A stretch of 64,000 nt of DNA from Candidatus Beckwithbacteria bacterium (GTDB lineage Bacteria > Patescibacteriota > Microgenomatia > UBA1400 > UBA1449), in contig JAAZOH010000038.1 in the NCBI GenBank assembly GCA_012797845.1, positions 11,919-75,918 on the forward strand. Direction: 5' to 3'. The notes beneath the pieces were generated by a model. The model had not been told where the DNA came from. It did no database searches and saw only the letters and a program-made list of their open reading frames with translations. How positions within the stretch are numbered: the first letter of the stretch is position 1; each line of letters starts with the position of its first letter. This document shows, piece after piece, positions 1 through 64,000 of this stretch. A program made the position numbers and the translations under genes.

Positions 1-14
1 ATCCAATTGAAAAA

Positions 15-458
15 TTGGAAAAGATTAAACTAGATCACGAGTCTCAAAGAGTGAGAAGTATTAATAAAAATAATGATAGTCCCAAAGTGATACAAAGCAC
101 AAAATATTTAGCAGCCATTCAAATTATAACTGGCATGCAATTGATAAACGCTGTAGCAGGTTATCATGCATACTCGGCATCATTTGACGAGACTGATGAT
201 GAAGAATTATATAAACTAATTAAAGAATTCCTAGTCTGTTTGAAAGATCTTGATGCTCTAATTGATGTTAGCGAAGGACTTAAGTTAGATATCGCAAGGG
301 AAATTAAAAGATTAATAGCTAAACTTAACAGCCATGGTTATTATGTTTACTGTGCCACGGTTTTGGATAAACTTCGAATGAATGGCAAAGATACCCCATG
401 GAAAACTTTCTATTGTGTTCTATCTTCAAATCCATCAATAAAGTACTTGATTAGGTAG
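15..458 (+). CDS. hypothetical protein
   Basis: Intact 147-aa ORF; no recognisable motif. Confidence 0.4.
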   Translation: MEKIKLDHESQRVRSINKNNDSPKVIQSTKYLAAIQIITGMQLINAVAGYHAYSASFDETDDEELYKLIKEFLVCLKDLDALIDVSEGLKLDIAREIKRLIAKLNSHGYYVYCATVLDKLRMNGKDTPWKTFYCVLSSNPSIKYLIR

Positions 459-680
459 TTCTTTTTATACTGTCTCATTTGTCTCGTTTTTGCTAAAATT
501 TACTCGAGTTATAGTGATCAAAAGGTTCTAGACCGACTTGTCTCATCTTTTCGGATTCGCACAACAGAGGTATGGGATAAGACTGGACTAGACCGGTACG
601 CTCAGCCAAGACGGGCACCCCGGAGTGACCGGAGTGCCTAAATGGCCCGAAAAGACTTGCTAAAACCCTATTTTTTCCTC

Positions 681-840
681 TGGAGATTCGAACCGTAAAA
701 ACCCCTAAAAAACCAGACTTTGAGGCTACGGTTCTGAATCATCATTGCCCTCAAATCCTACTCAAGGCTAAAATTCTCCAAAATAGCCTCAAATTATAGA
801 ACCAGGATTCGAACCGATGGGACTTATAGGATGCGCGTGC
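681..840 (-). other. degenerate tRNA-like T-arm motifs (possible tRNA remnants / integration scars)
   Basis: Two copies of gattcgaacc (reverse complement of the tRNA T-arm GGTTCGAATC) at 681-695 and 805-818. The 780->681 stretch has acceptor-like termini (tggaga / tctcca) but the T-stem does not pair, so it is not a functional tRNA. Confidence 0.3.
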
Positions 841-870
841 CAAACAATTGTAGAATATGCACAAAAAACT

Positions 871-1623
871 TTATGTTTGTGAAACTATGCTTTCAGTGGC
901 TTTCGATGTTGTTAAAAACTTATGAATAGCTTCGATTTCTTCTGAATTTAGCTTGATAGATGATTTGTTGATGACATACTTATGAAATCCTCTTCCTCCA
1001 ATCCATATGTCATTAATTTTTCCGTGAATGGTTTGTTTATCGATTTTTCCGTTAGGAAATTCTAATAAACCAGTCACGTCATATCTTTTTCCAAGATGTT
1101 TATATACGTAATCTGATAGCCACATTTTTTCTGCAAATGTTTGTTGCAGATAGTTCTTTACGGGAATAGCGTTTTTAACAAGAAGTTTTTCGTTTACAAA
1201 ACTCACCAGACCATTTTCTGATTTAACTTCTATCGCAAAAATTCCATTCGGTCCAATGACAATAAAATCAATATTTCCGTGTCCGGTATTAAAATCTTTG
1301 ACGATGAGATATTCTTGGGGTAGTAGTTCCAGTATTTTTTCTTCTATCAACTCAGCTCCAGCTCCCTTTCCCCATGTGTTGTAGTTTCTTCTTACATCCT
1401 GTCTGTTTTGTCTATCCATTTTTTGGACAAACTTTATGGCAAATATAAAAATAACTGATGATATTACCAATCCAATCAATGAATAATTTGTTTTCTGTAA
1501 CATTACGAGAAATAAATAAAGTAACCATAGGTAAGTAATACCAATGATCAAATGAATGATCCAAAATATTTTTTTATTTCTTTTATATTCCCTGAATGTA
1601 TAGGAATTAGAATTGTCAGCCAT
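871..1623 (-). CDS. NERD domain-containing membrane protein
   Basis: N-terminal TM helices followed by GKGAGAE...IDFIVIG...IEVKS pattern typical of the NERD (nuclease-related) domain. Confidence 0.6.
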   Translation of the reverse strand: MADNSNSYTFREYKRNKKIFWIIHLIIGITYLWLLYLFLVMLQKTNYSLIGLVISSVIFIFAIKFVQKMDRQNRQDVRRNYNTWGKGAGAELIEEKILELLPQEYLIVKDFNTGHGNIDFIVIGPNGIFAIEVKSENGLVSFVNEKLLVKNAIPVKNYLQQTFAEKMWLSDYVYKHLGKRYDVTGLLEFPNGKIDKQTIHGKINDIWIGGRGFHKYVINKSSIKLNSEEIEAIHKFLTTSKATESIVSQT

Positions 1624-1790
1624 AAAAATGTACTAAGATATACTTATATAGTATCATTTGGTACACTCTGGATGTTGAGGCTAGGGAGAGAATTGCGATC
1701 CGGCAGCCAAGCAGTGCACCCCTAAAGATCGTGATCTCTAATTATTTCTTTAAACTTGTGTAACAGTGATATTGGCGAAGAAAATTTTGA

Positions 1791-2429
1791 CTATTCTCCA
1801 AATTTATCTCTACAAAATTTATGAAGAACGTCAAATGCACTTATAAATTCTTCGGACAAATGATAAATTCTGAGAGCTGCCGAGGTATAATTATTTGATC
1901 CCGCCTTACTTAATTTCCATTCCTGAGACATGGCATAGTGCTTACCATCTTTATCAATAAAAGTGTTTAGAGATAATTCCTCGTTCAAGAGTATAAGGTT
2001 TTTATCTAACTTATATTTGAGTACTTGTGTTTTTTTATCAATAAAAGAAAAATCTGTTGGGTTATTCTCTAGATAATTACTGTAGTAATTAAGTGGTTTT
2101 CGAACGGATTCATGGTGACGATTAACGTAACCCCCCTGTTTGGCAGTCCATTGAACATCTTTCGGAATCATTTCTAAAATTTTCCGATATATTGCTAAAT
2201 CCCAAGTTTGATATCTCTTTTTAAGAGGATCTTGTTTTTGAGCAGCTAAAACTAAATCATTTATTGATCCATCTTTCGTAGATAGTTGAGAAATAGCTTC
2301 GAGATAATCTATTCTAGATTCTTGCATTCTTCGAGCGACCTTCTCACCAATTAGCTTCCACTCTTTTAATAGTTCAGCAGTAAACCTGGATTCATCCCCA
2401 TCTATATATTTAGCGTGGGTTTGACACAT
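1791..2429 (-). CDS. hypothetical protein
   Basis: 212-aa ORF. Its start lies only 4 bp from the divergent ORF at 2434. Confidence 0.4.
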   Translation of the reverse strand: MCQTHAKYIDGDESRFTAELLKEWKLIGEKVARRMQESRIDYLEAISQLSTKDGSINDLVLAAQKQDPLKKRYQTWDLAIYRKILEMIPKDVQWTAKQGGYVNRHHESVRKPLNYYSNYLENNPTDFSFIDKKTQVLKYKLDKNLILLNEELSLNTFIDKDGKHYAMSQEWKLSKAGSNNYTSAALRIYHLSEEFISAFDVLHKFCRDKFGE

Positions 2430-2433
2430 CCTG

Positions 2434-2775
2434 ATGCCTATATTGCTATTGAAACCTAATAAACAAATTAATCGTTATTTTCTCGATGTTTTTGATGATA
2501 TGTCTCCTAGAATGCTACTGCGAAAACGAGTCAGACAATACATTGATTATTTTGAAGAAGAAATCTGGCAAGACAAAACTGGTAAACCATTTCCTAAGGT
2601 TATTCTAATCTGCCCTGATGAAAGATCTAAAAATTATTTGGAGAAGTTTGTAAAAAATAGTTTAGAGTGTGATATAGATTTTTATCTGAGTTTAAAAAAT
2701 AAGGTTAGTTGGGAAAACATTTTGAATTTAAGTGTATATATAGTAAAAATAAATAGGATTTTATTTTTACTATAA
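2434..2775 (+). CDS. hypothetical protein
   Basis: 113-aa ORF, no motif recognised. Confidence 0.3.
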   Translation: MPILLLKPNKQINRYFLDVFDDMSPRMLLRKRVRQYIDYFEEEIWQDKTGKPFPKVILICPDERSKNYLEKFVKNSLECDIDFYLSLKNKVSWENILNLSVYIVKINRILFLL

Positions 2776-2832
2776 TATGTTACAATTACATTCCCAAAAA
2801 TTACTAAAAATAAACACTTTTTTAAAGGAATT

Positions 2833-3642
2833 ATGACAGAAGATTTTAGAAAAATAATGGCAGCTAGGGCAGCAGGAGTAACAATTATTACAGAAGAAGA
2901 AACTGCAAGAGAAAGACAAAAAACCGCAGAAAGATTTCAAAGGATGGTTGAAAGAGCTGGGGTTATGGATGTACTAGAATTTGCTGCTTTAAGTATAGAA
3001 AAATATCACAGCAGTAGAGACAATGCTGGAGATGTAAAAGTTGGAAAAGCAGCTGTTGATAGATTGGGAGTACAATTTATGGGTAAACACATGCTTTGCC
3101 GACCTAACCGTTTTAATAATACTACTGTTGGTTTAGAAATGTATTTTCGAGACAGAGATGGTGATATCGTTAGTAAACAACCAATTTTTGCAATTACCAT
3201 TGATCCCAAAATGAGAGACACAGATGTTTTTATACTTTCATGTGCAATCAGGGAACTAGGATCAAATTCACATTTTACTGATTCTGGAGTATATTTTCAA
3301 AGGTATGAGTGTGGTACGAGCGCTGATTTTGCCAATGCTATGATGAGTTTTTTAACAGCACCAAAAGTAGATAGGTCAGCCTATAATAGCCAAATAACTC
3401 TCCGTTATGTTGTAGAACAATATGGGGCAGAACATATACCATCTTTTTATGAATATGATTGTTTGGGAGATATTCCGATAGAATTAGTTGCTCCTAACGA
3501 TTCCCCCTTAATAAAAATTGCAGAAAATCTTGCTTACTCTTGTCCTACAATAGGACACCATCTTGGTAAACCAATGGCTATACTCAGAGATGCTAACATA
3601 TTTCGGTTAACTGCTCCCATTGTACTTAAAGGAAGAAATTAA
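2833..3642 (+). CDS. hypothetical protein
   Basis: 269-aa ORF preceded by AAAGGA RBS-like sequence. Visibly less AT-rich than its neighbours. Confidence 0.45.
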   Translation: MTEDFRKIMAARAAGVTIITEEETARERQKTAERFQRMVERAGVMDVLEFAALSIEKYHSSRDNAGDVKVGKAAVDRLGVQFMGKHMLCRPNRFNNTTVGLEMYFRDRDGDIVSKQPIFAITIDPKMRDTDVFILSCAIRELGSNSHFTDSGVYFQRYECGTSADFANAMMSFLTAPKVDRSAYNSQITLRYVVEQYGAEHIPSFYEYDCLGDIPIELVAPNDSPLIKIAENLAYSCPTIGHHLGKPMAILRDANIFRLTAPIVLKGRN

Positions 3643-3883
3643 TATATACCTTCAAGACCAAAAGACTTGTTGGGGTAGTTGCTCAAAAAAGAAGAACCTT
3701 AACTTTAACTGGCGAATTGTTTTACTGCCCGACCATTTGGCTGATTACATTGTCATTCACGAACTGTGTCACCTGAAGGAGTTTAGTCACTCTCGAAGAT
3801 ACCGGAACTTAATGGCAAGTGTGCTGCCTAACTATCAAGAGCTTATCACAGAATTAAAAACCAGTGGTTTATCGTTAGTATAA
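3620..3883 (+). pseudogene. C-terminal fragment of YgjP/DUF45 (M48-like HExxH) metallohydrolase
   Basis: 87-aa ORF containing WRIVLLPDHLADYIVIHELCHLKEFSHS, which matches the HExxH-bearing C-terminus of YgjP-family proteins. The N-terminal ~140 aa of the family are absent. Confidence 0.55.
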
Positions 3884-4080
3884 TCAAGCTGTTAAATAAT
3901 TGAGGTTTTGACTGTAAAGGAACTCACGATAATAAGTTCCCACATAGTCGATCAGTCCAGCCCCCTCAAGGAATACCCTATCAAACTATATCTATAGAAA
4001 GCTGGATTCGAACTGGAAAAGAAAAAATTTGTTTTTCAGACTTATGATACAATTAGACAAGTAATAAATGTAAATTCTAA

Positions 4081-4099
4081 TAGCTGCCAGGTGCAGCTA
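4081..4099. promoter_or_regulatory. palindrome tagctgc-N5-gcagcta upstream of MSNEDL paralog 1
   Basis: 7-bp perfect inverted arms. The same element occurs at 6909-6929 before paralog 2. Confidence 0.5.
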
Positions 4100-4846
4100 T
4101 TTTTTACACTTATGTCAAATGAAGATCTTAGAGGCAAGTTGCGAAAACAAGTAACTGATCATGCTGATTTTTTGTTGGCTGATAAAGAGCAACAAAAAAG
4201 AATTTTACTAGCAGAAGAGCGAAAACGTATCAGACAGATGGTAAAGGAGCATGAACTCATGAAACAACTAGAAGTGGCAGATGTGTTACAGATGCTTGTT
4301 GATATTGCAAATGAGGACTCAATAGATATGCAACCACTTGCTGAGGTAATTCAGGAAGGAAATGTAAAACATTGCGAGAATGGAAGAGTTGAAGTTATTA
4401 CTGGCATGCTGCCAAACCAGGGAACTAGAGTTAAAAAAGGAATATTGGCTGTAATACCGGAATTTAGAACAGAAAAAAATAACCCAACTTTACTATTTGC
4501 TAGAAGATCTCTGGATAGTAAATATGAACTATATTTACCAGAAAATTGCATTGTTTATCAACAAGTTGAATGTTCTAGCTCTGATCAGGTGGGAGAAGTA
4601 GCATTGCAAATGCTTTTACTTGATAAAAGCATGGAAGACTTATATAAAGAATCTTTTGGACGTTTTGCTCTTATTGGCTTTGGTGTTTCCCAATTATCTT
4701 TTAGTAGTAACCTTTTAGACTCAAAGATTTTTAGCCAAATGTCATTATCTCTTTTTGCAACGTTTGGGAAAACTGCCACTAGTGTAGTTAGTCGAATGAG
4801 AAAAAGTAGCCATATCTACGATAGAGCAAAGAACTATTTACTTTAA
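4091..4846 (+). CDS. MSNEDL-family protein, paralog 1 (possible ATP-grasp substrate/partner)
   Basis: ORF track starts at a GTG inside the palindrome. The likely true start is the ATG at 4112 (MSNEDLRGK...). Shares N-terminus and internal motifs (LxxLVxxANxD, LLFARRSLD/LLIARPPKD) with the ORF at 6941. Confidence 0.55.
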   Translation: MQLFFTLMSNEDLRGKLRKQVTDHADFLLADKEQQKRILLAEERKRIRQMVKEHELMKQLEVADVLQMLVDIANEDSIDMQPLAEVIQEGNVKHCENGRVEVITGMLPNQGTRVKKGILAVIPEFRTEKNNPTLLFARRSLDSKYELYLPENCIVYQQVECSSSDQVGEVALQMLLLDKSMEDLYKESFGRFALIGFGVSQLSFSSNLLDSKIFSQMSLSLFATFGKTATSVVSRMRKSSHIYDRAKNYLL

Positions 4847-4939
4847 ATAATTAGAATATAAAATTTTGACATCCCAATTAGTTTAATTATGTAGTTTTTT
4901 ATATCAAAATTAATTTACTCTGTTCAGAAATATTTTTAA

Positions 4940-5956
4940 ATGCAATTTGAAAGAGAATTGAAAACACAAGAAATTGAACCCGGGACAAGTGGTCTTGTTT
5001 TACTTGTCAGTAGGCAGTTTGATCCTCATGTTGATTTTATTATTGAAAAGTTGAGATCAGAAAACATCCAGTTTGCCAGATTTAACACTGAAGATTTTCC
5101 AAGAAATACTTCCGTAAGTTTGTATTTGGGAGATGGCGAGACATCTGGATTATTGGATGTGCCCAACAACTTACCTTTTTTGCTAAACCAAACCAGATCA
5201 ATTTTATACAGGAGACCAGCAGAACCTAATCCACCAGATAATTTAACCAAGGGCTTTGAAGAATTTGTGGTTTCTGAGAGCAAATCAGTTATAAAAGGTT
5301 TATGGTCGTTACCCGATGTTACTTGGGTAAATTACCCGGAAGACAATCGAAGAGCTGCTATCAAACTAGATCAGCTAAGACAGGCCCAAATACTGGGTCT
5401 TTCTATTCCCAAAACTCTAGTCTCCAATAATATTATTGACATTAGATCCTTTTTTGACCTGTGTCATGGAAGCATGATAGTAAAACCTTTAACCGTAGGA
5501 AGTATCGAAGAAGATGGTATATATAAAGCTTTCTATACTAGCAAAGTTGAACCGGAACATTTAGACCAACTTGGCCCGGATAATAGATGTCCTTATGTAT
5601 TTCAAGAAAATATTCCCAAGGAACTAGAATTGAGAATAACTATTGTTGGAAATAGTGTGTTTGCAGCCGAAATCTTTTCTCAAGAACAAGAAGGAGCTGA
5701 GACCGATTGGAGAAAAAAGTGGGAAGGCTTACGCTACGGAATTCATGAGCTTCCCGAGGATATTAAAAATAAATGTTTGAAATTAGCTAGACATTATAAT
5801 CTAAATTTTGGAGCAATAGATATGATAGTAACTCCTAGAGGTGAATATGTTTTTTTAGAAATCAATCCAAATGGTCAATGGGTTTGGATAGAGCTTGAAA
5901 CTGGATTACCAATATCAGAAGCTATGATAAAACTTCTTTCTGAGAATAAGCACTAA
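4940..5956 (+). CDS. ATP-grasp ribosomal peptide maturase (MvdD/MvdC-like, graspetide family)
   Basis: N-terminal pre-ATP-grasp pattern VDFIIEKLRSENIQFARFNTEDFP... and C-terminal GAIDMIVTPRGEYVFLEINPNGQWVWIELETGLPISEAMI, matching the microviridin-type ATP-grasp hallmark. Confidence 0.7.
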   Translation: MQFERELKTQEIEPGTSGLVLLVSRQFDPHVDFIIEKLRSENIQFARFNTEDFPRNTSVSLYLGDGETSGLLDVPNNLPFLLNQTRSILYRRPAEPNPPDNLTKGFEEFVVSESKSVIKGLWSLPDVTWVNYPEDNRRAAIKLDQLRQAQILGLSIPKTLVSNNIIDIRSFFDLCHGSMIVKPLTVGSIEEDGIYKAFYTSKVEPEHLDQLGPDNRCPYVFQENIPKELELRITIVGNSVFAAEIFSQEQEGAETDWRKKWEGLRYGIHELPEDIKNKCLKLARHYNLNFGAIDMIVTPRGEYVFLEINPNGQWVWIELETGLPISEAMIKLLSENKH

Positions 5957-6465
5957 GGTTTATTGAGTTTTTTTACAGTTTTAAATGTTTCTTTTAAAGG
6001 AGAAATATCAAATTTTTTTCGCAAAGAATCAGGAATGATATTTTCATAATTAGAAATAACCCATTTGTCTTTTTTAAGCTCGAATTGTGTTACAAAAAGT
6101 TGTGGCCTGGAAATGCTTAAAAGAAATCTGTCTATGGCTAAGGCCATATAATTTTTACACCAGTCATCTCCTAATACGCTTCCAATAGAATAAAGGGTAA
6201 CAGCCAAAGCATAATCATTATAATTAGAACCGTGATGAAAAAAATGCCCTGCCCGAAAATAATCATCTGCTGTTTTTAGTTCTCCCTTTTTAAGCATTTT
6301 CAAAACTAGGTCTTTTATTTCTACTTCTTCTTGGTAAAGCTTTTTAATCAAATTCTTTTGTTTCTTTAAGTCAAACACATATCTTTTTTTTTGAACCTTT
6401 TCAAATAGTTTAATAAGTTTTTTGTTTGAATTTGGAGATTTATTAAAATAACCCTTTTTTACCAT
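5953..6465 (-). CDS. hypothetical Lys-rich protein
   Basis: 170-aa ORF convergent with the ATP-grasp gene. Confidence 0.4.
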   Translation of the reverse strand: MVKKGYFNKSPNSNKKLIKLFEKVQKKRYVFDLKKQKNLIKKLYQEEVEIKDLVLKMLKKGELKTADDYFRAGHFFHHGSNYNDYALAVTLYSIGSVLGDDWCKNYMALAIDRFLLSISRPQLFVTQFELKKDKWVISNYENIIPDSLRKKFDISPLKETFKTVKKLNKP

Positions 6466-6533
6466 ATAAATAAATTCTTACAACCTTATCTAAAGGTAAT
6501 GCAAGATTTTGATTAAAATATTTTATGTTTCAC

Positions 6534-6725
6534 TTAATCATCTCGACCTTGATCAATTTGTGTGACATCTACGCTGATATGTGTTGGAACAGTACAGATT
6601 GTTCCAGCTGCATTAGCATGTCCCGCAGTCCATGTTTGACTATCAGGATCATATTGTCCTTCAACAGGAGCTAGATCAGCAATTGCAATGTCTTCAGTAA
6701 ACTGGGAAACAAATTCTTTTGACAT
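6534..6725 (-). CDS. small peptide, candidate RiPP (graspetide) precursor
   Basis: 63-aa ORF with a strong SD (AGGAGGTGA) 8 nt upstream of the ATG. Acidic leader-like N-terminus and a Thr/Ser/Asp-rich C-terminal half. Lies ~600 bp from the ATP-grasp maturase. Confidence 0.5.
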   Translation of the reverse strand: MSKEFVSQFTEDIAIADLAPVEGQYDPDSQTWTAGHANAAGTICTVPTHISVDVTQIDQGRDD

Positions 6726-6908
6726 AACTTCTCACCTCCTTGTAAACTTTTGCTTATACTTTCAGTTTTGCATTATGTTTAAAAAATATTTAAAAGTCAA
6801 ATAAACACAAAAAAGGCTGAGCCATGAATAGAGTTCAGTGAGTTAAAAGCGAAAATTAAGGAGAAAAATATGATATAATTCTCCTTATTATATTAATAAT
6901 AAATAGAC

Positions 6909-6929
6909 TAGCTGCCAACTGTGCAGCTA
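6909..6929. promoter_or_regulatory. palindrome tagctgc-N7-gcagcta upstream of MSNEDL paralog 2
   Basis: Same inverted-repeat arms as 4081-4099, followed by a conserved tattttt...ATG..aatgaaga block. Confidence 0.5.
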
Positions 6930-6940
6930 TTTTTGTAAAT

Positions 6941-7663
6941 ATGAGCAATGAAGACTTAAAATGTAAAGCATTGGCTGGTCTAAAAAAAGGCCAACAAGCA
7001 AATTCAACAGTAGAAGAAGCAAAAGAAGCTAAGGCTCGATTTAAAAAAGATCAGTTGAGAAAATTACAAGTTCAAGAAACATTGACTTTTTTAGTTGAAG
7101 CTGCAAACACTGATGATCCTGAATTAGGAGAAATTAGAGAAGCAATGCATGTAAGATTTGGAGAACAAAAATTATCAGTTGAATATAACGAAGACCAGAC
7201 TATTGTATTGTTACAAAATTCTAGTAAAAAGACTGTAATGGCTATTGGTGTAGAAACCTATGGTCGAGATAATAAAAGTAGAGGTTCGTTGTTAATCGCT
7301 AGGCCTCCAAAAGATATCAAAGCAACATTTCGCAGAGACACATCTGAACCAGTATTGTTTATGAGAAAAAAATGTATAGATACGGGCGCTGTTGCGTCAA
7401 GTGTAATGGAATTTATAACTACTGATCAAGTTACTGAAGGTAGATGTCCAAGTGATGTTGGAGAAGATTTTTTGAGTAAATACCCTGGTTTGAGCTATGA
7501 TTACGCTGTTTTTGAAGAAATGTATGAGTTAGCATATCCCGATACTGATTCAGCTCCAAAATTAAATATATCATATAGTTATACAAATGATCTTCCTATG
7601 CATGTAGGCTGTAATAGCTATGTTCAATGGATGTTTGGAAAATATTTCGCAAATCGAGCTTAG
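6941..7663 (+). CDS. MSNEDL-family protein, paralog 2
   Basis: 240-aa ORF starting MSNEDLKCK. Distant paralog of 4112-4846. Confidence 0.55.
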   Translation: MSNEDLKCKALAGLKKGQQANSTVEEAKEAKARFKKDQLRKLQVQETLTFLVEAANTDDPELGEIREAMHVRFGEQKLSVEYNEDQTIVLLQNSSKKTVMAIGVETYGRDNKSRGSLLIARPPKDIKATFRRDTSEPVLFMRKKCIDTGAVASSVMEFITTDQVTEGRCPSDVGEDFLSKYPGLSYDYAVFEEMYELAYPDTDSAPKLNISYSYTNDLPMHVGCNSYVQWMFGKYFANRA

Positions 7664-7902
7664 TATAAACATTAAATTTTTGTATCAAAGTAATCTCCTT
7701 TTGCATTTATTCATATAATCTTAATAGTGTAACAAAATAAAAAAACATGAACCAAGAGACTGTATTTATTTTTAATACAAGCTTATTTTGGTAAAAAAAT
7801 TTAACTAATTAAGTATTGAGCCAAATAAAAAGTTCTGACATAGTCCACTAGTGCCAGCAGCCACGTATAATCTTGAGAGATTGACCGTACTCTCTAGTTA
7901 CT

Positions 7903-8421
7903 ATGAATGAAGCTACTGTTTCGATTTTTACAACCTTAACCATATTATTAATCGTAGGATTTGTAATCAAATTATTCTTAAGACTTGTTTTTCAAAAATT
8001 TCCAAGAACATCCAAGTCAATACATACTTATTTGTATAAAACTAGAAGTTTTTTTCTAACCAAGCCAGAGCATGAGCTTTTTGATATTTTAGTAAAAAAC
8101 TTTGGAGATACATATTATATTTTCCCCCAAGTCCATCTATCTTCAATTTTTAACCATAAAATTAAAGGTCAAAACTGGCAAAGTGCTCTTAATCATATAG
8201 ATAGAAAATCTATCGATTTTCTGTTTTGTGATAAAGCTTATATTAAACCAATCTTAGCTATTGAACTTGATGATTCTAGTCATCAAAGGGAAGATAGAAT
8301 TATTCGAGATAGTGAAGTTGAACAGAATTTTGAAAATGCAAACTTACCCTTATTACGGTTTAATAGCCAGGAAAGATTTCACAACGAAGAAATGTTTGAG
8401 AAAATTAGAGAAAAACTTTAA
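7903..8421 (+). CDS. DUF2726 domain protein (PD-(D/E)xK-like nuclease fold) with N-terminal TM
   Basis: SIDFLFCDKAYIKPILAIELDDSSH...LPLLRF pattern typical of DUF2726. Confidence 0.5.
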   Translation: MNEATVSIFTTLTILLIVGFVIKLFLRLVFQKFPRTSKSIHTYLYKTRSFFLTKPEHELFDILVKNFGDTYYIFPQVHLSSIFNHKIKGQNWQSALNHIDRKSIDFLFCDKAYIKPILAIELDDSSHQREDRIIRDSEVEQNFENANLPLLRFNSQERFHNEEMFEKIREKL

Positions 8422-8543
8422 TTTACAATAATCCTCTTCCACTTCAAAAGAAAAAAATCTCGAAAATAAAATTATTAGTTTGATTATTCTATTTTTATAA
8501 ATTTTCTTCTTTTGGTATAATCTCAGTGGATGAATACATATAA

Positions 8544-8996
8544 ATCTTCTCATAAGGTTTTTGTCTAAAGCAGACATCATTTCGATGTCTGAATTGTCGT
8601 GCCATCATTTCCAATACCTGTTTAGGAAGCAAACACCGCAACCATTGTCCAATATGTTTATGGTCTAGACATCTCGATCTTACTATTCCTGGTGATAGAA
8701 AGTCTCGTTGTGGCTCAAAAATGAAACCAATAGGATTAGTATTTAAACATATTACCTATAATCCATTTACTGATAAGACAAGTGGTGAACTGATGATAGT
8801 ACATCTATGTCTAAACTGTGACAAAATCTCGACAAATAGAATTGCCGGAGATGATAATGCTCAAAGTATTATTCAACTACTAGATGAGCCAAAATCGCTA
8901 GATCCTACTTTAATTCATAGATTACATTGTTCAAACCTTACCCCACTTACCCGTCAAGATGAGCAACAAGTCTTGGCTTGTTTATTTGGTTATTGA
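8544..8996 (+). CDS. RNHCP domain protein; N-terminal part lacks a canonical start codon
   Basis: First ATG is at 8721. The in-frame upstream translation (no stop back to 8544) reads FRCLNC...ANHCPICLWSRHLD, which matches the RNHCP motif, but contains no ATG/GTG/TTG. Confidence 0.5.
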
Positions 8997-9055
8997 GGTT
9001 TTTTTATTGATTAATAAACTCAATATTATTTACAATTTTATTGTAAAATAGCTCT

Positions 9056-9715
9056 GTGAATTTTTTCTTGAAAAGCTTTCTATTTTTACTCCTGGGTTCT
9101 TTTTTATCTGTTTTAGTATTTATTTTGCTAAATAATGATATTTTTAGTGCAACCTTTGTTTTTGAAGGTAATAAAGAGCAATATCAGATAACAGATTTTT
9201 CTTTGGAGGATGCTCCAGCCGAATCATTGCGCGGAACTATTGCCAGTAGAAATGGGGAAATTTTGTGGCAATCCAGAATTGCTACACAGTCTTCAGTATT
9301 AGTAGGCGACAAAATACTTCAACAGGGAGAAATTTTAGAAACTGGGAAAGACGGAATAATTGAAGTCAAATTTGTTGATGCTGCCTTAGTTCATATGTTT
9401 GAGAATACTAAGGTTGAAATCGTTCAGACTTTGCCAGTCAATTTAGTTTTCAATCAATCTAGGGGTACAGTTACATATAAAAATTTGGGAGAAGCTCCGG
9501 TTTCGATTCGATCTATCAATCTGTTGGTAAATTTGACAAAAGGTTTGATAGATATTGATGTGGACGATCAAACGGGAGAAGTAAGCTTATCTTTAGTTGA
9601 AGGCAAGGCCAGGGTAGCATATAACAGTACGGATTTTGAAAGTAAGGTTTGGGATTTGGAAGCAGGAGACAGTTTTTTATATGACAGCAATGAAAGAGAA
9701 GGTTTTTTTGAATAA
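9056..9715 (+). CDS. membrane-anchored FecR-like domain protein (copy 1)
   Basis: GTG start, N-terminal TM, beta-rich FecR-like pattern. ~78% aa identity to 18478-19137. Confidence 0.55.
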   Translation: MNFFLKSFLFLLLGSFLSVLVFILLNNDIFSATFVFEGNKEQYQITDFSLEDAPAESLRGTIASRNGEILWQSRIATQSSVLVGDKILQQGEILETGKDGIIEVKFVDAALVHMFENTKVEIVQTLPVNLVFNQSRGTVTYKNLGEAPVSIRSINLLVNLTKGLIDIDVDDQTGEVSLSLVEGKARVAYNSTDFESKVWDLEAGDSFLYDSNEREGFFE

Positions 9716-10849
9716 TTACTTATAAGTTTTGACAGGTTCCAAGATAGTTTGTCCCTCATAACCAAGTGCCCAAAAAGCCATACCACCAAGCTTATATTTT
9801 TTAACAAGATCAATTTTTTCTTGCACGGCTTGAGCATCTGGATAAAAAATCTGGTGATAGGTTTTATACTCTTGATCGTAATAAATAAGGTATGATTCTT
9901 GAGAATTAGCCTCTATTTGCGCGCTGCAACTGGCACAACTAGCCAAAAATTCCTCTACCCTTTTATTACTAGCTGTAATGCCTGAGCCAGGCAAGGTGGC
10001 AGATCTAGGATAGTCAGTCAGGGTTTCCCATTCATAGCCGTATAAAGGAATGCCAAGAATAATTTTATTTTTAGGTAAAACCTCTAGTGCTTTTTGAATA
10101 CCGGTTTCAACATCAAACTCACTATCAATTCCGACTCCACCTACTGGTGCTACTGCTCCACTCACTTGTGAGCCAGGATAATGGTAATCATAAGTCATGA
10201 GGACAATATAGTCGACATACGGTTCAACTGCTTCAAGATTGATCAGTCTGCTTTTGATCAGATCTGTAGGACTGGCATCAATGGTCAGGGTTGTATTAAT
10301 CCGACTTTTGACTTCTTTAATAAAAGCAGTGAAATGTAGTCGGGCTGATTCTGAAGCATATAACACATTTTCGATATCAAGATTAAGATCAGTAAATCCA
10401 TATTGTTCCATGATTGGGTTAATCTGTGAAACTAAAGTTGCGGCGTGAGAAGCAGGTTCAGAGACTAATTCATTGATAGTATCTGGATCACCACTAAAAA
10501 TTAAAAGGGAGTTTTGTAAATTTTTGGAAGGAGTAAATTTCCCAGAATTTAGAGCTTGCCAGCCCGGTTCAGCTTCTCCTGGATTGGTATATTTTTGAAT
10601 CTTACCATCTCCTTCAACAGTCAGTCCAAAATAAGTAATATTGGTCAAATATTGGGAATAGTCTTTGTCAGTTTTACCTATAAACCAATATGGAAGAAAA
10701 CCGATAATATGTTGCTTATTTTGTTTTTGAAGAGGAGAAAGAATAATTGATTTGGGATTTTTATCAACGAGGTAATTTAATAAAAGCAACGTAAAGGTAA
10801 ATCCTAAAATCGTTACGAAGAAAAAAACCAGAATACTTTTTATTTTCAT
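9716..10849 (-). CDS. glycoside hydrolase family 18-like protein, membrane anchored (copy 1)
   Basis: N-terminal TM; DLNLDIE (DxxDxDxE-like), MTYDYHY and GGMAFWALGYE motifs of GH18. Confidence 0.6.
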   Translation of the reverse strand: MKIKSILVFFFVTILGFTFTLLLLNYLVDKNPKSIILSPLQKQNKQHIIGFLPYWFIGKTDKDYSQYLTNITYFGLTVEGDGKIQKYTNPGEAEPGWQALNSGKFTPSKNLQNSLLIFSGDPDTINELVSEPASHAATLVSQINPIMEQYGFTDLNLDIENVLYASESARLHFTAFIKEVKSRINTTLTIDASPTDLIKSRLINLEAVEPYVDYIVLMTYDYHYPGSQVSGAVAPVGGVGIDSEFDVETGIQKALEVLPKNKIILGIPLYGYEWETLTDYPRSATLPGSGITASNKRVEEFLASCASCSAQIEANSQESYLIYYDQEYKTYHQIFYPDAQAVQEKIDLVKKYKLGGMAFWALGYEGQTILEPVKTYK

Positions 10850-10946
10850 CTATTTTATTTTAACATGGCCACCTTTAGAAACTGTTTAATATAAAGTATC
10901 AGGAGAGTATTTAGAAAAATATTACAGTACTTATTAAACTCAAAAT

Positions 10947-11750
10947 TTATTTTAATCTTCTGAACATTGCATATACCCGACCATGATCTTTGGAAAATGT
11001 TAAAGTGATTGCATAATTATTTTCTTCCCACCTTAAGCAGTTGTTTTCATCAATACTAAAACTTAAGTTGTCTGCATACTTTTCTTTATAGTCTTGGATA
11101 AATTTATCCATATTTGCTTTATCTACCGTCCAATATTGAGTATATTCAATCTCTCCGCCATTTTGATTGAGTTTACCGTAACTATTTTCATGTTCCTGCC
11201 AGCTAGGATCAATTTCGATTATATTGGGATAATCAGCATAATATTTGTTAGTTTTAGTAAATTCTTTTTCTGGTACATAGACTTGTAAATAAGAAGTGCC
11301 ATCACCGTAATCAGATACTGAAACAATATATGATCCAATAGTCCCCTCTACCCTAGAATCGCTTGAAGTGTCTTCATTTGCTTCGTTCATTAAAGATCGG
11401 TAATAGTTAAGAAGCTCAATCTGTTCAGCTGCCGAAGCAAAAACCACATTGTAATAGTTTTTTTGAGTGGGTAAAAAAGTTTCTATATTTACAGGATCAT
11501 CATTGACGAAATATTTAATTGATTCAATTCTCTTGCTTTTATATAAGGGAACTAAATTTTGGGGATAACCATCCAATAAACTAGTCATAAAATCATCAGA
11601 TTTATTAGCCGATATTTGTTTGGAAGTATTTTGAGTTTGAGTTTTTTGATCAAAATTGTTTTTTGAATAAGGATGTGTGTTTAAAAATATTAAAGTTCCT
11701 ACTCCAAGGATTAATAAAAATACTATGACAATAATAAATTTTGATTTCAT
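10947..11750 (-). CDS. hypothetical secreted protein
   Basis: N-terminal signal/TM. A fragment homologous to its 3' end lies at 22395-22535. Confidence 0.45.
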   Translation of the reverse strand: MKSKFIIVIVFLLILGVGTLIFLNTHPYSKNNFDQKTQTQNTSKQISANKSDDFMTSLLDGYPQNLVPLYKSKRIESIKYFVNDDPVNIETFLPTQKNYYNVVFASAAEQIELLNYYRSLMNEANEDTSSDSRVEGTIGSYIVSVSDYGDGTSYLQVYVPEKEFTKTNKYYADYPNIIEIDPSWQEHENSYGKLNQNGGEIEYTQYWTVDKANMDKFIQDYKEKYADNLSFSIDENNCLRWEENNYAITLTFSKDHGRVYAMFRRLK

Positions 11751-11900
11751 AATATAAAAATATTAATAAGTAAAGTTTAAAAATTGTAACACTACTTTTT
11801 CCAATTTGTCTATGTATTCTCTGCAAAAAACATGATACAAGGGTGAAATTTTAAAATACCTGGTACAATATCGCCATAAATCAGTAATTTCAGTAAAAGT

Positions 11901-12992
11901 ATGGCTAAATCAGATAATTCCTTAATCCATATCCATGAAGTGGTTAAAACCTATGAAACCGAGGCCGGAGATTTTACAGCCCTTAATAAAATTAATCTTT
12001 CGGTTGGTAAAAGCGAATTTGTCGGAATTATTGGCAAATCCGGGAGTGGTAAATCAACTTTGATCAACATGTTGACAGGGATTGACCGCTCGACAGCTGG
12101 CCAAATTGTCATCAATGGGACTGATATTACTAAACTTGATGAAGGCCAAATGGCGGTTTGGCGAGGCAAAAATATGGGGATTGTGTTCCAGTTTTTCCAA
12201 CTCTTACCTACGCTTACCGTTATTGAAAACATCATGTTGCCAATGGATTTTTGTAATGTTTATAAGCCAAATCAACGCAGCCAAAAAGCTTTGGAGTTGT
12301 TAGGGCAAGTTGATTTGGCAGACCAAGCTCATAAATTCCCCAGCCAACTATCAGGTGGACAGCAGCAGCGGATTGCTATTGCTCGAGCTTTAGCCAATGA
12401 CCCGCCGATTATTTGTGCCGATGAACCAACCGGCAACTTAGATTCTAAAACAGCTGAACAAATTTTTGGTCTGTTTCAGTCTTTAGTTGATAGTGGCAAA
12501 ACTATCGTTATGGTGACTCACGATAAAGATCTAGCTAAAAAAGTCAGTCGGACGATTTTAATTGCTGATGGCCAAGTGATTGAAGAATACCTAATGAGCA
12601 CTTTTTCCTCTCTAGCTCCTGCCAAATTAGCCTGGGTGACTGAGCAAGTCGAAACTGCTGAATTTGCACCAGGCAAGCTGATTGTCAAAGAAGGTGAGGT
12701 TATGAATTATTTTTATGTGATTATGAATGGTATGGTTGAGATTGTAATTTCTAAAAATAAAAAAGAAAAAATCTTAGGAACCTTTGGGCGAGGTAAATAT
12801 TTTGGAGAAATAGAGCTATTTCATGATACTAAAAGTATAGCTTCAGCTCGAGCTGGCAAAAAAGGTGTCCGGATTGGCCGGATTAAAAAAGATGTTTTTA
12901 ATCAAATTGTGCATGAAACCCCGGTTTTGGGAAAGAAACTTCGTAACTTAGCTAGTAAACATTGGGAAGAAAATAAAACTGCTAGAAAGTAA
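11901..12992 (+). CDS. ABC transporter ATP-binding protein (MacB/LolD-like) fused to a C-terminal cyclic nucleotide-binding domain
   Basis: Walker [10 protein letters not shown], signature [15 protein letters not shown], Walker B. C-terminal [10 protein letters not shown]...ARA pattern typical of cNMP-binding domains. Confidence 0.7.
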
Positions 12993-12994
12993 TT

Positions 12995-15376
12995 ATGAAT
13001 CCTCGATGGAACAAAGTTTGGCGTGATTTGTGGGCCAACAAAAGTCGGACTATTGTTGTGGTTTTAGCTATTGCTGTAGGAGTTATGGCTTTTTCTTCAG
13101 TTTTTATTACCAGAGCTGTGTTACTCAAAGACATGAACACTCAATACACAGCTATTAATCCTTCCAGTGTAATTTTACGTTTTCGGGATGGTTTTGAGCC
13201 TGATTTGGTCAACTGGATCGAAACTCAAAAAGGAGTTAAAGCAGCTCGGGCCACTGGTGGGACTTTGGTGCGGATCTTTACTCCTCAAGGTGCTAGAAAT
13301 GTGGAATTAATTGCCCTAAATGATTATGACAAAATTTTAGTGAATCAAGTTACTCCAGAAACTGGGTCTTGGCCACCCCAACGTAAAGAACTAATTTTTG
13401 AGCGGCGTTCGGCTTTAGCTCTCCCCTACCAGTTGGGTGATGATATCGAAATTGAAACGCCAAAAGGCCGGCAAAAAACCTTAAACTTTGCTGGAACAGT
13501 TCATGATTTACGAGCTATACCAGCTAATCTGTTTCCTCAGTTTACGGCTTATGTTTCTTTTGACACGATCCGCTATTTGGATGAAAGTGATGTCCTTACC
13601 AGTCTGGAAATCCAAACTGACGATACAATTAAAACTAAAGACAAAGCTTTAGCTTTAGGGAATCAGCTTAAAAAAGACTTAGAAAATCGAGGTTTTGAGC
13701 ATATCAGTGTTAGAGCTGAAGATCCCAACAAACATTGGAGTCAGGATGTAACCAGTGCTTTTGTGATGATTCTGACTATTATCGGAGCTTTTTCCTTAGT
13801 GTTATCTTTGTTTTTAGTTTTCAACACAGTTTCAGCTATTGTAGTTCAGCAAAAAAAACAGATTGGCATTATGAAAGCCATTGGAGCTAAACGGCTCCAA
13901 ATTAGTATTTTATTTTTAGCTATGGCTTTAAGCTACGGTTTCCTATCGCTTTTAGTAGCCATTCCAGTTGGAGCCTTGTTGGGTTATGGAAGCTTAGCCA
14001 TGGTAACAAATTTTTTAAATTTGGAAATTTTAGATTTTCATATTCCGCCAATGGTACTAGCTATGGAAACAGGTATTGCTTTAGTAGTACCGGTTATTGC
14101 TGCTTTAATTCCTATTATTCAAGGTACTAAGATTACCGTTCGAGAAGCTATCAGTGATTATGTGGTAGCTAAACAGCAAAAATCCTGGCTTAATTCTTTA
14201 TTAACCGAACTGACGATGTTGTCGAGGCCAATGGCAGTTTCATTACGTAATACCTTCCGGCAAAAAGGCCGACTGATTCTAACGTTGGTAACTTTAACAA
14301 TAGCCGGAACACTCTTTGTCAGTGTAATTGGAGTGCGCAGCTCTATGGTTGTTGAGCTCAATAATATTTTGGAACTGAATAACTATGACATGGAACTGTA
14401 TTTTGATGGGACGTATGATAGCCAAAAAGTCACTACTGATACTCAAAAAGTTGAAGGCGTAGCAGAAGCTTATACTCCACTAAATATTTCCGGTGAGTGG
14501 CAAAAAAATAGTGGCTCAGAAAGTGATCAAAAGGAATTCATCCCGATTCAAGGATATATACCCAACTCTCAGTTTTCACTGGTTACTATTACCAGGGGCC
14601 GGAATTTACAACGCAGCGACAGTAACCAAATTATTATTTCCAATAAATTTTTGCGAGATGATCCAAGCATAGAAGTAGGTAAAACGCTAACCTTTACTAT
14701 TAATGACAAAGATTATGATTTTGAAATTGTCGGTGTGTACCTGCTAGCTGATACTAAAATGGTTTTGGTAAACAGCAATTATTTGCGCAAAATCGTGCCA
14801 GATGCTGATCAAGCTAGTAGTGTTCAGATCAAAACTACCAAGCATGATTCAGCCTTTTTGATAAGTTTTGCTAAGACTGTCGAAGAAAGCATGAAACGAC
14901 GGGGTTATGATGTGGCTTATTCTCTAACGATTGACAGTATTCGCAGCGCTTCTGCCGGTCAATTTGATTTTCTGGTGGGATTTTTGATGATGATGGCGGC
15001 TTTAGTAGCGGTAGTTGGTGGCCTCGGCTTAGCTGGCACCATGTCTTTAAATGTTTTAGAGCGAACTAGAGAAATTGGAGTAATGCGCTCAATTGGTGCT
15101 TCAAACAGCTCGGTGTTTAGATTGGTTATTGTGGAGAGTTTAAGCATCGGTTTTATTAGTTGGTTGATCGCAGTGCCTTTATCAGTGCCTGTAGGATTAG
15201 GTTTTTGTTATGCTTTGGGAACAGCTTTTTTTGAAGAAGTTTTACCATATGTTTTTTCACCAGTTGGTATGCTTATCTGGTTAGTGTTGGTTATTGTGAT
15301 TGCTGTTTTGGCTAGTATAGCTCCTGCTAAAAAAGCAGTTAGCCTAACTGTCAGAGACACTTTATCATACGAATAA
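12995..15376 (+). CDS. ABC transporter permease, FtsX/MacB-like (two FtsX modules)
   Basis: 793 aa with two TM clusters and a large extracytoplasmic domain. Translationally coupled to the upstream ATPase. Confidence 0.65.
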   Translation: MNPRWNKVWRDLWANKSRTIVVVLAIAVGVMAFSSVFITRAVLLKDMNTQYTAINPSSVILRFRDGFEPDLVNWIETQKGVKAARATGGTLVRIFTPQGARNVELIALNDYDKILVNQVTPETGSWPPQRKELIFERRSALALPYQLGDDIEIETPKGRQKTLNFAGTVHDLRAIPANLFPQFTAYVSFDTIRYLDESDVLTSLEIQTDDTIKTKDKALALGNQLKKDLENRGFEHISVRAEDPNKHWSQDVTSAFVMILTIIGAFSLVLSLFLVFNTVSAIVVQQKKQIGIMKAIGAKRLQISILFLAMALSYGFLSLLVAIPVGALLGYGSLAMVTNFLNLEILDFHIPPMVLAMETGIALVVPVIAALIPIIQGTKITVREAISDYVVAKQQKSWLNSLLTELTMLSRPMAVSLRNTFRQKGRLILTLVTLTIAGTLFVSVIGVRSSMVVELNNILELNNYDMELYFDGTYDSQKVTTDTQKVEGVAEAYTPLNISGEWQKNSGSESDQKEFIPIQGYIPNSQFSLVTITRGRNLQRSDSNQIIISNKFLRDDPSIEVGKTLTFTINDKDYDFEIVGVYLLADTKMVLVNSNYLRKIVPDADQASSVQIKTTKHDSAFLISFAKTVEESMKRRGYDVAYSLTIDSIRSASAGQFDFLVGFLMMMAALVAVVGGLGLAGTMSLNVLERTREIGVMRSIGASNSSVFRLVIVESLSIGFISWLIAVPLSVPVGLGFCYALGTAFFEEVLPYVFSPVGMLIWLVLVIVIAVLASIAPAKKAVSLTVRDTLSYE

Positions 15377-15418
15377 AACTTTTTTGAAATATCTGGTAAA
15401 ATACAGCCTGTATAAACT

Positions 15419-16486
15419 ATGAATAAGATTTTTGCTTGGTTTTGGAACCATAAATTTAGATCCATCATTCTTCTCCTGATTATTGGAGCGGTTATTTTTT
15501 ACGTGATCAAAAAAAACCAACCACCCAAAGTTGAAACAGCTACAGTTAGCAAAGGTGAGATTACCAGCATTATTGAAGCTTCTGGTCAAGTCATGGCCCA
15601 AGAAACTGCGGATTTAACATTTAGTGCTACTGGTAAAATTGCCTGGGTTGGAGTTAAAAAAGGTGACCAGATTAGTAGGTGGCAAGCTTTAGCTAGCTTG
15701 GATCAGCGGGAACTGCAGAAACAACTTAAAAAAGCTTTGCTTACCCAGCAAACAACTCGGAATAATTTTGAAAATACCATTGTTGATTATGATTACGGAA
15801 TTAGCTCAGTCAATAATTATGATATTCAAACTAGAGGCGATGAAGACTTGGTGATCAAGCGGCTACTTATAAATAATCAAATTTCTTTAGATAGTGCAAC
15901 GCTGGATGTAGAAATAGCCGATTTAGCCAGAGACTATGCTACTTTGATTAGTCCCATTTCAGGTACTGTAGTCAATGATGGTAGTCTAAAACCCGGGCAG
16001 TGGTTAACAGCTGCCAATCTTAGCAGTAAAGCAATTCGGATTACTGACCTTTCAACGCTTTATTTTCAGGCTAATATTGATGAAGCTGATTATGCCAATA
16101 TCCAAATTGGCCAAGCAGTTATCATTACCTTAGATAGTTTTCCTGACAAAAAAATAAATGGCACAGTGACTTTTATTGGCAAAGAAGGTGTCAAAAAAAC
16201 TGGTGGTAGTGTCCAAATTCCCATTGATATTGCTATGACTAATGCTCCCTTAGGAGTAGTAACTGAACTGAATGGGGATGTAAATGTAATTTTACAGAAA
16301 AAAAATAATGTCTTGAAACTTGATAAAACGTTTGTTCACAAAGAGGATGACAAGTACAGTGTCAATATTTTAGATAATAATAAAGTCATTTCTAGGCCAG
16401 TCAAAATCGGTCTTATCGGTCCGGATAATTACGAGATTATAAGCGGTTTAGCTGAGGGTGACCAAGTAGTCAATGTGGTGAAATAG
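15419..16486 (+). CDS. HlyD-family periplasmic adaptor (MacA-like)
   Basis: N-terminal TM, coiled-coil segment, beta-barrel C-terminus. Confidence 0.6.
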   Translation: MNKIFAWFWNHKFRSIILLLIIGAVIFYVIKKNQPPKVETATVSKGEITSIIEASGQVMAQETADLTFSATGKIAWVGVKKGDQISRWQALASLDQRELQKQLKKALLTQQTTRNNFENTIVDYDYGISSVNNYDIQTRGDEDLVIKRLLINNQISLDSATLDVEIADLARDYATLISPISGTVVNDGSLKPGQWLTAANLSSKAIRITDLSTLYFQANIDEADYANIQIGQAVIITLDSFPDKKINGTVTFIGKEGVKKTGGSVQIPIDIAMTNAPLGVVTELNGDVNVILQKKNNVLKLDKTFVHKEDDKYSVNILDNNKVISRPVKIGLIGPDNYEIISGLAEGDQVVNVVK

Positions 16487-16556
16487 AAAAATACTAATAC
16501 CTTTATACTCTAGCTATACTTTCAATTTTCCATTCAATCTGCCATGATATATTGGC

Positions 16557-17615
16557 ATGTCAGACAATTTTTTAATCCTTGGATGGTATGGTTTTGCCCA
16601 TTTTCTGGTAGATGCTGCTTGTGCTGGTTTAGTATACTCTCTTTCTATCGGTTCCCAGTTTGCAGGTTTAAATTTTTTCTTCCTGATTGTTCTATACAAT
16701 GTGTTTGCATTTGGTTTTCAGCCACTTATTGGTTTTATTGTTGATAGCTATCGACTACCTCGTTTTTCTGCAATCATTGGCTATGGTTTGATTGTAATCA
16801 GTCTTTTAGTAGCTAGTCTTCTACCAACACTCTCATTTTTCTTAGCCGGTTTTGGCAATGCCTTTTTCCATGTTGGTGGAGGAATTGTCAGCCTAAGTAT
16901 AAACCCAGGCAAAGCAACAGCTCCTGGTTTGTTTGTAGCTCCCGGAGCACTAGGTTTATTTATTGGCATGATAGCAGGTAAATCAAACACCTCTTTGTTC
17001 TACTGGGTTGTTTTACTGCTGTTGGCTGGTGTGACAACGCTGTTATTACCTGCTCCCAAAACTATTTATAACTATATTAAAAAGGTAGCTAAAATCCGCT
17101 ACGGGACCATTATAATTTTACTTTTACTTGCTTCTATTTCGGTTCGGGCACTGGTGGGTATGGCTGTATTTTTTCCCTGGAAAAGCAACATACTTTTATT
17201 GGCAATTTTGACTTTGGCAGCCGGAAGCGGCAAAGGTATGGGTGGCATTGTGGCTGACAAATTGGGTTGGGTAAAAACCAGTGTGGGTGCTTTAGTACTT
17301 TCAATACCCTTTTTATACCTGGGTGCTGCTTATCCCCTTTTAGGTATTGCCGGTATGCTTTTGTTTCAGATGACTATGCCCGTTACACTGGTAGCTTTAG
17401 CAATGCTGCTGCCAGGCAGTCCCGGTTTTACCTTTGGTTTGACAACCTTAGCCTTGTTGCTAGGAGCTTTGCCGGTTATGTTTGCCTATCACGGATTTTT
17501 CACCCAGCCAATTATCAATAGTCTTACCATTGTGGGTTCAGCCGCCATACTATTTGTAAGTTTGCGATTGTTTTTTAAAACAGCAGCATCAAAACAGCTA
17601 GTTGTTCACGAATAA
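16557..17615 (+). CDS. polytopic membrane protein
   Basis: Gly/Ala-rich TM helices. Confidence 0.4.
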   Translation: MSDNFLILGWYGFAHFLVDAACAGLVYSLSIGSQFAGLNFFFLIVLYNVFAFGFQPLIGFIVDSYRLPRFSAIIGYGLIVISLLVASLLPTLSFFLAGFGNAFFHVGGGIVSLSINPGKATAPGLFVAPGALGLFIGMIAGKSNTSLFYWVVLLLLAGVTTLLLPAPKTIYNYIKKVAKIRYGTIIILLLLASISVRALVGMAVFFPWKSNILLLAILTLAAGSGKGMGGIVADKLGWVKTSVGALVLSIPFLYLGAAYPLLGIAGMLLFQMTMPVTLVALAMLLPGSPGFTFGLTTLALLLGALPVMFAYHGFFTQPIINSLTIVGSAAILFVSLRLFFKTAASKQLVVHE

Positions 17616-17904
17616 ATCACAATCTATACTAAAAATAGCACTGCTGCCTATGATAAAACCTAAACTGTATATACCCATTTTTCTATTTCTGGTTTTAGGA
17701 TCATTAGTTAAACCAGTTTTTGCCTTAGCCGACCTAATTTCTCCTGGAGAATCAATTTATCGCAACGATCTTTTTAATGGGCAAAGCGGAAATTACGAAA
17801 TTAGCACTGAAGGCTATCTTATTGGTGCTGTTGTAGCTACTGTTGTTACTATTTCATTCATTTTGCTTCTTAAGATCAGATATAAACAATCAAAGAAAAA
17901 ATGA
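17602..17904 (+). CDS. small membrane protein
   Basis: Two hydrophobic segments; overlaps neighbours in operon fashion. Confidence 0.35.
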   Translation: MFTNKSQSILKIALLPMIKPKLYIPIFLFLVLGSLVKPVFALADLISPGESIYRNDLFNGQSGNYEISTEGYLIGAVVATVVTISFILLLKIRYKQSKKK

Positions 17905-18278
17905 CGTCTTTATTTCTTTACTTTCTAACTCTGACTCTAACTATCGTTATAGAAATTTTAGTTGGTGGCACAATGCTTGGCTGGAAAAATAAGTTATTTT
18001 TAACTAGCATTGTTTTGGTCAATCTGATTACCCACCCCCTGCTCAATTACATTCTCTATCTCGATACATACTTGGGATTTTTGGGATCAAGATTTTTTGC
18101 TACAGTCATGCTTGAAGCTTTGGTAGTACTTGTGGAATGGCGGTTACTTGTTTTTGCCATGAGATCATTTTCAGTGCAATTATTTAAATTATCTCTTATT
18201 ATGAATGTTATGTCATATCTTTTGGGATCCTACTTTTTAGTTATATTTGCCATGATCTATAACGTGGTTGTCTTCTAG
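17901..18278 (+). CDS. membrane protein
   Basis: 4 predicted TM helices. Confidence 0.35.
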   Translation: MTSLFLYFLTLTLTIVIEILVGGTMLGWKNKLFLTSIVLVNLITHPLLNYILYLDTYLGFLGSRFFATVMLEALVVLVEWRLLVFAMRSFSVQLFKLSLIMNVMSYLLGSYFLVIFAMIYNVVVF

Positions 18279-18477
18279 AGTATTTATGACCTTTGATCAG
18301 CTCATGCTTTTATTGTTATTGTTCCTATGCAAAAACTCTTCATTGTCTTCTCTTAATATCGACCTGTTCTCGAGTTATTAAGTTTTAGATTGTCTGTGAA
18401 AATAATAATATTTTTAGAGATATTTTCATTAATTAACAAGCTCAATATTATTTATTATTATATTGTAAAATAGCCTT

Positions 18478-19137
18478 GTGAATTTTTTCCTAAAAGGCTT
18501 TCTATTTTTACTATTAGGTTCTTTTCTCTCAGTTTTAGTATTTATCTTACTAAATAATAATATTTTCAGTAAAACCTTTGTTTTTGAAGGCAATAAGCAG
18601 CAATATCAGCCAACAAACTTTTCTTTGGAAGATGCTCCAGTAGAATCGCTGCGAGGGACTATTGCCACTAGAAGCGGAGAGATTTTGTGGCAATCCAGAG
18701 TTGCGACAGAGTCTTCAACATTAGTTGATGACATACAGTTTCAGCAGGGAGAAATGGTAGAAACCAAGAAAAATGGGACAATTGAAGTCAAATTTACCGA
18801 TGCCGCACAGGTTGATATATTTGAAAATACTAAGGTTGAAATAGTCCAAACCTTACCGGTCAATTTGGTTTTTAACCAGTTCAAAGGCAAAGCTCAATAT
18901 AAAAATTTAGGAGTAGCTCCAGTTTCAGTCAGGTCTATGAATCTGTTGGTAAATTTAGTTGAAGGTTTAATGGACATCGATGTGGACGATCAAACTGGAG
19001 AAATCACTGTAACTTTAGATGAAGGACAAGCCAAAGTAGCGTATAACAGTGCAGAGTTTGAAAGTCAGATTTGGGATTTGGAAACAGGAGATATATTTAT
19101 CTATGACAGCAATGAAAGACAAGGTTTTTTTGAGTAA
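18478..19137 (+). CDS. membrane-anchored FecR-like domain protein (copy 2)
   Basis: Paralog of 9056-9715; GTG start. Confidence 0.55.
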   Translation: MNFFLKGFLFLLLGSFLSVLVFILLNNNIFSKTFVFEGNKQQYQPTNFSLEDAPVESLRGTIATRSGEILWQSRVATESSTLVDDIQFQQGEMVETKKNGTIEVKFTDAAQVDIFENTKVEIVQTLPVNLVFNQFKGKAQYKNLGVAPVSVRSMNLLVNLVEGLMDIDVDDQTGEITVTLDEGQAKVAYNSAEFESQIWDLETGDIFIYDSNERQGFFE

Positions 19138-20271
19138 TTACTTATAATTTTTAACCGGTTCTAAAATAGTATTTCCTTCATAGCCAAGGGCCCAGAAGGC
19201 CATACCACCCAGCTTATATTTTTCAACAAGATCAATTTTTTCTTGGATAGCTTGAGCATCCGGATAAAAAATTTGGTGATAGGTTTTATATGCTTGGTCA
19301 TAATAAATAAGGTATGATTCTTGGGAATTAGCTTCTATCTGGGCACTACAAGTGGCGCAACTGGCCAAAAACTCCTCTACCCTTTCATTACTAGCTGTGA
19401 TGCCTGAACTAGGAATGGTGGCTGATCTAGGATAGTCAGTTAGGGTTTCCCATTCATAACCATATAAAGGAATGCCAAGGATAATTTTATTTTTGGGGAT
19501 AACTTCTAGCGCTTTTTGGATACCAGTTTCAACATCAAACTCACTATCAATTCCAACTCCACCTACTGGGGCTACGGCGCCACTTACTTGTGAGCCAGGG
19601 TAATGATAATCATAAGTCATGAGGACAATATAATCGACATACGGTTCTACTGTTTCAAGATTGATCAGCCTACTTTTGATTAAATCTGTAGGGCTGGCAT
19701 CAATAGTTAGGGTTGTATTAATCCGACTTTTAAACTCTTTGACAAAGGCAGTGAAATTTAATCGAGCCGATTCTGAAGCATAAAAAACATTTTCAATATC
19801 AAGATTTAGATCAGTAAATCCATACTGTTTCATAATTGGATTAATTTCAGAAGCTAAAGTTGCAGCATGAGAAGCTGGCTCGGAAACTAATTCGTTAATA
19901 ACGTCCGGATCACCGCTAAAAATTAAAAGGGAGTTTTGTAGATTTTTGGAAGGAGTAAATTTACCGGAATTTAGAGCATGCCAACCCGGCTCAGCTTCAC
20001 CGGGATTAGTATATTTTTGAATACTACCATCAGAATTAACAGTTAATCCAAAATAAGTAATATTGGTCAAATACTCTCTATAATCTTTGTCAGTTTTATC
20101 AAGGAGCCAGTATGGTAGAAAACCAATAATATGCTGGGTGTTTTGTTTTTGAAGAGGTGAAAGAATAACTGATTGAGGATTTTTATCAACGAGATAATTG
20201 ACTAAAAAGAAAGTAATGGCAAATCCTACAATAGTTATAAAGGTAAAGATCAGGATGTTTTTTATATTCAC
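19138..20271 (-). CDS. glycoside hydrolase family 18-like protein (copy 2)
   Basis: Paralog of 9716-10849 with the same GH18 motifs. Confidence 0.6.
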   Translation of the reverse strand: MNIKNILIFTFITIVGFAITFFLVNYLVDKNPQSVILSPLQKQNTQHIIGFLPYWLLDKTDKDYREYLTNITYFGLTVNSDGSIQKYTNPGEAEPGWHALNSGKFTPSKNLQNSLLIFSGDPDVINELVSEPASHAATLASEINPIMKQYGFTDLNLDIENVFYASESARLNFTAFVKEFKSRINTTLTIDASPTDLIKSRLINLETVEPYVDYIVLMTYDYHYPGSQVSGAVAPVGGVGIDSEFDVETGIQKALEVIPKNKIILGIPLYGYEWETLTDYPRSATIPSSGITASNERVEEFLASCATCSAQIEANSQESYLIYYDQAYKTYHQIFYPDAQAIQEKIDLVEKYKLGGMAFWALGYEGNTILEPVKNYK

Positions 20272-20616
20272 CCACTCATTTTAACATGGCCTTTTTAAAA
20301 AGATATTAAATTTGGAACTTTTAAAGTTAAACATTAAAAACCCTTTTTGAGATATATGAAAATTATTCTTATGAAACAAATGCCGCAAATTCTAATGAGC
20401 AAAAAGGCCAGGGGGATTAAACTTTGTTTTAATAAGAATAGCTGGTTATAGCGATTATAACTAGAAAAATGGAAATTATAACTTTATGTAAAGATAATAA
20501 CGATATCTTATAAAGACTAAGAAGCCAATAATTTTTGGTTTAAAAAACTAACCCTAAAAATACAAATTCGGATGTAGCTACTTATTTAAGAATGGATAAA
20601 AATTCAGCTGCCATTT

Positions 20617-22170
20617 TTATTTAATATCTTTTCTAATTGTTAGAAAAATACTAATGATGATGATAAAGGAAATTATATAACCTAAAATACCAAAAATAGA
20701 AAAACCACTAATTAAAGGTGGTAAATTGCTTCTAATAATAAGTGATGAAGCAACAATAGCCCCAGTAGCAAGAATACCACTAGTTAATCTGCTGCTAGCT
20801 TTATTAATCGTTTGATTTAGATCTTCTAAACCTTCGTGATCAAGTTTGATTTCATATTTCCCCTTTATGATTTTTTGTAAAAGAAGCAGAAGATCATTGG
20901 GAAAAGACTTCATAACCCAAAGGTTTTCTTTTAAAAATTGATTTAAATCACTTATTATTTTGGCAGGCTGAAACTGTTTGCTTAACATTTTTTGAGCATA
21001 AGGGATCATGTTAGCTGTAGGATTAAATTGGGGATCAATTTGATTGCCGACGCCTTCTAAAATAATCAGGCAACGTATAACTAAAAGCATGCTCGATGGA
21101 AGTCTGATTTGATAGTGATAAACAAGGGTAATAAATTTATTAAGAATTTCTGAAATGTTGACGTTTTGCAAATCAGTGCCGTAGTAGCGGTTGAAAATAT
21201 CATCCAGATCCTCTTTAAAATTATCAGTCTTGCAATCATCTGGAACCATACCTTCGTTGATAAATAAAGAAATGATGCTGTTAATATTTCTGTCTGAAAT
21301 GGCAATCAAAAGATTGGTTAAAAAATCCTTAACTTCTGTGTTCAAAAATCCCACCATGCCAGCATCAATAAAACAGACAACATCATCTTTCATGATAATC
21401 AAGTTGCCTTTATGAGGATCAGCGTGGAAAAAGCCGTCCTCAAAAATCTGTTTATATACAGCGGCAATGCCCCGCTCTGCTACTAAGTTTCGGTTATGTG
21501 TAGAATCTTCTTTAAGGATAGAATCAATCTTGGCTCCATAAATATACTCCAGAGTTAAAACATAGCGGTTGGAATATTCGCGATAGACTTTGGGAAAGTA
21601 AATTTCGAGAATATCACTAAAATTCCTCCGGAAATGATCAAAATTATCAGCTTCTAACCTAAAGTCAATTTCTTTTTCAATTGACTTTTCAAATTCAGAA
21701 ACTAAATGAACTAGTTCATAGCGTTTTAATTCAGGGATATTTTTTTCAGCCAACAAAGCTAATAAATGCAGCAACTCAATATCTTTACGGATATTTTTTT
21801 CCAAATTAGGCCGTTGGATTTTCACAGCGACTTTTTCTCCTGTTGATAGCTCTGCTAAGTGTACTTGGGCAATTGAAGCTGAGGCTAAAGGCTCCTGACT
21901 AAAATTTGTAAATACTTCAGAAAGTGGTTTCTTAAAAGTCTTTTTAACAATTTTTCCAACTTGGCTAAAACTAAAAGGCTCAACTTTATCCTGCAATTTT
22001 TCCAATTCATGAATAACATTGCGAGGAAGTAGGTCCGGATGGCAACTGAGAGTTTGTCCGAATTTAATATAAGTAGGGCCTAAATCTTGAAAAATACACT
22101 TAATCTTTTGACCTACAGTCAAATGAGTAACTTTTTTCTTATTACCGACAATGAATTTAGGCAAATGCAA
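20617..22170 (-). CDS. ABC1/UbiB-family protein kinase
   Basis: LGPTYIKFGQTLSCHPDLLP and SASIAQVHLAEL...KVAVKIQRP motifs. TTG start; an in-frame N-terminal extension is interrupted by TAA at 22183-22185. Confidence 0.65.
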   Translation of the reverse strand: MHLPKFIVGNKKKVTHLTVGQKIKCIFQDLGPTYIKFGQTLSCHPDLLPRNVIHELEKLQDKVEPFSFSQVGKIVKKTFKKPLSEVFTNFSQEPLASASIAQVHLAELSTGEKVAVKIQRPNLEKNIRKDIELLHLLALLAEKNIPELKRYELVHLVSEFEKSIEKEIDFRLEADNFDHFRRNFSDILEIYFPKVYREYSNRYVLTLEYIYGAKIDSILKEDSTHNRNLVAERGIAAVYKQIFEDGFFHADPHKGNLIIMKDDVVCFIDAGMVGFLNTEVKDFLTNLLIAISDRNINSIISLFINEGMVPDDCKTDNFKEDLDDIFNRYYGTDLQNVNISEILNKFITLVYHYQIRLPSSMLLVIRCLIILEGVGNQIDPQFNPTANMIPYAQKMLSKQFQPAKIISDLNQFLKENLWVMKSFPNDLLLLLQKIIKGKYEIKLDHEGLEDLNQTINKASSRLTSGILATGAIVASSLIIRSNLPPLISGFSIFGILGYIISFIIIISIFLTIRKDIK

Positions 22171-22394
22171 TTTTTCTACGATTTAATCAAGTTCATATTT
22201 AGATAAAATTTGGGCAATTTCTTGCAGTCTTTCAAAATGATCTTTTATGAGTGATTTTTCAAGCATACTTTAAGTATACTATGTTTGAGAATATATTGAA
22301 CATTAGCAAAAATAACTCTTTTAAAATAGATGGAGCCAACTCTTTTTCCTTACAGATATTCCCCTACAAAATTAGGAGCTTTTGCATTTATTGT

Positions 22395-22535
22395 GACCTT
22401 CTGATCATGACATATACTCGGCCATGATCTTTGGCAAAAGAAAGAGAGATATCGTATCCTGCTTCGGTCCAATGCAAACCGCCTAACTCATCAGTACTAA
22501 AATTATCTTTATCACTATACTTTTTTGATAGCTTT
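22395..22535 (-). pseudogene. 3'-terminal remnant of a paralog of the 10947-11750 gene
   Basis: Nucleotide similarity to 10950-11090. Encodes ...SFAKDHGRVYVMIRR versus ...TFSKDHGRVYAMFRR. Confidence 0.5.
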
Positions 22536-22706
22536 AGTGGTAGTAATTAGCTTAACTTGGTTTGAGTTTTTAAAATTTTGGAAAGGTAGGAAAATGCTGA
22601 TTTAAAAAGCATTTACCAATAGTACAAAACAACCTCAAATAAGATGCGTTAGAGTTGTTTTATGTGTCTAATATCATTACTTTTTTAGTCACGTGTCTTC
22701 CACCTT

Positions 22707-23417
22707 ATGCCTATATTGTTGTATAGTAAAAATATGTCGGCATTTTCGTTTTTGATAGCAATCCTTATGTTTGGATTTTTTTCCTACGAAATCTGGAAAA
22801 AAAGCAATAAGGTTATTTCAATCTTATATACAATTATGAGTGTTGCTATAATTTCCCTTCTTCTTTATAAAGAACAACTTGATTTTAGTGTTGGTGAGAA
22901 TTTAGCTGATTTTAATAAGCCTTATATACAAATTATTATACAATTGATAATAGTTGGTGTTCCAGTTTATTTTCAAATAAAAAAGGAAGTTAAAACCACG
23001 AACCAATTCCAGGCTGATCAAGTTAAAAATATTACCATCAATATTGCTTTTTACCGAGCTGTCTATGCGTTTGGACCAATTTTGGCAGCCTACCTTATAG
23101 TCTTTAATCCAATGATTGAAAGCCTTTCCAAAATTCTAGGTAGCTCCTTTTTTGCAGCAGTAATTATTTCCATTTATGCCGCAATTTTATTTTTCCTGAC
23201 ACAGAAATTAGTAATCTATGCCTACCGTAAAAATAATAATACAATGCCAAATTTTGAATATCCTAGGGAAAATACACCACAAAATCAGGATTTACCCCAA
23301 TTAGGAGTTAATAACATTGGAGTGCCCATGCTAACAGCTATGGTTTACTTAGCTTTTTCGTTTATTTCCCTGCTTGCAGTTGCGTTTGCCTTGTATCAAA
23401 TGGGTTATGAATTGTAA
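22707..23417 (+). CDS. membrane protein
   Basis: Multiple TM helices. Confidence 0.4.
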   Translation: MPILLYSKNMSAFSFLIAILMFGFFSYEIWKKSNKVISILYTIMSVAIISLLLYKEQLDFSVGENLADFNKPYIQIIIQLIIVGVPVYFQIKKEVKTTNQFQADQVKNITINIAFYRAVYAFGPILAAYLIVFNPMIESLSKILGSSFFAAVIISIYAAILFFLTQKLVIYAYRKNNNTMPNFEYPRENTPQNQDLPQLGVNNIGVPMLTAMVYLAFSFISLLAVAFALYQMGYEL

Positions 23418-23783
23418 TAAAAACAACCCCAGGCAGGTTACATCGAGGTTGTTTTATGTGGTACTAAAACCATTTTTTTTGATCTTCTTTGCAGCTCATG
23501 CTTTGAACTGACATACCTACTTTAGGTTGAGCAGTTTGCTTATTTTCCTACAATTAAATATATTGGCCATAATTTCCTTATTAGTCTTCATTTGATTTGA
23601 GTGAAAAGTATATTTTATTTCATAGCTCAAGTATATGTCTGTCTTTTTTTGCAACATGTCAGGTCAAAATAATTTTTATACATAAATCAATCTAAGTCCA
23701 TTAATATTCAAAAATAAAAATCAAAAGCGATTACAAATTAACGAACATTGTTCATGATATTGAATAAGTTGGCAATAGCTTAA

Positions 23784-25436
23784 TTAAGCAAGAGGAATAG
23801 TTTTTCGAATAATTTTAAAACCTCCGATGATAGATAAGAAGAGGGTGAAATATAAAGCTAAATCAGTGAAGAGTGGGGCTTGATAAGAACTGCTACTACC
23901 TCCTGATGGTGCTTCTGCTTCCTCGCCTCCAGTTCCACTCAATCCAGCAATGACCCAGTAATCTATTCCGTTTACTGTTGTTTTACTTACACTACTATCA
24001 CTAGTAGTCAGAAAATATTCATTACTACAGCCAGAAGTTACTTGTGCTAAAGAACTAGCATTTGGGCAAATTCTGACACGAGAGCCACCATTGTCAGGAA
24101 TGTACAAACTAAAGCTTTCTCCGGAGCTACCAGGGATTGAAGTAAAACCGCCATCATAGTGCAAGACAGCTTTTTCACCGTCACTATCAACGGTTAGATC
24201 TGTCCAATCCCTATCTGCAGAAAAATCAACAGAAAAAGCAGCAACGCGGTAAGTACTTTTAGCAATAGCTACAGTTTGGATTCCAGTTTGACCGGAGCTG
24301 GTAACATCTGATTCTTCATCAGAAGCGAGAGTAATCTGAGTAGACTCAGGAGGATTAGTAATAACGTAACTGGGAGTATAAGTTGATTCCTCTCCAAAAG
24401 CCATGCTTGGTTCTGGATTGACATATTTGCGCACAAGAAACCAATCAGTATATATATAACCGGAAGCGCCAGCTCCTGGGTTTACCCACATGCCAGCATA
24501 CAAATTAGCAGTAGGAATACTGGCTGGAGTAGTAATAGCAGTAGCAGAAATATCGTCATACATGATTTGCGCATTATCCGTATAACGACGATATTCGAAA
24601 ACTTTCCAAGAAGCATTTTGGTTGCCAGCTGCTTGACCGACCCCGCTTCCGCTGGCATAGGTGACGAGATTATGTTCATCACTAGCCCAGTTGTATTTAT
24701 TGTTATCAAGAATTACAGCATTGGCAAGATCAAAATAAGAAGTATGAGTATTATCAGCAAAGCCGCTGTATGAACAAAAATTAGCGCTAGAAGCAGAAAA
24801 GTACTGTTTGGCCCTAATGGCATACTGAGGCCCAAAAGCAGTTTTGGTTCTAAAGTAGGCTAAAACCCAAGATCCTGAGGATGATCCCGAAACCCTAGCG
24901 TAACCACCGGATTCATTATACGTAGCAGAACCAGATTGAGCAACATCCCAAAGAGAAGTATTGACAGAATTATCATCAAAATTATCGTAAAAAGGAAACG
25001 TATTGATGGCACTACTTAAGCTAGTGGCATCACCATCACCATAGTAAAGGTAAAAAGTGGCGGTACTAGGAGACTCAGGAATGCTGTCACATTCTACCCA
25101 AACAGTCACCGTATCTGTCGTAGAAGACTCAATCCAATAATCAAGCAATGTTTGTCCATCAGATTGGGTAAAACGGATGTCATTAAAACTATCTAAAACA
25201 TTGTTATTTAGGTACACAGTAGCGCTAGTATCGGTGCCAGCATTTTTATTGACAGTGATTTTAACTTGATAATTAGTTTGCGAACCTGCAGAAGAGCCAG
25301 TAATAGTAATTTGTTTGCGATACGTATAGCCATCAAGCCAAGATTCACCAGTGGCATAAACCTGGCTAGTAAAAGCAAGGCCAACGGCTATAAAAAGAAC
25401 AATTTTGGATATGTTGGAATAGTTAAATAGGCCCAT
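23784..25436 (-). CDS. DUF2341/LamG-like secreted surface protein with C-terminal TM-plus-basic tail
   Basis: N-terminal signal; GESWLDGYTYRKQITI...DIRFTQSDGQTLLDYWIE typical of DUF2341. C-terminal hydrophobic segment followed by RK. Confidence 0.5.
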   Translation of the reverse strand: MGLFNYSNISKIVLFIAVGLAFTSQVYATGESWLDGYTYRKQITITGSSAGSQTNYQVKITVNKNAGTDTSATVYLNNNVLDSFNDIRFTQSDGQTLLDYWIESSTTDTVTVWVECDSIPESPSTATFYLYYGDGDATSLSSAINTFPFYDNFDDNSVNTSLWDVAQSGSATYNESGGYARVSGSSSGSWVLAYFRTKTAFGPQYAIRAKQYFSASSANFCSYSGFADNTHTSYFDLANAVILDNNKYNWASDEHNLVTYASGSGVGQAAGNQNASWKVFEYRRYTDNAQIMYDDISATAITTPASIPTANLYAGMWVNPGAGASGYIYTDWFLVRKYVNPEPSMAFGEESTYTPSYVITNPPESTQITLASDEESDVTSSGQTGIQTVAIAKSTYRVAAFSVDFSADRDWTDLTVDSDGEKAVLHYDGGFTSIPGSSGESFSLYIPDNGGSRVRICPNASSLAQVTSGCSNEYFLTTSDSSVSKTTVNGIDYWVIAGLSGTGGEEAEAPSGGSSSSYQAPLFTDLALYFTLFLSIIGGFKIIRKTIPLA

Positions 25437-25544
25437 TTAAAAATAATTTTCTATAGACTAGAATTATTATGAAATGTGTTTTGCTAAATTGCAATTACTG
25501 ATAAAATAAACACTAATTTTATTCAGTATTTATGATTCAAATTT

Positions 25545-27059
25545 ATGAAAAAAATAATCTTTATTATTGTAGGTATTATTGTTTTAGCAATTTTCAGTTT
25601 TTATTTTCTTTGGCAATCTAAACTTTTAACCCCCAATGCAGATCCACAGCAAGTAGTGTTGCAGGAAACCTATGATATTTCCAAAGATTATCTAACGTTA
25701 CGCTATCAAACAGATAATGTTTTAACTCATGCTAAAGATTTTGGAACTTATGACGCTTGGAATGAAGAAATGACTGAAATTATTAGCGGGTGGAAAGAAC
25801 TTGAAGATAGGGCTGCTAAGCTGGGAACAAATGCTGAAAAATTATCCCAAGAAAAGATGAGCTTTGATATAGCTCCTCCTGTTTATGCATATGACAAAGA
25901 AGAAATTTCTAGGATTGTTGACAGTGCTCCACTAGGTAAAAAAATCATGACTTTGGCTAAACATTTAGGAGTAGATGCCAAAAGAGCTCAGTTGATCCTG
26001 AATCAAGATCAGGCGATGGTAGCTAGAGAAACCTGGGGGGAAGAAGGAGATACTTTTCAAACTTTGGAAAATGATGCCATGAGAATCAAAAATGGGTGCA
26101 AGGTAGTAGGCTTTGTTGGCACAACTGTCTTAAGCGGAGGGACTTCTGTTCTGGCAACGACGGCAACAGTTGTAGTGGGAGCTGATTTAACTCTGGAAAT
26201 TGCTGATGATGAGGCACGTATTGCCCTTGGAGATAAAAATAAGGTTTCAAAAATTGTAGGGCAGCTGCGAACTGTCACCGAGCCTGCAGCCGGAATTTTG
26301 ACCATAGCAACAATCCCGGGCAATCTTACCAAAAGCATAGACAGACTTTCTGCGGCCACTTTTGGGATAGATCAGATTAGGTCAGTGGTTCAGGATGAAA
26401 AAATCATTGGTATTAGCATAAAAGTAGACGAAACAGGAGACATAAAAGCTGAGGGAGCGGCTTTGGCTCCCGAAGAAGTTAATCAATGGCTTAAAGACAA
26501 TAATGCCAGCGAGAGTAATGAAACGATTGAAGAAGCTTTAGGCATTAATGAAAATAAAGAAGCTGAAATTGATAAAAAGGCAGAGGAAAAAGAAACTATC
26601 AAAGAAGAAACTAAGTCTAATGAAGTTAAAAATAAAAATGTAAGCTCTGGTAATATAGAAAATATTGCAAATCAGATTATCAAAGTGGTTAATGTGAGCG
26701 GATCATCTTATATGATGGATGTATGTTTTACGCCTACTTGCTGGGATGATCTGGATGCTAGTCCTGAAGAAGATAGAGATCTAGGTGGTATCTATACTAT
26801 GGGTAAAGTTTTTGGCAATGGAGAAAGTTTTAAAAGAGGTTTTCTTCCTTCAGATCTAAAAGCCTCTGGTCGATTAGAGGAAACATCAGCCAATAGCTAT
26901 AAAACCACACTTTACTTTGCGATAGCGCCTTTTGAAGGACCTAAAAACAAGACCATTGATTATGGCACCTGGCTAAGCGAATCTGTAGAGATTAATGCAA
27001 AGTATGGAGATGAACCAGTGGTTAAATGGGATGGGACTAGTTTAAAACAAGCGCAATAA
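25545..27059 (+). CDS. hypothetical secreted/anchored protein
   Basis: N-terminal TM, 504 aa. Confidence 0.4.
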   Translation: MKKIIFIIVGIIVLAIFSFYFLWQSKLLTPNADPQQVVLQETYDISKDYLTLRYQTDNVLTHAKDFGTYDAWNEEMTEIISGWKELEDRAAKLGTNAEKLSQEKMSFDIAPPVYAYDKEEISRIVDSAPLGKKIMTLAKHLGVDAKRAQLILNQDQAMVARETWGEEGDTFQTLENDAMRIKNGCKVVGFVGTTVLSGGTSVLATTATVVVGADLTLEIADDEARIALGDKNKVSKIVGQLRTVTEPAAGILTIATIPGNLTKSIDRLSAATFGIDQIRSVVQDEKIIGISIKVDETGDIKAEGAALAPEEVNQWLKDNNASESNETIEEALGINENKEAEIDKKAEEKETIKEETKSNEVKNKNVSSGNIENIANQIIKVVNVSGSSYMMDVCFTPTCWDDLDASPEEDRDLGGIYTMGKVFGNGESFKRGFLPSDLKASGRLEETSANSYKTTLYFAIAPFEGPKNKTIDYGTWLSESVEINAKYGDEPVVKWDGTSLKQAQ

Positions 27060-27085
27060 TCTCAACTTAGTGAGAATTGGATAAA

Positions 27086-28018
27086 CTATTTGGTTACGTA
27101 TTGGTATGTTCCTTTTAGAAAACCCAAAAAATAAACTACAAACAATATCCAAGTAGCATGGTCATGAAATAAGCTCATGGCCAAGTCAGGGTTGCTTTGA
27201 CCAATCACCATAAGCAAAAAAATCCGCAAACTATTTAACATAAAGGCGCCAAAGCTCCCAATGACCAAGAAAAATATAGCTTTGGGAATTTGAACTGCTT
27301 GCGGTTTGATAAAACAAAAAACCGTATACAGTGTAGCAAAAAGCAAAATCAGCATAGTACCAGCACAAGCTTCCCCGATACCAACGTTAAAATTATGCAG
27401 GATTAAGGCCACATTAGTGCCATCAATAATAATTTCAGTCTGAGTGAAAACTAAGTTTAGTAAAAAAGCAGCTACTAAAGCTGAACATTTAGCTAGATAT
27501 TCCCAATATGGAAACAGTATAAAAAACAAACCGTAATAGATAATATTAAATGCCAAAAATTGAATAGCTAAAATGTAAAATTTACGCAAAAACGCAAAAC
27601 CAAAAATACTCAGAAATAAACTAAGATAAAAAAGATTTTTAACCCCATACACTAAAAGCAAATGAAACCAGTGAGCTGAAAAATTGTAATGCACTAAAAG
27701 CCAAGCCACAACCTGGTAAAGCTCTAAATAAACTCCCAAAAAAACTAAACTTAAAATTCCCCAAGATAAAGTTTGATTTAGCTGTTTAATAAATCTAAAA
27801 TCTTTCAGTTCTGGGCTATATACCGCTACTATAATAAGTAAGATAATAGGGCTGATAACCGTAGGGTAAGCAAACCGAGCGTACTGATCTAAATGAAAAA
27901 TGGGCGTTAATAATGTAAGTAATAAGGGAATAATACACAAGTAGAGACCTAGAAAAACTATTAATCTCTGGTAAAACTGGTTTTGCAAAAATGTCTGAAG
28001 ATATGTTTTTTTAGCCAT
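27086..28018 (-). CDS. polytopic membrane protein, possibly exosortase/archaeosortase family
   Basis: ~8 TM helices. GEACAG (cf. exosortase CSG motif) and NSLR (cf. NxxR) motifs. Assignment tentative. Confidence 0.35.
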   Translation of the reverse strand: MAKKTYLQTFLQNQFYQRLIVFLGLYLCIIPLLLTLLTPIFHLDQYARFAYPTVISPIILLIIVAVYSPELKDFRFIKQLNQTLSWGILSLVFLGVYLELYQVVAWLLVHYNFSAHWFHLLLVYGVKNLFYLSLFLSIFGFAFLRKFYILAIQFLAFNIIYYGLFFILFPYWEYLAKCSALVAAFLLNLVFTQTEIIIDGTNVALILHNFNVGIGEACAGTMLILLFATLYTVFCFIKPQAVQIPKAIFFLVIGSFGAFMLNSLRIFLLMVIGQSNPDLAMSLFHDHATWILFVVYFLGFLKGTYQYVTK

Positions 28019-28158
28019 AAAACGTTTAGTAAAATTATAGCGAGTAGAAACTTAGCAACGCAAACTTTTGGTTTAAAAAACAGTATTTGGATTGAGGAAT
28101 GTGAATTTTGCTGATTAAACGTAAATTTATATACTAAAATACAATAGAACTACTAGGA

Positions 28159-29268
28159 TTAAAATGCATACAGTTCAAAATTTAATGTTTTTTCAGCAGT
28201 ATTGTCTCGTTTATCTGTGATTTTGAGATGATAGCTATGGGCTTCACCAGCTGGGCCGGAAAGACAACGACGATAGCCAGTTTCTACTGAGTGATCCCAG
28301 CTTATTTCATGATAATTTTCTGCATCTAGTTTTTCATAATATTTCATTTCAGTTGGTTCAGAAATATTATCATTGAAACCAAAACTAAGACAGGTTTGCT
28401 TATTGACATTGTCACGAGTAGTATTAATACCCATAATATTTGGTGGAGTTATATCATTTATCACGATATATTTTTTGCTCATATTATTATTATTGTAATT
28501 ATTTTCAGGGACGGTATGATCTGGGTTGACCTTAACTTCAACTATGTATGTTCCTGGAGAACTAGGTAAACTATAAAAGCCATTGACATTATTTACCTCA
28601 AAGGGATTAATAGTTTCAGTCATAGTTTCGCTGATAAATTCGCCATTGATCCAAAGCTGATATTTAATGTTGTTCAGAGGGTTTGGACCATTATTTTTAA
28701 ACGACTGAGAAGCTATAATGCCGCTTGGTCCCCTACGCTCTTCAAAAGTTTGAATATCTGGATCACCATTAGAGTTGTAGCTGGTGGAATCATTGGGGGA
28801 ATTATATTGGTTACTGATATACAGGTTAGTCAGTTCAATATCGTCTGGAATTGGAGTTGGTGTAGGTGTTGGCTTTGGAATGGTGGTAGCTGCAGGAGTG
28901 GTTGTTGATTTTGGACTCGGTGTTGGTGATGAAGTTGAGCTTGGTTGATAAACATCTTCAAGAATTAAATCAGCAAATGAGCCTGAATGTGAAGCAGTTT
29001 TTTTAGAATCTTGGACTGAAGCATTATTGGATTGAATTTTTTTATCTATCCCCCCACTCTTTTTATTTTTTACGTAAAGAATAATCAAACCAGTAGACAG
29101 TATTAAAAAAATTGCTAGTAAACCCACCTTAATTAAAAGGTTTTTTTTATTTGAAACAGAAAATTCGCTGCTAGTTATTTGAGTAGAATCAGAGCTTTCA
29201 TAGTTAACTGTATTTAGTTCAGATTTCTTGCTTTCTGATACAACATTTATTTCATCAGTAATTTCCAT
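28159..29268 (-). CDS. anchored protein with Thr/Pro-rich linker
   Basis: N-terminal TM, PTPTPTP linker, C-terminal globular domain. Confidence 0.4.
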   Translation of the reverse strand: MEITDEINVVSESKKSELNTVNYESSDSTQITSSEFSVSNKKNLLIKVGLLAIFLILSTGLIILYVKNKKSGGIDKKIQSNNASVQDSKKTASHSGSFADLILEDVYQPSSTSSPTPSPKSTTTPAATTIPKPTPTPTPIPDDIELTNLYISNQYNSPNDSTSYNSNGDPDIQTFEERRGPSGIIASQSFKNNGPNPLNNIKYQLWINGEFISETMTETINPFEVNNVNGFYSLPSSPGTYIVEVKVNPDHTVPENNYNNNNMSKKYIVINDITPPNIMGINTTRDNVNKQTCLSFGFNDNISEPTEMKYYEKLDAENYHEISWDHSVETGYRRCLSGPAGEAHSYHLKITDKRDNTAEKTLNFELYAF

Positions 29269-29325
29269 ATAGCTTAATTATTACGTATTTGTTGGAAATT
29301 TACACCTTGAAAAACGAAAGTTGGG

Positions 29326-29346
29326 ATTTATCAAACTTTGATAAAT
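29326..29346. promoter_or_regulatory. perfect inverted repeat atttatcaaa-c-tttgataaat in divergent promoter region
   Basis: 10-bp arms with a 1-nt spacer. Confidence 0.5.
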
Positions 29347-29423
29347 TTAGGCAAAAAAGAAAATTTATTTTGTCAAATTTATATATATCCAATCACAAAA
29401 AATTATGTAAAATAAAATTATCC

Positions 29424-30029
29424 ATGTTACTATTTTCCTCTCTTTCTGAGCTTAAAAATCTTCTAGGCATTTTGGCAACCATTTTAGTTTTTATTGGCTA
29501 CATTCCTTACAGTAAAGACATTATCAAAGGTAAGACTAAGCCACATTTATATAGCTGGTTTTTATGGGGATTTGTTACTTTATTGGTGTTTGCATTGCAA
29601 TTTAGTGGCGGAGCTGGGAGTGGCTCATTTGTAACTTTAGCTGCTGGTTTGATGTGTATTGTTGTGATTGCTCTTGGATTTATCTACAAAAGTCAGGTCA
29701 AAATAATTTTTGCCGATACTATGTTTCTCATCTTGGCAATTATTGCTTTAGCTTTATGGTTGCTAGCTAAGCAAGCTGTGCTTTCTACAATTTTAGCTAC
29801 AAGTGTTGATTTGCTTGGCTTTGCTCCAACCATCAGAAAATCATGGAATCAACCGTATAGCGAAACGTTGTCATTTTATTTTTTGAATACTGTCCGTTTT
29901 GCTTTAGCGCTTATAGCTCTACAAACCTATTCTATAGTTACTGCCCTATATCCTATTTCCTGGTTGGGAATTAACTTTTTATTTGCAATTATGTTGATGG
30001 TAAGACGGAAACAATTGGCTAAAAACTAA
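29424..30029 (+). CDS. membrane protein
   Basis: Start moved to the internal ATG (MLLFSSLSELK...) because the upstream extension is non-hydrophobic filler. 6 TM helices. Confidence 0.4.
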   Translation: MLLFSSLSELKNLLGILATILVFIGYIPYSKDIIKGKTKPHLYSWFLWGFVTLLVFALQFSGGAGSGSFVTLAAGLMCIVVIALGFIYKSQVKIIFADTMFLILAIIALALWLLAKQAVLSTILATSVDLLGFAPTIRKSWNQPYSETLSFYFLNTVRFALALIALQTYSIVTALYPISWLGINFLFAIMLMVRRKQLAKN

Positions 30030-30050
30030 TCAGTTCCAATAATTCAAATT

Positions 30051-31532
30051 TTATATTTCCCCAGCTAGAGTAGCTAATTCTTTTTCCCAATACCTGATTT
30101 TATTTTGTGGTAACAGTAATGCTCGGCTGGGTTGTAAACCTTCTACAAATTCAGGTGTATGGGAAACAAACAACATAGCGCCTTGGTACTTTTTTAAAGC
30201 TTCCAAAATGACCCGCTGGGACATAACGTCCAAATAGGTAGTTGGTTCATCTAGGATGAGCAAGTTATGTTGTTTAAGCAGAATTAAAGCTATGGCTAAT
30301 CTGGTTTTTTCACCACCTGATAAAGTTTCGATTTTTTGAAATACCTTTGATTGGGAAAACATAAATTTCCCTAAAACTGAGCGAATTTTGCCTTCGCTCA
30401 AATGAGCTTGTTCTTGAGCTATTTCAAACAGGTTTTTATCCATATCCAGGACTTCAAATTCTTGAGAATAATAGCCAATGTCTAAATTATTATTTTTAAT
30501 TATCTCTCCTGAATCTGGAGTAAGAAGCCCCAAAGCAATTTTAATTAAAGTGCTTTTTCCGGCGCCATTAGGGCCAATGAGGGCTATCCGCTCCCCTTTT
30601 GCAATCGATAGAGAAACATTATCTAAAACGACAGTGGTGCCAAAGGATTTGGAAACTCCTCTAATCATAATAGGCATGGCCCCGACATGGCTTGGCTCCG
30701 GTAAATTCAGTTTGATCTGCTGGACTTCTTGAGGCAAATCAGGCAGTGAAGTTTCCAATTTTTCAATACGACGTTTGAGCTGAGTACGTTGTTTAACTCC
30801 TCGGTCAGTTTTAAAGCGTGCCATTTTTTGCAAACCCTCTTTCATACGGGCAATATGTTTTTGCTCATTAAGGATTTGACGTTTAAGTAAATCATCGCGT
30901 TCTTTTTTACGTTTTACAAAATTTGAATAATTGCCCTTATACTCTTCTAAAGTATGTTTATGGATGTCAATAGCAATAACTTTATCAATGGCTTGGTCGA
31001 GCAAGTTCAAGTCATGAGATACCAAGAGAATGGTTTTGGGATAGTGGGCTAAAAAATTCATGATCCACTTTTTCCCGGCTATATCTAAAAAGTTAGTTGG
31101 CTCATCCAGGAGCAAAATATCCGGCTCCAAAAGCAAAGCCCTTATAATAGCGAGTTTAGTTTTTTGACCGCCGCTTAGTTTGTGGGGCGGTTTTTCAAGA
31201 TCTATGTCGGCCATCTCCAGCCCAACCAGCATTTTTTTTAGCTCTGCGTTTTGGTATTGATACTTACTATCAAGATAATTTCGTATAGTAGAACTTCCTT
31301 CCAAAATTTTGTCACGTTTTACCTCCTGGGAAACTAGTTCTACGCTACCTTGAACAGTGACCGTACCTTCTTCCGGAAACTCCCTTCCCATCAGGAGGTT
31401 AAACAGCGTAGACTTACCGGCACCATTGGGGCCGACTAAGCCGACTTTTTGGCAATTACCCACCATACAATTTGCTTTAATAAAAATTGGCTTTTCCCGG
31501 TATGAAAATGAAAGATCTTTTACTGAAATCAT
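30051..31532 (-). CDS. ABC-F family ATPase (tandem ABC domains, no TM)
   Basis: Two Walker A motifs and two signatures, LSGGQKTKLAIIRAL and LSGGEKTRLAIALIL, with a linker between them. Confidence 0.7.
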   Translation of the reverse strand: MISVKDLSFSYREKPIFIKANCMVGNCQKVGLVGPNGAGKSTLFNLLMGREFPEEGTVTVQGSVELVSQEVKRDKILEGSSTIRNYLDSKYQYQNAELKKMLVGLEMADIDLEKPPHKLSGGQKTKLAIIRALLLEPDILLLDEPTNFLDIAGKKWIMNFLAHYPKTILLVSHDLNLLDQAIDKVIAIDIHKHTLEEYKGNYSNFVKRKKERDDLLKRQILNEQKHIARMKEGLQKMARFKTDRGVKQRTQLKRRIEKLETSLPDLPQEVQQIKLNLPEPSHVGAMPIMIRGVSKSFGTTVVLDNVSLSIAKGERIALIGPNGAGKSTLIKIALGLLTPDSGEIIKNNNLDIGYYSQEFEVLDMDKNLFEIAQEQAHLSEGKIRSVLGKFMFSQSKVFQKIETLSGGEKTRLAIALILLKQHNLLILDEPTTYLDVMSQRVILEALKKYQGAMLFVSHTPEFVEGLQPSRALLLPQNKIRYWEKELATLAGEI

Positions 31533-31668
31533 AGAAATAGGTAAAATACTTGGATAGTAGTATAGCGTAAAAATTAGCCTTCATGACAATTTGTTTTTCA
31601 CAACTATTTTGTTAGAATTTGGAGTAGGACAGATTAAAAACTCAAACTATAAAAAATAAAACACAGCT

Positions 31669-32085
31669 ATGAAATTTCTACCGTTATTACCAGAACTGTA
31701 TATTTCCAGTCTCAAAAAAAGCCTAGAATTTTATGTGGACATTATCGGTTTCAAAATTGAGTATAGCCGAGAGCACCCAAACTTTGCCTTTCTCTCCTAT
31801 CAGGGTAGCCAGCTGATGATTCAGGAGCTGGTGCCCGGTGAAAAGGAAAAAGAAAATCTGGACTACCCGTTTGGCCGGGGCATCAATTTTCAAATCGATA
31901 CTGAAAGTGTTAACCCCATTATGAAATCATTAAAACAACATGAGTATCCCCTTATCCGTGGCATTAAAGACAGCTGGTATCAGGCTGGAAAAGTAGTGTA
32001 CGGTTGCCGGGAAATATTAGTCAATGACCCAGACGGATACTTGTTGCGCTTTTCTGAAAGTTTGGGCAAAAAGAAAATTAAATAA
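31669..32085 (+). CDS. VOC/glyoxalase-bleomycin resistance family protein
   Basis: 138 aa beta-alpha-beta-beta-beta pattern. Confidence 0.45.
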   Translation: MKFLPLLPELYISSLKKSLEFYVDIIGFKIEYSREHPNFAFLSYQGSQLMIQELVPGEKEKENLDYPFGRGINFQIDTESVNPIMKSLKQHEYPLIRGIKDSWYQAGKVVYGCREILVNDPDGYLLRFSESLGKKKIK

Positions 32086-32689
32086 GATGACTAGTGTCAT
32101 TAAGCCTTTTCAAAATATAGTTTGAACCATGTTTTTCAACTTCAGTAATTGAGCATTCATTGACTTCAATATATTGAGCTTGGTTTTCGGGATTAGTTTT
32201 AGTGGGTAACAAACTATTATCAAATACTATTCTCAAAAAATCACCAATGGTACCGCCATGAGTAGCCATTAATATTGATTTGATATTTTTATCTGCTAAA
32301 ACCTGATTGCAAAATTCCAATACATCTCTTCCCGTTTGATTTGATGATCTGCTTTTAGGTGGTTTAAAATTTCGATCTAAATCAGTTTTCTGCCACAGCT
32401 GCCAAAATTCTTCAAACGTCTCTCCTTTTCTATCTCCCCAATTAAGCCGTTCATAGAGTCTTTGCTCAATAATAAGATTTAAGCCAAAGTTTACATTTAT
32501 ATATTGGGCAGTTTCTTTAGTTCTTAGTAAAGGACTGGAGTACAAAGCATCAATTGTTTTATCTTTAAAATAATTGGCTGTTGCTTTAGCTTGTCTAATT
32601 CCCAGATCAGTTAGACTGGGATCGCCTGGATGTTTTTCTTTTTGACCATGACGAACAAAGTAAATCGTTTGGGCCATAAGTATATGCAA
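32078..32689 (-). CDS. histidine phosphatase family protein
   Basis: IYFVRHGQ catalytic RHG motif. Confidence 0.6.
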   Translation of the reverse strand: MHILMAQTIYFVRHGQKEKHPGDPSLTDLGIRQAKATANYFKDKTIDALYSSPLLRTKETAQYINVNFGLNLIIEQRLYERLNWGDRKGETFEEFWQLWQKTDLDRNFKPPKSRSSNQTGRDVLEFCNQVLADKNIKSILMATHGGTIGDFLRIVFDNSLLPTKTNPENQAQYIEVNECSITEVEKHGSNYILKRLNDTSHLI

Positions 32690-32694
32690 AATAA

Positions 32695-33270
32695 TTATTT
32701 TCCTAAACTGTGAAAAAACTGAACGTATCTGTCTAAATTAGCAAAAAGTAGATAGGCATTAGCAACAATAAGTCCAGGTTTGACCAAATACCTTTCCCAA
32801 AAACTACCAGTTTTCATTCTCAAAAATTTGATTGGTGGAATTCCAAAATGAATATCAATAGGAAATAAAAGTGGCACACCTTCTGAAGTTAACAGATCCA
32901 TAATAATATGAGAAATTAGTCCAATCATAAAAGCCCACCACACAATAGTAATATCAACTAATAAAACCGGACTAATAAGATTTAAAATATAGCTGGCTGC
33001 CAAACCAAATAAAACCAGCCCCACAGCTGAATGTGATAGATGTCGATGAGCTCCTAAAAATGGTTGTAGGGCTCGGCCTAGTAAATTACCAGCTGGTAAT
33101 TTATCCCAAATTTTAGCAGTAGGTTTGTCCAAATCTGCGATCAGTCCACCAATAAAACAAGCACAAACAGCTACAAAAGCCGTAGCAATAGACATACTGG
33201 GAACTGTAAGAATAACGATGCAAAGATTGAGGGCAGTCAGAGCTGCCAAATCATGGGTTTGGCTGGTCAT
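32695..33270 (-). CDS. membrane-bound metal-dependent hydrolase (DUF457/YdjM-like)
   Basis: TM protein with GAHRHLSHS motif. Confidence 0.5.
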   Translation of the reverse strand: MTSQTHDLAALTALNLCIVILTVPSMSIATAFVAVCACFIGGLIADLDKPTAKIWDKLPAGNLLGRALQPFLGAHRHLSHSAVGLVLFGLAASYILNLISPVLLVDITIVWWAFMIGLISHIIMDLLTSEGVPLLFPIDIHFGIPPIKFLRMKTGSFWERYLVKPGLIVANAYLLFANLDRYVQFFHSLGK

Positions 33271-33287
33271 GGATATGTTATAGCAAT

Positions 33288-34190
33288 TTAAAAAGAGCTT
33301 CTCCAGTCTAAAAAAGCCTTTCCCAATTCAGGATCAAAATGAGTACCCAAATCGTCTGTCATAGCAGCGATAGCTTCTTCTGGAGATTGAGGTTTTTGAT
33401 AAAAATGTCTAAAAGGATCTAATCTAGCGCAATATACATCAGCAAGTGTGGATAATAAGACAATAGGAGGTATTTCTTTAGGATTAAAACCAAGATCAGC
33501 CAATATTTCATTATTGGGATATGATCTGTTTTTCTCTACAATTTCTTCAGGCGGATTAAACCAGCGTTGATGAAGTAAAGTGGAATGTAAAGCAAGCTGT
33601 ATAGTTGGGTCGTCTTCAATGCCCAATTGCTGAGCTTTTGTTTTTATAATCTCGTATCCCCTTTGAGGGTGAGTTGTAACCATTGCCCACTCAGGGTCTG
33701 ATAATTTTAATCTTGGTTTTTTCAAAGTACCATTCCAAATAGAATTTCCCTCAGTAGTGAGTTCAATAACTTTCTTTTCAAATCGACCATAATCATGAAC
33801 CAAACAAGCAAAAAAAGCTTGGTTCGGAGAAAAATCTAAACCTTGGCTAACTTGCATGCAAAAATCTCGGGCAGTAAACGCAACTGACAAACAGTGCAAT
33901 AAAATTTCTGGAGAAGTTTCAATACCATAATCCAAAAATTCATGAGCTATATGTTTAACTTCTTCGGAAAGCTTAGTATCAGTGATGTATTTTCTGGTTT
34001 CTTGAACAACTAATCTTGCTAACTCATTTCTTAACTCTGGCTCATTGCCGAAATCCAAGACAGATTCAATAACACTGGATATCTGTTGAGGTAGATTGTG
34101 ATCTAAATAATGTTTGACAATGGTTGTTTCTGTCCATTGGTTTTCTTGTCCAACTTCCTGAGTAGAAAGTTCCGAACTTGCTGTAGTCAT
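33288..34190 (-). CDS. HD domain protein
   Basis: LVHDYGR HD motif. Confidence 0.5.
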   Translation of the reverse strand: MTTASSELSTQEVGQENQWTETTIVKHYLDHNLPQQISSVIESVLDFGNEPELRNELARLVVQETRKYITDTKLSEEVKHIAHEFLDYGIETSPEILLHCLSVAFTARDFCMQVSQGLDFSPNQAFFACLVHDYGRFEKKVIELTTEGNSIWNGTLKKPRLKLSDPEWAMVTTHPQRGYEIIKTKAQQLGIEDDPTIQLALHSTLLHQRWFNPPEEIVEKNRSYPNNEILADLGFNPKEIPPIVLLSTLADVYCARLDPFRHFYQKPQSPEEAIAAMTDDLGTHFDPELGKAFLDWRSSF

Positions 34191-34206
34191 ACTGTAATAT
34201 AGGAAA

Positions 34207-35229
34207 TTATTTTAGTACGTAGTAGCTTGACTTTGTACTTCCCTTTCTTTCTATTAACCCTTTTTCCACCAGACCACTTAATAAGTTATGAGCTTGTTGT
34301 CTCGAAACTTGTAACTGTCCAGCGATTTCTGTTGAAGTAGTTTCTGGATATTTCATCATAATATCCAAAACTGTCCGTTCTTTAGTGCTTGGTCGTTGAG
34401 CTATGTGTAGTGTTTGCAATGAAGTTTGAGCTTTAGCTAAAGCACTTTGAAGTGAGTACTTAACTCCATCGCTAAAATATTCGAGCCACTGAGTTTTGTC
34501 ACCATCATCAGCACTGTGCAGCATGTCGGAATACTGGTTTCGATCAATATCATAGTAATCATCCAAAATAAAATACCTATTGATTCGATAGCCGGCTTTT
34601 ATAAATAGTAAGGCAGTTAGCATCCGGCAAATCCGACCATTTCCATCTAAAAATGGGTGAATATAAACAAAATGATGATGAAAAATCCCAGCTTTGACTA
34701 CTACTGGTAATTCAGTTTGTTGCTTAGCCCAAGACAATAATTCTTCCAAAGCTTGTCTGATTTCGGTCTTAGCATGATATGGAGGCATATGTTTAATATT
34801 CAACTTTACTTTGCCATTCTCCTCTCTTGTATAACGGCTGACGGCCACTATTTCATTGCGAAGCCGGCCAGCTCCTTCTTCAAAATGAGCAAATAATTCC
34901 TGATGTAAATCAGTTACTAGCTTGGCACTGAAAGGTTTTTGAGCATAACTATCCAATTTTTCCAACATGGCAAAATAGTTAGCAATCTCTTTTTCATCAC
35001 GATTGCTTGGCATGCGGTCATTAAGAATCAAATTAGTTACCTCAGGTAAGGTCATGGGGTTACCCTCGATCCGGTTGGAAGCATAGGCTGATTCAATCAG
35101 ATTATTACGTTTAAGATTTAATTCCAACTGTTTTGGGAGGCGTAAAGCCTCAACTTGACCATACAGCCGCTCACAGGTAGCAACATTATTAAAAAGATGA
35201 TTAGTTAGGGAATATTGGGGTTGAAACAT
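34207..35229 (-). CDS. Fic family protein with C-terminal wHTH
   Basis: HPFLDGNGRICR Fic active-site motif. Confidence 0.75.
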   Translation of the reverse strand: MFQPQYSLTNHLFNNVATCERLYGQVEALRLPKQLELNLKRNNLIESAYASNRIEGNPMTLPEVTNLILNDRMPSNRDEKEIANYFAMLEKLDSYAQKPFSAKLVTDLHQELFAHFEEGAGRLRNEIVAVSRYTREENGKVKLNIKHMPPYHAKTEIRQALEELLSWAKQQTELPVVVKAGIFHHHFVYIHPFLDGNGRICRMLTALLFIKAGYRINRYFILDDYYDIDRNQYSDMLHSADDGDKTQWLEYFSDGVKYSLQSALAKAQTSLQTLHIAQRPSTKERTVLDIMMKYPETTSTEIAGQLQVSRQQAHNLLSGLVEKGLIERKGSTKSSYYVLK

Positions 35230-35239
35230 GGCAGTATAT

Positions 35240-35315
35240 GTAAAATAATTGTAAATATAATTGTAAAGCTAATTGTCAGTTTGTCAAGTATTAATTGTAA
35301 AGGTATTTGTCAATA
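35240..35315. repeat. tandem array of ~6 (t)aattgtMaa repeats with 12-13 bp period
   Basis: aattgtaaa / aattgtcag / ttgtcaag / atttgtcaa reiterated between the fic and SDR start codons. Confidence 0.6.
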
Positions 35316-35384
35316 TAAAAGTAAATAGTCTTGCGATTTTGTAATTTATCCTCTATAACAAAACTAGTAAATAAAAGGAGATAT

Positions 35385-36089
35385 ATGAGCCTAAAAAACA
35401 AAACTATTCTTATTTCTGGAGGCAATTCTGGTTTGGGGTTTGAGATTAGTAAACAATTAATTAGATTGGGTTCTAAAGTGATTATTCTAGGTAAAAATCA
35501 GAATAATCTTAACCTTGCAGTTAAAAAACTTAAATCCCCATTTGCCTCTTCGATGGTTTGCGACCTAACTAATGCTGAAGAAATTGAAAAATTAAACATT
35601 GGCAAGCTCGATATTTTAATCAACTGTGCCGGAGTTATCAAATATTCACCACTAGAAAAACACAGTATTACTGATATCAAAAACATTATTGATACTAATC
35701 TGATAGGAACTATTTTACTGACTAGGCAAGTTTTGCCAATTTTGAAAAAACAAAATTCAGGGATTATTGTCAATATTTCCTCGACTTCCGGTTTAATGAC
35801 AGGTGGCCATGCTTATGAAAGTGTATATATTGCCAGTAAATTTGGCGTCACTGGCTTTACGGAAAGTTTAAAAAAAGAAATGGCAGAGGAAGGTAAAAAT
35901 ATTAAAGTCTTAGGTTTTTATCCCGGTGGTATGAATACCCCACTTTTTACTAAATCTGGTGAAGATAAAGACACCACAAATTTTATGGATCCAGCTGAAA
36001 TTGCTAAAATTTTAGTTTTTATGTTGCAACAGCCTGATGCTGTATCTATGGATCATATTGTGGTTAATCGAAATAAAACTGCTAAGTAA
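35385..36089 (+). CDS. SDR family oxidoreductase
   Basis: ISGGNSGLGFEI Rossmann motif and YxxxK. Start set at the ATG with AAAAGGAG RBS. Confidence 0.65.
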   Translation: MSLKNKTILISGGNSGLGFEISKQLIRLGSKVIILGKNQNNLNLAVKKLKSPFASSMVCDLTNAEEIEKLNIGKLDILINCAGVIKYSPLEKHSITDIKNIIDTNLIGTILLTRQVLPILKKQNSGIIVNISSTSGLMTGGHAYESVYIASKFGVTGFTESLKKEMAEEGKNIKVLGFYPGGMNTPLFTKSGEDKDTTNFMDPAEIAKILVFMLQQPDAVSMDHIVVNRNKTAK

Positions 36090-36192
36090 ATATTTGCTCT
36101 CAATATTTCAATAGTTTAGTAATTAGTTTTATAGGCTTAAAAATTAATCTAAAATGCTATAATGCTTATATTTATTTATATATAAGGATATT

Positions 36193-36783
36193 ATGGCTGA
36201 ACGAGTTGCAGTTTTAGATTATGGCAATCTTGATTTTATTGATAGAGCTAAAGCTAGTAGTAATGTAGAGCTTACACGACTAATAGTTGGATTATTTGTA
36301 ACGACAACTGATGAAAATGGTGAATTTTGTGTGGTTTTACAAAGAAGATCAAAACATAAAAAAGAATTTCCAGATTGTTTAACTTTTTTAGTTTCTGGCC
36401 ATGTTGATGAACAAGACATGTATCATGTATTTGCTTTACCTCAAACTTTACTTGAAGCTTTGACTGATACCGCTTTATTAAGAGAATCATTTGAAGAAAT
36501 AGGTATTACAATAGAAAAATTTGATGAAACAAGATGTTTTGATAGTGAGATAAGAGAAAATAATATACCAGCCAAGCAAATGCATATTAAAACAATTTGT
36601 ATAGATAGGTCTGTTTTAGGAGAACTACGTTACAATCCTGAAGAAGTTGACGGCATAGAGGTTGTTCCACTCAAAAAAATTATAGAGCAAATAAAACTAT
36701 CACCAGAAGAAAGGGAAGCTGGTTTTGAATTCACCACTCCGTTTGAAGAATTTATGAGATTAGTTTTTAATAAGCTTTTATAG
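36193..36783 (+). CDS. hypothetical protein, weak Nudix-like motif
   Basis: EALTDTALLRESFEEIGI approximates the Nudix box. Confidence 0.35.
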   Translation: MAERVAVLDYGNLDFIDRAKASSNVELTRLIVGLFVTTTDENGEFCVVLQRRSKHKKEFPDCLTFLVSGHVDEQDMYHVFALPQTLLEALTDTALLRESFEEIGITIEKFDETRCFDSEIRENNIPAKQMHIKTICIDRSVLGELRYNPEEVDGIEVVPLKKIIEQIKLSPEEREAGFEFTTPFEEFMRLVFNKLL

Positions 36784-36825
36784 TCTGTTCCCGCTTTGGG
36801 GCCAACTGTAAACATAAAAGCTAAA
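36781..36825. repeat. imperfect direct repeat (copy A) of the purA 3' end
   Basis: tagtctgttcccgctttgg plus similar downstream sequence; matches 38476-38520. Confidence 0.7.
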
Positions 36826-36885
36826 TATTTATGGTTAAAAATCATACTATTTGCTACTATTAATGCAAATATAAAATTATGATTT

Positions 36886-38457
36886 ATGACTTTCAAAAAA
36901 TATAAAATATTTAATAATAATTTTTTTTGGTTTTTTTTGTTATTTACTTTTTTTATCTTAATTCAAATAGACTTTTATAATCATGGAGCTTTATCAGATG
37001 ATTTAGCTGAATACATACAAAACCCTCTTAGAATAATTAATGGACAAATTCCATACAAAGATTTTTGGCTTTTATTTCCTCCTGGAGAAGTTTATGTTCC
37101 AGCACTAGTATATAAAATTTTTGGATTACAAATAAAAAGTATTTTATTATTTAATGTTTTTATAAAAAGTCTTGTTTCATCAGCAGTTTTTATATTAATG
37201 AAGTTAATTTGTAAAAAAAATATTTATGCAGCAGTTTCGGCGATTCTGTTTTTTTTCATGGGAGATTTACAAATTTACATGTTTTTTTTACTTTTTTCAT
37301 TTTTATTTATTTATGAATATCTTTTTACAGAAAATAGATTTTGGTTATTTATGGCTGGTTCTTTTGTAGGGGTAGCTTTTAATTTTAGATTTTTTTTAAC
37401 AGGTGCTTTTGCTTTTTCCGTAATTACATTATTAGTTCTAAAAATAGGGAAAATTAAATTATTATTGCAAAATATTTTGACATTTATTTTAGGAACATTT
37501 CTTATTTTTACTTTTAACTTTTGGTTATATAAAAAATTCTTTTTTGCAATGATACAGGAAACAGTTTTAAAAGGACTAAAACATGGGACAACGATGGATA
37601 TAAATTATATTGATCAAATTTTTATTAGTTTAGATATTTTAAAAAAATCTTTCTCAACTCTTTTAAACCAATTTGGCATTATGAACAGTTGGTCATTCAT
37701 GGTATTTTTTTTCGAATTTATTCTGACCGTTTGTCTTTATGCTTTGCCATTTTTGGCAATTTTAATAGCAATTTATTTATTATTTTTTAAAAAAAGAAAT
37801 TTTATTAAAAAAGAAATTATTTATTTATTATTAATTTGGGGAACACTAGTTTTTTTAAAAAGTATTCGTAAACCAGACCCTGAACACCTAGTATATGCAA
37901 ATTCTATTTTTTTACTTCTTTTTATTTACATTTTTTCAAAACTTAAAACAAGCAAACTTAAATCATTAATGAATATAGTTATTATCATTTTTTTAATGCG
38001 TTTATATGTTTTTGCTTTTCACTACTATTTTAATTTTAGAATTCCTCAATATAACGTAACTGCAAAGTTTGGGACATTACAGGTTAGCAACGAATATGAG
38101 GCAAAAAAATTGCAATCGGTGATTAGATTTATTGAGCAAAACAGTTCTAGGAATGATTATATTTTAAACACACTGTTTTATTCACCTCCATTTTACGCAA
38201 TGACAGGAAGAAAAAATGCTACTTATTATGATTCTTTAATTGATCTTTTTACAAATAAAAATTTTCAAAAAGAAAAAATGATTTGTAATCAAATTTTAAA
38301 CAGTAATACTAAATTAGTAATACATAATCCTAAATGGAAATTTGGAGATAGAGGTGAGTTCGACCAACAGTTACCAATATTGCAAAAATGTATAGATCAA
38401 AATTTTGTTCTTAAAGAAAAAAATGATGAATATTGGCTTTATAAAAAAATGAGTTAA
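36886..38457 (+). CDS. GT-C-like polytopic membrane protein (putative glycosyltransferase), very AT-rich
   Basis: PYKDFWLLFPPGE first-loop motif typical of PMT/ArnT-like GT-C enzymes. Extreme Phe/Ile/Lys bias. Confidence 0.45.
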   Translation: MTFKKYKIFNNNFFWFFLLFTFFILIQIDFYNHGALSDDLAEYIQNPLRIINGQIPYKDFWLLFPPGEVYVPALVYKIFGLQIKSILLFNVFIKSLVSSAVFILMKLICKKNIYAAVSAILFFFMGDLQIYMFFLLFSFLFIYEYLFTENRFWLFMAGSFVGVAFNFRFFLTGAFAFSVITLLVLKIGKIKLLLQNILTFILGTFLIFTFNFWLYKKFFFAMIQETVLKGLKHGTTMDINYIDQIFISLDILKKSFSTLLNQFGIMNSWSFMVFFFEFILTVCLYALPFLAILIAIYLLFFKKRNFIKKEIIYLLLIWGTLVFLKSIRKPDPEHLVYANSIFLLLFIYIFSKLKTSKLKSLMNIVIIIFLMRLYVFAFHYYFNFRIPQYNVTAKFGTLQVSNEYEAKKLQSVIRFIEQNSSRNDYILNTLFYSPPFYAMTGRKNATYYDSLIDLFTNKNFQKEKMICNQILNSNTKLVIHNPKWKFGDRGEFDQQLPILQKCIDQNFVLKEKNDEYWLYKKMS

Positions 38458-38461
38458 TTAA

Positions 38462-39907
38462 TTAGTAACATTTTATAGTCTGTTCCCGCTTTGGACCGAC
38501 TGTCAGCATAAACGGCTTAGCTTGCAAACAGGCGCTAAGAAAACTGATATACTGCTTAGTTTCTTTGGGCAAATCATCATAACAACGGACTTGACTGACG
38601 GTTTTGCCATCCCATGATGGCAATTCAAGATACTCTGGCTTGACGGTATCTAAATAGCTTTGGTCAGGCCGGTAAGCAACTTCCTTACCATTTTGTTTGT
38701 AGGCAATGCAAACTTTAATGGGTATATTTTGATAACAAATGTCTAAGTGAGTCATATTTACATATTCAATTCCTCCTACTCTAAACAAAAAAGATAACAT
38801 CGGCAAATCAATATAGGCAATATCCCGCGGGCGTTTTGTTGTTGCACCATACTCATTAGCATCCTCTCTAATTTTTGCTGCCAACTTGGTTTTTATTAGG
38901 GTGGGTAAAACACGGGAACCAACGCTAGAGGTATAGGTGGTTTTAATGGTAGCGGTTTTAATAGCTATCTGATTTGGATCAACAACCCCATCAGTTGAAG
39001 ATAAAATGCCATCAAGACCACAGTTGGAAACTGTTACGTCTGGATAAACACCCCAACGTTTATCAAGACCTAAGGCTTGAGCCTTTTCAAAAATAATCGG
39101 AGTTTTGTTTTCCCATCGGTTTTTAATTAAATCATAAACAGAAGTAGCAAATGGTTTTATTTGATTTCTGGTTTTTTCTAACCGGTTTAGGAAAATTTTT
39201 AAACTGCCAACTTTTACCGCTTCTCCCGTCAATCTCGGCACTTCAATTTTGGCAAGATCAAAATTCATACCCTTGATCCATTCCTGATACAGTTTGAAAT
39301 GATTAGTTAATTTATCTTTCCAGTTACGAGCCATTAAATCTCTGATTCGTAAAGCATGGCGAAAAATCACGTCAGCATAGGCTGGAGAAATGCCCCTACC
39401 AGTGGCACCAAGATAGCCGTCGGCACGCTGCTTTAAAACTGCATCAAAAGCACGGTGAGTATCTAGGCACAAAAAAGCCATTTCATCAATTGAAAGACGT
39501 GCCGGCAAATTTTTACTATTTGTAGCTTTTTTCACAAGTTCAATTTCTGTGATCAAATCCTCTGGATGAAGCACCATTTCTTTACCAAGCATAATATGGC
39601 AGCCTTTTTGTAAAATACCTGACCCTAGCTGATGTAAAGCAATTCTGACATTACCAACTTCTACGGTATGGCCGGCATTAGCACCGCCGTTATCGCGATA
39701 CACAACGACCTCTTTGTGTTTTTTCAAAAAATTAGCAACCAACTCATCAACAATTCTCCCCTTCCCTTCATCTCCAATGGCACCGCCACCAATAGCTATA
39801 GAATTAGGTCGATTTTTTAAAAAAAGATTTGACGTTTGTTTTGGCAGTTTTTTTACATATTTATTTTGTTTATAGACCTGTCGATATATGTTTAAAAAAT
39901 CAGACAT
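38462..39907 (-). CDS. purA: adenylosuccinate synthetase
   Basis: GDEGKGR P-loop, GATGRGISPAYAD, HDKDLA-like segments. Has a ~30-aa N-terminal extension. Confidence 0.8.
   Translation of the reverse strand: MSDFLNIYRQVYKQNKYVKKLPKQTSNLFLKNRPNSIAIGGGAIGDEGKGRIVDELVANFLKKHKEVVVYRDNGGANAGHTVEVGNVRIALHQLGSGILQKGCHIMLGKEMVLHPEDLITEIELVKKATNSKNLPARLSIDEMAFLCLDTHRAFDAVLKQRADGYLGATGRGISPAYADVIFRHALRIRDLMARNWKDKLTNHFKLYQEWIKGMNFDLAKIEVPRLTGEAVKVGSLKIFLNRLEKTRNQIKPFATSVYDLIKNRWENKTPIIFEKAQALGLDKRWGVYPDVTVSNCGLDGILSSTDGVVDPNQIAIKTATIKTTYTSSVGSRVLPTLIKTKLAAKIREDANEYGATTKRPRDIAYIDLPMLSFLFRVGGIEYVNMTHLDICYQNIPIKVCIAYKQNGKEVAYRPDQSYLDTVKPEYLELPSWDGKTVSQVRCYDDLPKETKQYISFLSACLQAKPFMLTVGPKREQTIKCY
38476..38520. 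repeat. imperfect direct repeat (copy B) = in-frame 3' end of purA
   Basis: Matches 36781-36825. Confidence 0.7.
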
Positions 39908-41288
39908 AGTTGCCTCTCTTTTTCATGTTATTTATAAAAATTGATACCTGTTTTGATTTCTTTCTAGTTAGTAAAACTGACAAACCCAAGTAAGTTTCGG
40001 GTTTTAATTTAGCTAGTTTAGGATCACAATCTTTGGTTAGTTGTTGCCAATCTTTAGCAGTTATTTTTTTCTGTTTTGCAATCCCTGCTACTCTTTCATA
40101 GGCTTTGCTATCACCAGTAGTACGAGCTAGAGTCTGCCAAGCTTCAGCTAAGATATTCCAGTTTTGATTGAGGGCTTGCTGCATAATACTTTCATTAACA
40201 CTAATCGAATCTAGGCCTTTTTGCAGACTTTGGTAAGCCAGTAAGCAGTAGCTAAAAGCTGAACCAACATTTCGCCAAACAGTGCTTTCAGATAAATCCC
40301 GTTGTAAACGGCTAATGGGCAATTTACGAATAAAGGTTTCAAAAAAGCCATTAGCTAATACTAAATTACCTTCACTATTTTCAAATTCAATTGGGTTGAC
40401 TTTTTGAGGCATAGTTGAGGAACCAACATATTTTTCTTTACCTTTTTGCATAAGCCAGTCATCACTGATATAGCGCCACAGGTCCTGATTTAGGTCAAGC
40501 AAGACTCCATTAATACGCTCGAACAAACTAAATAGTTCTAAAAAATCATCAGGAAAATTGATCTGACTAGTTAGCTCATTACAGTCAAAGTCTAACTCCT
40601 TGCAAAAGTCTTGAGAAAATTGAGGCCAATTGATTTTGGGATAGGTAAAAGCTAAGGCATGATAGGCGCCAATGGCTCCATTTAGTTTGCCAACAAATTT
40701 AAACCGAGTGAGTTTGGTAAGTAAAGGTTGAAGCCTTAGGGCAAAAAGTATCAATTCTTTGCCAAAGGTAGTTGGTATAGCTGGCTGACCATGAGTGCGA
40801 GCTAGCATTGGAATTTGAACATATCGCAAAGCCAAAGTATTTAAGTTTTCTAAAACTTGGAGCAATTGAGGAATTAAAACCTGCTTTAAGCTATCTTTGG
40901 TCATTGACCTATAAGCCAAATTATTGACATCATCGGAAGTGATGCCAAAATGCAAAAAAGAAATAATATCTGACAATGAAGATTTTTGTAATTTTTTTTG
41001 TAAAAAATATTCAACGGCTTTAACATCATGATGAGTTTCTTCCTCAAGCTTTTTAACCTGCCGACAATAAGTAATATTGGGCTGACTTAGAGTATCTAAT
41101 AAGGACTGTTCTGAAGAAGTTAAAGGTCTAATGACTTGGTATTTTGATAATAATTTCAAATAAGCAAGCTCTATTTTAATGCGGTAGGTAATTAGAGCTG
41201 ATTCACTAAAATACTTTGAAAGCTGGGAAGTTTTGCTTTGGTACCGGCCGTCAAGTGGAGATATAGCTTGTAAATTATCGGCTATCAT
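39900..41288 (-). CDS. purB: adenylosuccinate lyase
   Basis: SPLDGRY N-terminus and GSSTMPQKVNP fumarate-lyase signature. Start trimmed to MIADNLQ to avoid overlap with msrA. Confidence 0.8.
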   Translation of the reverse strand: MIADNLQAISPLDGRYQSKTSQLSKYFSESALITYRIKIELAYLKLLSKYQVIRPLTSSEQSLLDTLSQPNITYCRQVKKLEEETHHDVKAVEYFLQKKLQKSSLSDIISFLHFGITSDDVNNLAYRSMTKDSLKQVLIPQLLQVLENLNTLALRYVQIPMLARTHGQPAIPTTFGKELILFALRLQPLLTKLTRFKFVGKLNGAIGAYHALAFTYPKINWPQFSQDFCKELDFDCNELTSQINFPDDFLELFSLFERINGVLLDLNQDLWRYISDDWLMQKGKEKYVGSSTMPQKVNPIEFENSEGNLVLANGFFETFIRKLPISRLQRDLSESTVWRNVGSAFSYCLLAYQSLQKGLDSISVNESIMQQALNQNWNILAEAWQTLARTTGDSKAYERVAGIAKQKKITAKDWQQLTKDCDPKLAKLKPETYLGLSVLLTRKKSKQVSIFINNMKKRGNYV

Positions 41289-41332
41289 CACAGCTACTAT
41301 ACTAAAAATTTTAGCTTTGGGAAATATTAGAA

Positions 41333-41854
41333 TTATTGATCTAAAAATTTTTGCAACTTTACAATTTTGGGAACAATCACCGCTTTGCAATAAGCTTGAT
41401 CAGGATGCTTTTCAAAGTAGTTGTGATGTTCTGCCTCAGCTCCGTAAAATATTTCTAAAGGTTTGATTTCAGTCACAATAGGCATGGTAAAGTGGGATGC
41501 CTGCTCTTTTTTGGCAGCCTCAGCTAACTCTTTTTGCCTTTGATTAGTCCATAAAATAATAGAACGGTATTGGGGACCGATATCATTACCTTGGCGGTTA
41601 AATGTGGTTGGGTCATGAATTTTCCAGAAAATATCCAAAAGCTGCTGGTAGCTGATTTTTGTAGGATCATATTCCAGTTCCACCACCTCGGTATGGCCGG
41701 TAGTGCCGGTACTAACCAGATCATAACTGGGTTCAGCAATGTTGCCGCCGGCATAACCGGGAGTGACTTTGATAATGCCAGGAACCATTTTAAAAGTTGC
41801 CTCACTGCACCAGAAGCAGCCAGCGCCGAAAACAGCTAGCTCAGTTTTTGCCAT
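41333..41854 (-). CDS. msrA: peptide methionine sulfoxide reductase MsrA
   Basis: GCFWC active-site motif. Confidence 0.85.
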   Translation of the reverse strand: MAKTELAVFGAGCFWCSEATFKMVPGIIKVTPGYAGGNIAEPSYDLVSTGTTGHTEVVELEYDPTKISYQQLLDIFWKIHDPTTFNRQGNDIGPQYRSIILWTNQRQKELAEAAKKEQASHFTMPIVTEIKPLEIFYGAEAEHHNYFEKHPDQAYCKAVIVPKIVKLQKFLDQ

Positions 41855-42222
41855 TACTTATCTCCTTTTGGTTGAAATTCTAATGAGATTGAATTGACAC
41901 AGTGTCTGGTGTTTTTGGAAGTTAATCCTTCACCGGTAAAAACATGGCCTAAATGAGCTCCACAGTTGGCACAAACTATTTCGGTTCTAACTCCATCAAA
42001 ATCCGGAACCTGCTTAACTGCTCCGGGAATTTCCTGGTCAAAGCTGGGCCAGCCGCATTGAGCATCAAACTTATCTTTGGAGCGGTACAAGGGTGTTTGG
42101 CAACGTTTACAGACATAGGCCCCTTCTTTCCAAAAATCATCATATATGCCGGTAAACGGTACTTCAGTTTCTTTATTTTCAATAACTTGCTTTTCTTCTG
42201 GTGTGAGCTGTTTAAAATTCAT
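41854..42222 (-). CDS. msrB: peptide methionine sulfoxide reductase MsrB
   Basis: CxxC...CxxC zinc site and HLGHVF motif. Confidence 0.85.
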   Translation of the reverse strand: MNFKQLTPEEKQVIENKETEVPFTGIYDDFWKEGAYVCKRCQTPLYRSKDKFDAQCGWPSFDQEIPGAVKQVPDFDGVRTEIVCANCGAHLGHVFTGEGLTSKNTRHCVNSISLEFQPKGDK

Positions 42223-42288
42223 ATTACATAAATAACATAATAGGGGTGAAGATTATATGAAAATAAAAACTAAGCTATACTAATACCT

Positions 42289-43362
42289 ATGGAAAAAAGA
42301 ACCTTAAGTTATGACATTTTAAGAATTATTGCCATTTTAGGAGTGATAATTTCTCATAGCGATGAAATTACCACTTCAGTTACCAATTATGTAGGAGGAG
42401 CTACTTGGTGGATGGTAGTTTTTATTGATACTCTTTTTAGAATCTCGGTTCCATTCTTCGTACTACTTAGTGGGGCTTTGGCATTTCCAAAAGTTGTGAA
42501 TTCTTCTTATGCCCAAGTTTGGCAACGAATTTTGCATCGTTTACTTATACCTTTTGTTTTTTGGACAGCATTTTATGGGTGGTGGCAATGGCGATGGAAA
42601 GGAATTGCTTTTACTTTTGCTAGTTTTATAGATAATTTATTTTTTAGTCCCTCAGGCTTTTTATATTTCATTGTTTTAGTTATTGGTTTATATGCAATTA
42701 GTCCTTGCTTAAAACCGTTTTTAACATTTTCAAATAAACAAAAAACACGATTGGTATTTTGTTTATTTTTAGCTGCATCTCTTTACTCTACTCTGTTATA
42801 TTTTTTGCTTGATAAAAGCGAACCAGGTTTTTCGTTATTATTATTTTTGCCTTATACAAACTATTATCTTTTTGGTTACATATCACAAAATATTAAGCTG
42901 AAGACTAAAACAGCCTGGGGATTATTAGGAATTGCTTTAGTAATAGTTTTACTAAATAGTATTTTCTTTTACATAACTCTTAAACACTTTAATTCTGGCC
43001 AAACTATTTTTTGGGCAAAAACAAGTGGTTATTATTTCTGGAATACATTTTCATTACCAATTATCGCAACTACAATTTTGTTTTGGCTCGGGTTAAAACA
43101 ACTACTGGAAAACCTGGTGATAAAAGTTTTTATAAAAAATATTCTTGCTGAAATTTCTAAAGCATCGTACGGAATGTATTTAATTCATGGAGCTGTCATT
43201 ACCTTGGTTGATCATTATGGTCATATGGCAATTCATTTAATTAAACAAGCTCTTTATTTTGCTTATTTTAAAAAGATTTTAATGGTTTTTATACTTTCGT
43301 ATATATTAGCAGCAATTCTCAAGCGGCTCCCAGTTGCTAGGCTAATAGTAGGGGAAAAATAA
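42289..43362 (+). CDS. acyltransferase family 3 membrane protein
   Basis: YDILRIIAILGVIISH N-terminus, 10 TM. Confidence 0.55.
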   Translation: MEKRTLSYDILRIIAILGVIISHSDEITTSVTNYVGGATWWMVVFIDTLFRISVPFFVLLSGALAFPKVVNSSYAQVWQRILHRLLIPFVFWTAFYGWWQWRWKGIAFTFASFIDNLFFSPSGFLYFIVLVIGLYAISPCLKPFLTFSNKQKTRLVFCLFLAASLYSTLLYFLLDKSEPGFSLLLFLPYTNYYLFGYISQNIKLKTKTAWGLLGIALVIVLLNSIFFYITLKHFNSGQTIFWAKTSGYYFWNTFSLPIIATTILFWLGLKQLLENLVIKVFIKNILAEISKASYGMYLIHGAVITLVDHYGHMAIHLIKQALYFAYFKKILMVFILSYILAAILKRLPVARLIVGEK

Positions 43363-43363
43363 T

Positions 43364-44533
43364 ATGAAAGCTCACAAAAATATCATTCTACTTTCAATTT
43401 TTAATTTTCTACTGGGTTTTTATTTATATGGGGCAATCATTGTGATTTATTTTAGTCAGCTAACAGGTTCGTACGCTTTAGCGATGGGTTTATTTTCTAT
43501 TACCATGATTGGTGCGGCTGCTTTAGAAATTCCAACTGGTATATATTCTGATTTAATTGGCCGGCGCAAAACCGTTATTTTGGGAAGCTTTGCAATTTTA
43601 CTTTCTTCAATTTTTTATGCTTGGGGATTTTCTTATGCTGTATTGATAATCGGCGCTTTGTTTGAAGCTCTTTCACGAGCTTTTTTCAGTGGCAATAATG
43701 ATGCCCTGCTTTATGATAGTTTGGCAGCTAGTGGCAAGGAAAAAGATTATGATGAGTATCTGGGTAAAGTCAGCTCTACAGAACAAGCCGCTTTGGCAGT
43801 TAGTGCTGTGCTTGGTGGGATTATCGCTGCTATTTCTATGAAATTGGTTGTTTGGCTAGCTGTGATACCTAATATATTTTTAGTCGTTATTGCTTTTCAG
43901 CTAGTTGACATCAGACGGTACAAAATTGAATCTGGGAATATATTTAATCATCTCAAAGAAGCTTTGCTAGTTTTTAAAAAAAGTTATAAGCTGCGGCTTT
44001 TAAGCTTAGCTTCAATAATAGAATTTGCTTTTGGAGAAACAGGCTTCACCTTTAATCCAGTTTTTATAAACTCTCTCTGGCCATTGTGGGCTGTAGGAAT
44101 ATCAAGGGCTTTAAGTTTTGCAGGCGGATCAATCAGCTTCTTTTTTGCCGGTAAAATCATTAAAAAATTTAAAGCCTTACCAACTTTATTTGCCAACTCT
44201 TTAATTAGTAGAATTATCACCTCGTTAGCAATTTTAATTGCCAATGTTTTTTCACCAGCTTTAATGTCTATGACTTCCTTACTTTATGGTTCGAGCGAAG
44301 TAGCCAGTAATACTCTATTACAAAAAGAATTTACAGACAAACAACGAGCGACGCTTTCTTCCATTAACTCTTTATTAGGATCACTAGCTTTTGGAATCAT
44401 TTCAGTTTTAGTCGGATTGATAGCAGATAAGCTAAATCCTAGAAGTACACTATTAATATTACAAATATTTTTACTGATTCCAATGTTTATTTATTGGCGG
44501 ATTTTTAAGCATGATAAAAAAGATATACATTAA
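43364..44533 (+). CDS. MFS transporter
   Basis: 12 TM with MFS-like loop motifs. Confidence 0.55.
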   Translation: MKAHKNIILLSIFNFLLGFYLYGAIIVIYFSQLTGSYALAMGLFSITMIGAAALEIPTGIYSDLIGRRKTVILGSFAILLSSIFYAWGFSYAVLIIGALFEALSRAFFSGNNDALLYDSLAASGKEKDYDEYLGKVSSTEQAALAVSAVLGGIIAAISMKLVVWLAVIPNIFLVVIAFQLVDIRRYKIESGNIFNHLKEALLVFKKSYKLRLLSLASIIEFAFGETGFTFNPVFINSLWPLWAVGISRALSFAGGSISFFFAGKIIKKFKALPTLFANSLISRIITSLAILIANVFSPALMSMTSLLYGSSEVASNTLLQKEFTDKQRATLSSINSLLGSLAFGIISVLVGLIADKLNPRSTLLILQIFLLIPMFIYWRIFKHDKKDIH

Positions 44534-44638
44534 TTTTTTCTTCTTTGACTTGATTTTTTCTCAGTTTACAATACTTTTATGTCAAAAAATATTTACTTAG
44601 CTTATATTTTGGCTTTTTTAAAAAATTCCTGATTTTGG

Positions 44639-45748
44639 TTGGGAATTTGGGTTTTTTACTACTTACGATTTACCGATTATGCAGGCATTGGCTTAATTGA
44701 GACAGTTCTGATTCTAACGATGACAATAGCAGAAATTCCTACTGGAGCTATTGCAGACTTGTTGGGCAAAAAAATAACTTTAACTGTAGCATTTTTGCTC
44801 ATGGCTTTTGGTAATATTTTTATGGGTTTGACTCCTAATTTCCCAATATTAGTAATCAGCGTTTTTATAGCCGGACTTGGTGGTACTTTTGAATCAGGCA
44901 CCTCAGAAGCCTTGATTTATGATTCTTTACTAGAAACAAAAGAAGAACATACATTTGATAAAGTGATTGCTAATATTAAGTCTATTCACCTGCTGGCTCC
45001 AGCTGTGACTGGAATTATTGGAGGCTTTTTATACGCACTTAATTTCAGACTGCCAATGTTAGCTTCTGGCTTTACTTATGGAATTGCTTTTATTATAACT
45101 TTCTTTTTACACGAACCCAGTATTGATTCTGAAAAATTTTCTTGGAGAAATTATATATTACAAACAAAACAAGGCATAAAACAGCTAAGTCAAACTATTG
45201 AAACCAAAAAAATCACTATCTTTTTGCTCTCAGTTGGTTTAATTGTGGTGATTACCAGTGAAATGCTTAATGATTTTTTAGCAGTAGAATTTAGTTTTAC
45301 TCCTCAAGAGCTAGCCATTTTTTGGTCTATTTGTTATTTAGTTTCGGCTGTTATGTCACAACTGACACCAAAATTTATAAAACAATTTGGACTTAAAAAA
45401 ACTGTTTTTGGGTTGGGTATTATTATTGCAGTTAGCCTTATCGTTTCTCCTATAGCCGGACTCATTTTAGGAGGATTTACTTTGTTTGTTCGAAATGGCT
45501 TTGGAGCCATATTTGAAAATGCAAGTTCAATAACTATAAACAGATTTACCTTGTCAAAATATCGGGCCACAACTATTTCCACTTTTAATATGTTTAAAAA
45601 TATTCCGTATGTTTTAACAGCATATCTCTTTGGTAGTTTAGCTAATATTTATTCGGCAAAAACCAGTGCTCTTTTTTTAGGGATTTTATTGCTGACCTTC
45701 ATTCTATTGCAGATAAATAGCATAAAAAGATTGCGAAAACCAAGCTGA
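44639..45748 (+). CDS. MFS transporter (start probably upstream, non-ATG)
   Basis: Paralogous architecture to 43364-44533. Confidence 0.5.
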   Translation: MGIWVFYYLRFTDYAGIGLIETVLILTMTIAEIPTGAIADLLGKKITLTVAFLLMAFGNIFMGLTPNFPILVISVFIAGLGGTFESGTSEALIYDSLLETKEEHTFDKVIANIKSIHLLAPAVTGIIGGFLYALNFRLPMLASGFTYGIAFIITFFLHEPSIDSEKFSWRNYILQTKQGIKQLSQTIETKKITIFLLSVGLIVVITSEMLNDFLAVEFSFTPQELAIFWSICYLVSAVMSQLTPKFIKQFGLKKTVFGLGIIIAVSLIVSPIAGLILGGFTLFVRNGFGAIFENASSITINRFTLSKYRATTISTFNMFKNIPYVLTAYLFGSLANIYSAKTSALFLGILLLTFILLQINSIKRLRKPS

Positions 45749-45780
45749 TTATACTGGGATACAACCAGCTTGGTTATAAA

Positions 45781-46947
45781 TTAATCATCCCGAAGCGGAC
45801 TCCGCAAGTTTGGAACCAGTAGTACTATGGCTGGCAAAAGTGCTATCAAAACCAAAGTCAAGTTTAGCGACTTAGTAGCTAAAAACCCAACTATCGGATT
45901 GGCAATAGCTGTAGCCAGGCGGATGTACATGGATAAAACTGAGCGCATGGTAGCTCGATTAGCTGATGGGACTAGCTCATGGAAATGACTGGTAGCAAAG
46001 TACACTCTGGTCAAGCCAAAACTGCCAGCTAAGACCAAGAATAAGACTACTCCAATACTACCAGGTAACAAGCCTCCAGCTACAAATCCCAACATAACTA
46101 AAACAGCAGTTAACCATAGGTATTTACTGGCCGATCCTACCAACTTTTCTAAGGTAATAAAGTTGTAGGATAGCAGCATTTCAATAGCTACGGTTCCGGC
46201 ATGAAACAGACCAAAGTACTTGATTGGGATACCAATTTGGCTTAGCAATGGTTGGTACAGCCAAATGACAAAGTAAGCTGCAGCTGCCACTAACACTAGG
46301 TTTAAACTCAGCCGTCTTAACTTGCTGTGGCTGTTAAACAACCTGATGCTTTCAACTATAGTTTGCTTAGCCGATCTGATCTCTGATTGACCGTTCTTGT
46401 ACTCTGGTAACTTGACCATAACTAGCAAAGCCAAAAACCAGGCCGAAGCAGTAAAAAGCTGTGGCGCGTTTAAGCCAAATGACGAAGCTATTGGTCCGCC
46501 CAATATAGCTGCAAAACTGAGGGCAAACATAGAAATAGCTTGGACTTTGCCAGTGACTTGCTTCATTTGATCTTGATGTCCCTCAGCTTTTAAGGCTTCA
46601 TAGAGCCAAGCTTCATCAGCACCTGAAATGAGCGCCAATCCTAATGCTAAGGTGAACTCTGCCAACATAAATAGCCAAATATTGGGAAACAAGCTGTAGA
46701 TGGTCATGCCAATAGCAAATAAAGCTGATCCCAAAGTCATTGAGAATTTTCGGCCATAGCGGTCAGCCACAAAACCAGTTGGCACTTCCAAAATCACTAC
46801 CCAGATAGCAAACCAACTTTGCAGTAGCTGAATTTGGAATTGATTAATACCACCCCACTGCGTAAAAAACGGGATCAACACCGCACTCATAAAATGCAGT
46901 GAAGTCAAAAATCTGACTAGATAGTAAAGCTTAATTTGTCTAGACAT
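45781..46947 (-). CDS. MFS transporter
   Basis: Start set at MSRQIKL with AAAGGAGGA RBS. The longer ORF-track N-terminus is discounted. Confidence 0.6.
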   Translation of the reverse strand: MSRQIKLYYLVRFLTSLHFMSAVLIPFFTQWGGINQFQIQLLQSWFAIWVVILEVPTGFVADRYGRKFSMTLGSALFAIGMTIYSLFPNIWLFMLAEFTLALGLALISGADEAWLYEALKAEGHQDQMKQVTGKVQAISMFALSFAAILGGPIASSFGLNAPQLFTASAWFLALLVMVKLPEYKNGQSEIRSAKQTIVESIRLFNSHSKLRRLSLNLVLVAAAAYFVIWLYQPLLSQIGIPIKYFGLFHAGTVAIEMLLSYNFITLEKLVGSASKYLWLTAVLVMLGFVAGGLLPGSIGVVLFLVLAGSFGLTRVYFATSHFHELVPSANRATMRSVLSMYIRLATAIANPIVGFLATKSLNLTLVLIALLPAIVLLVPNLRSPLRDD

Positions 46948-47045
46948 AATTTCCTCCTTTGTGTAATATCTCTTAGCTTTCAAAGAGCTTGACAAAAAAT
47001 CAGATTCCCAGCTGATAATTTTGCCAAGCAAACCTCCAAACACAC

Positions 47046-47070
47046 TAAAAAAGCCTCCGGTTTGGAGGCT
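47046..47070 (-). terminator. intrinsic terminator hairpin (gcctcc-ggttt-ggaggc plus U-run) inside the MFS 5' leader
   Basis: 6-bp GC stem followed by TTTTTT on the minus strand, ~100 nt upstream of the MFS start. Confidence 0.55.
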
Positions 47071-47214
47071 TTGTTGATCAAACTATATTACGGTAATTTT
47101 TAATCAGTAGCCTCCTTGTGTTTTAGGTAATCAACACCAAACACCATACAAATAAGGGTGTTTTCTGAGCGATTGGTTTGATAAAGACTACGTTTGCCTA
47201 TCATATGACTAATT

Positions 47215-47242
47215 ATTATAATATAATTATAGGATAATGCAA
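47215..47242 (-). promoter_or_regulatory. sigma70-like promoter TTGCAT-N16-TATAAT driving the MFS leader
   Basis: Consensus -35 and -10 hexamers with a 16-nt spacer on the minus strand. Confidence 0.5.
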
Positions 47243-47452
47243 GAATACTTTATCATCCTGAACGAAGTTGAAGGATCTTTTAAATAAGATTTCTCGACAA
47301 GCTCAAAATGACAACGAAACTATATTTTTCATTTTACTTTGTTTTTAAATCTCTTGCCAAGTCTCAAATTGTCTTTTTTAATTACTTTTTATAATTATTT
47401 TGAAATTAGGCATATATTTGGTTATTAGCTATTTTGACACTATAATTAAGAT

Positions 47453-47923
47453 GTGATTTCAAGACAACATCTTCCTAGATACGAATTTACCCAAGAAGGT
47501 TTTGATAAGCTTTTGCTTGAGCAAGAGCAACTGACTCAAAACCGGGTTGGAGCAGTCAAAGATTTAGCTGAGGCTCGGGCTATGGGCGATCTATCAGAAA
47601 ATGGCTACTATAAAGCAGCTCGGGCCAAACTCTCCTCTATTGATTCGCGTTTAGGCCGGCTTAAACTCATGATCAAATATGCTGTGATCTTGGAAAGCAG
47701 CAAATCCGGGGCTGTTGATTTTGGTTGTAAAGTTACAGTGCAAGTTGGTTCCCTAAAGCGAGAATTTCAAATTGTGGGCAAAGAAGAATCAGATCCTTCA
47801 GCTGGGAAAATTTCTGGTCACTCACCGATTGGTCAAGCTTTGATGGGCAAGAAAAAAGGTGAGAAAGTTTTGGTACAAATTCCAGCCGGGGAAGTTGAGT
47901 ATGAGATTTTAGTTGTGGAGTAA
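47453..47923 (+). CDS. greA: transcription elongation factor GreA
   Basis: GDLSENGYYKAAR GreA signature; size 156 aa. Confidence 0.8.
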   Translation: MISRQHLPRYEFTQEGFDKLLLEQEQLTQNRVGAVKDLAEARAMGDLSENGYYKAARAKLSSIDSRLGRLKLMIKYAVILESSKSGAVDFGCKVTVQVGSLKREFQIVGKEESDPSAGKISGHSPIGQALMGKKKGEKVLVQIPAGEVEYEILVVE

Positions 47924-49288
47924 ACAACTAGCACAATCAAAAGCTAATTTGGCTGTTTTTCCTTCAAAATCTAACCCTGTTAATTCATTAATACTCCCAA
48001 TAATCCTCTTTCCATTTACTACAATTCCTAATTCTAAATTATAAGCATGACACATTGTTTGCATGCTTTGCATAAGGTTAATCATTTGTTCTCTTGTAAC
48101 TCCTCTAGGCGTGCGAGTATGTAAATTTAAATCAAGGTTTTGAGCTTCTTTAATAGGATGCCTGAGGGCTTGTGTTGTAAGAGAAATTTCTTGTAAGAAT
48201 CTGTTAAAAGCTGAAGGACGTGCTTGGGCAAAAGTTTTAATATCGGAATATGGTCCTTTTAAAGAATTCCATAAACAATATAGATCCTGCACTCCCAATA
48301 AAAGTATTGTATTCCAACTACTATAATCAATTGCTGTTGTTTGAGCTTCTAAATCATCAATAACATCGAGACATATAGAACAAAACACTTGCCTAATTCC
48401 AGCTTGGGAAAATAATTGAAGTTGTCTTGAAAGTGCTTCTGTAAGACATTCTTGTGTTGTTTGGCCTTGTGTATCAAATATATTATGATCTATATTGAGT
48501 CTTCCTTGATAAAATTTATATATTTTATGCATTAAACCAAGTTGAGCTTGATGAATGGTTGTGTCATTTACTTGTCCACGATTTTTAGCATCTTTGGCTA
48601 GCGAAAGAATATCAAGTTCTTCACCAGTTGATGCTGTTAATTTTCCAGTAATAATTTGTTGAATCAATTCTTGATTTATTCCTATAACACCAATAGCTCC
48701 AATACCCAAAGGATCTAATAATATATTTAGAAAATTACTTTTATCTGGTAATGTATTTCCTATTGGGATGTAAAAATCTGGGTGTCTATCAAAAACCAAC
48801 CAACCAACTTGTCCAAGGTCAACGCCTGCTTGTTCTAAAGTATGGGCTAAGTAAGCATCATGACCATGATTTGAAGTTATAAAACACACACTTCTGTCTG
48901 AATTTGTATCCAAGACATCAGCGTAAAAAGTTGATAAACCTATCTCATTAACATTGGCAGGATAATTTCCACCTATGAGATTAATAGCACTATCTAAACC
49001 GTCTGGGGCTTTTTTAAGACCTTTAACAATTCTAATAATTTGAGATTTATCAAGTTGGGAACATAGATTAGTTTCTTCCAAAACAAGAGTAATCCAGCGT
49101 GAATCTTGTGTTGTGCATTCTTTTCTACATGCCTGAATTAAACCTAGATTTCCTCTAAACAAAGAAGGATTAAATACCTTTATAAGCTCTAATATAGGTA
49201 AAACGTCAGTTGCATCCCCTTCTAATCGAGGAGTAATTATAATTTCAGAATGTGGTCTTAAAGTCTCTCCTAATTCTCTATTTTTCAT
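47909..49288 (-). CDS. hypothetical protein (possible arginase/deacetylase-like fold)
   Basis: VFDRHPDF and CSICLDVIDD resemble ureohydrolase metal-binding motifs. Weak assignment. Confidence 0.3.
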   Translation of the reverse strand: MKNRELGETLRPHSEIIITPRLEGDATDVLPILELIKVFNPSLFRGNLGLIQACRKECTTQDSRWITLVLEETNLCSQLDKSQIIRIVKGLKKAPDGLDSAINLIGGNYPANVNEIGLSTFYADVLDTNSDRSVCFITSNHGHDAYLAHTLEQAGVDLGQVGWLVFDRHPDFYIPIGNTLPDKSNFLNILLDPLGIGAIGVIGINQELIQQIITGKLTASTGEELDILSLAKDAKNRGQVNDTTIHQAQLGLMHKIYKFYQGRLNIDHNIFDTQGQTTQECLTEALSRQLQLFSQAGIRQVFCSICLDVIDDLEAQTTAIDYSSWNTILLLGVQDLYCLWNSLKGPYSDIKTFAQARPSAFNRFLQEISLTTQALRHPIKEAQNLDLNLHTRTPRGVTREQMINLMQSMQTMCHAYNLELGIVVNGKRIIGSINELTGLDFEGKTAKLAFDCASCLLHN

Positions 49289-49331
49289 AGTAGTTGAGGC
49301 AGAGGAAGTTATTGTATCAAAAATATGAAAA

Positions 49332-50393
49332 TTAGCTATAAAATAAATCTAATTGCTTGCTTGCCCGCTTTTTCTCTGAAATCGGGACTTTAGCTTTACT
49401 AATCGCTTTTCGCAAAATTTCAATATTTTGGTCATAAAGCTCCCTATCTACTGGATAAGGAATGCCATCTTTACCGCCATGAGCAAAACTGTATTGCACC
49501 GGATCTTCAAAAGATGGCTTGGCTCCGGCTAAAACTTCTGCTAAAAGCGTTAGAGCCCGTAAAGTTTTAGGGCCAAGATTAGGTGTCAGTAAAACATCAG
49601 AAAAGGTTTTAGCTTGCTCTTGGTAGGTTTGTAGTAGTACTTTTTCCAGATAGATAGGTTTGAGATCAGTAGTTTTGATATAGTGACGACTAGGCAAATC
49701 CAGAAGTACTAGTTTTTTCCACTCTTTCAAAATTTTATCTGGCTTTTCTTTGCTAATTTCAGTTATAGTTTGGCGGGAGCTGCGGCTTTTTTTTGCAACT
49801 AAGTTAAGTGGTTTGGTTTTAGTGTTACAAACTATGGCTTGATGAGGATTGTTAACAAAACTTTGCAAACTATCAGACAACCAATGATAACGGCGGGCAT
49901 AACGGGTTTCACTATTCATCCCCTGCTGAACTACGGCCCAATTACCGTTTTTATCAAAAAAGAAATTATGGTGGTAGAGCTGAAAGCCATCTTGTAAAGC
50001 CGTATTGTCAACTTTAGCTGAGAGTTTTGAAGCTTTGATTAATCGAAGTGACTGCTTATTACCAGAGTTGGCAATTTCTTGTGGGGTTTTTCGGGAAGTG
50101 CCACCCTTACCGCCGCAGATAAACAGGCCCAGGTCCTGTTCTAAACCTTTAATACCTTCTTTCAAAGCGCCGCAAGTTGTGGTTGTCAGACCACTGCTGT
50201 GCCAGTCAAAGCCCAAAACACAACCCAAAGATTGAAACCAAACCGGATGAGAAATCCGGCGTAAAAATTCATGACTGCCATACTCACTAACAATAAAAAT
50301 CGTAATTTCCCGGGACAAAGCTACCATCCGTTTGAAAAGCCAAGAAGGAGCTTTGCCACCATGAAGAGGTAGATTAGCAATGCCGGTTTTCAT
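49332..50393 (-). CDS. DUF763 domain protein
   Basis: MKTGIANLPLHGGKAPSWLFKRM N-terminus characteristic of DUF763. Confidence 0.45.
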   Translation of the reverse strand: MKTGIANLPLHGGKAPSWLFKRMVALSREITIFIVSEYGSHEFLRRISHPVWFQSLGCVLGFDWHSSGLTTTTCGALKEGIKGLEQDLGLFICGGKGGTSRKTPQEIANSGNKQSLRLIKASKLSAKVDNTALQDGFQLYHHNFFFDKNGNWAVVQQGMNSETRYARRYHWLSDSLQSFVNNPHQAIVCNTKTKPLNLVAKKSRSSRQTITEISKEKPDKILKEWKKLVLLDLPSRHYIKTTDLKPIYLEKVLLQTYQEQAKTFSDVLLTPNLGPKTLRALTLLAEVLAGAKPSFEDPVQYSFAHGGKDGIPYPVDRELYDQNIEILRKAISKAKVPISEKKRASKQLDLFYS

Positions 50394-50472
50394 AAACTCA
50401 TTTTAGCATTGCTTTTTTAGTTTGTATTTTCTCAACAAATATTCAACAAAAACTCATACTATTCTTTGGTAT

Positions 50473-51312
50473 ATGAAAAAAATAACCTTGTTAGTCTTCG
50501 CTATTATATTTTTAGTTTTACCTACAAGTGCCTATGCCCAGTGGGATGATTGTATGAAAGGTTTAGAAAATGATCCCTATCCCGGTAGTTGTGGCCGTTA
50601 CATTGACACTGACGGTGATGGAATTTGCGATCATAGTCAACCAGCTCCTGAAGATAGAGAAACTACTATTAGTACTAGTAGTACAAGCGAAACCACAAAT
50701 GCTGTGAGTGGAGTTGACCCCATGGAGTTAATTACTGGTGAGGATTTAAAATACAAAACTGTGGCTGAAGTTGCCCAGCTTTATCAGCTTAATCTTGATG
50801 AATTCATCAACGCTTTAAAAGAAAAAACTGGCATCAAGGCTATTTCGGCAAACACCAGCTTCATCTATTTGCATGACAACTATGGTCTTTCGCCTAATAC
50901 AGTCAAAACTATTGCAACAGCTTTGTGGGAGCAAAACCAAGGAAACGCTCAAGCCTTGTCTCAGGTTCAGACCACAACTACTCAACAGCAAACTAAAAAT
51001 AATTACTATTTTTTGCTCCTTAGTTTGGGTTTAATAGGAAGCTATTTGGTTACTTTTGTACTCTCTAGATTAAACATTATTTCTACTATTAAACATCGCC
51101 AGATTTGGAATATCTTTTTAAGTGCCACTTTTTTGGCTACCGGACTTTTAGGAATTTTACTAGTGCTACGACTTTCATATGGATTAGTTATTCCCCTACC
51201 TTTCAATATGTTGTTCTGGCATGTAGAAACCGGGATTGCTTTTACTATGATTGCTCTGTTTCATGTGCTTTGGCACATTCCTTACTATAAGAGCATTTGG
51301 CCAAAAAAATAG
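50473..51312 (+). CDS. secreted protein with C-terminal TM segments
   Basis: Signal peptide MKKITLLVFAIIFLVLPTSAYA. Confidence 0.45.
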   Translation: MKKITLLVFAIIFLVLPTSAYAQWDDCMKGLENDPYPGSCGRYIDTDGDGICDHSQPAPEDRETTISTSSTSETTNAVSGVDPMELITGEDLKYKTVAEVAQLYQLNLDEFINALKEKTGIKAISANTSFIYLHDNYGLSPNTVKTIATALWEQNQGNAQALSQVQTTTTQQQTKNNYYFLLLSLGLIGSYLVTFVLSRLNIISTIKHRQIWNIFLSATFLATGLLGILLVLRLSYGLVIPLPFNMLFWHVETGIAFTMIALFHVLWHIPYYKSIWPKK

Positions 51313-51359
51313 AGATCAAAATATATTTGATCTCTATTTTAAAATAATTGCCAATCTTT

Positions 51360-51626
51360 TTACTCTAAATCAGAAAAATCTTCATTCAGAATTTTAGTAT
51401 TATCCAATTCTTGTTCAATAGTTTTTAAAGAAGTATCATCTGAAATTGGTTCTTGCGTTGCTTCTGTCTTTTCAGTTTGATCTTCTGAGTTTTGGCTCAT
51501 TGATTGTTGAGTATTAGTATTTTGATTCTGGTTTTGACTACCCTGTTGTTTCATTGGTTGAGCAGTACAAGCAGTTAGAATTAGAGGGCTAATTATAAGA
51601 ATGAAAGATAAAAGAATTTTTTTCAT
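51360..51626 (-). CDS. small lipoprotein, Gln/Asn-rich
   Basis: Signal plus LTAC lipobox. Confidence 0.5.
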   Translation of the reverse strand: MKKILLSFILIISPLILTACTAQPMKQQGSQNQNQNTNTQQSMSQNSEDQTEKTEATQEPISDDTSLKTIEQELDNTKILNEDFSDLE

Positions 51627-51638
51627 AAATTTATAGTG

Positions 51639-52235
51639 TTAATTAATAATACCGGCATCAATTTTAAGCTGAGCAATAGCTTCGTGAATAAGCTCTACAG
51701 TAGCTTTAAATTGTTCGCGAGTTTGTGTTGTTAATTCTCTGGCAGCACGAATTTGTTCATCCTGGCCTTCATTGCTAGTAATAGCGGCAAAGGCAGCCTG
51801 AGCTTCTTTGCTTGTAGCTGTTGCTTTATCTAGTTTGACCTGAGCTTCATCTAGTTTGGCCTGAGCTTCGGTCATATCTTTGCCGTTGTTGACTTCATTA
51901 GTAATTCTAGTTTGAATTTTGGCAATTAATTGACTTAGCCTAGTAATATAATTCTGAAATCGTTCCTGTAATTGTTCTCGATGTTTTTCAGCAATTTCTA
52001 TACGTTTTTGCTGGCGGTTTTGTTGTGACTCCTCTAATTTATTTTGGATACTTTCCCGATGTTCCTGAATTTGAGTTTGGACTTGCTCTTTTTTCTCTAA
52101 AAACTGCTCTTGCCGATCTCTAAGATTAGCGGCGGCCGTAGCTGTGCCTCTGTTAACTGGCCCCATAGCTAAAGCGGTTTGGGCCGATAAAACAATTAAA
52201 AAGACTAAATTAAAAAAGATTAAGATTTTTTTCAT
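51639..52235 (-). CDS. secreted coiled-coil protein
   Basis: Signal peptide; Gln/Glu/Arg-rich heptads. Confidence 0.45.
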   Translation of the reverse strand: MKKILIFFNLVFLIVLSAQTALAMGPVNRGTATAAANLRDRQEQFLEKKEQVQTQIQEHRESIQNKLEESQQNRQQKRIEIAEKHREQLQERFQNYITRLSQLIAKIQTRITNEVNNGKDMTEAQAKLDEAQVKLDKATATSKEAQAAFAAITSNEGQDEQIRAARELTTQTREQFKATVELIHEAIAQLKIDAGIIN

Positions 52236-52350
52236 ATAAAATACGCTACTAAGTCACTCTTAGTAGTTTAGATTTGCAATAATTCTAACTAAATCTATTA
52301 TTATTGTTTTGGGGCAGATATGCAAGTCTGGCCTAGTGTTACAATAAAGT

Positions 52351-54225
52351 ATGGGTCAATCAAGAACAATAAAAACCAGTTTTTTGACTAAACTGCTAAG
52401 TAAAAAACCTTCTTCATTTGTTGTGATGGGAATATTTGTCGTCTTAACAATTGCATTATATGCTGTTTCTTTATCTCATGAATTTGTTTTAGATAGTATC
52501 CAACACATTGTTAACAATGTGTTTGTTCGAGACCTGAACCAGACTATTCAAAAATATGGTTTTAAAAATCCAAGATTTTTGGGATATCTAAGTTTTGCGC
52601 TTAATTATGAATTGGTTAAGCTTGATCCTTTTTTCTTTCAACTAACCAATATCTTGATTCATATTGCTAATGCCTTTTTAGTTTGGAAATTAGGCAGCGC
52701 TTTTCTTTCTTTACCATTGTTTGAAAAAACCAAATTCAAACAAGATAAAAACTGGTTGGCTTTATTACTGGCTTTACTTTTTTTGCTTCATCCTTTGCAA
52801 ACTCAGGCAGTCAATTACATTATTCAGCGTTTTGTTTTACTAGTAACGTTTTTTTATTTGCTGACCTTCTATTTATTTACTCTCAGTTTTTTAGCTAAAG
52901 ATAAAGCTATAAGAAATAGATTGCTTATAGCTACTGCCCTATCCATAATGATGGCATTTTTTTCCAAAGAAACTGCCTATACATTACCTCTTATGTTAGG
53001 AATTTATTATCTATTTTTTATTGTTTTCGATCTTGATTTTAGAAAGCTAATAAAATATGTCCCAATAGTAGGTGTTGTTTTGGGTGTTATGTGGCTTTTG
53101 TTTGATAAAGCCTATGATATAGCTACTGTATTTAAACCTCAATTATCTCCGGCTACCGGAGTTTGGTTGAACAGTTCCACCTACCTATTTACTCAATTTC
53201 GGGTTTTAGTCAAATACATACAACTGTTAATTTTGCCTTATTCGCAAAATTTTGATTACTACTTTCCACCCTCTCAAAGCCTTTTTGAACCATTAGTTTT
53301 ACTTAGTTTAATAGTTTTACTGCTTATAATCAGCCTTGCCTACTTTTTATATAAGCAAAATCGATTACTCACATTTGGTATTGCCTGGTTTTTTATAAGC
53401 TTGCTAGTAACTTCATCAATTATTCCAATTAGTGATGTAATTGTTGAACATCGTTTATATCTGACGATGTTTGGTTTTGCCTTAACTTTGGTTTTTTCCG
53501 TCTATGCTCTAGTTAGAGAAAATATGGAAAAAACAATGATAATTTTTGTCCCAATCTTGCTGCTTTATAGTGGTTTAACGTTACATCGTAACTATATCTG
53601 GCGCAGTGATATTAGCTTATGGCAAGATGTTATCAAAAAAGCTCCGCAAAACTTACGAGCCTACAACAGTTTGGCTACCAGTCTGATCGAAGACGGCAAA
53701 CTAAATGAAGCCAAATCATACCTGGAAGATATTATTACTCGTAATCCTAAATATGTTTATGGCTATAACAATCTTGGGACTATTGCGGAGAAACAAAGCA
53801 AACTTGATGAAGCACTTATGTATTACCAGAAAACTTTAGCTATTGATTCGGATAATGCTATGGCATTACACAATATTGGATCTATCTATTTCAAACAAGG
53901 CAATAGTACAGAAGCTGCTAAATATTTGGACAAAGCTGAGCAATTTATTGGAAACAATAAGGCTAATGCTAACGTTTATGTCAATATTGGAGTAGCTAAA
54001 TTTAATGAAGGCAATTATGAAGCTGCATATCAAAGTTTTAAAACTGCTTTGGAATTAGAACCAGAAAATACCAAAGCTTTAAATAATATGGGCATAGTCT
54101 ATGCTCAGAAAGGTGATTTGAACACAGCTATTGCCTATTTTGAAAAAGTTTTAAAACTGGATCCCAAAAACCGCGATGCTCAAAATAATTTACAACGAGC
54201 ACTTAAACTAAAAGAAGGAAACTAA
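52351..54225 (+). CDS. GT-C/PMT-like membrane glycosyltransferase with C-terminal TPR repeats
   Basis: Polytopic N-terminal half; C-terminal 34-aa TPR-like repeats (AYNSLA..., GYNNLG..., ALHNIG...). Confidence 0.55.
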   Translation: MGQSRTIKTSFLTKLLSKKPSSFVVMGIFVVLTIALYAVSLSHEFVLDSIQHIVNNVFVRDLNQTIQKYGFKNPRFLGYLSFALNYELVKLDPFFFQLTNILIHIANAFLVWKLGSAFLSLPLFEKTKFKQDKNWLALLLALLFLLHPLQTQAVNYIIQRFVLLVTFFYLLTFYLFTLSFLAKDKAIRNRLLIATALSIMMAFFSKETAYTLPLMLGIYYLFFIVFDLDFRKLIKYVPIVGVVLGVMWLLFDKAYDIATVFKPQLSPATGVWLNSSTYLFTQFRVLVKYIQLLILPYSQNFDYYFPPSQSLFEPLVLLSLIVLLLIISLAYFLYKQNRLLTFGIAWFFISLLVTSSIIPISDVIVEHRLYLTMFGFALTLVFSVYALVRENMEKTMIIFVPILLLYSGLTLHRNYIWRSDISLWQDVIKKAPQNLRAYNSLATSLIEDGKLNEAKSYLEDIITRNPKYVYGYNNLGTIAEKQSKLDEALMYYQKTLAIDSDNAMALHNIGSIYFKQGNSTEAAKYLDKAEQFIGNNKANANVYVNIGVAKFNEGNYEAAYQSFKTALELEPENTKALNNMGIVYAQKGDLNTAIAYFEKVLKLDPKNRDAQNNLQRALKLKEGN

Positions 54226-54677
54226 TGATATTTTGGCAAAGTATTTTTATCATAGCTTACAGCTTATTTGCCCTATCTGGTTTTTGCCTAGGGCTTAGGC
54301 AAAGCAGCAAAAAACACAATGCGTTTGGTAATCATCCAATTTTTAATTTGATTGGCGCTTTTGTTTGGGGTGATTGCGTAGTTTTTGGCTTATTTTGGTT
54401 TTTAGTGGGGATTGTGGTTTTACTCTTGCAAAATTGGTGGCTATTTTGGTTGGCTCAATCGGCTTTTTGGTTTGTTCGGAGTTTTGGAGAAACGATATAT
54501 TGGCTAAATCAGCAATACTCCCAGCGGATGCGTAATCCACCTCAAAAATTTTGGCTATTTAAAATTTTTAAAAATGAATCAGTTTGGTTTATCAATCAAA
54601 TTGCTTGGCAATGTTTGGCAGTTGTTAGTTTGATTTTGACGATTTATTTTACGAATTTGTGGTTGCAAAGCTTATGA
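54225..54677 (+). CDS. membrane protein
   Basis: 4 TM, Trp-rich. Confidence 0.35.
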   Translation: MIFWQSIFIIAYSLFALSGFCLGLRQSSKKHNAFGNHPIFNLIGAFVWGDCVVFGLFWFLVGIVVLLLQNWWLFWLAQSAFWFVRSFGETIYWLNQQYSQRMRNPPQKFWLFKIFKNESVWFINQIAWQCLAVVSLILTIYFTNLWLQSL

Positions 54678-55384
54678 ATACATATCACCAAGAATTATTA
54701 TTAGAAATAAAACAAGAGGCTAAACAAAACCCAGTTTCTTCTAAGCACACAAATAGTTATTCAGGAACAAAAAACTATAGTTACCCCCTATCGAATCAGC
54801 AAAGACGAAATATTGTTAAACGATTTATAAAAAAACATAGCAATATAAGTGTTGAAACAATGATTGAACTACTTAATTCGTTATATGAAAGTAAGTCATA
54901 TGATGAAAAAACTATGGCAGGAATGATTCTTGATACCGTGAAGCATTTGAAATCTCAAATCAAACCTGAATATTTAGATGTATGGCTTAATAATTTAGAA
55001 GGTTGGTCTGAAGTGGATTCATTGTGTCAATCTAAATTTGGTGCAGAAGACTTTTTGACTTATTGGATTGACTGGCAAAAACTGATTAAAAATTTAGCTA
55101 AAAATAATAATATTAATAAACAAAGAGCGTCTTTGGTCTTACTAACTAAGCCAGTTAGAGATTTAAAAAACGAGCAATTCAAATATTTGGCTTTAGAAGT
55201 TGTCAAAAAATTAAAAGATAGACGTGAAATTTTAATTACCAAAGCTATTTCTTGGTTACTTAGGGATATGATTAAAAACTATCGTCAAGAAGTTAAAAAC
55301 TTTTTAATTTTATATAAAGATAGTTTGCCAAAAATTGCAATTAGAGAAACCAATACAAAATTAGCAACTGGGAAGAAAACTTAA
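54659..55384 (+). CDS. DNA alkylation repair (AlkD-like HEAT repeat) protein
   Basis: All-helical. MIELLNSLYESKSYDEKTMAGMIL resembles the DNA_alkylation family. Confidence 0.45.
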   Translation: MVAKLMNTYHQELLLEIKQEAKQNPVSSKHTNSYSGTKNYSYPLSNQQRRNIVKRFIKKHSNISVETMIELLNSLYESKSYDEKTMAGMILDTVKHLKSQIKPEYLDVWLNNLEGWSEVDSLCQSKFGAEDFLTYWIDWQKLIKNLAKNNNINKQRASLVLLTKPVRDLKNEQFKYLALEVVKKLKDRREILITKAISWLLRDMIKNYRQEVKNFLILYKDSLPKIAIRETNTKLATGKKT

Positions 55385-55857
55385 TACTTTTTTATAACTT
55401 CTTCAGTATCACTTATATTGATAATCAAATTATTTTTATCTTGCAGAAATATTTCCAAATCATTAAGCAGGCCTTTGATTTTGATATAATTTTTAGCTTC
55501 CACAGGAGTGACCCATTTATAATCAGAATGTTCAGGTGAAAGTTTAATTTTACTAGTTTTAGTAGTAGCCCAAAAGGTAATGCCAAAAATTTCTCTGTGA
55601 GCAGTTTTTTCGCCCCTATAAAAATGCCAGATTCGTAAAACTTTTTTAAGCTCCAAATCAGTCATACCAGTTTCTTCCAATACCTCTCTTTTTAATGCTT
55701 GTTCAAAACCTTCAAAATGATCAAGACGACCATAACCAAATTCCCACTCATCATTATTGAAATCATGAATTCGTCTAAGGATTAGAATTTTACCAGTTGT
55801 TTTGTGCTCGATAATAGCACCAACTCCGATCATAAAATGTCCGATCTTGTTGATCAT
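55381..55857 (-). CDS. NUDIX hydrolase
   Basis: Nudix box ...REVLEETGM. Confidence 0.65.
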   Translation of the reverse strand: MINKIGHFMIGVGAIIEHKTTGKILILRRIHDFNNDEWEFGYGRLDHFEGFEQALKREVLEETGMTDLELKKVLRIWHFYRGEKTAHREIFGITFWATTKTSKIKLSPEHSDYKWVTPVEAKNYIKIKGLLNDLEIFLQDKNNLIINISDTEEVIKKY

Positions 55858-55866
55858 AGTTTTATA

Positions 55867-57363
55867 TTATAGTTGATAAACTAGAAAGTACTGATTTGGA
55901 TCACCTCTTGGAATCCTCTTAACTTCTGCGACATTCCAAGTTTTGGGGATTTCCTGATTATGGTGGAGTAAAATTAAGGCTTTATTTGTTGATTGAGTTA
56001 TAGATATTGGTAGTTGCTGTGGTAAATCCTTACCAAGTTCAAAAGCTGGTTCAATTTGATAAAGATTAGCTTTGTTTAAATAAAGTGGCAAACCGGAAGA
56101 AAGTAGGGTTTCATTTTCAGTGAAAATTTTGATAGGAATATTTTTATCTAAATAGTTAGTATTGATAAATGTTACTAGCTCATCAAAACCATAACCTGAT
56201 GGCCAGCCTTCCAAATATTGCCAAGCTTCAATTTGAGGCAGATTGGCATGTCTAACATCAAAGAGCAGTTGATAATCTAGGCTTAAATTAGGAATTAAAA
56301 CTAATATTAGTAGGCTAATTTGAAAAAACTTGTTTTTGACATAGTTCAAAAGATGATCAATCCCAATAGCTATTAAGATTGCAAAAGCTACAAAAGTAAA
56401 TAGAAAGTAACGGGGAAAATACATTTTGGCAGTAATGATTTCAAAACTAATTGGCAGTAAAATCCAAGCAAGTAAAATGATTGCAGAAGTGGTTTGCTTT
56501 TTGGCATATAGATAAAAACCAAACAAAAACAAAATAAGCAATGGAACTTGATAATAAGTCAAAAGCCAAAGTAGCGTTGAATACACATTGTTACGCCATA
56601 AGCTTAAAGGCAGTTTGCTAAGTTCTGCAAAAGAAAGTAGGAAGATGCTGTTTTTAGGGCCAATGTTCCAAGTTAATGATGATATATATTGTAAGGCTTG
56701 GATAAAAAAAGCTACAACCAAAACCGTGCTGCTTTGTAAAATCAGCGTTTTTAATTGCGATTTTTTCAACTTTTTGCGATTAGAAATAAATAGTATTACT
56801 ACTGAAAGAAGATAAAGAATGACAAAAAAATAGGCAATTGATTTGGTTAGTAAAGCTATTCCAAGTATGACTCCATTTAGTAAAGCAAATTGCCACTTTT
56901 GAGTTTTAAATTGCTTAAAAGTCCAAAGCAAAATTAAACTGGCCAGAAACATCAAAAAACTATCTCGCATCAGAATCCGGTCATAAAAAAGCGTAAAGGG
57001 GCTGATTAGATATAATAGTGCTGCAAGTAAGCCAATTTTATGATTGCCCAATTCTTTACCTAAAAAATATAAAGTGATCAAGGCTCCTAGACCTGAAAAA
57101 ACAGAAATTAATCTGCCAGCTAGTAAAAAATACTTACTTCCCAACAGCCAACTTATGCTGGTTAGTAAAAAGAAAAACAGTTGTTGGCCATCAGTCAAAG
57201 AAATATCCCAGTACTTAGCTGGATTAGAGATAATTAATCTGGTCCAATTGAGATACAAAGCTTCGTCGTTGAAGATAGGTAAAACTTGGATATTAATAAG
57301 TCGAACTAGAACATACACAAAGCCTAAGGCAATCAAAATCAAACTTTTTTTGTTGATAGTCAT
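55867..57363 (-). CDS. GT-C family membrane glycosyltransferase (ArnT/PMT-like)
   Basis: ~12 TM, 498 aa. Confidence 0.45.
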   Translation of the reverse strand: MTINKKSLILIALGFVYVLVRLINIQVLPIFNDEALYLNWTRLIISNPAKYWDISLTDGQQLFFFLLTSISWLLGSKYFLLAGRLISVFSGLGALITLYFLGKELGNHKIGLLAALLYLISPFTLFYDRILMRDSFLMFLASLILLWTFKQFKTQKWQFALLNGVILGIALLTKSIAYFFVILYLLSVVILFISNRKKLKKSQLKTLILQSSTVLVVAFFIQALQYISSLTWNIGPKNSIFLLSFAELSKLPLSLWRNNVYSTLLWLLTYYQVPLLILFLFGFYLYAKKQTTSAIILLAWILLPISFEIITAKMYFPRYFLFTFVAFAILIAIGIDHLLNYVKNKFFQISLLILVLIPNLSLDYQLLFDVRHANLPQIEAWQYLEGWPSGYGFDELVTFINTNYLDKNIPIKIFTENETLLSSGLPLYLNKANLYQIEPAFELGKDLPQQLPISITQSTNKALILLHHNQEIPKTWNVAEVKRIPRGDPNQYFLVYQL

Positions 57364-57390
57364 AGGAAAAGTATAACAGAAGAATCAAAG

Positions 57391-58164
57391 TTATAGTTGA
57401 ATTTCTATCCCGATTGGGCAATGGTCTGAACCCATGACTTCAGGCATAATAAAGGCATTGGTAACTTTGGGAGCAAAAACACTATTTACAAAAAAATAAT
57501 CAATCCGCCAGCCGACATTCCGCTGCCTAGCTCTAGTTCTTTGGCTCCACCAAGAATACTGATCAGGTTTTTGGTTGAATACTCTAAATGTATCAATAAA
57601 GCCACTGGCTATGACTTTATCTAGCCAGGCTCTCTCCTCTGGCAAAAAGCCAGAAATAGTTTCATTTTCTTTGGGTCTGGCTAGGTCAATAGGTTTGTGA
57701 GCTGTGTTAACATCTCCACAGAAAATCACATTCTTTCCTTGCTTAGTCAGCTTGCTGACTGTTTCTAAAAACTCATCATAAAATTTCATTTTATAAGCAA
57801 GCCGTTCTTTCGAGGCTTTGCCATTAGGAAAATAGACGTTAAACAGCAAAAAATCATCGTATTCAGTCAGGGCTACCCGACCTTCCTCGTCTATGCCATC
57901 ATACTTTAGGCCAAAACTAGCTTGTTTGGGTTTTATCTTGGTATATGTAGCCACTCCGCTATAACCAGCTTTAGCAGCTGAACTAAAATAACTATGGTAA
58001 TTAGGAATATTTTTTAAACTTTTATCAAGCTGGTTAGGATTAGCTTTGGTTTCCTGTAAACATAAAATATCTGGCTGAACTTTTTCGAGCCAAGGGGCAA
58101 AGCCTTTTCTAGCAATAGCTCTAATACCATTAACATTCCAGGAAATAAGAGTCAATTTTGACAT
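57391..58164 (-). CDS. xth: exodeoxyribonuclease III
   Basis: LISWNVNGIRA and LCLQETK motifs. Confidence 0.8.
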   Translation of the reverse strand: MSKLTLISWNVNGIRAIARKGFAPWLEKVQPDILCLQETKANPNQLDKSLKNIPNYHSYFSSAAKAGYSGVATYTKIKPKQASFGLKYDGIDEEGRVALTEYDDFLLFNVYFPNGKASKERLAYKMKFYDEFLETVSKLTKQGKNVIFCGDVNTAHKPIDLARPKENETISGFLPEERAWLDKVIASGFIDTFRVFNQKPDQYSWWSQRTRARQRNVGWRIDYFFVNSVFAPKVTNAFIMPEVMGSDHCPIGIEIQL

Positions 58165-58166
58165 AA

Positions 58167-58772
58167 TTAAAACAAACCGATTTGTTTACTATCATTATTT
58201 TCTTTTAAAGAAAAATCCAAAACCACTTTTTGGACTTGGTTCCATTTGTTTCTGAACTGAATTTCTCCATGTCGCACAATATAATCATACACATCTCGAG
58301 TTATGGCTACATCAGCTTCGCAGTAACTTTGCAGTTTTTGCAAGCTTTGAGGATCGCCTTTAGCCCAGTATAACACAGCGTTTAAGCCCTGATCAGTTTT
58401 AGTGTGTCCCAGGCTGTCTCGAGCTAAGGTGCTCAGCCCTACTCTTTTACCAAAATTTTTGTAAATCTGTTCTAAAATGTCAAAATGAGCTAAGCTTTTG
58501 AGATCAATAGAAGTGTATGGTTGGAGAGCTGGGACATCAAAATGAAGAGAGTTAAAACCAATAACCCGGTCAGCTTCTTTGAAATATTGCCACAACTTGT
58601 CAAAATCTTTTTCCCAAAAGCTTTGCATTTGCCCGCTAAGCTCTTGTTGATCTTGATCAACTTCGCGAATATAGGCTGAAACTACGGAAACACCTAGTTT
58701 TCCAGGGTCCTTGCTGCCCACATCGCTGAAAATCTGTTTGGTTTCGACGTCAAAGATGACTTGCTTTGGCAT
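58167..58772 (-). CDS. DEDD-type 3'-5' exonuclease-like protein
   Basis: VIFDVETK (Exo I), HFDVPAL (Exo II-like), YCEADVAITRDVY (Exo III-like). Confidence 0.4.
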   Translation of the reverse strand: MPKQVIFDVETKQIFSDVGSKDPGKLGVSVVSAYIREVDQDQQELSGQMQSFWEKDFDKLWQYFKEADRVIGFNSLHFDVPALQPYTSIDLKSLAHFDILEQIYKNFGKRVGLSTLARDSLGHTKTDQGLNAVLYWAKGDPQSLQKLQSYCEADVAITRDVYDYIVRHGEIQFRNKWNQVQKVVLDFSLKENNDSKQIGLF

Positions 58773-58854
58773 AAGGTATAAATTAGACTTGTTACAAAAT
58801 TAACAACAAGCCTATTATTATAAATAGCTCAAGTTCTAAATTACAAATGCAAAT

Positions 58855-59376
58855 ATGAGTGATCAAGAGACAATTTTAATTGTTAATGAAAATGATGAAG
58901 TTGTGGGTTCAGCTCCGCGCAAGCAAGCTCAGCAACAAGGATTGTGGCATCGGATTGTTTGTGTTTATATTGTTAATTCTAAGGGAGAAATTTACATTCA
59001 AAAACGTGGTTCACAAGTTGATCTTTATCCCAATGTGTGGGATCATTCCTCGGCTGGTCATGTTGATAGCGGTGAAGACGTGGTTATAGCAGCTAAAAGA
59101 GAGCTTTTTGAAGAATTAGGAATTAAGGCTAAAAAACTAACTCAAATTGCCTACTATAAACGGCAAAGTCAGTATAAAGATCGAGTCTTAAATCGATACT
59201 GGTATTTATATGAATACCGATATGACGGGCCAATTAAGCTACAAAAATCAGAAATTAGCGAAGGTAAATTTGTGTCTCCAACTTGGCTTAAAAAAGATAT
59301 AAAAGATTATCCAGACAAGTATACTGGTGGATGTAAGGAAACATTTAGGAACTATCTTATCTATCATAATTTATGA
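58855..59376 (+). CDS. NUDIX hydrolase
   Basis: GEDVVIAAKRELFEELGI Nudix box. Confidence 0.65.
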   Translation: MSDQETILIVNENDEVVGSAPRKQAQQQGLWHRIVCVYIVNSKGEIYIQKRGSQVDLYPNVWDHSSAGHVDSGEDVVIAAKRELFEELGIKAKKLTQIAYYKRQSQYKDRVLNRYWYLYEYRYDGPIKLQKSEISEGKFVSPTWLKKDIKDYPDKYTGGCKETFRNYLIYHNL

Positions 59377-60026
59377 ATCAAAAGATAATTAGTAAAACCA
59401 AAGCTTTTGTTAAAAACTATTTTGCTAAAGATACCACTGGTCATGATTATGCTCATACCTATCGAGTTTGGCAGATGGCTAGAAAGATTTATCAAAAAGA
59501 AAAGCAAGGCGATTTGAGAATTATCGAACTAGCAGCTCTACTCCATGATGTGGGTGACTGGAAAAAAAGCCAACAACTAGAATATGAAGGGGCCAGCCAA
59601 GTTAAAAAATGGCTAGAAAAACTAGCTGTAAAACAAGATGCAATTGATCATATTATTTTCATTTGCCAACACATTTCTTTCAAAGGCGCAGAGGTCGAAA
59701 ATAAAATTACCAGTATTGAAGGCAAGATTGTCCAAGATGCTGACCGGCTCGAGGCTATGGGTGCTATTGGGATTGCTAGGACTTTTATATATGGCGGAGC
59801 AGTAGGGAGAAGTATGCATGATCCGACTAAAAAACCCGTTTTAGCTAGTAAATATATAATCCAATCCAAAGAACAAAGTACTACTATTAACCATTTTTAC
59901 GAGAAACTGCTTCTACTTAAAAACAGGATGCATACCAAAACAGCTAAAAAACTAGCGCAAGGACGGCATGAATTTATGCAAGCATATTTAAAGCAGTTTT
60001 ATAAAGAGTGGGAAGGTAAAGCATAG
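59373..60026 (+). CDS. HD domain phosphohydrolase
   Basis: HDYAHTYRV...LHDVGD motifs. Confidence 0.6.
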   Translation: MNQKIISKTKAFVKNYFAKDTTGHDYAHTYRVWQMARKIYQKEKQGDLRIIELAALLHDVGDWKKSQQLEYEGASQVKKWLEKLAVKQDAIDHIIFICQHISFKGAEVENKITSIEGKIVQDADRLEAMGAIGIARTFIYGGAVGRSMHDPTKKPVLASKYIIQSKEQSTTINHFYEKLLLLKNRMHTKTAKKLAQGRHEFMQAYLKQFYKEWEGKA

Positions 60027-60089
60027 CTGTTTACAAGTTTTATAAATCCGCTTCTTAATTTATCTTTCAAAATCCCTTATTCTATTAGT

Positions 60090-60866
60090 ATGACCAAAGT
60101 TAAGATTCCGCCAGTTCATCTTTTTTTTGTTCGCATATTTTTTAAAGTTATTAACTTTAATATCAAAAAAATTGGCTTACAGGGAACGTTTCAGAAGCTG
60201 GCTATTATTTCTTGTTCTAAATTTGACGTTATTTTTGAATCGCCTGAAGTAAAAAAAATTTTGATTGAAAAACCGGTAATACTTGTTTCCAATCATCCCC
60301 ACGAATTTGACCCCTTTGTGCTCTTGGCTGGATTGCCAAAACGAAAAAAGCTATTTATGATTGCTGGATCTGACTTTATGGCTATTAATGTCTATTTGAA
60401 TAAATATTTGATACCAGTATATGTGTATCATCATACAGATTTGAGAATTAAACAAAAGAGGCGCATAAGATATATGCGAAAATATCTTATTCCAAACAAA
60501 TTTACGATTGAAGAAGCACATAAAAGAAATATCAAAAGTATTACACTTGCAAGTACAAAAATTAGACAAGGGGCTTTGGTAGCTATTTTCCCTGCAGGAC
60601 CTCTTAATAAAAGTTGGTATAGTGGAGTTGGTTACCTTATCAAGCAAGCTAAAAACAAAGATCTTCAAGTTGTTCAAGCCTATATTAATGGAACTTCTGA
60701 CTTGGACTATTTGCGATTTTTACCTCTAGTCGGTTTAATTTTGCCAAAGGTAAAACTGCATTTTAGCCTTTATAGGAAGTCTCAAAGTTTAATAAAGAAA
60801 GAACCTAAACAAATCGCTAAAACTTTGGAAGCAGATTATAATAAATGGATTAAAACACTTCATTGA
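60090..60866 (+). CDS. lysophospholipid (PlsC-like) acyltransferase
   Basis: NHPHEFD (HX4D) and FPAGPL motifs. Confidence 0.55.
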   Translation: MTKVKIPPVHLFFVRIFFKVINFNIKKIGLQGTFQKLAIISCSKFDVIFESPEVKKILIEKPVILVSNHPHEFDPFVLLAGLPKRKKLFMIAGSDFMAINVYLNKYLIPVYVYHHTDLRIKQKRRIRYMRKYLIPNKFTIEEAHKRNIKSITLASTKIRQGALVAIFPAGPLNKSWYSGVGYLIKQAKNKDLQVVQAYINGTSDLDYLRFLPLVGLILPKVKLHFSLYRKSQSLIKKEPKQIAKTLEADYNKWIKTLH

Positions 60867-60907
60867 AAAAGTCTCTCGACGAGTTCGAGATGACAAATTA
60901 AAAATGT

Positions 60908-62368
60908 ATGTTTAAGATCAAAATTTGGCAGTTTTTTCTGGCCACTTTTTTACTTACCTTCATTCTCTTTTACCCTGCTTTAAACACTTTTAACACTCAT
61001 GATGATTTTTTTCATTTCAATATTTCTCGAGCCGAAAACTTTAAAACTTTCTTAGATTTTTTCAATCCGACCAAAACTATTGATGGTTGGAATTTCTATC
61101 GGCCTCTGTCAACTCAAGCCTTTTATTTTTTAATCGCCACTGTTTTTACATACAATGCTTTTGGGGCTCATCTTCTGTTGTTTTTACTATTTTTTGCCTT
61201 GTTAGGATTAGTTTTTTTCTTTTTCAAAGAATTTACAAAGGATAAAAGTATTGCCTTTTTAGCTACTTTTTTTTACGGGATTTCAGCCAGTCACTTTGCT
61301 CATATATATTTTGTTGGCAGTCAGGAAATTATCCATGGCTTGTGTTATTTAACTGCCTTACTTTTTTGGACAAAGTTTGTTAAAAGCAGCCGACTTGTTT
61401 TTTTCTATTTTACTTTAGTAGCAACGATACTAGCTTTAACTGCTAAAGAGTTTGCAATCACCTTGCCATTTCTGATGATAGGGATTTATATATGGTTTAA
61501 CTTGCAAAAAGAAAGCAGGCTAAAATTTAAACATATTTTTTTGGCTTTAGTACCTTTGTTTATTTTAGTTGCTATTTATGGCTATATTAAAATCATATTT
61601 CAAAATCCGGCTGGCTCAGACTCATATCTTTTGTATTTTTCCCCTAGAATTTTAGCCAATAGCTTGGCTTGGTATGGTTTATGGGCGTTAAATTTACCGG
61701 AAATGTTGGTTGATTTTATCTCCTTTGATGGCTCTATCAATCCCAATCTTTGGTTATTTTGGTCAAAACAAATTATTCCAATTTTTACTTTGTTTGGCTT
61801 AAGCTTCTTAATATTAATTTGGCAGTTTATACAAGCTTGTCGTAGGCAAAAAACCCAAACACTTCATTTACTTGCTTTTTGTGTTTTAGAATTTACCATC
61901 TATCTGGCTCCAGTTCTATTTCTGCCTTGGCACAAATTTGCAATGTATCTGACTATTCCCCTCCTTTTTGTTTCCTTATTTGTTGCTCAACTATTTTCTA
62001 TACAAAACACTAAAAAAAGTTTAATAGCTACTTTCCTGATTGTTAATTTATTACTTTCCTGGAGCACATTACAGCTGACCCATCAAACTCACTGGATTAG
62101 TCAGGGGGCTCAGACTGCTAGGAAAGTTTACAATTTTATGAATCAAAACTATAAAGATAAAGCTGCAACAATTGCTTTTTATGATCAAAAAACAGATTTA
62201 GATCTACCCTGGTTACCATCACAGCAACTCAAAGTGATTTTATCTGATCAAAACTTTTTCAAGGTTTTTTATGATGGTACAATCAAAGCTCAGTATCTAA
62301 CTGTTGATGAAGTAGCCAGTTCAACGGCTGCTATTAAAATTCCGGCCCGGCAGTTTTTAGGATATTAG
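60908..62368 (+). CDS. polytopic membrane protein, GT-C-like
   Basis: 486 aa, >10 TM. Confidence 0.4.
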   Translation: MFKIKIWQFFLATFLLTFILFYPALNTFNTHDDFFHFNISRAENFKTFLDFFNPTKTIDGWNFYRPLSTQAFYFLIATVFTYNAFGAHLLLFLLFFALLGLVFFFFKEFTKDKSIAFLATFFYGISASHFAHIYFVGSQEIIHGLCYLTALLFWTKFVKSSRLVFFYFTLVATILALTAKEFAITLPFLMIGIYIWFNLQKESRLKFKHIFLALVPLFILVAIYGYIKIIFQNPAGSDSYLLYFSPRILANSLAWYGLWALNLPEMLVDFISFDGSINPNLWLFWSKQIIPIFTLFGLSFLILIWQFIQACRRQKTQTLHLLAFCVLEFTIYLAPVLFLPWHKFAMYLTIPLLFVSLFVAQLFSIQNTKKSLIATFLIVNLLLSWSTLQLTHQTHWISQGAQTARKVYNFMNQNYKDKAATIAFYDQKTDLDLPWLPSQQLKVILSDQNFFKVFYDGTIKAQYLTVDEVASSTAAIKIPARQFLGY

Positions 62369-62369
62369 T

Positions 62370-63164
62370 ATGAATAATCAAGCTATTGGTATTTTTGATT
62401 CTGGGATTGGCGGACTGACTGTAGCTACCCAAATTGCTAAAGTTTTACCAAACGAATCATTAGTATATTTGGGCGATACAGCTCGAGTGCCCTATGGTAC
62501 TAGAGGATCAAGCGTTATTAAACAATTTTCAAAAGAGTTAGTTACATTTCTCCTTTCTAAAAAAGTAAAAGCATTAGTGGTAGCTTGCAATACTATTTCA
62601 GCGGTAGCTTTGGAAGATCTTTTCAAAAATTGCCCTGTGCCAATTATCGGAGTTGTCAAACCAACTGTAGCCGAAGTAATCAAAACGTCCAAAAGCAAGC
62701 GGGTTGGAGTGATTGGCACTAAAGCCACTATTGCTAGCCAAATTTATAAAAAAGAAATATATGAACTTGATCCTTTGTTTCAAGTCTACCAAGTGGCGGC
62801 ACCGATGTTGGTACCTTTAGTTGAAGAAGGTTTGCAAAATCATGGTGCTACCAAATTACTACTGCTGGAATATCTTGATCCGATTTTAGATAAAATTGAC
62901 ACTTTAGTTTTAGGTTGTACTCATTATCCACTTTTAACTCATACCATTAAAGAATTAATAAATCCTAAAATTACTATTGTTGAATCCGGTTTGCCAACTG
63001 CCAGAGCTTTGCAAGAACTTTTACAAAAAAAGCAGTTATTAGCCCAAAAAAAATCAGCACAATCCAAATTTTATTTTACTGATCTAACCGAGCAAACTAA
63101 AAAAATAGCTGGACAGTTTTTTGGCGGGCAAAAACCACAACCTATTGAGAAAATAAAACTATGA
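62370..63164 (+). CDS. murI: glutamate racemase
   Basis: IGIFDSGIGGLTV, VVACNT and LGCTHYPLL motifs. Confidence 0.85.
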   Translation: MNNQAIGIFDSGIGGLTVATQIAKVLPNESLVYLGDTARVPYGTRGSSVIKQFSKELVTFLLSKKVKALVVACNTISAVALEDLFKNCPVPIIGVVKPTVAEVIKTSKSKRVGVIGTKATIASQIYKKEIYELDPLFQVYQVAAPMLVPLVEEGLQNHGATKLLLLEYLDPILDKIDTLVLGCTHYPLLTHTIKELINPKITIVESGLPTARALQELLQKKQLLAQKKSAQSKFYFTDLTEQTKKIAGQFFGGQKPQPIEKIKL

Positions 63165-63532
63165 AAATTTACCTTGTTCACGCTAAAGATTTAGATTATC
63201 AAAAAATATTATACAAACCGATTATAGATTCTGAGCTTTGGCAAAAATATATTTGGACTCTACCCTATCTTAAATCTAACAAAACTAAACATTCCAAAGA
63301 AATTATTAAAGAAGCTGAATTGATAGTGGCTGAAGTTAGCTTACCTTCCACTGGTATGGGAATAGAGCTAGGGTGGGCAGAAATGTTTGGAAAACTGATT
63401 TTGTGTCTTCACCAAACAAGTAGCCAGCCTTCTCGCTCTTTGTACAAAATAACTGATAATTTTATTGCTTATAGTAATAGTCAGGAAATGCTTAAAAAGT
63501 TAGAAGATTTTATTTCACAAGTGCAATTATAA
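63161..63532 (+). CDS. nucleoside 2-deoxyribosyltransferase-like protein
   Basis: GMGIELGWAEMFGKLIL motif. Confidence 0.5.
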   Translation: MKIYLVHAKDLDYQKILYKPIIDSELWQKYIWTLPYLKSNKTKHSKEIIKEAELIVAEVSLPSTGMGIELGWAEMFGKLILCLHQTSSQPSRSLYKITDNFIAYSNSQEMLKKLEDFISQVQL

Positions 63533-63932
63533 GTGTTCCGGCTGTCATCAAAATAGTTCCTAAAGCTACTGACCAAGTAATCTTTTCCTTTAAAAGCAGG
63601 GCTGCTAAGATAATCGTAAAAACTAGACTCATTTTGTCAATAGGTACCACCTTATTGGCATTTCCCAGCTGCAAAGCCCGAAAATAAAATAGCCATGACA
63701 TGCCTGTAGCTAATCCAGACAAGATTAAAAACAGTAGAGTATATTTGCTGATACTGCCAAGCTGTTTGTATGTGCCTTGAGCAAAGACAATGCCCCAAGC
63801 AAACAGTAAAATTACCACAGTGCGGATAGCGGTAGCTAAATTGGAATTAACGTCTTTAATACCAATTTTTGCTAAAATGGCAGTCAGGGCAGCAAAGGTT
63901 GCTGATAAAAAAGCAAAGATAAGCCAGGTCAT
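63510..63932 (-). CDS. EamA/DMT-family small membrane transporter
   Basis: 4 TM, 140 aa. Confidence 0.45.
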   Translation of the reverse strand: MTWLIFAFLSATFAALTAILAKIGIKDVNSNLATAIRTVVILLFAWGIVFAQGTYKQLGSISKYTLLFLILSGLATGMSWLFYFRALQLGNANKVVPIDKMSLVFTIILAALLLKEKITWSVALGTILMTAGTLIIALVK

Positions 63933-64000
63933 AAGATGATATTAGTATACAGAATTTTTTGGATTTAGTTTAGCCATAATGCGTTGTTTTTGATTTTGAT

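Follow-up and report, generated by a model that had tools for sequence, protein, structure and literature searches.

A probable three-gene graspetide cluster of a described CPR type, bordered by orphan paralogs, in Candidatus Beckwithbacteria

Overview of the cluster

The stretch of DNA analysed here (64 kb, hereafter the window) contains, on the evidence of its sequence, a graspetide cluster that is real but fairly ordinary and that belongs to an already described CPR type. Its functional unit is very likely a three-gene cluster, comprising an ATP-grasp ligase, a 63-aa precursor and a DUF6624-like protein, with the MSNEDL proteins on either side representing flanking neighbours (Table 1). This amends the gene content proposed in a sequence-only reading of the locus, in which the paired MSNEDL proteins were put forward as possible protein-sized substrates of the ligase. 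The ORFs named in that reading are all present as it gave them. The host is a member of the CPR, given that identical proteins are named Candidatus Beckwithbacteria bacterium and that relatives occur in Woesebacteria and Microgenomatus MAGs.

Table 1. Features of the graspetide cluster and its surroundings (positions in the window)
Feature	Position	Strand	Evidence or remark
Graspetide synthetase, ATP-grasp ligase with MvdD-type pre-ATP-grasp domain, 338 aa	4940..5956	+	Profile and PDB matches
Conserved ~175-aa accessory protein, DUF6624-like, 170 aa in the window	5953..6465	-	Same strand as, and downstream of, the precursor
Precursor peptide, 63 aa; leader FVSQFTE...GQYDPDSQTW, core TICTVPTHISVDVTQIDQGRDD-stop	6534..6725	-	Homologous peptide genes equivalently placed in 13 related loci
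5' region of the putative precursor/accessory operon: promoter-like TTGACT-17-CATAAT (6800-6772), Shine-Dalgarno AAGGAGGTGA (6732-6741)	6726..6800	-	Consensus matches; function inferred
Orphan paralog A, MSNEDL..., 244 aa; neighbour, outside the conserved module	4112..4846	+	Singleton; 27% identity to B
Orphan paralog B, MSNEDL..., 240 aa; neighbour, outside the conserved module	6941..7663	+	Singleton; reciprocal best match of A
Probable third, more divergent paralog C, MTEDF..., 269 aa	2833..3642	+	Two-sequence HMM, BLASTP
Palindrome/hairpin TAGCTGC-N5-GCAGCTA with T-run	4081..4099	+	Lies 12 nt before the start codon (ATG) of paralog A
Second palindrome copy TAGCTGC-N7-GCAGCTA with T-run	6909..6929	+	Lies 11 nt before the start codon (ATG) of paralog B

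The graspetide synthetase

The ligase combines the N-terminal motif FARFNTEDFP with the C-terminus that had been quoted as the hallmark of graspetide maturases, and the assignment of an MvdD-type N-terminus is borne out by a match to the MvdD pre-ATP-grasp domain (PF21068) of 44.7 bits, above the Pfam cut-off of 27. Among NCBIfam profiles the RiPP maturase families are clearly the best matches (GRASP_SAV_5884, TIGR04187, E=8e-77; MvdD, 5e-70; MvdC, 4e-69), as against 9e-10 for rimK_fam (38 bits, cut-off 143) and 0.005 for glut_syn (16 bits, cut-off 299). Similarly, searches against the PDB recovered MdnC (5ig9, 1.3e-48), MdnB (5ig8, 6e-47) and CdnC (7mgv, 1e-43) with far greater significance than RimK (7e-5). 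The protein is, by these profile and structure matches, a microviridin-type RiPP ATP-grasp ligase of the graspetide family, and the earlier description of the region as a graspetide-type ATP-grasp RiPP locus is upheld by the same NCBIfam, Pfam and PDB results. A RimK/GshB-type identity was considered and ruled out, because the RiPP maturase profiles and MdnC are far better matches than RimK. Within the family, the ligase scores under the NCBIfam trusted cut-offs of all named subfamilies (e.g. 236 and 233 bits for the two MvdC/MvdD equivalogs, with cut-offs of 475 and 425, respectively), and its closest homologues are 44-50% identical. It is the only graspetide ligase in the window.

Two genes travel with the ligase

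Related loci recovered from CPR genomes and metagenomes fall into 13 distinct sequence types (L001, L004, L005, L006, L007, L009, L010, L013, L014, L016, L017, L018 and L021), all of which show a small peptide gene followed by a gene for a ~175-aa DUF6624-like protein. Only these two genes accompany the ligase across the 13 loci, always in convergent orientation to it, and the flanking genes are different each time. HExxH metallopeptidase-like proteins are encoded in three related loci (L001, L005 and L012); in the window no protease or exporter gene adjoins the cluster.

The presence of a 63-aa peptide gene between the MSNEDL paralogs had been correctly noted, and this gene, on the minus strand, corresponds to the peptides of 78-88 aa found at the same position in the 13 loci. 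A profile built from these 13 peptides, with the window sequence left out, retrieves the 63-aa ORF with E=2.4e-10, the next ORF scoring 0.2. The family is defined by a leader with FxxxFxE and GxYxxxxQxW motifs and a core of the form Tx5T...Dx3DD-stop with a spacing of Tx5T-x9-11-Dx3DD; wherever the peptides can be aligned, the invariant residues are E, G-Y and Q-W in the leader, and T, T, D and the C-terminal DD in the core. Regular-expression and profile searches find these leader and core motifs in the 63-aa ORF only. Peptides encoded upstream of, and co-directionally with, remoter ligases (40-43% identical) retain PFxxx[FL] and GxYDxxxQ, and the leader motifs thus track the enzyme clade. 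Taken together, the small peptide is almost certainly the substrate of the ligase.

Of all family members the window peptide diverges most: it has EFVSQF where its homologues carry PFAxxF, and the PF-motif Pro, the ERPP box and some 15-25 linker residues are missing from it. These losses, together with gene fragments in the neighbourhood and the interrupted ligase genes of other loci (L009, L010/L020 and L017), could point to a decaying copy without a product, whose shortened precursor is no longer recognised by the ligase. We consider this unlikely, as all three genes are intact, all invariant residues of the peptide and of the accessory protein are retained, and a strong Shine-Dalgarno sequence precedes the peptide ATG. 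Moreover, the interruptions elsewhere may be assembly errors; in L009 the cysS gene is split too.

The accessory gene, a conserved part of the system that the sequence-only reading did not mention, shares 4 nt with the ligase gene at the stop codon of the latter. A profile of the accessory family from which the window sequence was left out recovers the window protein with E=6e-59. Matches of the ~175-aa partner to DUF6624 (PF20329) are colinear but stay under the Pfam threshold of 27 bits (12-17 bits; E 0.004-0.17), and a single-sequence model predicts, with moderate confidence, a helical structure. Its consistent occurrence makes it an obligate companion of the ligases in this sub-clade, and its most likely role would be that of a peptide-binding or stabilising partner or of a tailoring enzyme.

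The arrangement suggests that the precursor and DUF6624-like genes are co-transcribed as an operon towards the convergent ligase gene. By analogy with MdnC/MdnB-type enzymes, the ligase would bind the leader through the FxxxFxE and GxYxxxxQxW motifs and use ATP to activate the side-chain carboxylates of Asp residues in the C-terminal core, after which one or two macrolactones between Thr and Asp side chains may be closed within T-x5-T...D-x3-DD, giving ester cross-links. The core contains no Lys, and hence no lactam is expected.

The MSNEDL proteins: an orphan family at the borders of the cluster

Paralogs A and B share 27% identity over 184 aa (BLASTP E=9e-6) and, of the 444 ORFs in the window, each retrieves the other as its best match (E~7e-5), which establishes them at the sequence level as true distant paralogs. 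The identical hexapeptide MSNEDL, preserved despite different Ser codons, was accurately recognised in the sequence-only reading; the similarity is not N-terminal only and extends to about residue 165. An AF2 model of paralog A (pLDDT 54) suggests that a long helix at the N-terminus leads into a region of mixed beta/alpha structure.

A further gene, which had gone unmentioned, probably encodes a third paralog (C): a two-sequence HMM detects it with E=3.6e-4 (next ORF 0.45) and BLASTP aligns it to B with E=0.006, while the hhalign probability is just 14%. A metallopeptidase gene fragment lies between it and the other two, and in the surrounding 9 kb accessory genes and gene fragments form a patchwork (NERD-like, DUF2726 and a YgjP fragment).

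Paralogs A and B also share a separate 5' element consisting of a promoter-like box and the palindrome. The former is a -10-like TATGATACAAT at 4043-4053 upstream of the paralog A palindrome, with TATGATATAAT at 6869-6879 upstream of that of paralog B. The palindrome, another feature previously overlooked, is present at just two places in the 64 kb, and none of 100 shuffles contained it.

Searches of 5.8 billion proteins with A and B returned self-matches only, and a paralog profile run against 1.84 billion representative proteins retrieved the three copies and one spurious repeat protein. No paralog-like ORF was found in any of 27 loci analysed (best E 0.58 or worse). The check for synteny between the paralogs and ATP-grasp genes, set beforehand as a refuting test, thus found none in these two protein collections and the 27 loci, for the reason that the paralogs have no homologues at all.

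These results bear directly on the proposal that the ~245-aa proteins are leader-bearing substrates, modified besides or instead of the small peptide, with the N-terminal helical module serving as leader. The proposal draws on the position of A and B, which bracket the cluster on the ligase strand with A stopping 94 nt before the ligase start, on the three local copies of the family, and on the conservation of MSNEDL across differing Ser codons; unusually large graspetide precursors are also known (corallotide; groups 34, 35 and 41; PMC13097080). It is contradicted by the absence of homologues and hence of synteny, with no paralog-like ORF in the 13 related cluster types, where the peptide and the DUF6624-like protein hold the syntenic positions, or in three remoter ones. 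The FxxxFxE, GxYxxxxQxW and T...T...D...DD motifs, which co-vary with the ligase clade, were not found in A and B by regular-expression and profile searches. The leader-like motif LxxLVxxANxD noted earlier in A and B is real to the extent that these two carry it, but it is not kept in paralog C, and the cognate leader motifs are missing from the paralogs. Furthermore, A and B are each preceded by a promoter-like box and palindrome of their own, and a TTGACA box lies in the gap between paralog A and the ligase. We therefore regard protein-sized substrates as extremely improbable and, barring experimental evidence to the contrary, would abandon the idea.

Immunity genes restricted to one lineage are common in RiPP clusters. 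This precedent, the bracketing of the cluster by the paralogs and the shared palindrome, which suggests co-regulation of A and B, would accord with self-immunity proteins, targets or regulators recruited in this lineage only. Such a tie is nonetheless very unlikely: the paralogs are not conserved with the cluster elsewhere, paralog C is set apart by the metallopeptidase gene fragment, the 9-kb patchwork fits chance adjacency, and no fold or family match hints at a function. More broadly, we give very little credence to the three MSNEDL-type orphans being a Beckwithbacteria-specific invention tied to the cluster, whether as cross-linked substrates or as immunity or target proteins; if true, this would be the first RiPP-type ATP-grasp enzyme acting on, or countered by, folded ~245-aa proteins. 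Not detectably linked to the enzyme, the MSNEDL-type proteins appear to be a Beckwithbacteria-specific orphan family in a gene-poor accessory island, merely flanking the three-gene cluster.

Comparison with known systems

The layout of the locus had been read as suggesting an undescribed graspetide-like system. CPR graspetide clusters with a DUF6624 or "cluster 23" partner have, however, been reported before from bioinformatic work. In the graspetide loci that Makarova et al. 2022 (Biol Direct 17:7, PMC8939145) reported from CPR bacteria, the leader has a Phhx(1,2)h motif, the cores follow a T...T...D...D pattern and a "cluster 23" protein is encoded. The window cluster resembles their ATP-grasp branch 1 in its Microgenomates-type CPR host and its single MvdD-like ligase (~327-338 aa). 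Its small precursor family recalls that of branch 1, in which an N-terminal leader of P-h-h-x(1,2)-h type precedes Thr...Thr...Asp...Asp residues in the core. Occasional zincin-type metallopeptidases in branch 1 recall the HExxH proteins of the loci related to ours. The "cluster 23" companion has conserved His/Arg residues, and the 170-aa window protein is its putative counterpart. The core residue types agree but the spacing differs, being Tx5T-x9-11-Dx3DD here and TxxxTx(6-10)Dx(1-4)D in branch 1, and the window peptide (EFVSQF) lacks the leader Pro that its homologues keep (PFAxxF). The precursor strings ERPPT, DTYVDD and QIDQGRDD were not found in the searched supplementary files of PMC8939145, nor was the family PFxxxFxE / GxYxxxxQxW, Tx5T...Dx3DD-stop in those of PMC8939145 and PMC13097080.

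In the classification of Carter et al. 2026 (ACS Chem Biol 21:698, PMC13097080), where graspetide groups are delineated by a ligase sequence-similarity network, group 42 comprises 22 BGCs, many from candidate phyla, with a ligase, DUF6624 (82% of BGCs) and a short precursor ending in ...GGTD. The window cluster may resemble it in host and gene content, the DUF6624 matches here being sub-threshold; the 48-aa representative precursor of group 42 cannot be aligned with the window peptide family. The representative precursor of group 43 (VPFTLSFVE and SYDPETQT) closely resembles PFAxxFxE and GxYDxxxQTW of the window family, but the domain found alongside group 43 is an archaeal-type ATPase rather than DUF6624.

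The best solved relatives of the ligase, MdnC/MdnB and CdnC, align over its full length including the pre-ATP-grasp domain, and a hydrophobic, PFFARFL-like motif in the leader is a shared trait. In contrast to microviridin (group 1), the window cluster has one ligase rather than two, no TxKxPSD core, and no GNAT or ABC transporter genes, and its ligase lies far under the MvdC/MvdD equivalog cut-offs. Group 1 membership was rejected on account of these sub-equivalog scores, the single ligase and the lack of a core Lys.

The precursor family defined here is strictly coupled to the DUF6624-like protein in a conserved convergent arrangement. Given that DUF6624 proteins may be a class of graspetide biosynthetic protein still to be discovered, as PMC13097080 points out, this coupling in a compact three-gene cluster carried by small CPR genomes offers a clean test case for their role. 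A parallel is provided by MirB/MirC of rosaritide, where a non-ligase protein likewise strictly co-occurs beside the ligase and which sets the precedent that a ligase may depend on such a partner for its stability or activity (PMC13097080); MirC is PpiC-type PPIase-like, whereas the window partner is predicted to be helical and DUF6624-like.

Affinities of the ATP-grasp ligase

The source contig belongs to a Candidatus Beckwithbacteria (CPR/Microgenomates) MAG, and identical database proteins carry the locus tags GYA49_04540, GYA49_04545 and GYA49_04560. The four ORFs from which the sequence-only reading had proposed a graspetide-type locus, namely those of the ligase, the small peptide and the two MSNEDL proteins, are all present, confirming the observation made there.

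Features of the window discussed in the text
Feature	Position	Strand	Remarks
Membrane-anchored protein	871-1623	-	250 aa; read as NERD-like from sequence
Replication-initiator-like fragment	2434-2775		113 aa; weak matches to phage replication-initiator families
Paralog C (probable)	2833-3642	+	269 aa
YgjP-type ORF	3620-3883	+	87 aa; YgjP-like metallopeptidase profile, E 4e-29, positions 134-206 of 207 only (C-terminal third)
5' region of paralog A	4043-4099
Paralog A	4112-4846	+	244 aa
ATP-grasp ligase	4940-5956	+	338 aa
Accessory protein	5953-6465	-	170 aa; 4-nt overlap with ligase stop codon; absent from the sequence-only reading
Precursor peptide	6534-6725	-	63 aa
5' region of paralog B	6869-6929
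Paralog B	6941-7663	+	240 aa
DUF2726 gene	7903-8421		E 4e-26
ABC-transporter-like pair	11901-15376	+	363-aa and 793-aa ORFs
Low-GC bin (2 kb)	36001-38000		GC 0.25; 0.31-0.40 elsewhere in the window
523-aa ORF	36886-38457		overlapped by the low-GC bin

In Pfam, the MvdD pre-ATP-grasp model matches the ligase with 44.7 bits, above its cut-off of 27, and the model for the C-terminal domain of RimK-type ATP-grasp proteins gives a marginal match. The NCBIfam models for RiPP maturases (GRASP_SAV_5884, 8e-77; MvdD, 5e-70; MvdC, 4e-69; grasp-with-spasm, 2e-30) score far above those for RimK (9e-10) and glutathione synthase (0.005), and the best full-length matches among solved structures are MdnC (1.3e-48), MdnB, AMdnB and CdnC, with RimK at 7e-5. 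Taken together, profiles and structures refute a RimK/GshB-type identity and indicate that the protein is a graspetide synthetase, which supports the graspetide assignment of the locus. Every score of the RiPP models lies below the trusted cut-off, and the ligase thus falls in none of the named subfamilies.

A conserved three-gene unit

The nearest homologues of the ligase are 44-50% identical to it. Related loci (L numbers) were collected from the contigs of these homologues and then from genomes and metagenomes via alignment of the 170-aa protein, and their gene content was determined by profile searches on all six-frame ORFs. A uniform layout was recovered in 13 distinct sequence types (L001, L004, L005, L006, L007, L009, L010, L013, L014, L016, L017, L018 and L021), wherein a gene for a 78-88-aa peptide lies upstream of, and in the same orientation as, that for a ~175-aa protein, and the convergent ligase gene abuts or overlaps the latter. 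Genes outside this trio differ in every locus, and include HTH regulators, an MmeI-like restriction-modification gene, HEPN, cysS, NUDIX, a DNA methylase and ribosomal genes; it is thus the trio that forms the conserved unit. Profiles from which the window sequences were excluded recover both small ORFs of the window, the 63-aa ORF with E 2.4e-10 (next ORF 0.2) and the 170-aa ORF with E 6e-59. More distant ligases (40-43% identical) show the commoner organization, being accompanied by a small, co-directional upstream peptide without the 170-aa partner.

In three of the loci the ATP-grasp gene is distributed over two or three ORFs (L009 6510-7534, L010/L020 6511-7590 and L017 620-1620). As the adjoining cysS is also split in L009, the interruptions may stem from misassembly and not from pseudogene formation.

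A ~273-303-aa protein with an HExxH signature (HEF[AG]H), lacking any Pfam match, is found beside some clusters (L001 4955-5866(-), L005 25-846(+) and L012 1133-2012(-)), and in L012 it occupies the ligase position beside the DUF6624-like gene. We considered it as a fourth conserved component and rejected it, given its presence only in L001-3, L005 and L012 and its absence from the window.

The precursor and accessory families

Alignment of 14 peptides from the window and related loci revealed a leader box (P)FxxxFxE, a second box GxY(D/N)xxxQxW, a variable linker and a core of the form (ER)PPT[TVI][CS]xxxT-x9-11-D-x3-DD, the last residues of which directly precede the stop codon. The leader Glu, the G-Y and Q-W pairs, two Thr and three Asp are invariant wherever aligned. 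The window peptide (MSKEFVSQFTEDIAIADLAPVEGQYDPDSQTWTAGHANAAGTICTVPTHISVDVTQIDQGRDD) is the shortest and most divergent of these, with a shorter linker and neither a Pro ahead of the first Phe nor the ERPP box, and it retains all the invariant residues. A strong Shine-Dalgarno sequence (AAGGAGGTGA) lies 6 nt upstream of its ATG, and a promoter-like TTGACT-17-CATAAT is found further upstream. The peptides of the more distant ligases retain PFxxx[FL] and GxYDxxxQ, so that the leader boxes co-vary with the enzyme clade, as expected of a recognition sequence.

The ~175-aa family shows 26 invariant positions in 15 sequences, including T-x-DD-xx-RA, F-x-H, LG, DR-x-L, Q-x-F and D-xx-R. Its matches to Pfam DUF6624 are colinear and sub-threshold (E 0.004-0.17 for individual members and the family consensus, the latter at 0.041). 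More distant relatives of the 170-aa protein, at 28-31% identity, occur in L011 (5635-6405), L022 (773-1417) and L023 (2283-2951), one of them in Citromicrobium bathyomarinum. No ligase or precursor was detectable in the fetched DNA around these three, and the family is thus not confined to graspetide clusters or to the CPR.

The MSNEDL paralogs

The distant paralogy claimed for the two MSNEDL proteins is borne out, as paralogs A and B are 27% identical across 184 aligned residues (BLASTP E 9e-6) and are reciprocal best matches among 444 window ORFs. A two-sequence HMM recovered a probable third paralog (C) with E 3.6e-4 (next ORF 0.45), which matches paralog B in BLASTP at 0.006 and attains a probability of only 14% in hhalign; it does not keep the supposed leader-like motif LxxLVxxANxD earlier ascribed to A and B. 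By our estimate chance would produce ORFs of at least 240 codons only with extremely low probability at 34% GC, and hence the paralogs are very likely real genes. The MSNEDL hexapeptide is identical in A and B and its Ser codons differ (TCA versus AGC), so that its conservation is at the protein level.

Paralogs A and B also share a 5' element, comprising a -10-like TATGATA(C/T)AAT box, a perfect palindrome TAGCTGC-N5/7-GCAGCTA with 7-bp arms, whose end lies 11-12 nt from the ATG, and a T-run after it; the start codons lack a Shine-Dalgarno sequence. A variable-gap search found the palindrome at only these two sites in 64 kb and in 0 of 100 shuffles, while a fixed-spacing search of the window gave no match because the loop lengths differ. 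Identical stems with unequal loops could represent a 5'-UTR hairpin/attenuator or an operator, and the shared box and palindrome make A and B look like separately controlled genes.

The sequence-only reading further held that the paralogs might be protein-sized substrates of the ligase. In a word-indexed search of 5.8 billion proteins, A and B matched only themselves, and a three-paralog profile run without word prefilter against 1.84 billion representatives recovered the three copies and a single further protein (P0124), judged spurious as this repetitive T/V/A-rich protein aligned via five repeat stretches. Pfam, NCBIfam, PADLOC and PHROGs returned nothing credible (best Cas8b 0.0043, CDT1_C 0.02), and fold searches were uninformative. 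The leader and core motifs of the precursor family are all absent from the paralogs, and no related locus encodes anything paralog-like (best E 0.58 or worse), so that the expected synteny with ATP-grasp genes elsewhere fails. The idea of protein-sized substrates is thus not supported, and we consider any functional tie of the paralogs to the cluster highly improbable.

Genomic setting

The window has a GC content of ~34%, and Rfam and tRNA scans of it gave no match. Bases 1-9000, around the cluster, are gene-poor and patchy in content, which suggests an accessory or formerly mobile island. The YgjP-type ORF, situated between paralogs C and A and overlapping the end of the former, looks like a gene remnant. 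Clusters of this ligase clade are often located in defence-type islands.

A distant ligase homologue (43% identical) in L025 (5260-8661) stands directly upstream of a CBASS anti-phage operon with SMODS cyclase, patatin effector, E2 and ThiF-like genes. Restriction-modification or methylase genes occur near the cluster in L004 and L010.

Proposed pathway and relationship to known systems

Microviridin biosynthesis by MdnC/MdnB-type enzymes is well established. By analogy, the ligase would bind the precursor leader and phosphorylate Asp carboxylates using ATP, whereupon the two conserved Thr hydroxyls would attack and close at most two macrolactones. A lactam is not to be expected from a core without Lys. 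The 170-aa protein might stabilize or present the substrate or the ligase, or tailor the product, and rosaritide biosynthesis offers a precedent for an obligatory partner protein (PMC13097080). The cluster in the window encodes no function for leader removal or export. The HExxH proteins of L001, L005 and L012 are candidate leader peptidases, and may have such a protease role outside the window. The pair of ORFs ~5 kb from the cluster, by sequence one resembling an ABC-transporter ATPase and the other a large membrane permease, could export the peptide; none of the other loci conserves such a pair beside the trio.

Two CPR branches in the ligase tree of Makarova et al. 2022 contain graspetide loci whose unrelated precursor clusters have in common a leader of the form P-h-h-x(1,2)-h and cores following TxxxTx(6-10)Dx(1-4)D; the loci also carry a ubiquitous uncharacterized "cluster 23" protein, in which His/Arg are conserved, and now and then metallopeptidases (PMC8939145). 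Neither sequence strings characteristic of this precursor family nor the host was found in the supplementary files searched of PMC8939145 and PMC13097080, so that the family may be uncatalogued, within a kind of system that is known. Group 42 of Carter et al. 2026 comprises 22 BGCs, of which many come from candidate phyla and 82% contain DUF6624 (PMC13097080). The representative precursor of their group 43 contains VPFTLSFVE and SYDPETQT, which are close to the leader boxes of the window precursor family (PMC13097080). The locus belongs to a known class, described bioinformatically and experimentally untouched, and with only three genes it offers a clean setting in which to test the role of DUF6624, with a bearing on CPR biology.

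Follow-up and report, generated by a model that had tools for sequence, protein, structure and literature searches.

Two orphan paralogs in a Candidatus Beckwithbacteria genome, GYA49_04540 (paralog 1; 4112..4846, + strand, 244 aa) and GYA49_04560 (paralog 2; 6941..7663, + strand, 240 aa), whose products both begin with MSNEDL, are each preceded by the same palindrome and an abutting run of T residues, and the arms of the palindrome are kept identically in spite of saturating divergence between the genes. Comparison of the two leaders points to a lineage-private, cis-regulatory leader hairpin of a familiar kind rather than to a new mechanism. The reading that we tentatively favor is that the palindrome forms a cis-regulatory RNA stem-loop, which may act as a promoter-proximal leaky terminator or attenuator within the ~50-nt leader of both paralogs. 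Coordinates refer throughout to the window, the 64-kb stretch of the 81.5-kb contig that was analyzed.

The palindrome of paralog 1 (TAGCTGCCAGGTGCAGCTA) spans positions 4081-4099 (+ strand) and consists of arms TAGCTGC and GCAGCTA around the 5-nt loop CAGGT; that of paralog 2 (TAGCTGCCAACTGTGCAGCTA) spans 6909-6929 (+ strand) and has the same arms around the 7-nt loop CAACTGT, such that the arms are identical and the half-site spacing is unequal (N5 at site 1, N7 at site 2). Both are present as given in the original prediction, which also placed a T-rich stretch and then an ATG about 12 nt beyond the palindrome. This is correct: a T6 tract (4100-4105) abuts the right arm of palindrome 1 and a T5 tract (6930-6934) abuts that of palindrome 2, on the sense side alone at both sites, and the gap from right arm to ATG is 11-13 nt (12 and 11 nt to the ATGs at 4112 and 6941, respectively). 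The 6-nt spacer between T-run and ATG is unconserved (ACACTT at site 1 vs GTAAAT at site 2), and at site 2 the upstream gene is divergent. A pattern search of the window finds two matches to the palindrome, compared to 0.00 expected from 100 dinucleotide-preserving shuffles, and when up to two mismatches and loops of 3-12 nt are permitted, the scan gains just three further matches, weak and unrelated, two of them within annotated genes. No additional copy with two or fewer mismatches is present in a comparable setting, either in the window or in its flanks, for which 5.9 kb upstream and 9.2 kb downstream were taken from other assemblies of this organism. The genome thus has exactly two copies across ~79 kb (the window plus ~15 kb of flanks), and within this span the palindrome is not a dispersed repeat of the REP or MITE-like type.

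Several other identities for the palindrome were considered and discarded. A coding explanation is excluded because the frame of the right arm differs between the copies, and an in-frame upstream GTG (4091) is available at paralog 1 only. Integron attC, REP, and dif-like sites are similarly rejected, with just two copies, no recombinase gene in the vicinity, and no match to the core motifs of such sites, and the earlier suggestion of a recombination site is unsupported on the same counts of copy number and recombinase. Searches of phage and plasmid DNA with the region 3600-7700 gave no match, and neither Rfam nor tRNA scanning detected anything in the window.

Identity between the two noncoding regions is patchy, with a shared 9-nt tract (TAGCTGCCA) followed by a shared 14-nt tract, GTGCAGCTA plus TTTTT (GTGCAGCTATTTTT), for a total of 23 identical noncoding bases. 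A third shared block, TATGATAYAATT or TATGATA(C/T)AATT, which was not reported previously, is located further upstream at 4043-4054 and 6869-6880. The leader between this block and the palindrome cannot be aligned between the paralogs, and nor can the spacer preceding the ATG; alignment of the upstream regions therefore confirms the arms and the T-run, and adds the upstream block, but the remainder of the leader is not conserved. Downstream of the ATG the pattern is different. Comparison of the start regions (AATGAAGATCTTA for paralog 1 and AATGAAGACTTAA for paralog 2) shows that codons 2-6, encoding S N E D L (TCA/AGC, AAT/AAT, GAA/GAA, GAT/GAC, CTT/TTA), differ at six of 15 bases, all synonymously, and the MSNEDL start is thus conserved as peptide and not as nucleotides. 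The near-identical coding block aatgaaga(t/c)ctta described in the original prediction was slightly misread, even though the SNEDL peptide is indeed the same in both.

The extent of background divergence gives these identities their meaning. The paralogs share 27% amino acid identity by protein alignment, low as had been proposed although somewhat above the 20-25% estimated, and identical codons are used at 22 of the 54 identical residues, compared to 27.7 expected under independent codon choice; synonymous sites between the paralogs are saturated. The two genes are not similar at the DNA level in a blastn self-comparison of the window, and they share no further identical tracts. With neutral sites saturated and no wider DNA similarity, the 23 identical noncoding bases are evidently under selection. 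The proposal that a ~55-nt block reflects selection therefore holds for these bases, but the block is not a single nucleotide unit, and its coding part is conserved at the amino acid level.

The upstream shared block contains a predicted extended -10 box at each site, identified by match to consensus: TGATACAAT (4045..4053, + strand) within TATGATACAATT (4043-4054) for paralog 1, and TGATATAAT (6871..6879, + strand) within TATGATATAATT (6869-6880) for paralog 2. These boxes are near-consensus (TGATAYAAT) and are positioned 27 nt (site 1) and 29 nt (site 2) upstream of the palindromes; the TGnTAnAAT signature precedes many genes in the window. Transcription is predicted to start at approximately position 4060 for paralog 1 and 6886 for paralog 2. 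Order and spacing are conserved at both sites, with the extended -10, 27 or 29 nt, the hairpin, T6 or T5, the unconserved 6-nt spacer, and the ATG. There is also a weak -10-like sequence, TATTTT, composed of the last TA of the right arm and the T-run, which ends 8 nt before the ATG of paralog 1 and 7 nt before that of paralog 2 (6928-6933, + strand). Its spacing fits leaderless geometry, but it has neither the TG extension nor the A-rich core of the leaderless-type genes in the window, and judged by the TGnTAnAAT standard of this genome the upstream TGATAYAAT box is predicted to be by far the better promoter. We note that at site 2 only, an inverted repeat, AAGGAGA / TCTCCTT (6858-6864 and 6880-6886), brackets the -10 box, and this could serve as an additional operator or form a stem in the RNA of read-through transcripts.

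As originally proposed, no Shine-Dalgarno (SD)-like motif lies between the palindrome and the ATG at either site. The accompanying argument that the hairpin might consequently influence initiation has no force, however, as this genome hardly uses SD sequences. Across a crude collection of 64 genes in the window, eight starts are preceded by SD-like 4-mers, compared to 5.4 expected by chance, and three by GGAG or GAGG, compared to 2.3 expected; SD motifs are not enriched, and their absence is the rule. For at least 10 genes in the window, a TGnTAnAAT-type box is separated from the start codon by 5-8 nt, a spacing of the leaderless type (examples are the starts at 9056, 10849[-], 18478, 20271[-], 50393[-], 52351, and 57363[-]), and for many others it is located 16-60 nt upstream and the A/U-rich leader contains no SD. 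These patterns suggest that leaderless mRNAs are frequent in this genome; our literature searches on SD or leaderless usage in Candidate Phyla Radiation (CPR) bacteria found nothing directly usable. T-runs near start codons occur at background frequency in the window, and a T-run by itself is therefore weak evidence of function.

The palindromes are predicted to form stable RNA hairpins. Hairpin 1 (4081..4099, + strand) has a 7-bp stem, or 9 bp with the flanking AA/TT, a 5-nt loop, and an RNA folding energy (dG) of -11.5 kcal/mol; hairpin 2 (6909..6929, + strand) has a 7-bp stem, a 7-nt loop, and a dG of -10.1 kcal/mol. Each is followed directly, with no gap, by its U-tract (4100..4105 and 6930..6934, both + strand). 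Between the predicted start and the U-tract of the nascent leader, the stems have pairing probabilities of ~1 at both sites, and folding of the same segment found no competing structure or antiterminator. The 5' mRNA hairpin raised as a possibility in the original prediction is the reading that we favor too. In extended minimum-free-energy folds the flanking A/U-rich segments lengthen the helix toward the AUG, with z-scores of -2.6 and -1.4. The anatomy is that of an intrinsic terminator, with a G+C-rich stem of 7-9 bp containing four G-C pairs, loops of 5 and 7 nt, and an abutting U5-6, but the position is not, as both copies lie between a promoter-like box and a start codon and not at the 3' end of a transcription unit. 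The leaders also do not resemble regulated attenuators or riboswitches, with no mutually exclusive antiterminator, no Rfam match in the window, and only ~20 nt preceding the hairpin, which leaves no room for a riboswitch.

A generic terminator scan flags site 2, and a dedicated scan flags both sites. Only four intergenic hairpins in the 64 kb are intrinsic-terminator-like, including both leader hairpins, and intrinsic terminators seem to be rare in this genome. The other two appear to be ordinary terminators, one (47051-47071, - strand; -14.3 kcal/mol) after a small promoter-proximal open reading frame (ORF; 47203-47099, minus strand), and the other (51306-51340, both strands; about -16.5 kcal/mol) a perfect, bidirectional hairpin between convergent genes. 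The leader hairpins are somewhat weaker than these, as expected for a leaky terminator. In DNA pattern scans, TAGCTGC-N3-9-GCAGCTATTTT is present in at least 120 unrelated bacterial genomes, with the source genome absent among the matches listed, and in 73 viral contigs; among the matches listed, most are located just after gene 3' ends and about half are bidirectional. A longer 22-nt version has four metagenome matches, likewise after gene ends. This location across unrelated genomes indicates that the sequence class is a terminator-type hairpin arising independently. Thus, the search for further copies proposed earlier shows that the element is not frequent within ~79 kb of its own genome, although hairpins with a T-run of this type commonly serve as ordinary terminators in unrelated genomes. 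The unusual aspects here are the leader position and the exact retention in two ancient paralogs. One 143-kb viral contig, IMGVR_UViG_3300030098_005028 (L173), contains TAGCTGC-TAC-GCAGCTATTTT three times within a ~58-nt tandem/dispersed repeat at 9370-11100; we rejected this as a related element, because it belongs to an unrelated tandem repeat.

In the attenuator mechanism that we tentatively propose, each paralog would be transcribed from its near-consensus extended -10 promoter (TGATAYAAT), and ~20 nt into the transcript the 7- to 9-bp G+C-rich hairpin would fold, with U5-6 immediately following. The resulting leaky terminator would lower and coregulate expression of both paralogs, and possibly that of the ATP-grasp gene behind paralog 1. 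Read-through, or the function of the hairpin generally, may further depend on a trans-acting factor that reads its sequence. A plain terminator requires structure and not an exact sequence, whereas here the stem and two loop-edge bases per side (CA...GU) are the same in both copies despite saturating divergence; because the arms are identical there is no covariation between the copies. These 9+9 identical bases exceed the needs of a terminator, and with no cis antiterminator found, we infer a trans-acting reader. Among the considerations that count against the attenuator, a sequence-reading partner must be invoked without any candidate, the leader is very short and has no antiterminator or Rfam match, T-runs are at background frequency near start codons, and the organism would be relying on a type of hairpin that is rare in the window (four intergenic in 64 kb). 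A more specific version, in which a dedicated factor binds the hairpin sequence-specifically as RNA (or as hairpin DNA) and together with it constitutes a private antitermination switch for both orphans, is decidedly doubtful. If correct, both orphans, and perhaps also the neighboring graspetide-type ATP-grasp cluster, would respond through this switch to some signal, for instance contact of a CPR symbiont with its host, and the regulator-leader pair would be without described relatives.

The same features can be accommodated in other ways. Perfect 7-bp arms with the same sequence after saturating divergence suit recognition by a sequence-specific protein, and the inverted repeat could be a DNA operator bound by a dimeric transcription factor, possibly the product of one of the paralogs or a regulator encoded elsewhere, although we regard this as somewhat unlikely. 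Binding could provide a roadblock at approximately +22 to +42 of the upstream promoter, or could cover the spacer/-35 region of a weak leaderless TATTTT promoter beside the ATG; the right arm overlaps TATTTT, which ends 7-8 nt before the ATG and fits the leaderless geometry of the window (-10 at 5-8 nt before the start), and confinement of the element to these two genes is reminiscent of a small regulon. TATTTT nonetheless has neither the TG extension nor the A-rich core of this genome's -10 boxes, and the 2-bp difference in spacing (N5 vs N7) would rotate the half-sites by ~70 degrees relative to each other, which dimeric regulators rarely tolerate. Unequal loops on identical stems are tolerated by an RNA hairpin but not by DNA half-sites with fixed spacing. 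Conserved bases 8 and 9 are also asymmetric (CA on the left, GT on the right), and searches of Pfam, NCBIfam, and PADLOC identified no DNA-binding domain in the paralogs or adjacent genes, with helix-turn-helix (HTH) genes ~9.5 kb upstream. It is unlikely, as a further alternative, that the stem-loop and U-rich tract act purely post-transcriptionally, setting mRNA stability or SD-independent translation without termination, perhaps by shielding the A/U-rich start region from upstream pairing or by providing a U-rich landing site for ribosomes. Such a role would be in keeping with the position of the hairpin, which stops ~12-13 nt short of the AUG and borders the ribosome binding region on its 5' side, with the lack of SD enrichment in this genome, with folds that extend toward the AUG, and with a possible third paralog (2833-3642) that has an SD-like AAGGA in place of the hairpin. 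However, any bacterial RNA polymerase should terminate to some extent at a hairpin with an abutting U5-6, stabilizer hairpins act at the 5' end and this one is located elsewhere, the z-scores of the extended folds are modest, and the exact sequence conservation would go unexplained.

The arrangement of a strong promoter with a terminator 45-50 nt beyond it is also the anatomy of a small RNA gene, and it is conceivable, if very unlikely, that the upstream box drives a noncoding RNA of ~45-50 nt that ends at the hairpin, with the genes themselves expressed leaderless from TATTTT. The cassette formed in this way might be recombinogenic, with the repeats serving as a short homology patch for deletion or reshuffling of the 2.8-kb segment between the copies. 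Leaderless-type starts are indeed common in the window (at least 10 genes), and the direct repeats bracket paralog 1 and the ATP-grasp/peptide module, within a variable island where genes for restriction-modification and nucleases are also found. Yet TATTTT is a poor -10 by the standard of this genome, the putative small RNAs lack conservation in their 5' parts, homologous recombination would need tracts longer than the identical ones of 9 and 14 nt to be efficient, and the copies number just two, with no recombinase gene nearby. Lastly, the match could have no function and be a relic of duplication or the product of a short gene conversion, and it is true that there are only two copies, in paralogous positions, with nothing outside this genome for comparison. 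We consider this extremely improbable, because synonymous sites are saturated and the adjacent codons differ at six of 15 bases, the leader flanking the conserved blocks and the pre-ATG spacer are unalignable, and conservation coincides with recognizable elements (the -10 box, the two arms, and the T-run) instead of forming a single contiguous tract, a patchiness that argues for selection. The diverged flanks also offer no homology with which conversion could start, and gene conversion, which the original prediction had allowed for, is thus not a likely explanation.

The attenuator, if this is what the hairpin is, controls genes of an unusually isolated pair. Both paralogs are recorded only from a single CPR metagenome-assembled genome, and word-indexed searches together with an HMMER profile search of 1.84 billion representative proteins recovered no homologs other than the two themselves. 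A scan of viral contigs found no relatives, neither protein has an assignment in Pfam, NCBIfam, or PADLOC, and an AF2 model of paralog 1 built from the two-sequence alignment (pLDDT 43) is too poor for a fold search. Between the paralogs are an ATP-grasp gene resembling RiPP maturases of the MvdD/SAV_5884 type (4940-5956, + strand), a gene coding for a 170-aa protein with no family assignment (5953-6465, - strand), and a gene for a 63-aa Thr/Asp-rich peptide (6534-6725, - strand), which has the only strong SD seen nearby (AAGGAGGTGA). This three-gene set (4940-6725) looks like a graspetide-type module flanked by the MSNEDL paralogs, and the combination of an ATP-grasp gene, a convergent gene of ~175 codons, and a 67- to 85-aa peptide recurs beside the closest ATP-grasp homologs (L126, L128, and L130). 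It resembles CPR graspetide loci that encode a conserved protein of unknown function (PMC8939145). The neighborhoods of the ATP-grasp homologs contain no MSNEDL-like gene and no comparable leader hairpin; a 273-aa gene upstream in L130 was examined as a possible relative of the paralogs and is unrelated.

Other features of the region are worthy of mention. The gene at 2833-3642 (+ strand; 269 aa) is a possible third, very distant paralog, whose product starts with MTEDF and has weak collinear similarity to paralog 2 (BLASTP E value of 0.006; hhalign E value of 0.0025 and probability of 12% with a two-paralog profile). It has a promoter-like box of the same type as the paralogs, TATGTTACAATT (2776-2787), a T6 run before the ATG, and the SD-like AAGGA, and is without the palindrome. 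Between this gene and paralog 1 is an 87-aa ORF (3620-3883, + strand) containing HELCHLKEFSH, presumably the HExxH motif of YgjP/DUF45-type metallopeptidases, and this is probably a truncated gene remnant. Genes for a NERD nuclease-domain protein and a DUF2726 protein are at 871-1623 and 7903-8421, and upstream of window position 1 (L121, 1-5900) there are genes for a type I restriction-modification HsdM, a ParB_N-N6_N4 methylase, and two small HTH proteins, one of the XRE type and one of the MerR/excisionase type. The paralogs therefore reside in what looks like a variable island of defense- or mobile-like character. Further into the window, a 1.9-kb duplication with 83% identity (8995-10870 and 18417-20291) carries a 219-aa membrane-anchored FecR-like gene and a convergent GH18 (chitinase-like) gene, with leaderless-type promoter regions.

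To our knowledge, there is almost nothing experimental on gene regulation in CPR bacteria, and the leader hairpin provides a clean and easily synthesized test case for whether promoter-proximal termination occurs in this group. It also bears on gene expression where SD sequences are hardly used. There is nothing unexpected in the proposed mechanism, and selection on the element is supported by the sequence comparison; the wider impact is limited because the element belongs to a well-known class, is present in two copies in one metagenome-assembled genome, and putatively controls proteins of unknown function.

Comparison with described systems places the element among familiar types, with departures from each. 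Like the operators of dimeric repressors, it has perfect 7-bp arms in inverted orientation, lies in a promoter region, and is restricted to a few related genes, but the spacing varies between 5 and 7 bp, a sense-strand T-run abuts the repeat, and no regulator gene is nearby. Promoter-early stem-loops (PeSLs) are mobile regulatory cassettes of T4-type phages, and there are parallels in the repeated stem-loop and promoter-like module before small, fast-evolving genes in a variable region, and in the direct repeats that bracket a cassette; the differences are that here the order is promoter, stem-loop, and ATG, that the copies number only two, that the genome belongs to a cellular (CPR) organism and not to a phage, and that nothing points to shuffling. 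With 5' stabilizer hairpins and SD-independent leaders it shares a stable hairpin and an A/U-rich, SD-less leader close to the start codon, but in the predicted transcript it is set back from the 5' end and has a terminator-type U-tract. The stem sequence is also kept exactly, a degree of conservation that plain terminators do not need. Promoter-proximal terminators are well established, both in the protein-dependent antitermination leaders of bgl/sac, pyr, and trp in Bacillus and in LoaP-type read-through. The elements described here differ from these leader attenuators in having only ~20 nt before the hairpin and no antiterminator or protein-binding RNA motif that we could find, but are like them in the G+C-rich stem of 7-9 bp, the loop of 5-7 nt, the adjacent U5-6, the location between promoter and start codon, and the use of one element common to the genes proposed to be coregulated.

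Follow-up and report, generated by a model that had tools for sequence, protein, structure and literature searches.

The locus described here lies in a window of 64,000 nucleotides (the whole stretch of DNA that was analysed) from contig JAAZOH010000038.1 of a Candidatus Beckwithbacteria genome. Three genes make up the module of interest: an ATP-grasp gene on the plus strand, a partner gene convergent to it on the minus strand, and a small open reading frame (ORF) just upstream of the partner. The features of the module are as follows:

4940-5956 (+), graspetide-type ATP-grasp ligase (338 aa) that has an MvdD-like pre-ATP-grasp domain and in which D256-W257-R258 is invariant
5953-6465 (−), partner gene of 170 aa, divergent DUF6624 family, 68 nt downstream of the peptide gene, its 3' end overlapping that of the ATP-grasp gene by 4 nt
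6466-6533, spacer of 68 nt between the peptide and partner genes, with a small hairpin
6534-6725 (−), candidate gene for the precursor peptide (63 aa and a stop codon; MSKEFVSQFTEDIAIADLAPVEGQYDPDSQTWTAGHANAAGTICTVPTHISVDVTQIDQGRDD), hypothetical protein GYA49_04555 in GenBank
6537-6602 (−), predicted core peptide TICTVPTHISVDVTQIDQGRDD (aa 42-63), with putative donors T42, C44 and T48 and putative acceptors D58, D62 and D63 at the C-terminus
6630-6659 (−), leader motif 2, GQYDPDSQTW (aa 23-32), common to the upstream precursors of many related ATP-grasps
6699-6716 (−), leader motif 1, EFVSQF (aa 4-9), the window's version of PFxxxF
6732-6740 (−), Shine-Dalgarno sequence AGGAGGTGA, 6 nt before the ATG and occurring once in the window
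6772-6800 (−), promoter-like site TTGACT-17-CATAAT, about 47 nt upstream of the ATG, a consensus match only (10 of 12 positions)

The 63-aa minus-strand ORF was confirmed at 6534-6725, with a sequence identical to that quoted in the preliminary description. The peptide is acidic, with 11 Asp/Glu residues against 2 Lys/Arg (net −9), and the identical sequence is publicly deposited as a hypothetical protein from a Candidatus Beckwithbacteria MAG. It had been placed next to the ATP-grasp gene; it is not a direct neighbour but the second one, with the 170-aa gene at 5953-6465 (−) intervening. That the ORF is less AT-rich than its surroundings is correct as measured (GC of 0.40 compared to 0.27 and 0.21 in the adjacent spacers), but it is no special signal, reflecting instead the usual contrast between coding and intergenic DNA here (neighbouring genes, 0.30-0.40; window, 0.35). 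No Pfam or NCBIfam entry matched the peptide, and a word-index search returned the peptide itself alone. A phmmer search against 1.84 billion representative sequences recovered one true relative (P0210, 46% identical). The remaining phmmer matches were long repetitive proteins or translations of a 'PTHVGVDR' repeat and were judged compositional or spurious. Among them, for P0212 and P0219, the peptide segment VPTHISVD draws proteins built on a 'VVPTHVGVDR...RPHARGGGP...SSPRTWGWT' repeat, which resemble a translated repeated DNA element and are unrelated.

The Shine-Dalgarno sequence AGGAGGTGA, at 9 nt, is the longest anti-Shine-Dalgarno match in the window. When the longest start was taken for each of the 56 window ORFs of at least 150 aa and the region from −22 to −4 was compared, none had a match longer than 5 nt. 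The earlier characterization of the ORF as strongly translated is thus a fair reading, and its near-perfect Shine-Dalgarno sequence is indeed present, with a spacing of 6 nt rather than the 8 nt first given, a minor error. The 9-nt match suggests, from sequence, efficient translation. Upstream of three of six inspected orthologues (L167, L168, L171) lies GGAGGTGA, and two more have weaker purine-rich sites. The TTGACT-17-CATAAT element is the best promoter-like site on the minus strand and is well placed for the peptide gene; the overall count of promoter-like sites in the window did not exceed the shuffled expectation. An attenuator hairpin between the peptide and partner genes was considered and is not claimed, as the stability of the structure there did not exceed that of shuffled sequence (z −0.86).

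The enzyme encoded at 4940-5956 (+) belongs, by sequence, to the graspetide maturase family. It matches the MvdD pre-ATP-grasp domain (PF21068) above the cut-off (E = 1.7e-11), and TIGR04187, TIGR04184 and TIGR04185 at E values of 1e-69 to 1e-77 (258 bits for TIGR04187). Its scores fall under the NCBIfam cut-offs for every named subfamily, and it is therefore a divergent member. Its closest solved relatives in the PDB are microviridin and chryseoviridin enzymes, namely MdnC (5ig9; E = 1.3e-48), MdnB (5ig8), AMdnB and CdnC.

Related loci were gathered from encoding-contig look-ups, a one-genome-per-species scan, a metagenome scan and the context of the peptide's closest relative, and every ORF of the fetched contigs was scored with hidden Markov models of the peptide and the partner. 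The nearest homologues of the window ATP-grasp are 44-50% identical to it. The whole module, in which the ATP-grasp gene on one strand faces a convergent partner of ~175 aa preceded by a small ORF, was recovered in 21 of 21 fetched loci that had adequate flank (at least 700 nt of sequence downstream of the ATP-grasp) and an ATP-grasp with 43.8% identity or more along nearly its full length, yielding 13 distinct peptides besides that of the window. It was absent from every fetched locus with an ATP-grasp at 42.2% identity or below. Retention of a small ORF here in related clusters had been put forward as a check on the precursor proposal, and a homologous ORF is there in all 21. Woesebacteria, Ca. 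Microgenomatus and Beckwithbacteria are the hosts named, one MAG is labelled Pseudomonadales, and P0210 lies in the same three-gene module. Among the close orthologues L008, L009 and L016, dN/dS is ~0.07 (dN of 0.08-0.10, dS of 1.1-1.5). Orthologues in conserved synteny and purifying selection place the ORF beyond chance, and on sequence grounds it is a genuine, conserved gene.

Gene arrangement within the module is tight. The peptide and partner genes overlap in L172 (726-733, with the partner ATG lying over the peptide stop as ATGA) and in L169 (1 nt, at 2234), and in most other orthologues the gap between them is 8-25 nt compared to 68 nt in the window, an arrangement which implies that the two are translated together. 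The 3' ends of the convergent ATP-grasp and partner genes share 4 nt in the window (5953-5956) and as many as 32 nt in orthologous loci, so that transcription of the two arms must either collide or share a bidirectional terminator. Such 3' overlaps are seen, for example, at 6986-7008 in L001 and at 1522-1553 in L004. No leader peptidase, protease or exporter is conserved in the module. About 5 kb away in the window, three consecutive ORFs (11901-16486, +) resemble an ABC ATPase, a large permease and a membrane-fusion-type protein, their translations judged by eye; no such genes are conserved beside orthologous modules.

Alignment of the 14 distinct peptides divides them into a leader and a core. 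All 14 have E11, G23, Y25, W32, T42, T48, D58, D62 and D63, and 13 of them have Q30; at position 44, 11 peptides carry Cys and 3 carry Ser. The first leader motif, PFxxx[FY], is found in 10 of the 13 peptides from other loci; the corresponding window segment is EFVSQF, with Glu in place of Pro. Three orthologues appear to start downstream of this motif, and PFxxxF is therefore not strictly required. The second leader motif, G-x-Y-D/N-x3-Q-x-W, is universal in the family. The core follows the pattern T-x-[C/S]-x3-T-x(9-11)-D-x3-D-D-stop, its conserved positions comprising three nucleophiles and three carboxylates. The emphasis that the preliminary description placed on Thr and Asp in the C-terminal half was well founded, given that T42, T48, D58, D62 and D63 do not vary across the 14 distinct sequences; the 170-aa gene, the GxYDxxxQxW motif and the conserved Cys/Ser at position 44 had all gone unmentioned there. 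The window peptide is the most divergent member of the family, with Glu in leader motif 1, no ERPP segment before the core and a leader-core linker after W32 much shorter than in the orthologues. In L009 (4333-4400, −), an SPFAIKF leader lies in frame upstream of the first ATG, following a Shine-Dalgarno sequence GGAAGGGGGTGA and an ATA codon, a layout that suggests, from sequence, a non-canonical start codon.

The same leader recurs where graspetide precursors are conventionally found. ATP-grasps 32-42% identical to that of the window usually have a small same-strand ORF directly upstream, and many of these ORFs carry a PF...GxYDxxxQxW leader followed by a Thr-rich and then an Asp-rich core. 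The expression G.Y[DNC]...Q.[WFVIML] had 50 matches among the 12,568 ORFs in all fetched DNA, 45 of them in small ORFs, and the matched small ORFs nearly all adjoin an ATP-grasp gene. Profile comparison (hhalign) of the clade's peptides with eleven upstream ORFs of neighbouring ATP-grasp clades gave a probability of 98.0% (E = 2.2e-13), with an alignment spanning the leader and the start of the core. Comparison to known graspetide precursor groups, another check proposed at the outset, thus came out in two parts: the peptide family matched no curated precursor model in Pfam or NCBIfam (one orthologue aligned weakly to TIGR04186, E = 0.033), but at the profile level it is homologous to the ORFs upstream of related ATP-grasps. 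In several of the neighbouring loci, the ligase gene is followed downstream by a bona fide DUF6624 gene. From sequence, the window module is best read as the usual precursor/ligase/DUF6624 set with the precursor-DUF6624 pair inverted. In two Nitrospirae MAGs (L012, 3595-4008; L014, 485-898), the upstream precursors are 137 aa long and share the PF/GxYDxxxQ leader, followed by four repeated TKT...RE(S/A/G)DD core units; they resemble a multi-core graspetide precursor with a leader related to that of the window family.

The partner belongs to a tight family of about 80 clusters at 90% identity, 170-190 aa long, with no precomputed Pfam domain. D68, D112 and R113 are invariant in this family, and H78, T65, D67, R71, Q122, D146 and R149 nearly so. 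Against the Pfam DUF6624 model (PF20329), the window partner scores 11.8 bits (E = 0.17), below the gathering threshold of 27 bits, and the best E value among four partner orthologues is 0.026. Profile comparison of the partner family (A6) with five bona fide DUF6624 proteins from neighbouring loci (Pfam E values of 1e-16 to 1e-25) gave a probability of 97.1% (E = 6.5e-11 over 152 columns), with matching motifs HHG/QHA and (A)LDR...PQ.FGTQF. At the profile level, the partner is a divergent, remote DUF6624 homologue. An AlphaFold2 model (pLDDT 92.4) comprises five helices, a β-hairpin and two short helices; a Foldseek search of this model against the PDB returned nothing below E = 0.35, only a generic helical-repeat resemblance, and a PDB sequence search and a lenient Pfam search returned noise apart from weak DUF6624 matches. 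The N-terminus (MVKKGYFNKSPNSNKK...) has no hydrophobic signal segment, and the protein is therefore presumably cytoplasmic.

Taken as a whole, the conserved ORF, the invariant Thr and Asp residues and the homology to ORFs at the canonical precursor position support the candidate-precursor reading with which the analysis began. We consider it highly probable, on sequence grounds, that the ORF encodes a graspetide precursor for the neighbouring ATP-grasp, transcribed with the DUF6624-like partner, and that it is a candidate substrate for ring formation. In the mechanism we propose, the peptide and partner genes would be transcribed together, convergently to the ATP-grasp gene. The N-terminal ~33 residues would act as the leader, with EFVSQF (PFxxxF in orthologues) followed by GxYDxxxQxW, and by analogy with microviridin and MdnC this leader would dock on the pre-ATP-grasp domain and activate the ligase. 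The ligase could then, again by analogy, phosphorylate the side-chain carboxylates of D58, D62 and D63 with ATP to give acyl-phosphates. Attack by T42, C44 (Ser in some orthologues) and T48 would close up to three ω-ester rings, one of them possibly a thioester, and with three rings the peptide would be as much as 54 Da lighter. A nested hairpin arrangement (T48-D58, C44-D62, T42-D63) is plausible, although this is a guess. Leader binding and the number and topology of the rings are extrapolated from graspetide chemistry (PMC13097080, PMC8939145), and the role of the partner and the biological function are inferred. The partner would most likely work together with the ligase or else on the peptide, either as a substrate-presenting or stabilizing subunit or as a processing enzyme.

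C44 is a possible ring donor because it is Cys in 11 of 14 peptides and is replaced by Ser only. Two further proposals go beyond the precursor assignment, and we hold them to be rather unlikely: that C44 may be the donor of a native Cys-Asp ω-thioester in most members and, separately, that graspetide biosynthesis may have in the DUF6624 protein a new, obligate subunit or processing enzyme. Thioester linkage by graspetide synthetases has been reported as non-native only, and a literature search returned no report of a native thioester graspetide.

A different possibility, which we regard as quite improbable, is that the small protein is real but is not a substrate of the ATP-grasp, functioning instead with the DUF6624 partner alone, for example as a toxin/antidote or regulator pair, while the ATP-grasp acts elsewhere. 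The peptide gene is in an operon with the partner and not with the ATP-grasp, the overlaps in L172 and L169 suggest translational coupling of just these two genes, and DUF6624 is an uncharacterized family. What such a pairing leaves unexplained is that the leader and early core are homologous to ORFs that lie immediately upstream of related ATP-grasp genes and run in the same direction, and that the invariant residues are exactly of the Thr and Asp donor and acceptor types. Moreover, the three genes co-occur strictly, with no other candidate substrate conserved.

Substrates could also be sought in the genes flanking the module, which include three weakly paralogous ORFs of ~250 aa with no Pfam match (21-26% identity):

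2833-3642 (+), first paralogous ORF
4091-4846 (+), second paralogous ORF, whose end lies 94 nt upstream of the same-strand ATP-grasp gene
6941-7663 (+), third paralogous ORF

Were these the true substrates, the small ORF would be an accessory factor. Their position around the ATP-grasp lends this some appeal, as does the existence of large graspetide precursors such as corallotide (PMC13097080). However, a hidden Markov model of the three paralogues matches nothing in ~170 related loci, and they are therefore specific to this genome; they also lack a graspetide leader motif, and their paralogy is weak (best pairwise E = 2.5e-5). This explanation was rejected for their absence from all related loci, and we judge it highly improbable. 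The short length of the ORF and its lack of Pfam, NCBIfam or word-index homologues might suggest a frame that is open by chance or an artefact of annotation. Such a reading has a negligible probability; the conservation evidence in effect refutes it (13 distinct orthologues that keep their synteny, dN/dS of ~0.07 and Shine-Dalgarno sequences upstream of several orthologues), and the GC is coding-like.

The graspetide precursor reading places the module within a kind of system already predicted for candidate-phyla bacteria. Makarova et al. (2022) described graspetide loci of the candidate phyla radiation (CPR) in two groups, Branch 1 and Branch 2, with Phhx(1,2)h leaders and a TxxxTx(6-10)Dx(1-4)D core (PMC8939145). 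An uncharacterized 'cluster 23' family with conserved His and Arg was found in all Branch 2 and many Branch 1 loci (PMC8939145). The window module shares with both branches a Patescibacteria host, a graspetide-type ATP-grasp and a small precursor with an N-terminal leader. It differs in the orientation of the peptide and partner, which is reversed with respect to the ATP-grasp. Of the Phhx(1,2)h leader (PMC8939145), the window has a version without Pro (EFVSQF), whereas PFxxx[FY] is seen in 10 of 13 other peptides and three begin past the motif. The window core, C44-x3-T48-x9-D58-x3-D62, fits the CPR signature only if Cys/Ser replaces the first Thr; in the family as a whole, the first donor is Cys/Ser rather than Thr, and there is an extra Thr upstream. 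The Branch_1 genome Woesebacteria GW2011_GWB1_39_12 is among the loci fetched here (L069), and its ATP-grasp is 37% identical to that of the window, without the window-clade module. Many 'cluster 23' proteins are described as lipoproteins, unlike the window partner (PMC8939145).

In the survey of Carter et al. (2026), group 42 comprises 22 biosynthetic gene clusters, 82% of them with DUF6624 and many from candidate phyla (PMC13097080). DUF6624 is frequent in graspetide groups 18, 20, 23 and 42 and was flagged as a possible undiscovered biosynthetic enzyme (PMC13097080). RODEO group 42 resembles the window module in its co-occurring DUF6624 protein (the window's being a remote homologue) and in its candidate-phyla origin (Ca. 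Beckwithbacteria in the window). In contrast, its representative precursor (Komeilibacteria, MKKNSTPKPLILDRLRQPIEDIYKGGEKAMEGFTTHGTPNDPDSGGTD) has neither the leader motif nor the core pattern of the window family, and the window partner is too divergent to pass the Pfam DUF6624 threshold.

Among characterized systems, microviridin (MdnA/MdnB/MdnC, group 1) is comparable in its leader helix (PFFARFL compared to PFxxxF) and in the Thr/Ser-to-Asp/Glu ω-ester logic predicted for the window. The window core TICTVPTHISVDVTQIDQGRDD departs from the microviridin core TxKxPSDx(D/E)(D/E) in having no TxKYPSD and no conserved Lys for a lactam, and the leader is not PFFARFL. In the module, a single ATP-grasp is present where microviridin has two, together with a DUF6624 partner, and the genes converge. 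In rosaritide biosynthesis (MirA/B/C), three macrolactones are installed by a synthetase that depends on a non-catalytic partner with which it strictly co-occurs (PMC13097080). This provides a precedent for partner dependence, which in the window module would be a hypothesis; MirC is SurA/PpiC-like and unrelated to DUF6624, and the rosaritide host is an actinomycete.

Graspetides of candidate-phyla bacteria and their accompanying DUF6624 proteins have thus been predicted in two surveys, and it is within this kind of system that the present precursor family is apparently uncatalogued. Its characteristic strings were not found in the portions of the supplements of PMC8939145 and PMC13097080 that were covered, a partial coverage that does not prove absence. 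No experimental study of any DUF6624 protein or of any CPR graspetide, including any member of this clade, was found in the literature. The minimal three-gene module and its 14 natural variants define the leader motifs and six candidate ring residues, making it a convenient system in which to address the function of DUF6624 and the question of a natural Cys donor. For annotation, the gain is that three hypothetical proteins (GYA49_04545, GYA49_04550 and GYA49_04555) become a recognizable biosynthetic cluster.

Two minor features were seen elsewhere in the window. Between positions 500 and 800, GC rises to 0.45-0.48 (0.35 in the window), with no long ORF, tRNA or Rfam match, and tRNA and Rfam scans of the whole window likewise found nothing. 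An 87-aa ORF at 3620-3883 (+) matches a YgjP-like metallopeptidase (PF01863; E = 3.8e-29), but only its C-terminal HExxH part (positions 134-206 of 207), and overlaps, in a different frame, the end of the ORF at 2833-3642. A frameshift or a gene fusion may lie behind it; metallopeptidases have been noted in some CPR graspetide loci (Makarova et al., PMC8939145).

Follow-up and report, generated by a model that had tools for sequence, protein, structure and literature searches.

Two copies of a two-gene segment lie on either side of an exporter operon in a 64-kb stretch of DNA (referred to as the window) from a metagenome-assembled genome (MAG) of Candidatus Beckwithbacteria. The question that this arrangement raises is whether the copies and the genes enclosed by them constitute a mobile or amplifiable cassette, or a functional unit, or whether the two genes are what an older duplication has preserved, with the exporter as a bystander. 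The last of these is considered probable: the locus is best thought of as the product of a segmental duplication, old and confined to this lineage, of a two-gene module of the cell envelope that is itself conserved.

The duplicated segment and its gene products

Self-BLASTN aligns the two copies collinearly and in the same orientation (83.4% identity over 1876 columns with one gap, E=0; 16.6% of sites differ). Their spacing is ~9.4 kb and they are the sole long repeat of the window (Table 1). The first-pass annotation of this DNA had described such a collinear direct duplication, placing it at 9010-10875 and 18428-20290 with ~85% identity, and had put the identities of the encoded proteins at ~78% and ~88%; the measured values are 77% for the partner proteins A1 and A2 (168/218) and 89% for the hydrolases B1 and B2 (335/376). 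Each copy specifies a membrane-anchored protein with a FecR fold (219 aa, the partner) and, in convergent orientation, a GH18 hydrolase that is likewise anchored in the membrane (377 aa); the two stop codons abut (TAA immediately followed by TTA for A1 and B1). The convergent GH18 and partner genes are not co-transcribed. The GTG starts of both partner proteins had been read correctly (the NCBI start of A1 is 4 codons further downstream), as had the integrity of both copies: none of the four ORFs contains a frameshift or an internal stop.

Table 1. Features of the duplicated segments and of the DNA between and beside them (positions in the window)
Feature	Position	Strand	Size	Remarks and basis
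Repeat copy 1	8995..10870		1876 nt	From 61 nt 5' of the partner GTG to 21 nt 5' of the GH18 start; self-BLASTN, boundary alignments
A1, partner protein (GYA49_04575)	9056..9715	+	219 aa	GTG start; N-terminal TM helix, extracytoplasmic all-beta FecR-fold domain
B1, membrane-anchored GH18 (GYA49_04580)	9716..10849	-	377 aa	ATG start; YdhD/SleL-like clade; Pfam E=5.5e-31
p267, membrane-anchored protein	10947..11750	-	267 aa	No family match; ORF, domain search
MacB/LolD-type ABC ATPase	11901..12992	+	363 aa	C-terminal cyclic-nucleotide-binding domain; Pfam ABC_tran 5e-38, cNMP_binding 9e-19; NCBIfam
Permease	12995..15376	+	793 aa	FtsX domain present twice, plus extracytoplasmic core of MacB type (MacB_PCD); Pfam, NCBIfam
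HlyD/MFP-family adaptor	15419..16486	+	355 aa	Pfam, NCBIfam
TM352, polytopic membrane protein	16557..17615	+	352 aa	No family match; ORF, domain search
p100, small membrane protein	17650..17904	+	84 aa	Size in ENA/Logan records; 100 aa from TTG at 17602
p125, four-helix-like membrane protein	17901..18278	+	125 aa	No family match
Repeat copy 2	18417..20291		1875 nt	Self-BLASTN; junctions confirmed by contigs L099 and L008
A2, partner protein (GYA49_04620)	18478..19137	+	219 aa	GTG start; 77% identical to A1
B2, GH18 hydrolase (GYA49_04625)	19138..20271	-	377 aa	GTG start; 89% identical to B1
UbiB/ABC1-family kinase-like protein	20617..22170	-	517 aa	NCBIfam TIGR01982, E=8e-124
p267-paralogue pseudogene remnant	22386..22531	-	last ~45 codons	56% aa identity, E=2e-10; in-frame stops ahead

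The assignment of the hydrolases to family GH18 is upheld by Pfam: PF00704 (Glyco_hydro_18) scores 108.8 bits (cut-off 29.6) and spans residues 50-364 (profile positions 4-316 of 317), and the precomputed Pfam entry is identical for both copies. The catalytic motif reads F-T-D-L-N-L-D-I-E, with D-x-E present in both copies and N156, D158 and E160 invariant in 30 family members. Glyco_hydro_18 is the sole domain; a profile search finds no match to LysM, and the N-terminus is a hydrophobic anchor. Among solved structures the closest to B2 is B. subtilis YdhD (3cz8, 5e-21), followed by YaaH (4s3k) and a cortical-lytic enzyme (4s3j). (Chitinases also match, with E ~1e-13, and rank below YdhD/YaaH/SleL.) A 'GH18 family peptidoglycan hydrolase' is listed in a Microgenomates genome paper (PMC7143001). 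Judged by similarity to the nearest relatives, the substrate is most probably the glycan strands of the cell's own peptidoglycan, which would be cut on the outer side of the membrane.

The term 'FecR-like', which the first-pass annotation applied to the partner protein, holds at the level of the fold and fails at that of the Pfam score. The AF2 model, which like its Foldseek matches was obtained for the paralogue A2, has a pLDDT of 90.4, a TM helix at residues 2-26 and a beta domain at 60-218; it matches 4m0h (E=2e-6) and PupR (6ovk_R, E=1e-4) with probability 1.0 and TM scores of 0.48-0.50 over ~131 aligned residues. The Pfam FecR profile (PF04773) gives A1 16.9 bits, below the cut-off of 24, and does not match A2; weak matches are found in 10 of 46 partner homologues (E<=0.01, best 6e-5). 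A cytoplasmic anti-sigma domain is absent, since the position of the TM helix leaves no room for one, and no sigma-factor domain is found among the neighbors in the window or in related loci.

The duplicated unit is a two-gene cell-envelope module that is conserved across Microgenomates. GH18 adjoins the partner in 81 of the 82 related loci with enough sequence, and the two genes are convergent in 79. The stop-to-stop gap has a median of 0 nt, the genes overlapping in 32 loci and lying 0-20 nt apart in 28. This conserved adjacency is the ground for regarding the FecR-fold protein as one that most probably binds or regulates the hydrolase. The comparison of one-copy with two-copy genomes that the first-pass annotation had proposed finds the pair once in each relative: peptide-pattern scans over the best 80 genome matches (species-representative genomes) yield one GH18/partner locus per genome, and in none of the related loci does a further GH18 occur within +-10 kb.

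Age and origin of the duplication

Third-position changes dominate the differences between the copies (72/132 for the partner, 117/164 for GH18). The estimates of dS are 0.85 for A1/A2 and 0.68 for B1/B2, with dN/dS of 0.153 and 0.091, respectively. Such values imply that the duplication is old and that both copies have been selectively maintained; the purifying selection that the first-pass annotation had deduced from intactness is thus borne out by measurement. Relative-rate tests against 10-12 outgroups disclose no consistent asymmetry between the copies.

The duplicated segment was once larger, as is evident from a decayed paralogue of p267 that lies beyond copy 2 and marks how far the segment once reached. 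The nucleotide identity of this remnant, 66%, fits a pseudogene as old as the hydrolase/partner pair. (The AF2 model of p267 itself, built from a single sequence, has a pLDDT of 48.8 and is unusable.) Copy 2 and the remnant are separated by the UbiB gene, which is unmatched beside copy 1; a duplication would accordingly have had to be accompanied by one more event, an insertion or deletion of 2.0 kb. In the likely history of the locus, a segment with at least the partner, GH18 and p267 would have been copied ~9.4 kb away by tandem duplication of a whole unit of ~9.4-11.4 kb, with subsequent deletions of redundant genes. The hydrolase/partner pair alone would have been retained twice, each copy under strong purifying selection and evolving at a similar rate, and the exporter operon and small membrane proteins between the copies would be unrelated passengers.

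A second copy of foreign origin is the strongest of the competing explanations, and an unlikely one. A partner, GH18, (UbiB)-p267 segment from a related Beckwithbacterium would have been inserted ~9 kb from the resident copy, the second copy being a xenologue. The dS of ~0.7-0.85 does equal species- or genus-level divergence, and the unmatched UbiB gene beside copy 2 would be accounted for; in relatives, moreover, the pair borders variable, defense-rich regions with recombinases (L089-L091). Here, the borders have no integrase or transposase, and GC3 of both copies is typical for the window. It also argues against import that the copies are mutually nearest by a wide margin (89% for GH18 and 77% for the partner, the next database matches reaching <=64% and <=50%), that both share the gene order partner-GH18-p267, and that direct orientation at a distance of 9.4 kb is the classic signature of local duplication.

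The exporter operon between the copies

Profile matches confirm the annotation of the exporter in all three of its components, the cNMP_binding ABC ATPase, the double-FtsX permease and the HlyD/MFP adaptor. The 'three small membrane proteins' reported beside them require qualification: small ORFs do lie between the copies, but one of the three is a 352-aa polytopic protein (TM352), and a 267-aa ORF on the minus strand (p267) had been overlooked. TM352 was not found beside the exporter in other organisms. The cNMP-domain ATPase has full-length relatives elsewhere, and the exporter variant with this ATPase and the fused permease is itself a pre-existing family. The three-gene operon recurs at five other loci (L092-L095 and L098) without GH18, partner, p267, TM352, p100 or p125; in the first four of these the ATPase-permease-adaptor order is the same and the permease orthologues are 45-54% identical. 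The GC3 of the exporter deviates by less than 1 SD from that of the genes in the window.

FtsX-family ABC systems control cell-wall hydrolases in other bacteria (FtsEX-EnvC, PcsB, CwlO). This precedent and the physical closeness of the genes in the window speak for the suggestion of the first-pass annotation that the two hydrolase/partner pairs act as a single functional unit with a cNMP-gated exporter of the MacB type. Such a unit could, for example, be an FtsEX-like ABC system that controls the surface hydrolases or exports for them. Occurrence of the exporter elsewhere as a stand-alone operon without the GH18 pair leaves that suggestion unsupported, and it must be judged very unlikely: the cNMP-ATPase/793-aa permease cassette adjoins the pair at 0 of 87 related GH18 loci, GH18, partner, small membrane proteins or the other genes that neighbor the exporter in the window are found at 0 of 7 related exporter loci, the pair is conserved alone across the whole group, and pairs and exporter operon do not share an orientation. 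Of 84 related loci, 8 do have a short MacB-type operon, lacking the cNMP domain, at a distance of 5-8 kb from the pair, and a loose association of the pair with this class of transporter is conceivable.

Homologous recombination drops steeply as sequences diverge, and its minimal processing segment is a perfectly identical stretch of roughly 25-30 nt. The repeats are direct, 1.9 kb long and flank a 7.5-kb segment, a geometry that led the first-pass annotation to propose that they mediate excision or amplification of the exporter module. Their longest exact runs are 29, 27, 26 and 25 nt; these lie at that threshold and match what chance alone would give between sequences so diverged (~31 nt). 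The repeats are therefore probably poor recombination substrates, by now too diverged for efficient exchange, though rare recombination may occur. The alignment contains no gene-conversion tract and no other sign of past homogenization, transposase, integrase and recombinase domains are absent from 6.9-25.4 kb of the window, and the arrangement is the same in all assemblies of run ERR1876141. Active recombination between the copies is therefore most improbable. (A composite transposon or repeat-flanked mobile cassette was also considered and rejected: there are no mobile-element genes, and the repeats consist of coding genes with 83% identity and not of IS elements.)

The arrangement itself is reproduced by Logan contigs L007 (8214-12253 of the window), L099 (15920-18509) and L008 (18480-25754) and by the ENA MEGAHIT contig L100 (10617-32170), all matching at 100%. 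Fusion of the loci of two co-occurring related strains into one contig is a conceivable hazard in a MAG for which every supporting assembly derives from a single run, and its likelihood is negligible, because each of the four repeat/unique junctions falls within a contig that was built independently, the unique flanks on either side differ between the copies, and the shared exact words (<=29 nt) are too short to mis-join graphs at k=31 (which we take to be the Logan k-mer size) or k=127 (from the 'k127' tag in the name of the ENA contig).

The conserved pair and comparable systems

The more useful result is the comparative one, the conserved pair; the duplication and the exporter enclosed by its copies are both ordinary. 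The literature searched contains no description of a convergent GH18 and FecR-fold pair across Microgenomates. A tentative proposal, possible though not favored, is that GH18 and its partner constitute a previously undescribed Microgenomates-wide cell-wall remodeling pair, in which the FecR-fold ectodomain would bind and gate the hydrolase at the cell surface and the obligatory tail-to-tail arrangement of the genes, in which they often overlap, would couple expression via convergent transcription; the duplication would then have given two co-diverged, possibly orthogonal pairs. The strictly conserved convergent pair is, at any rate, a concrete candidate for wall remodeling in uncultured Microgenomates. 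CPR/Patescibacteria genomes are highly reduced, so the retention in one of them of a second copy of an envelope module that is normally present once suggests that selection has favored more, or more varied, cell-wall hydrolase capacity.

The locus resembles other retained bacterial segmental duplications in its direct repeats a few kb apart, in reciprocal loss of redundant neighbors (p267 has been kept beside copy 1 and UbiB beside copy 2) and in purifying selection on both kept copies (A1/A2 and B1/B2). Paralogues are scarce in streamlined genomes of about 1 Mb; in contrast with typical retained duplications, this one resides in a streamlined host genome of ~1 Mb, and its module is single-copy in all 80 surveyed relatives. 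The enclosed exporter shares with MacAB and YknXYZ a LolD/MacB-like ATPase, an FtsX permease with MacB core and an HlyD adaptor in one operon, and differs from them in the C-terminal cNMP-binding domain of its ATPase and in its fused double-FtsX permease of 793 aa; elsewhere, this exporter variant is unlinked to the GH18/partner pair.

The partner protein has the ectodomain beta fold and the single-pass membrane topology of the FecR/PupR anti-sigma regulators (6ovk, 4m0h, PF04773). Unlike them, it has no cytoplasmic anti-sigma domain (its TM helix begins at residue 2), no ECF sigma factor or TonB-dependent transducer nearby, a score under the Pfam cut-off of the FecR family, and a host that is presumably monoderm.

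The GH18 hydrolase, finally, aligns over ~316 residues with Bacillus YdhD, YaaH and SleL (3cz8, 4s3k, 4s3j), its best solved matches, at about 25-30% identity. The D-x-E catalytic pair, MxYD and a C-terminal W are common to all of them, and all lack the two leading aspartates of the DxxDxDxE motif of chitinases. The Bacillus proteins are spore enzymes, whereas the host of the predicted Beckwithbacterium hydrolase is a non-sporulating CPR bacterium; identity as a spore cortex hydrolase of the SleL/YaaH type was rejected on this ground and for want of LysM domains. Where SleL and YaaH have LysM, the Beckwithbacterium protein has an N-terminal membrane anchor, and its gene, unlike those of its Bacillus relatives, is paired with that of a FecR-fold protein.

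The duplicated gene pair and its history

Comparison of the window with itself yields a single long repeat, a direct and collinear duplication (copy 1 and copy 2; see table) with 83.4% identity over 1876 alignment columns and a single 1-nt gap; a separate repeat finder picks up the first 300 nt of it. Each copy consists of a gene for a FecR-fold protein (A1, A2; the partner) and a gene for a GH18 hydrolase (B1, B2), whose stop codons directly abut (TAA followed at once by TTA) in copy 1 and copy 2 alike. The duplication of a two-gene pair that the first-pass annotation had described is thereby confirmed, and both copies are indeed intact: all four reading frames are open and of equal length between copies. 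Their proteins are 77% (A; 168/218) and 89% (B; 335/376) identical. (The database records are GYA49_04575/04580 for copy 1 and GYA49_04620/04625 for copy 2, of a Candidatus Beckwithbacteria MAG belonging to the Microgenomates within the CPR/Patescibacteria.)

The two-copy arrangement is not an artefact of assembly, as seen in assemblies of a single read set, run ERR1876141. Four contigs from these assemblies together span all four junctions between repeat and unique sequence. The longest exact word common to the copies is 29 nt, so that mis-joining in a k-mer graph is not possible. Exact-protein look-ups gave the reference arrangement only, from one run, and no recombinant arrangements of the pairs.

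Features of the window and of related loci (positions refer to the window, or to the locus itself for L011, L046 and L053)
Feature	Position	Strand	Description
Copy 1	8995-10870		direct repeat
Copy 2	18417-20291		direct repeat
A1	9056-9715	+	partner; 219 aa, GTG start, intact
A2	18478-19137	+	partner; 219 aa, GTG start, intact
B1	9716-10849	-	GH18; 377 aa, ATG start, intact
B2	19138-20271	-	GH18; 377 aa, GTG start, intact
p267	10947-11750	-	267-aa membrane-anchored ORF adjoining copy 1
UbiB	20617-22170	-	UbiB/ABC1 kinase-like gene
p267 paralogue remnant	22386-22531	-	last ~45 residues; 56% amino acid identity, E=2e-10
ABC ATPase	11901-12992		LolD/MacB type, C-terminal cNMP-binding domain
FtsX permease	12995-15376		793 aa, double FtsX, MacB core domain
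Adaptor	15419-16486		HlyD family
TM352, p100, p125			membrane proteins of 352, 84/100 and 125 aa, 3' of the HlyD adaptor; no family hits
NERD protein	871-1623		nuclease domain; left of copy 1
MvdD-like enzyme	4940-5956		ATP-grasp, typical of graspetide/microviridin peptide clusters; left of copy 1
DUF2726	7903-8421		left of copy 1
RNHCP-domain protein	8721-8996		left of copy 1
L007	8214-12253		100% match; other assembly of ERR1876141
L099	15920-18509		100% match; other assembly of ERR1876141
L008	18480-25754		100% match; other assembly of ERR1876141
L100	10617-32170		100% match; ENA MEGAHIT contig, ERR1876141
L046	10001-11726		partner 3' of GH18, same strand
L053	5695-7436		partner 3' of GH18, same strand
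L011	5563-11605		~4.1 kb between GH18 and partner, one genome

The duplication is old, and strong purifying selection acts on both copies (the first-pass annotation had already supposed purifying selection): by the Nei-Gojobori method, copy-versus-copy dN, dS and omega are 0.13, 0.85 and 0.15 for A, and 0.062, 0.68 and 0.09 for B. Tajima-type relative-rate tests with 10-12 outgroups give no consistent signal of asymmetric divergence. Identity is fairly even along the repeat (0.73-0.93 per 60 nt), and the longest exact run falls close to the ~31 nt that we calculate to be expected by chance at 16.6% divergence; neither the identity profile nor the exact runs bear any trace of gene conversion between the copies. 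These observations also speak against the proposal that the repeats mediate excision or amplification, which is unlikely to be occurring today.

The borders of the repeat are tight (61 nt upstream of A on one side, 21 nt upstream of B on the other) and enclose conserved AT-rich, -10-like boxes. We read these boxes as putative promoters, a reading of our own, the consensus scan not rising above chance (17 matches versus 15.6 expected from shuffled sequence; the terminator scan, with 27 versus 19.1, is likewise not judged above shuffled). No terminators were found at the convergent A/B junctions. In the window as a whole, just 8 of 65 ORFs (crude calls) have a Shine-Dalgarno-like motif ahead of them, and a TAnnnT-type box lies 5-12 nt upstream of many starts, including those of all four pair genes, which suggests that initiation in this Beckwithbacteria genome is leaderless or SD-independent.

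Comparison of the flanks detects no homology past the repeat ends other than a remnant of a p267 paralogue, which lies beyond copy 2, past the UbiB-like gene, and is preceded by in-frame stops. The originally copied segment therefore comprised at least A-B-p267. (Nucleotide identity of the remnant, 66%, is about what we estimate from dS for a pseudogene of equal age.) Each copy has the other as its nearest relative, at 89% for B and 77% for A, with next hits at no more than 64% and 50%, respectively. That the second copy was instead acquired from a close relative strikes us as the less probable origin. In the simplest history, a local duplication, probably in tandem and with a period of 9.4 kb, would have been followed by loss of redundant genes, copy 1 keeping p267 and copy 2 keeping UbiB. 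An old paralogous duplication is an ordinary evolutionary event, though in a streamlined CPR genome it is a little unusual.

Genes between and around the copies

The three-gene exporter lying between the copies (ATPase, permease and adaptor) has counterparts in L092-L095 and L098, which are unrelated metagenomic contigs. ATPase identity there is 52-66% along the entire length, cNMP domain included (L098 has a partial ATPase only). These contigs lack GH18, partner, p267 and the small membrane proteins alike, and the window's exporter cassette occurs in none of 87 related GH18 loci. The idea that hydrolase pairs and exporter constitute a functional unit finds no support in these comparisons: the exporter forms a module of its own, situated by chance within the duplicated interval, and its functional coupling to the pairs is unlikely. 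Its GC3 (0.31-0.33 versus a window mean of 0.277 +- 0.061) gives no compositional sign of horizontal transfer, and full-length members of the ATPase-cNMP fusion are numerous in a 50%-cluster library. PADLOC, Pfam at loose thresholds and NCBIfam return nothing for p267, TM352, p100 or p125, and the single-sequence AlphaFold model of p267 is unusable (pLDDT 48.8).

Eight of 84 related loci (L001 2069-5184, L016, L037, L038, L064, L079, L081 and L082) have a short MacB-type operon at a distance of 5-8 kb from the GH18 pair. This operon specifies an HlyD adaptor, a 220-aa ATPase that lacks a cNMP domain and is 41-45% identical to the window's, and an FtsX permease of ~400 aa; we regard it as background synteny.

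Elsewhere in the window, the region to the left of copy 1 (871-8996) looks accessory. A 523-aa ORF (36886-38457, + strand) that matches no Pfam family and has a GC content of only 23% (window mean, 35%) is flanked by 65-nt imperfect direct repeats that are 80% identical (36754-36818 and 38449-38512), and its neighbours are a NUDIX gene on one side and adenylosuccinate synthetase on the other; the segment 36754-38512 may be an inserted cassette. Self-BLAST also locates a 35-nt near-perfect (94%) palindrome at 51306-51340. The window gave no matches in scans for Rfam families or tRNAs.

The FecR-fold and GH18 proteins

A reaches no family threshold: A1 has a Pfam FecR score of 16.9 bits versus a cut-off of 24, A2 has no FecR match, and weak matches occur in 10 of 46 A homologues. 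A confident AlphaFold model built on these 46 homologues (pLDDT 90.4) places a TM helix at residues 2-26 and, after a disordered linker, an all-beta domain at 60-218. By Foldseek the latter matches two periplasmic sensor domains, that of a putative anti-sigma factor (4m0h, E=2e-6) and that of PupR (6ovk, E=1e-4), both with probability 1.0 and TM ~0.5. The earlier designation 'FecR-like' is therefore correct for the fold. It does not extend to function as a FecR-type anti-sigma factor: A lacks a cytoplasmic anti-sigma domain, and there is no sigma factor gene in its vicinity. The partner family profile has no significant match among PDB sequences (best, 5ix9, E=0.3). That match is one of three weak, independent signals pointing residues 54-125 (window 18637-18852 and 9215-9430) toward the LapA/MpIBP 'retention module', the others being NCBIfam NF033682 (E=0.004) and Foldseek 5ix9 (E=0.06, TMt 0.68).

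The GH18 assignment of B holds firmly (Pfam 108.8 bits versus a cut-off of 29.6, spanning the whole domain). The nearest solved structures are Bacillus spore peptidoglycan enzymes, first YdhD (3cz8, 5e-21), then YaaH (4s3k) and a cortical-lytic enzyme (4s3j), with true chitinases ranking behind them (~1e-13). B is probably catalytically active, since the residues N156, D158 and E160 of its catalytic motif (F-T-D-L-N-L-D-I-E) are invariant in 30 family members, as are the MxYD and C-terminal Trp signatures. Its N-terminus is, judging from sequence, a hydrophobic anchor; it has no LysM domain.

A convergent module of the Microgenomates

The 87 related GH18 loci belong to Beckwith-, Roizman-, Levy-, Gottesman-, Davies-, Woese- and Shapirobacteria, and 82 extend far enough past the stop of GH18 for evaluation. 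A partner gene adjoins GH18 in 81 of these 82. Orientation is convergent in 79 and co-directional in two, with an insertion separating the genes in one. The two stop codons lie a median of 0 nt apart; 32 loci have overlapping 3' ends (by at most 35 nt), and 28 leave 0-20 nt between them. The pair's gene surroundings differ among relatives, with defence genes and recombinases frequent. On sequence comparison the pair is a single-copy, core-like module, two copies being peculiar to this Beckwithbacteria MAG lineage, because none of the related loci carries another GH18 within +-10 kb and the best 80 genome hits, one copy each, are to 80 separate assemblies, closed ~1 Mb chromosomes among them.

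Family, fold, topology and selection are established by the results above. In the model that we favour, the GH18 enzyme is an extracytoplasmic, membrane-tethered glycosidase that would act on the cell's own peptidoglycan, the substrate suggested by its nearest relatives. The exceptionally conserved adjacency of the genes suggests that the membrane-tethered FecR-fold protein binds or regulates it. Maintenance of two pairs would, on this model, reflect a contribution of each to fitness, through dosage or diverged specificity. The literature searched contains no description of a GH18/FecR-like pair; PMC7143001 names, only in passing, a 'GH18 family peptidoglycan hydrolase' in one Microgenomates genome. 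The Microgenomates-wide convergent GH18/FecR-fold module is the most interesting outcome of this analysis.
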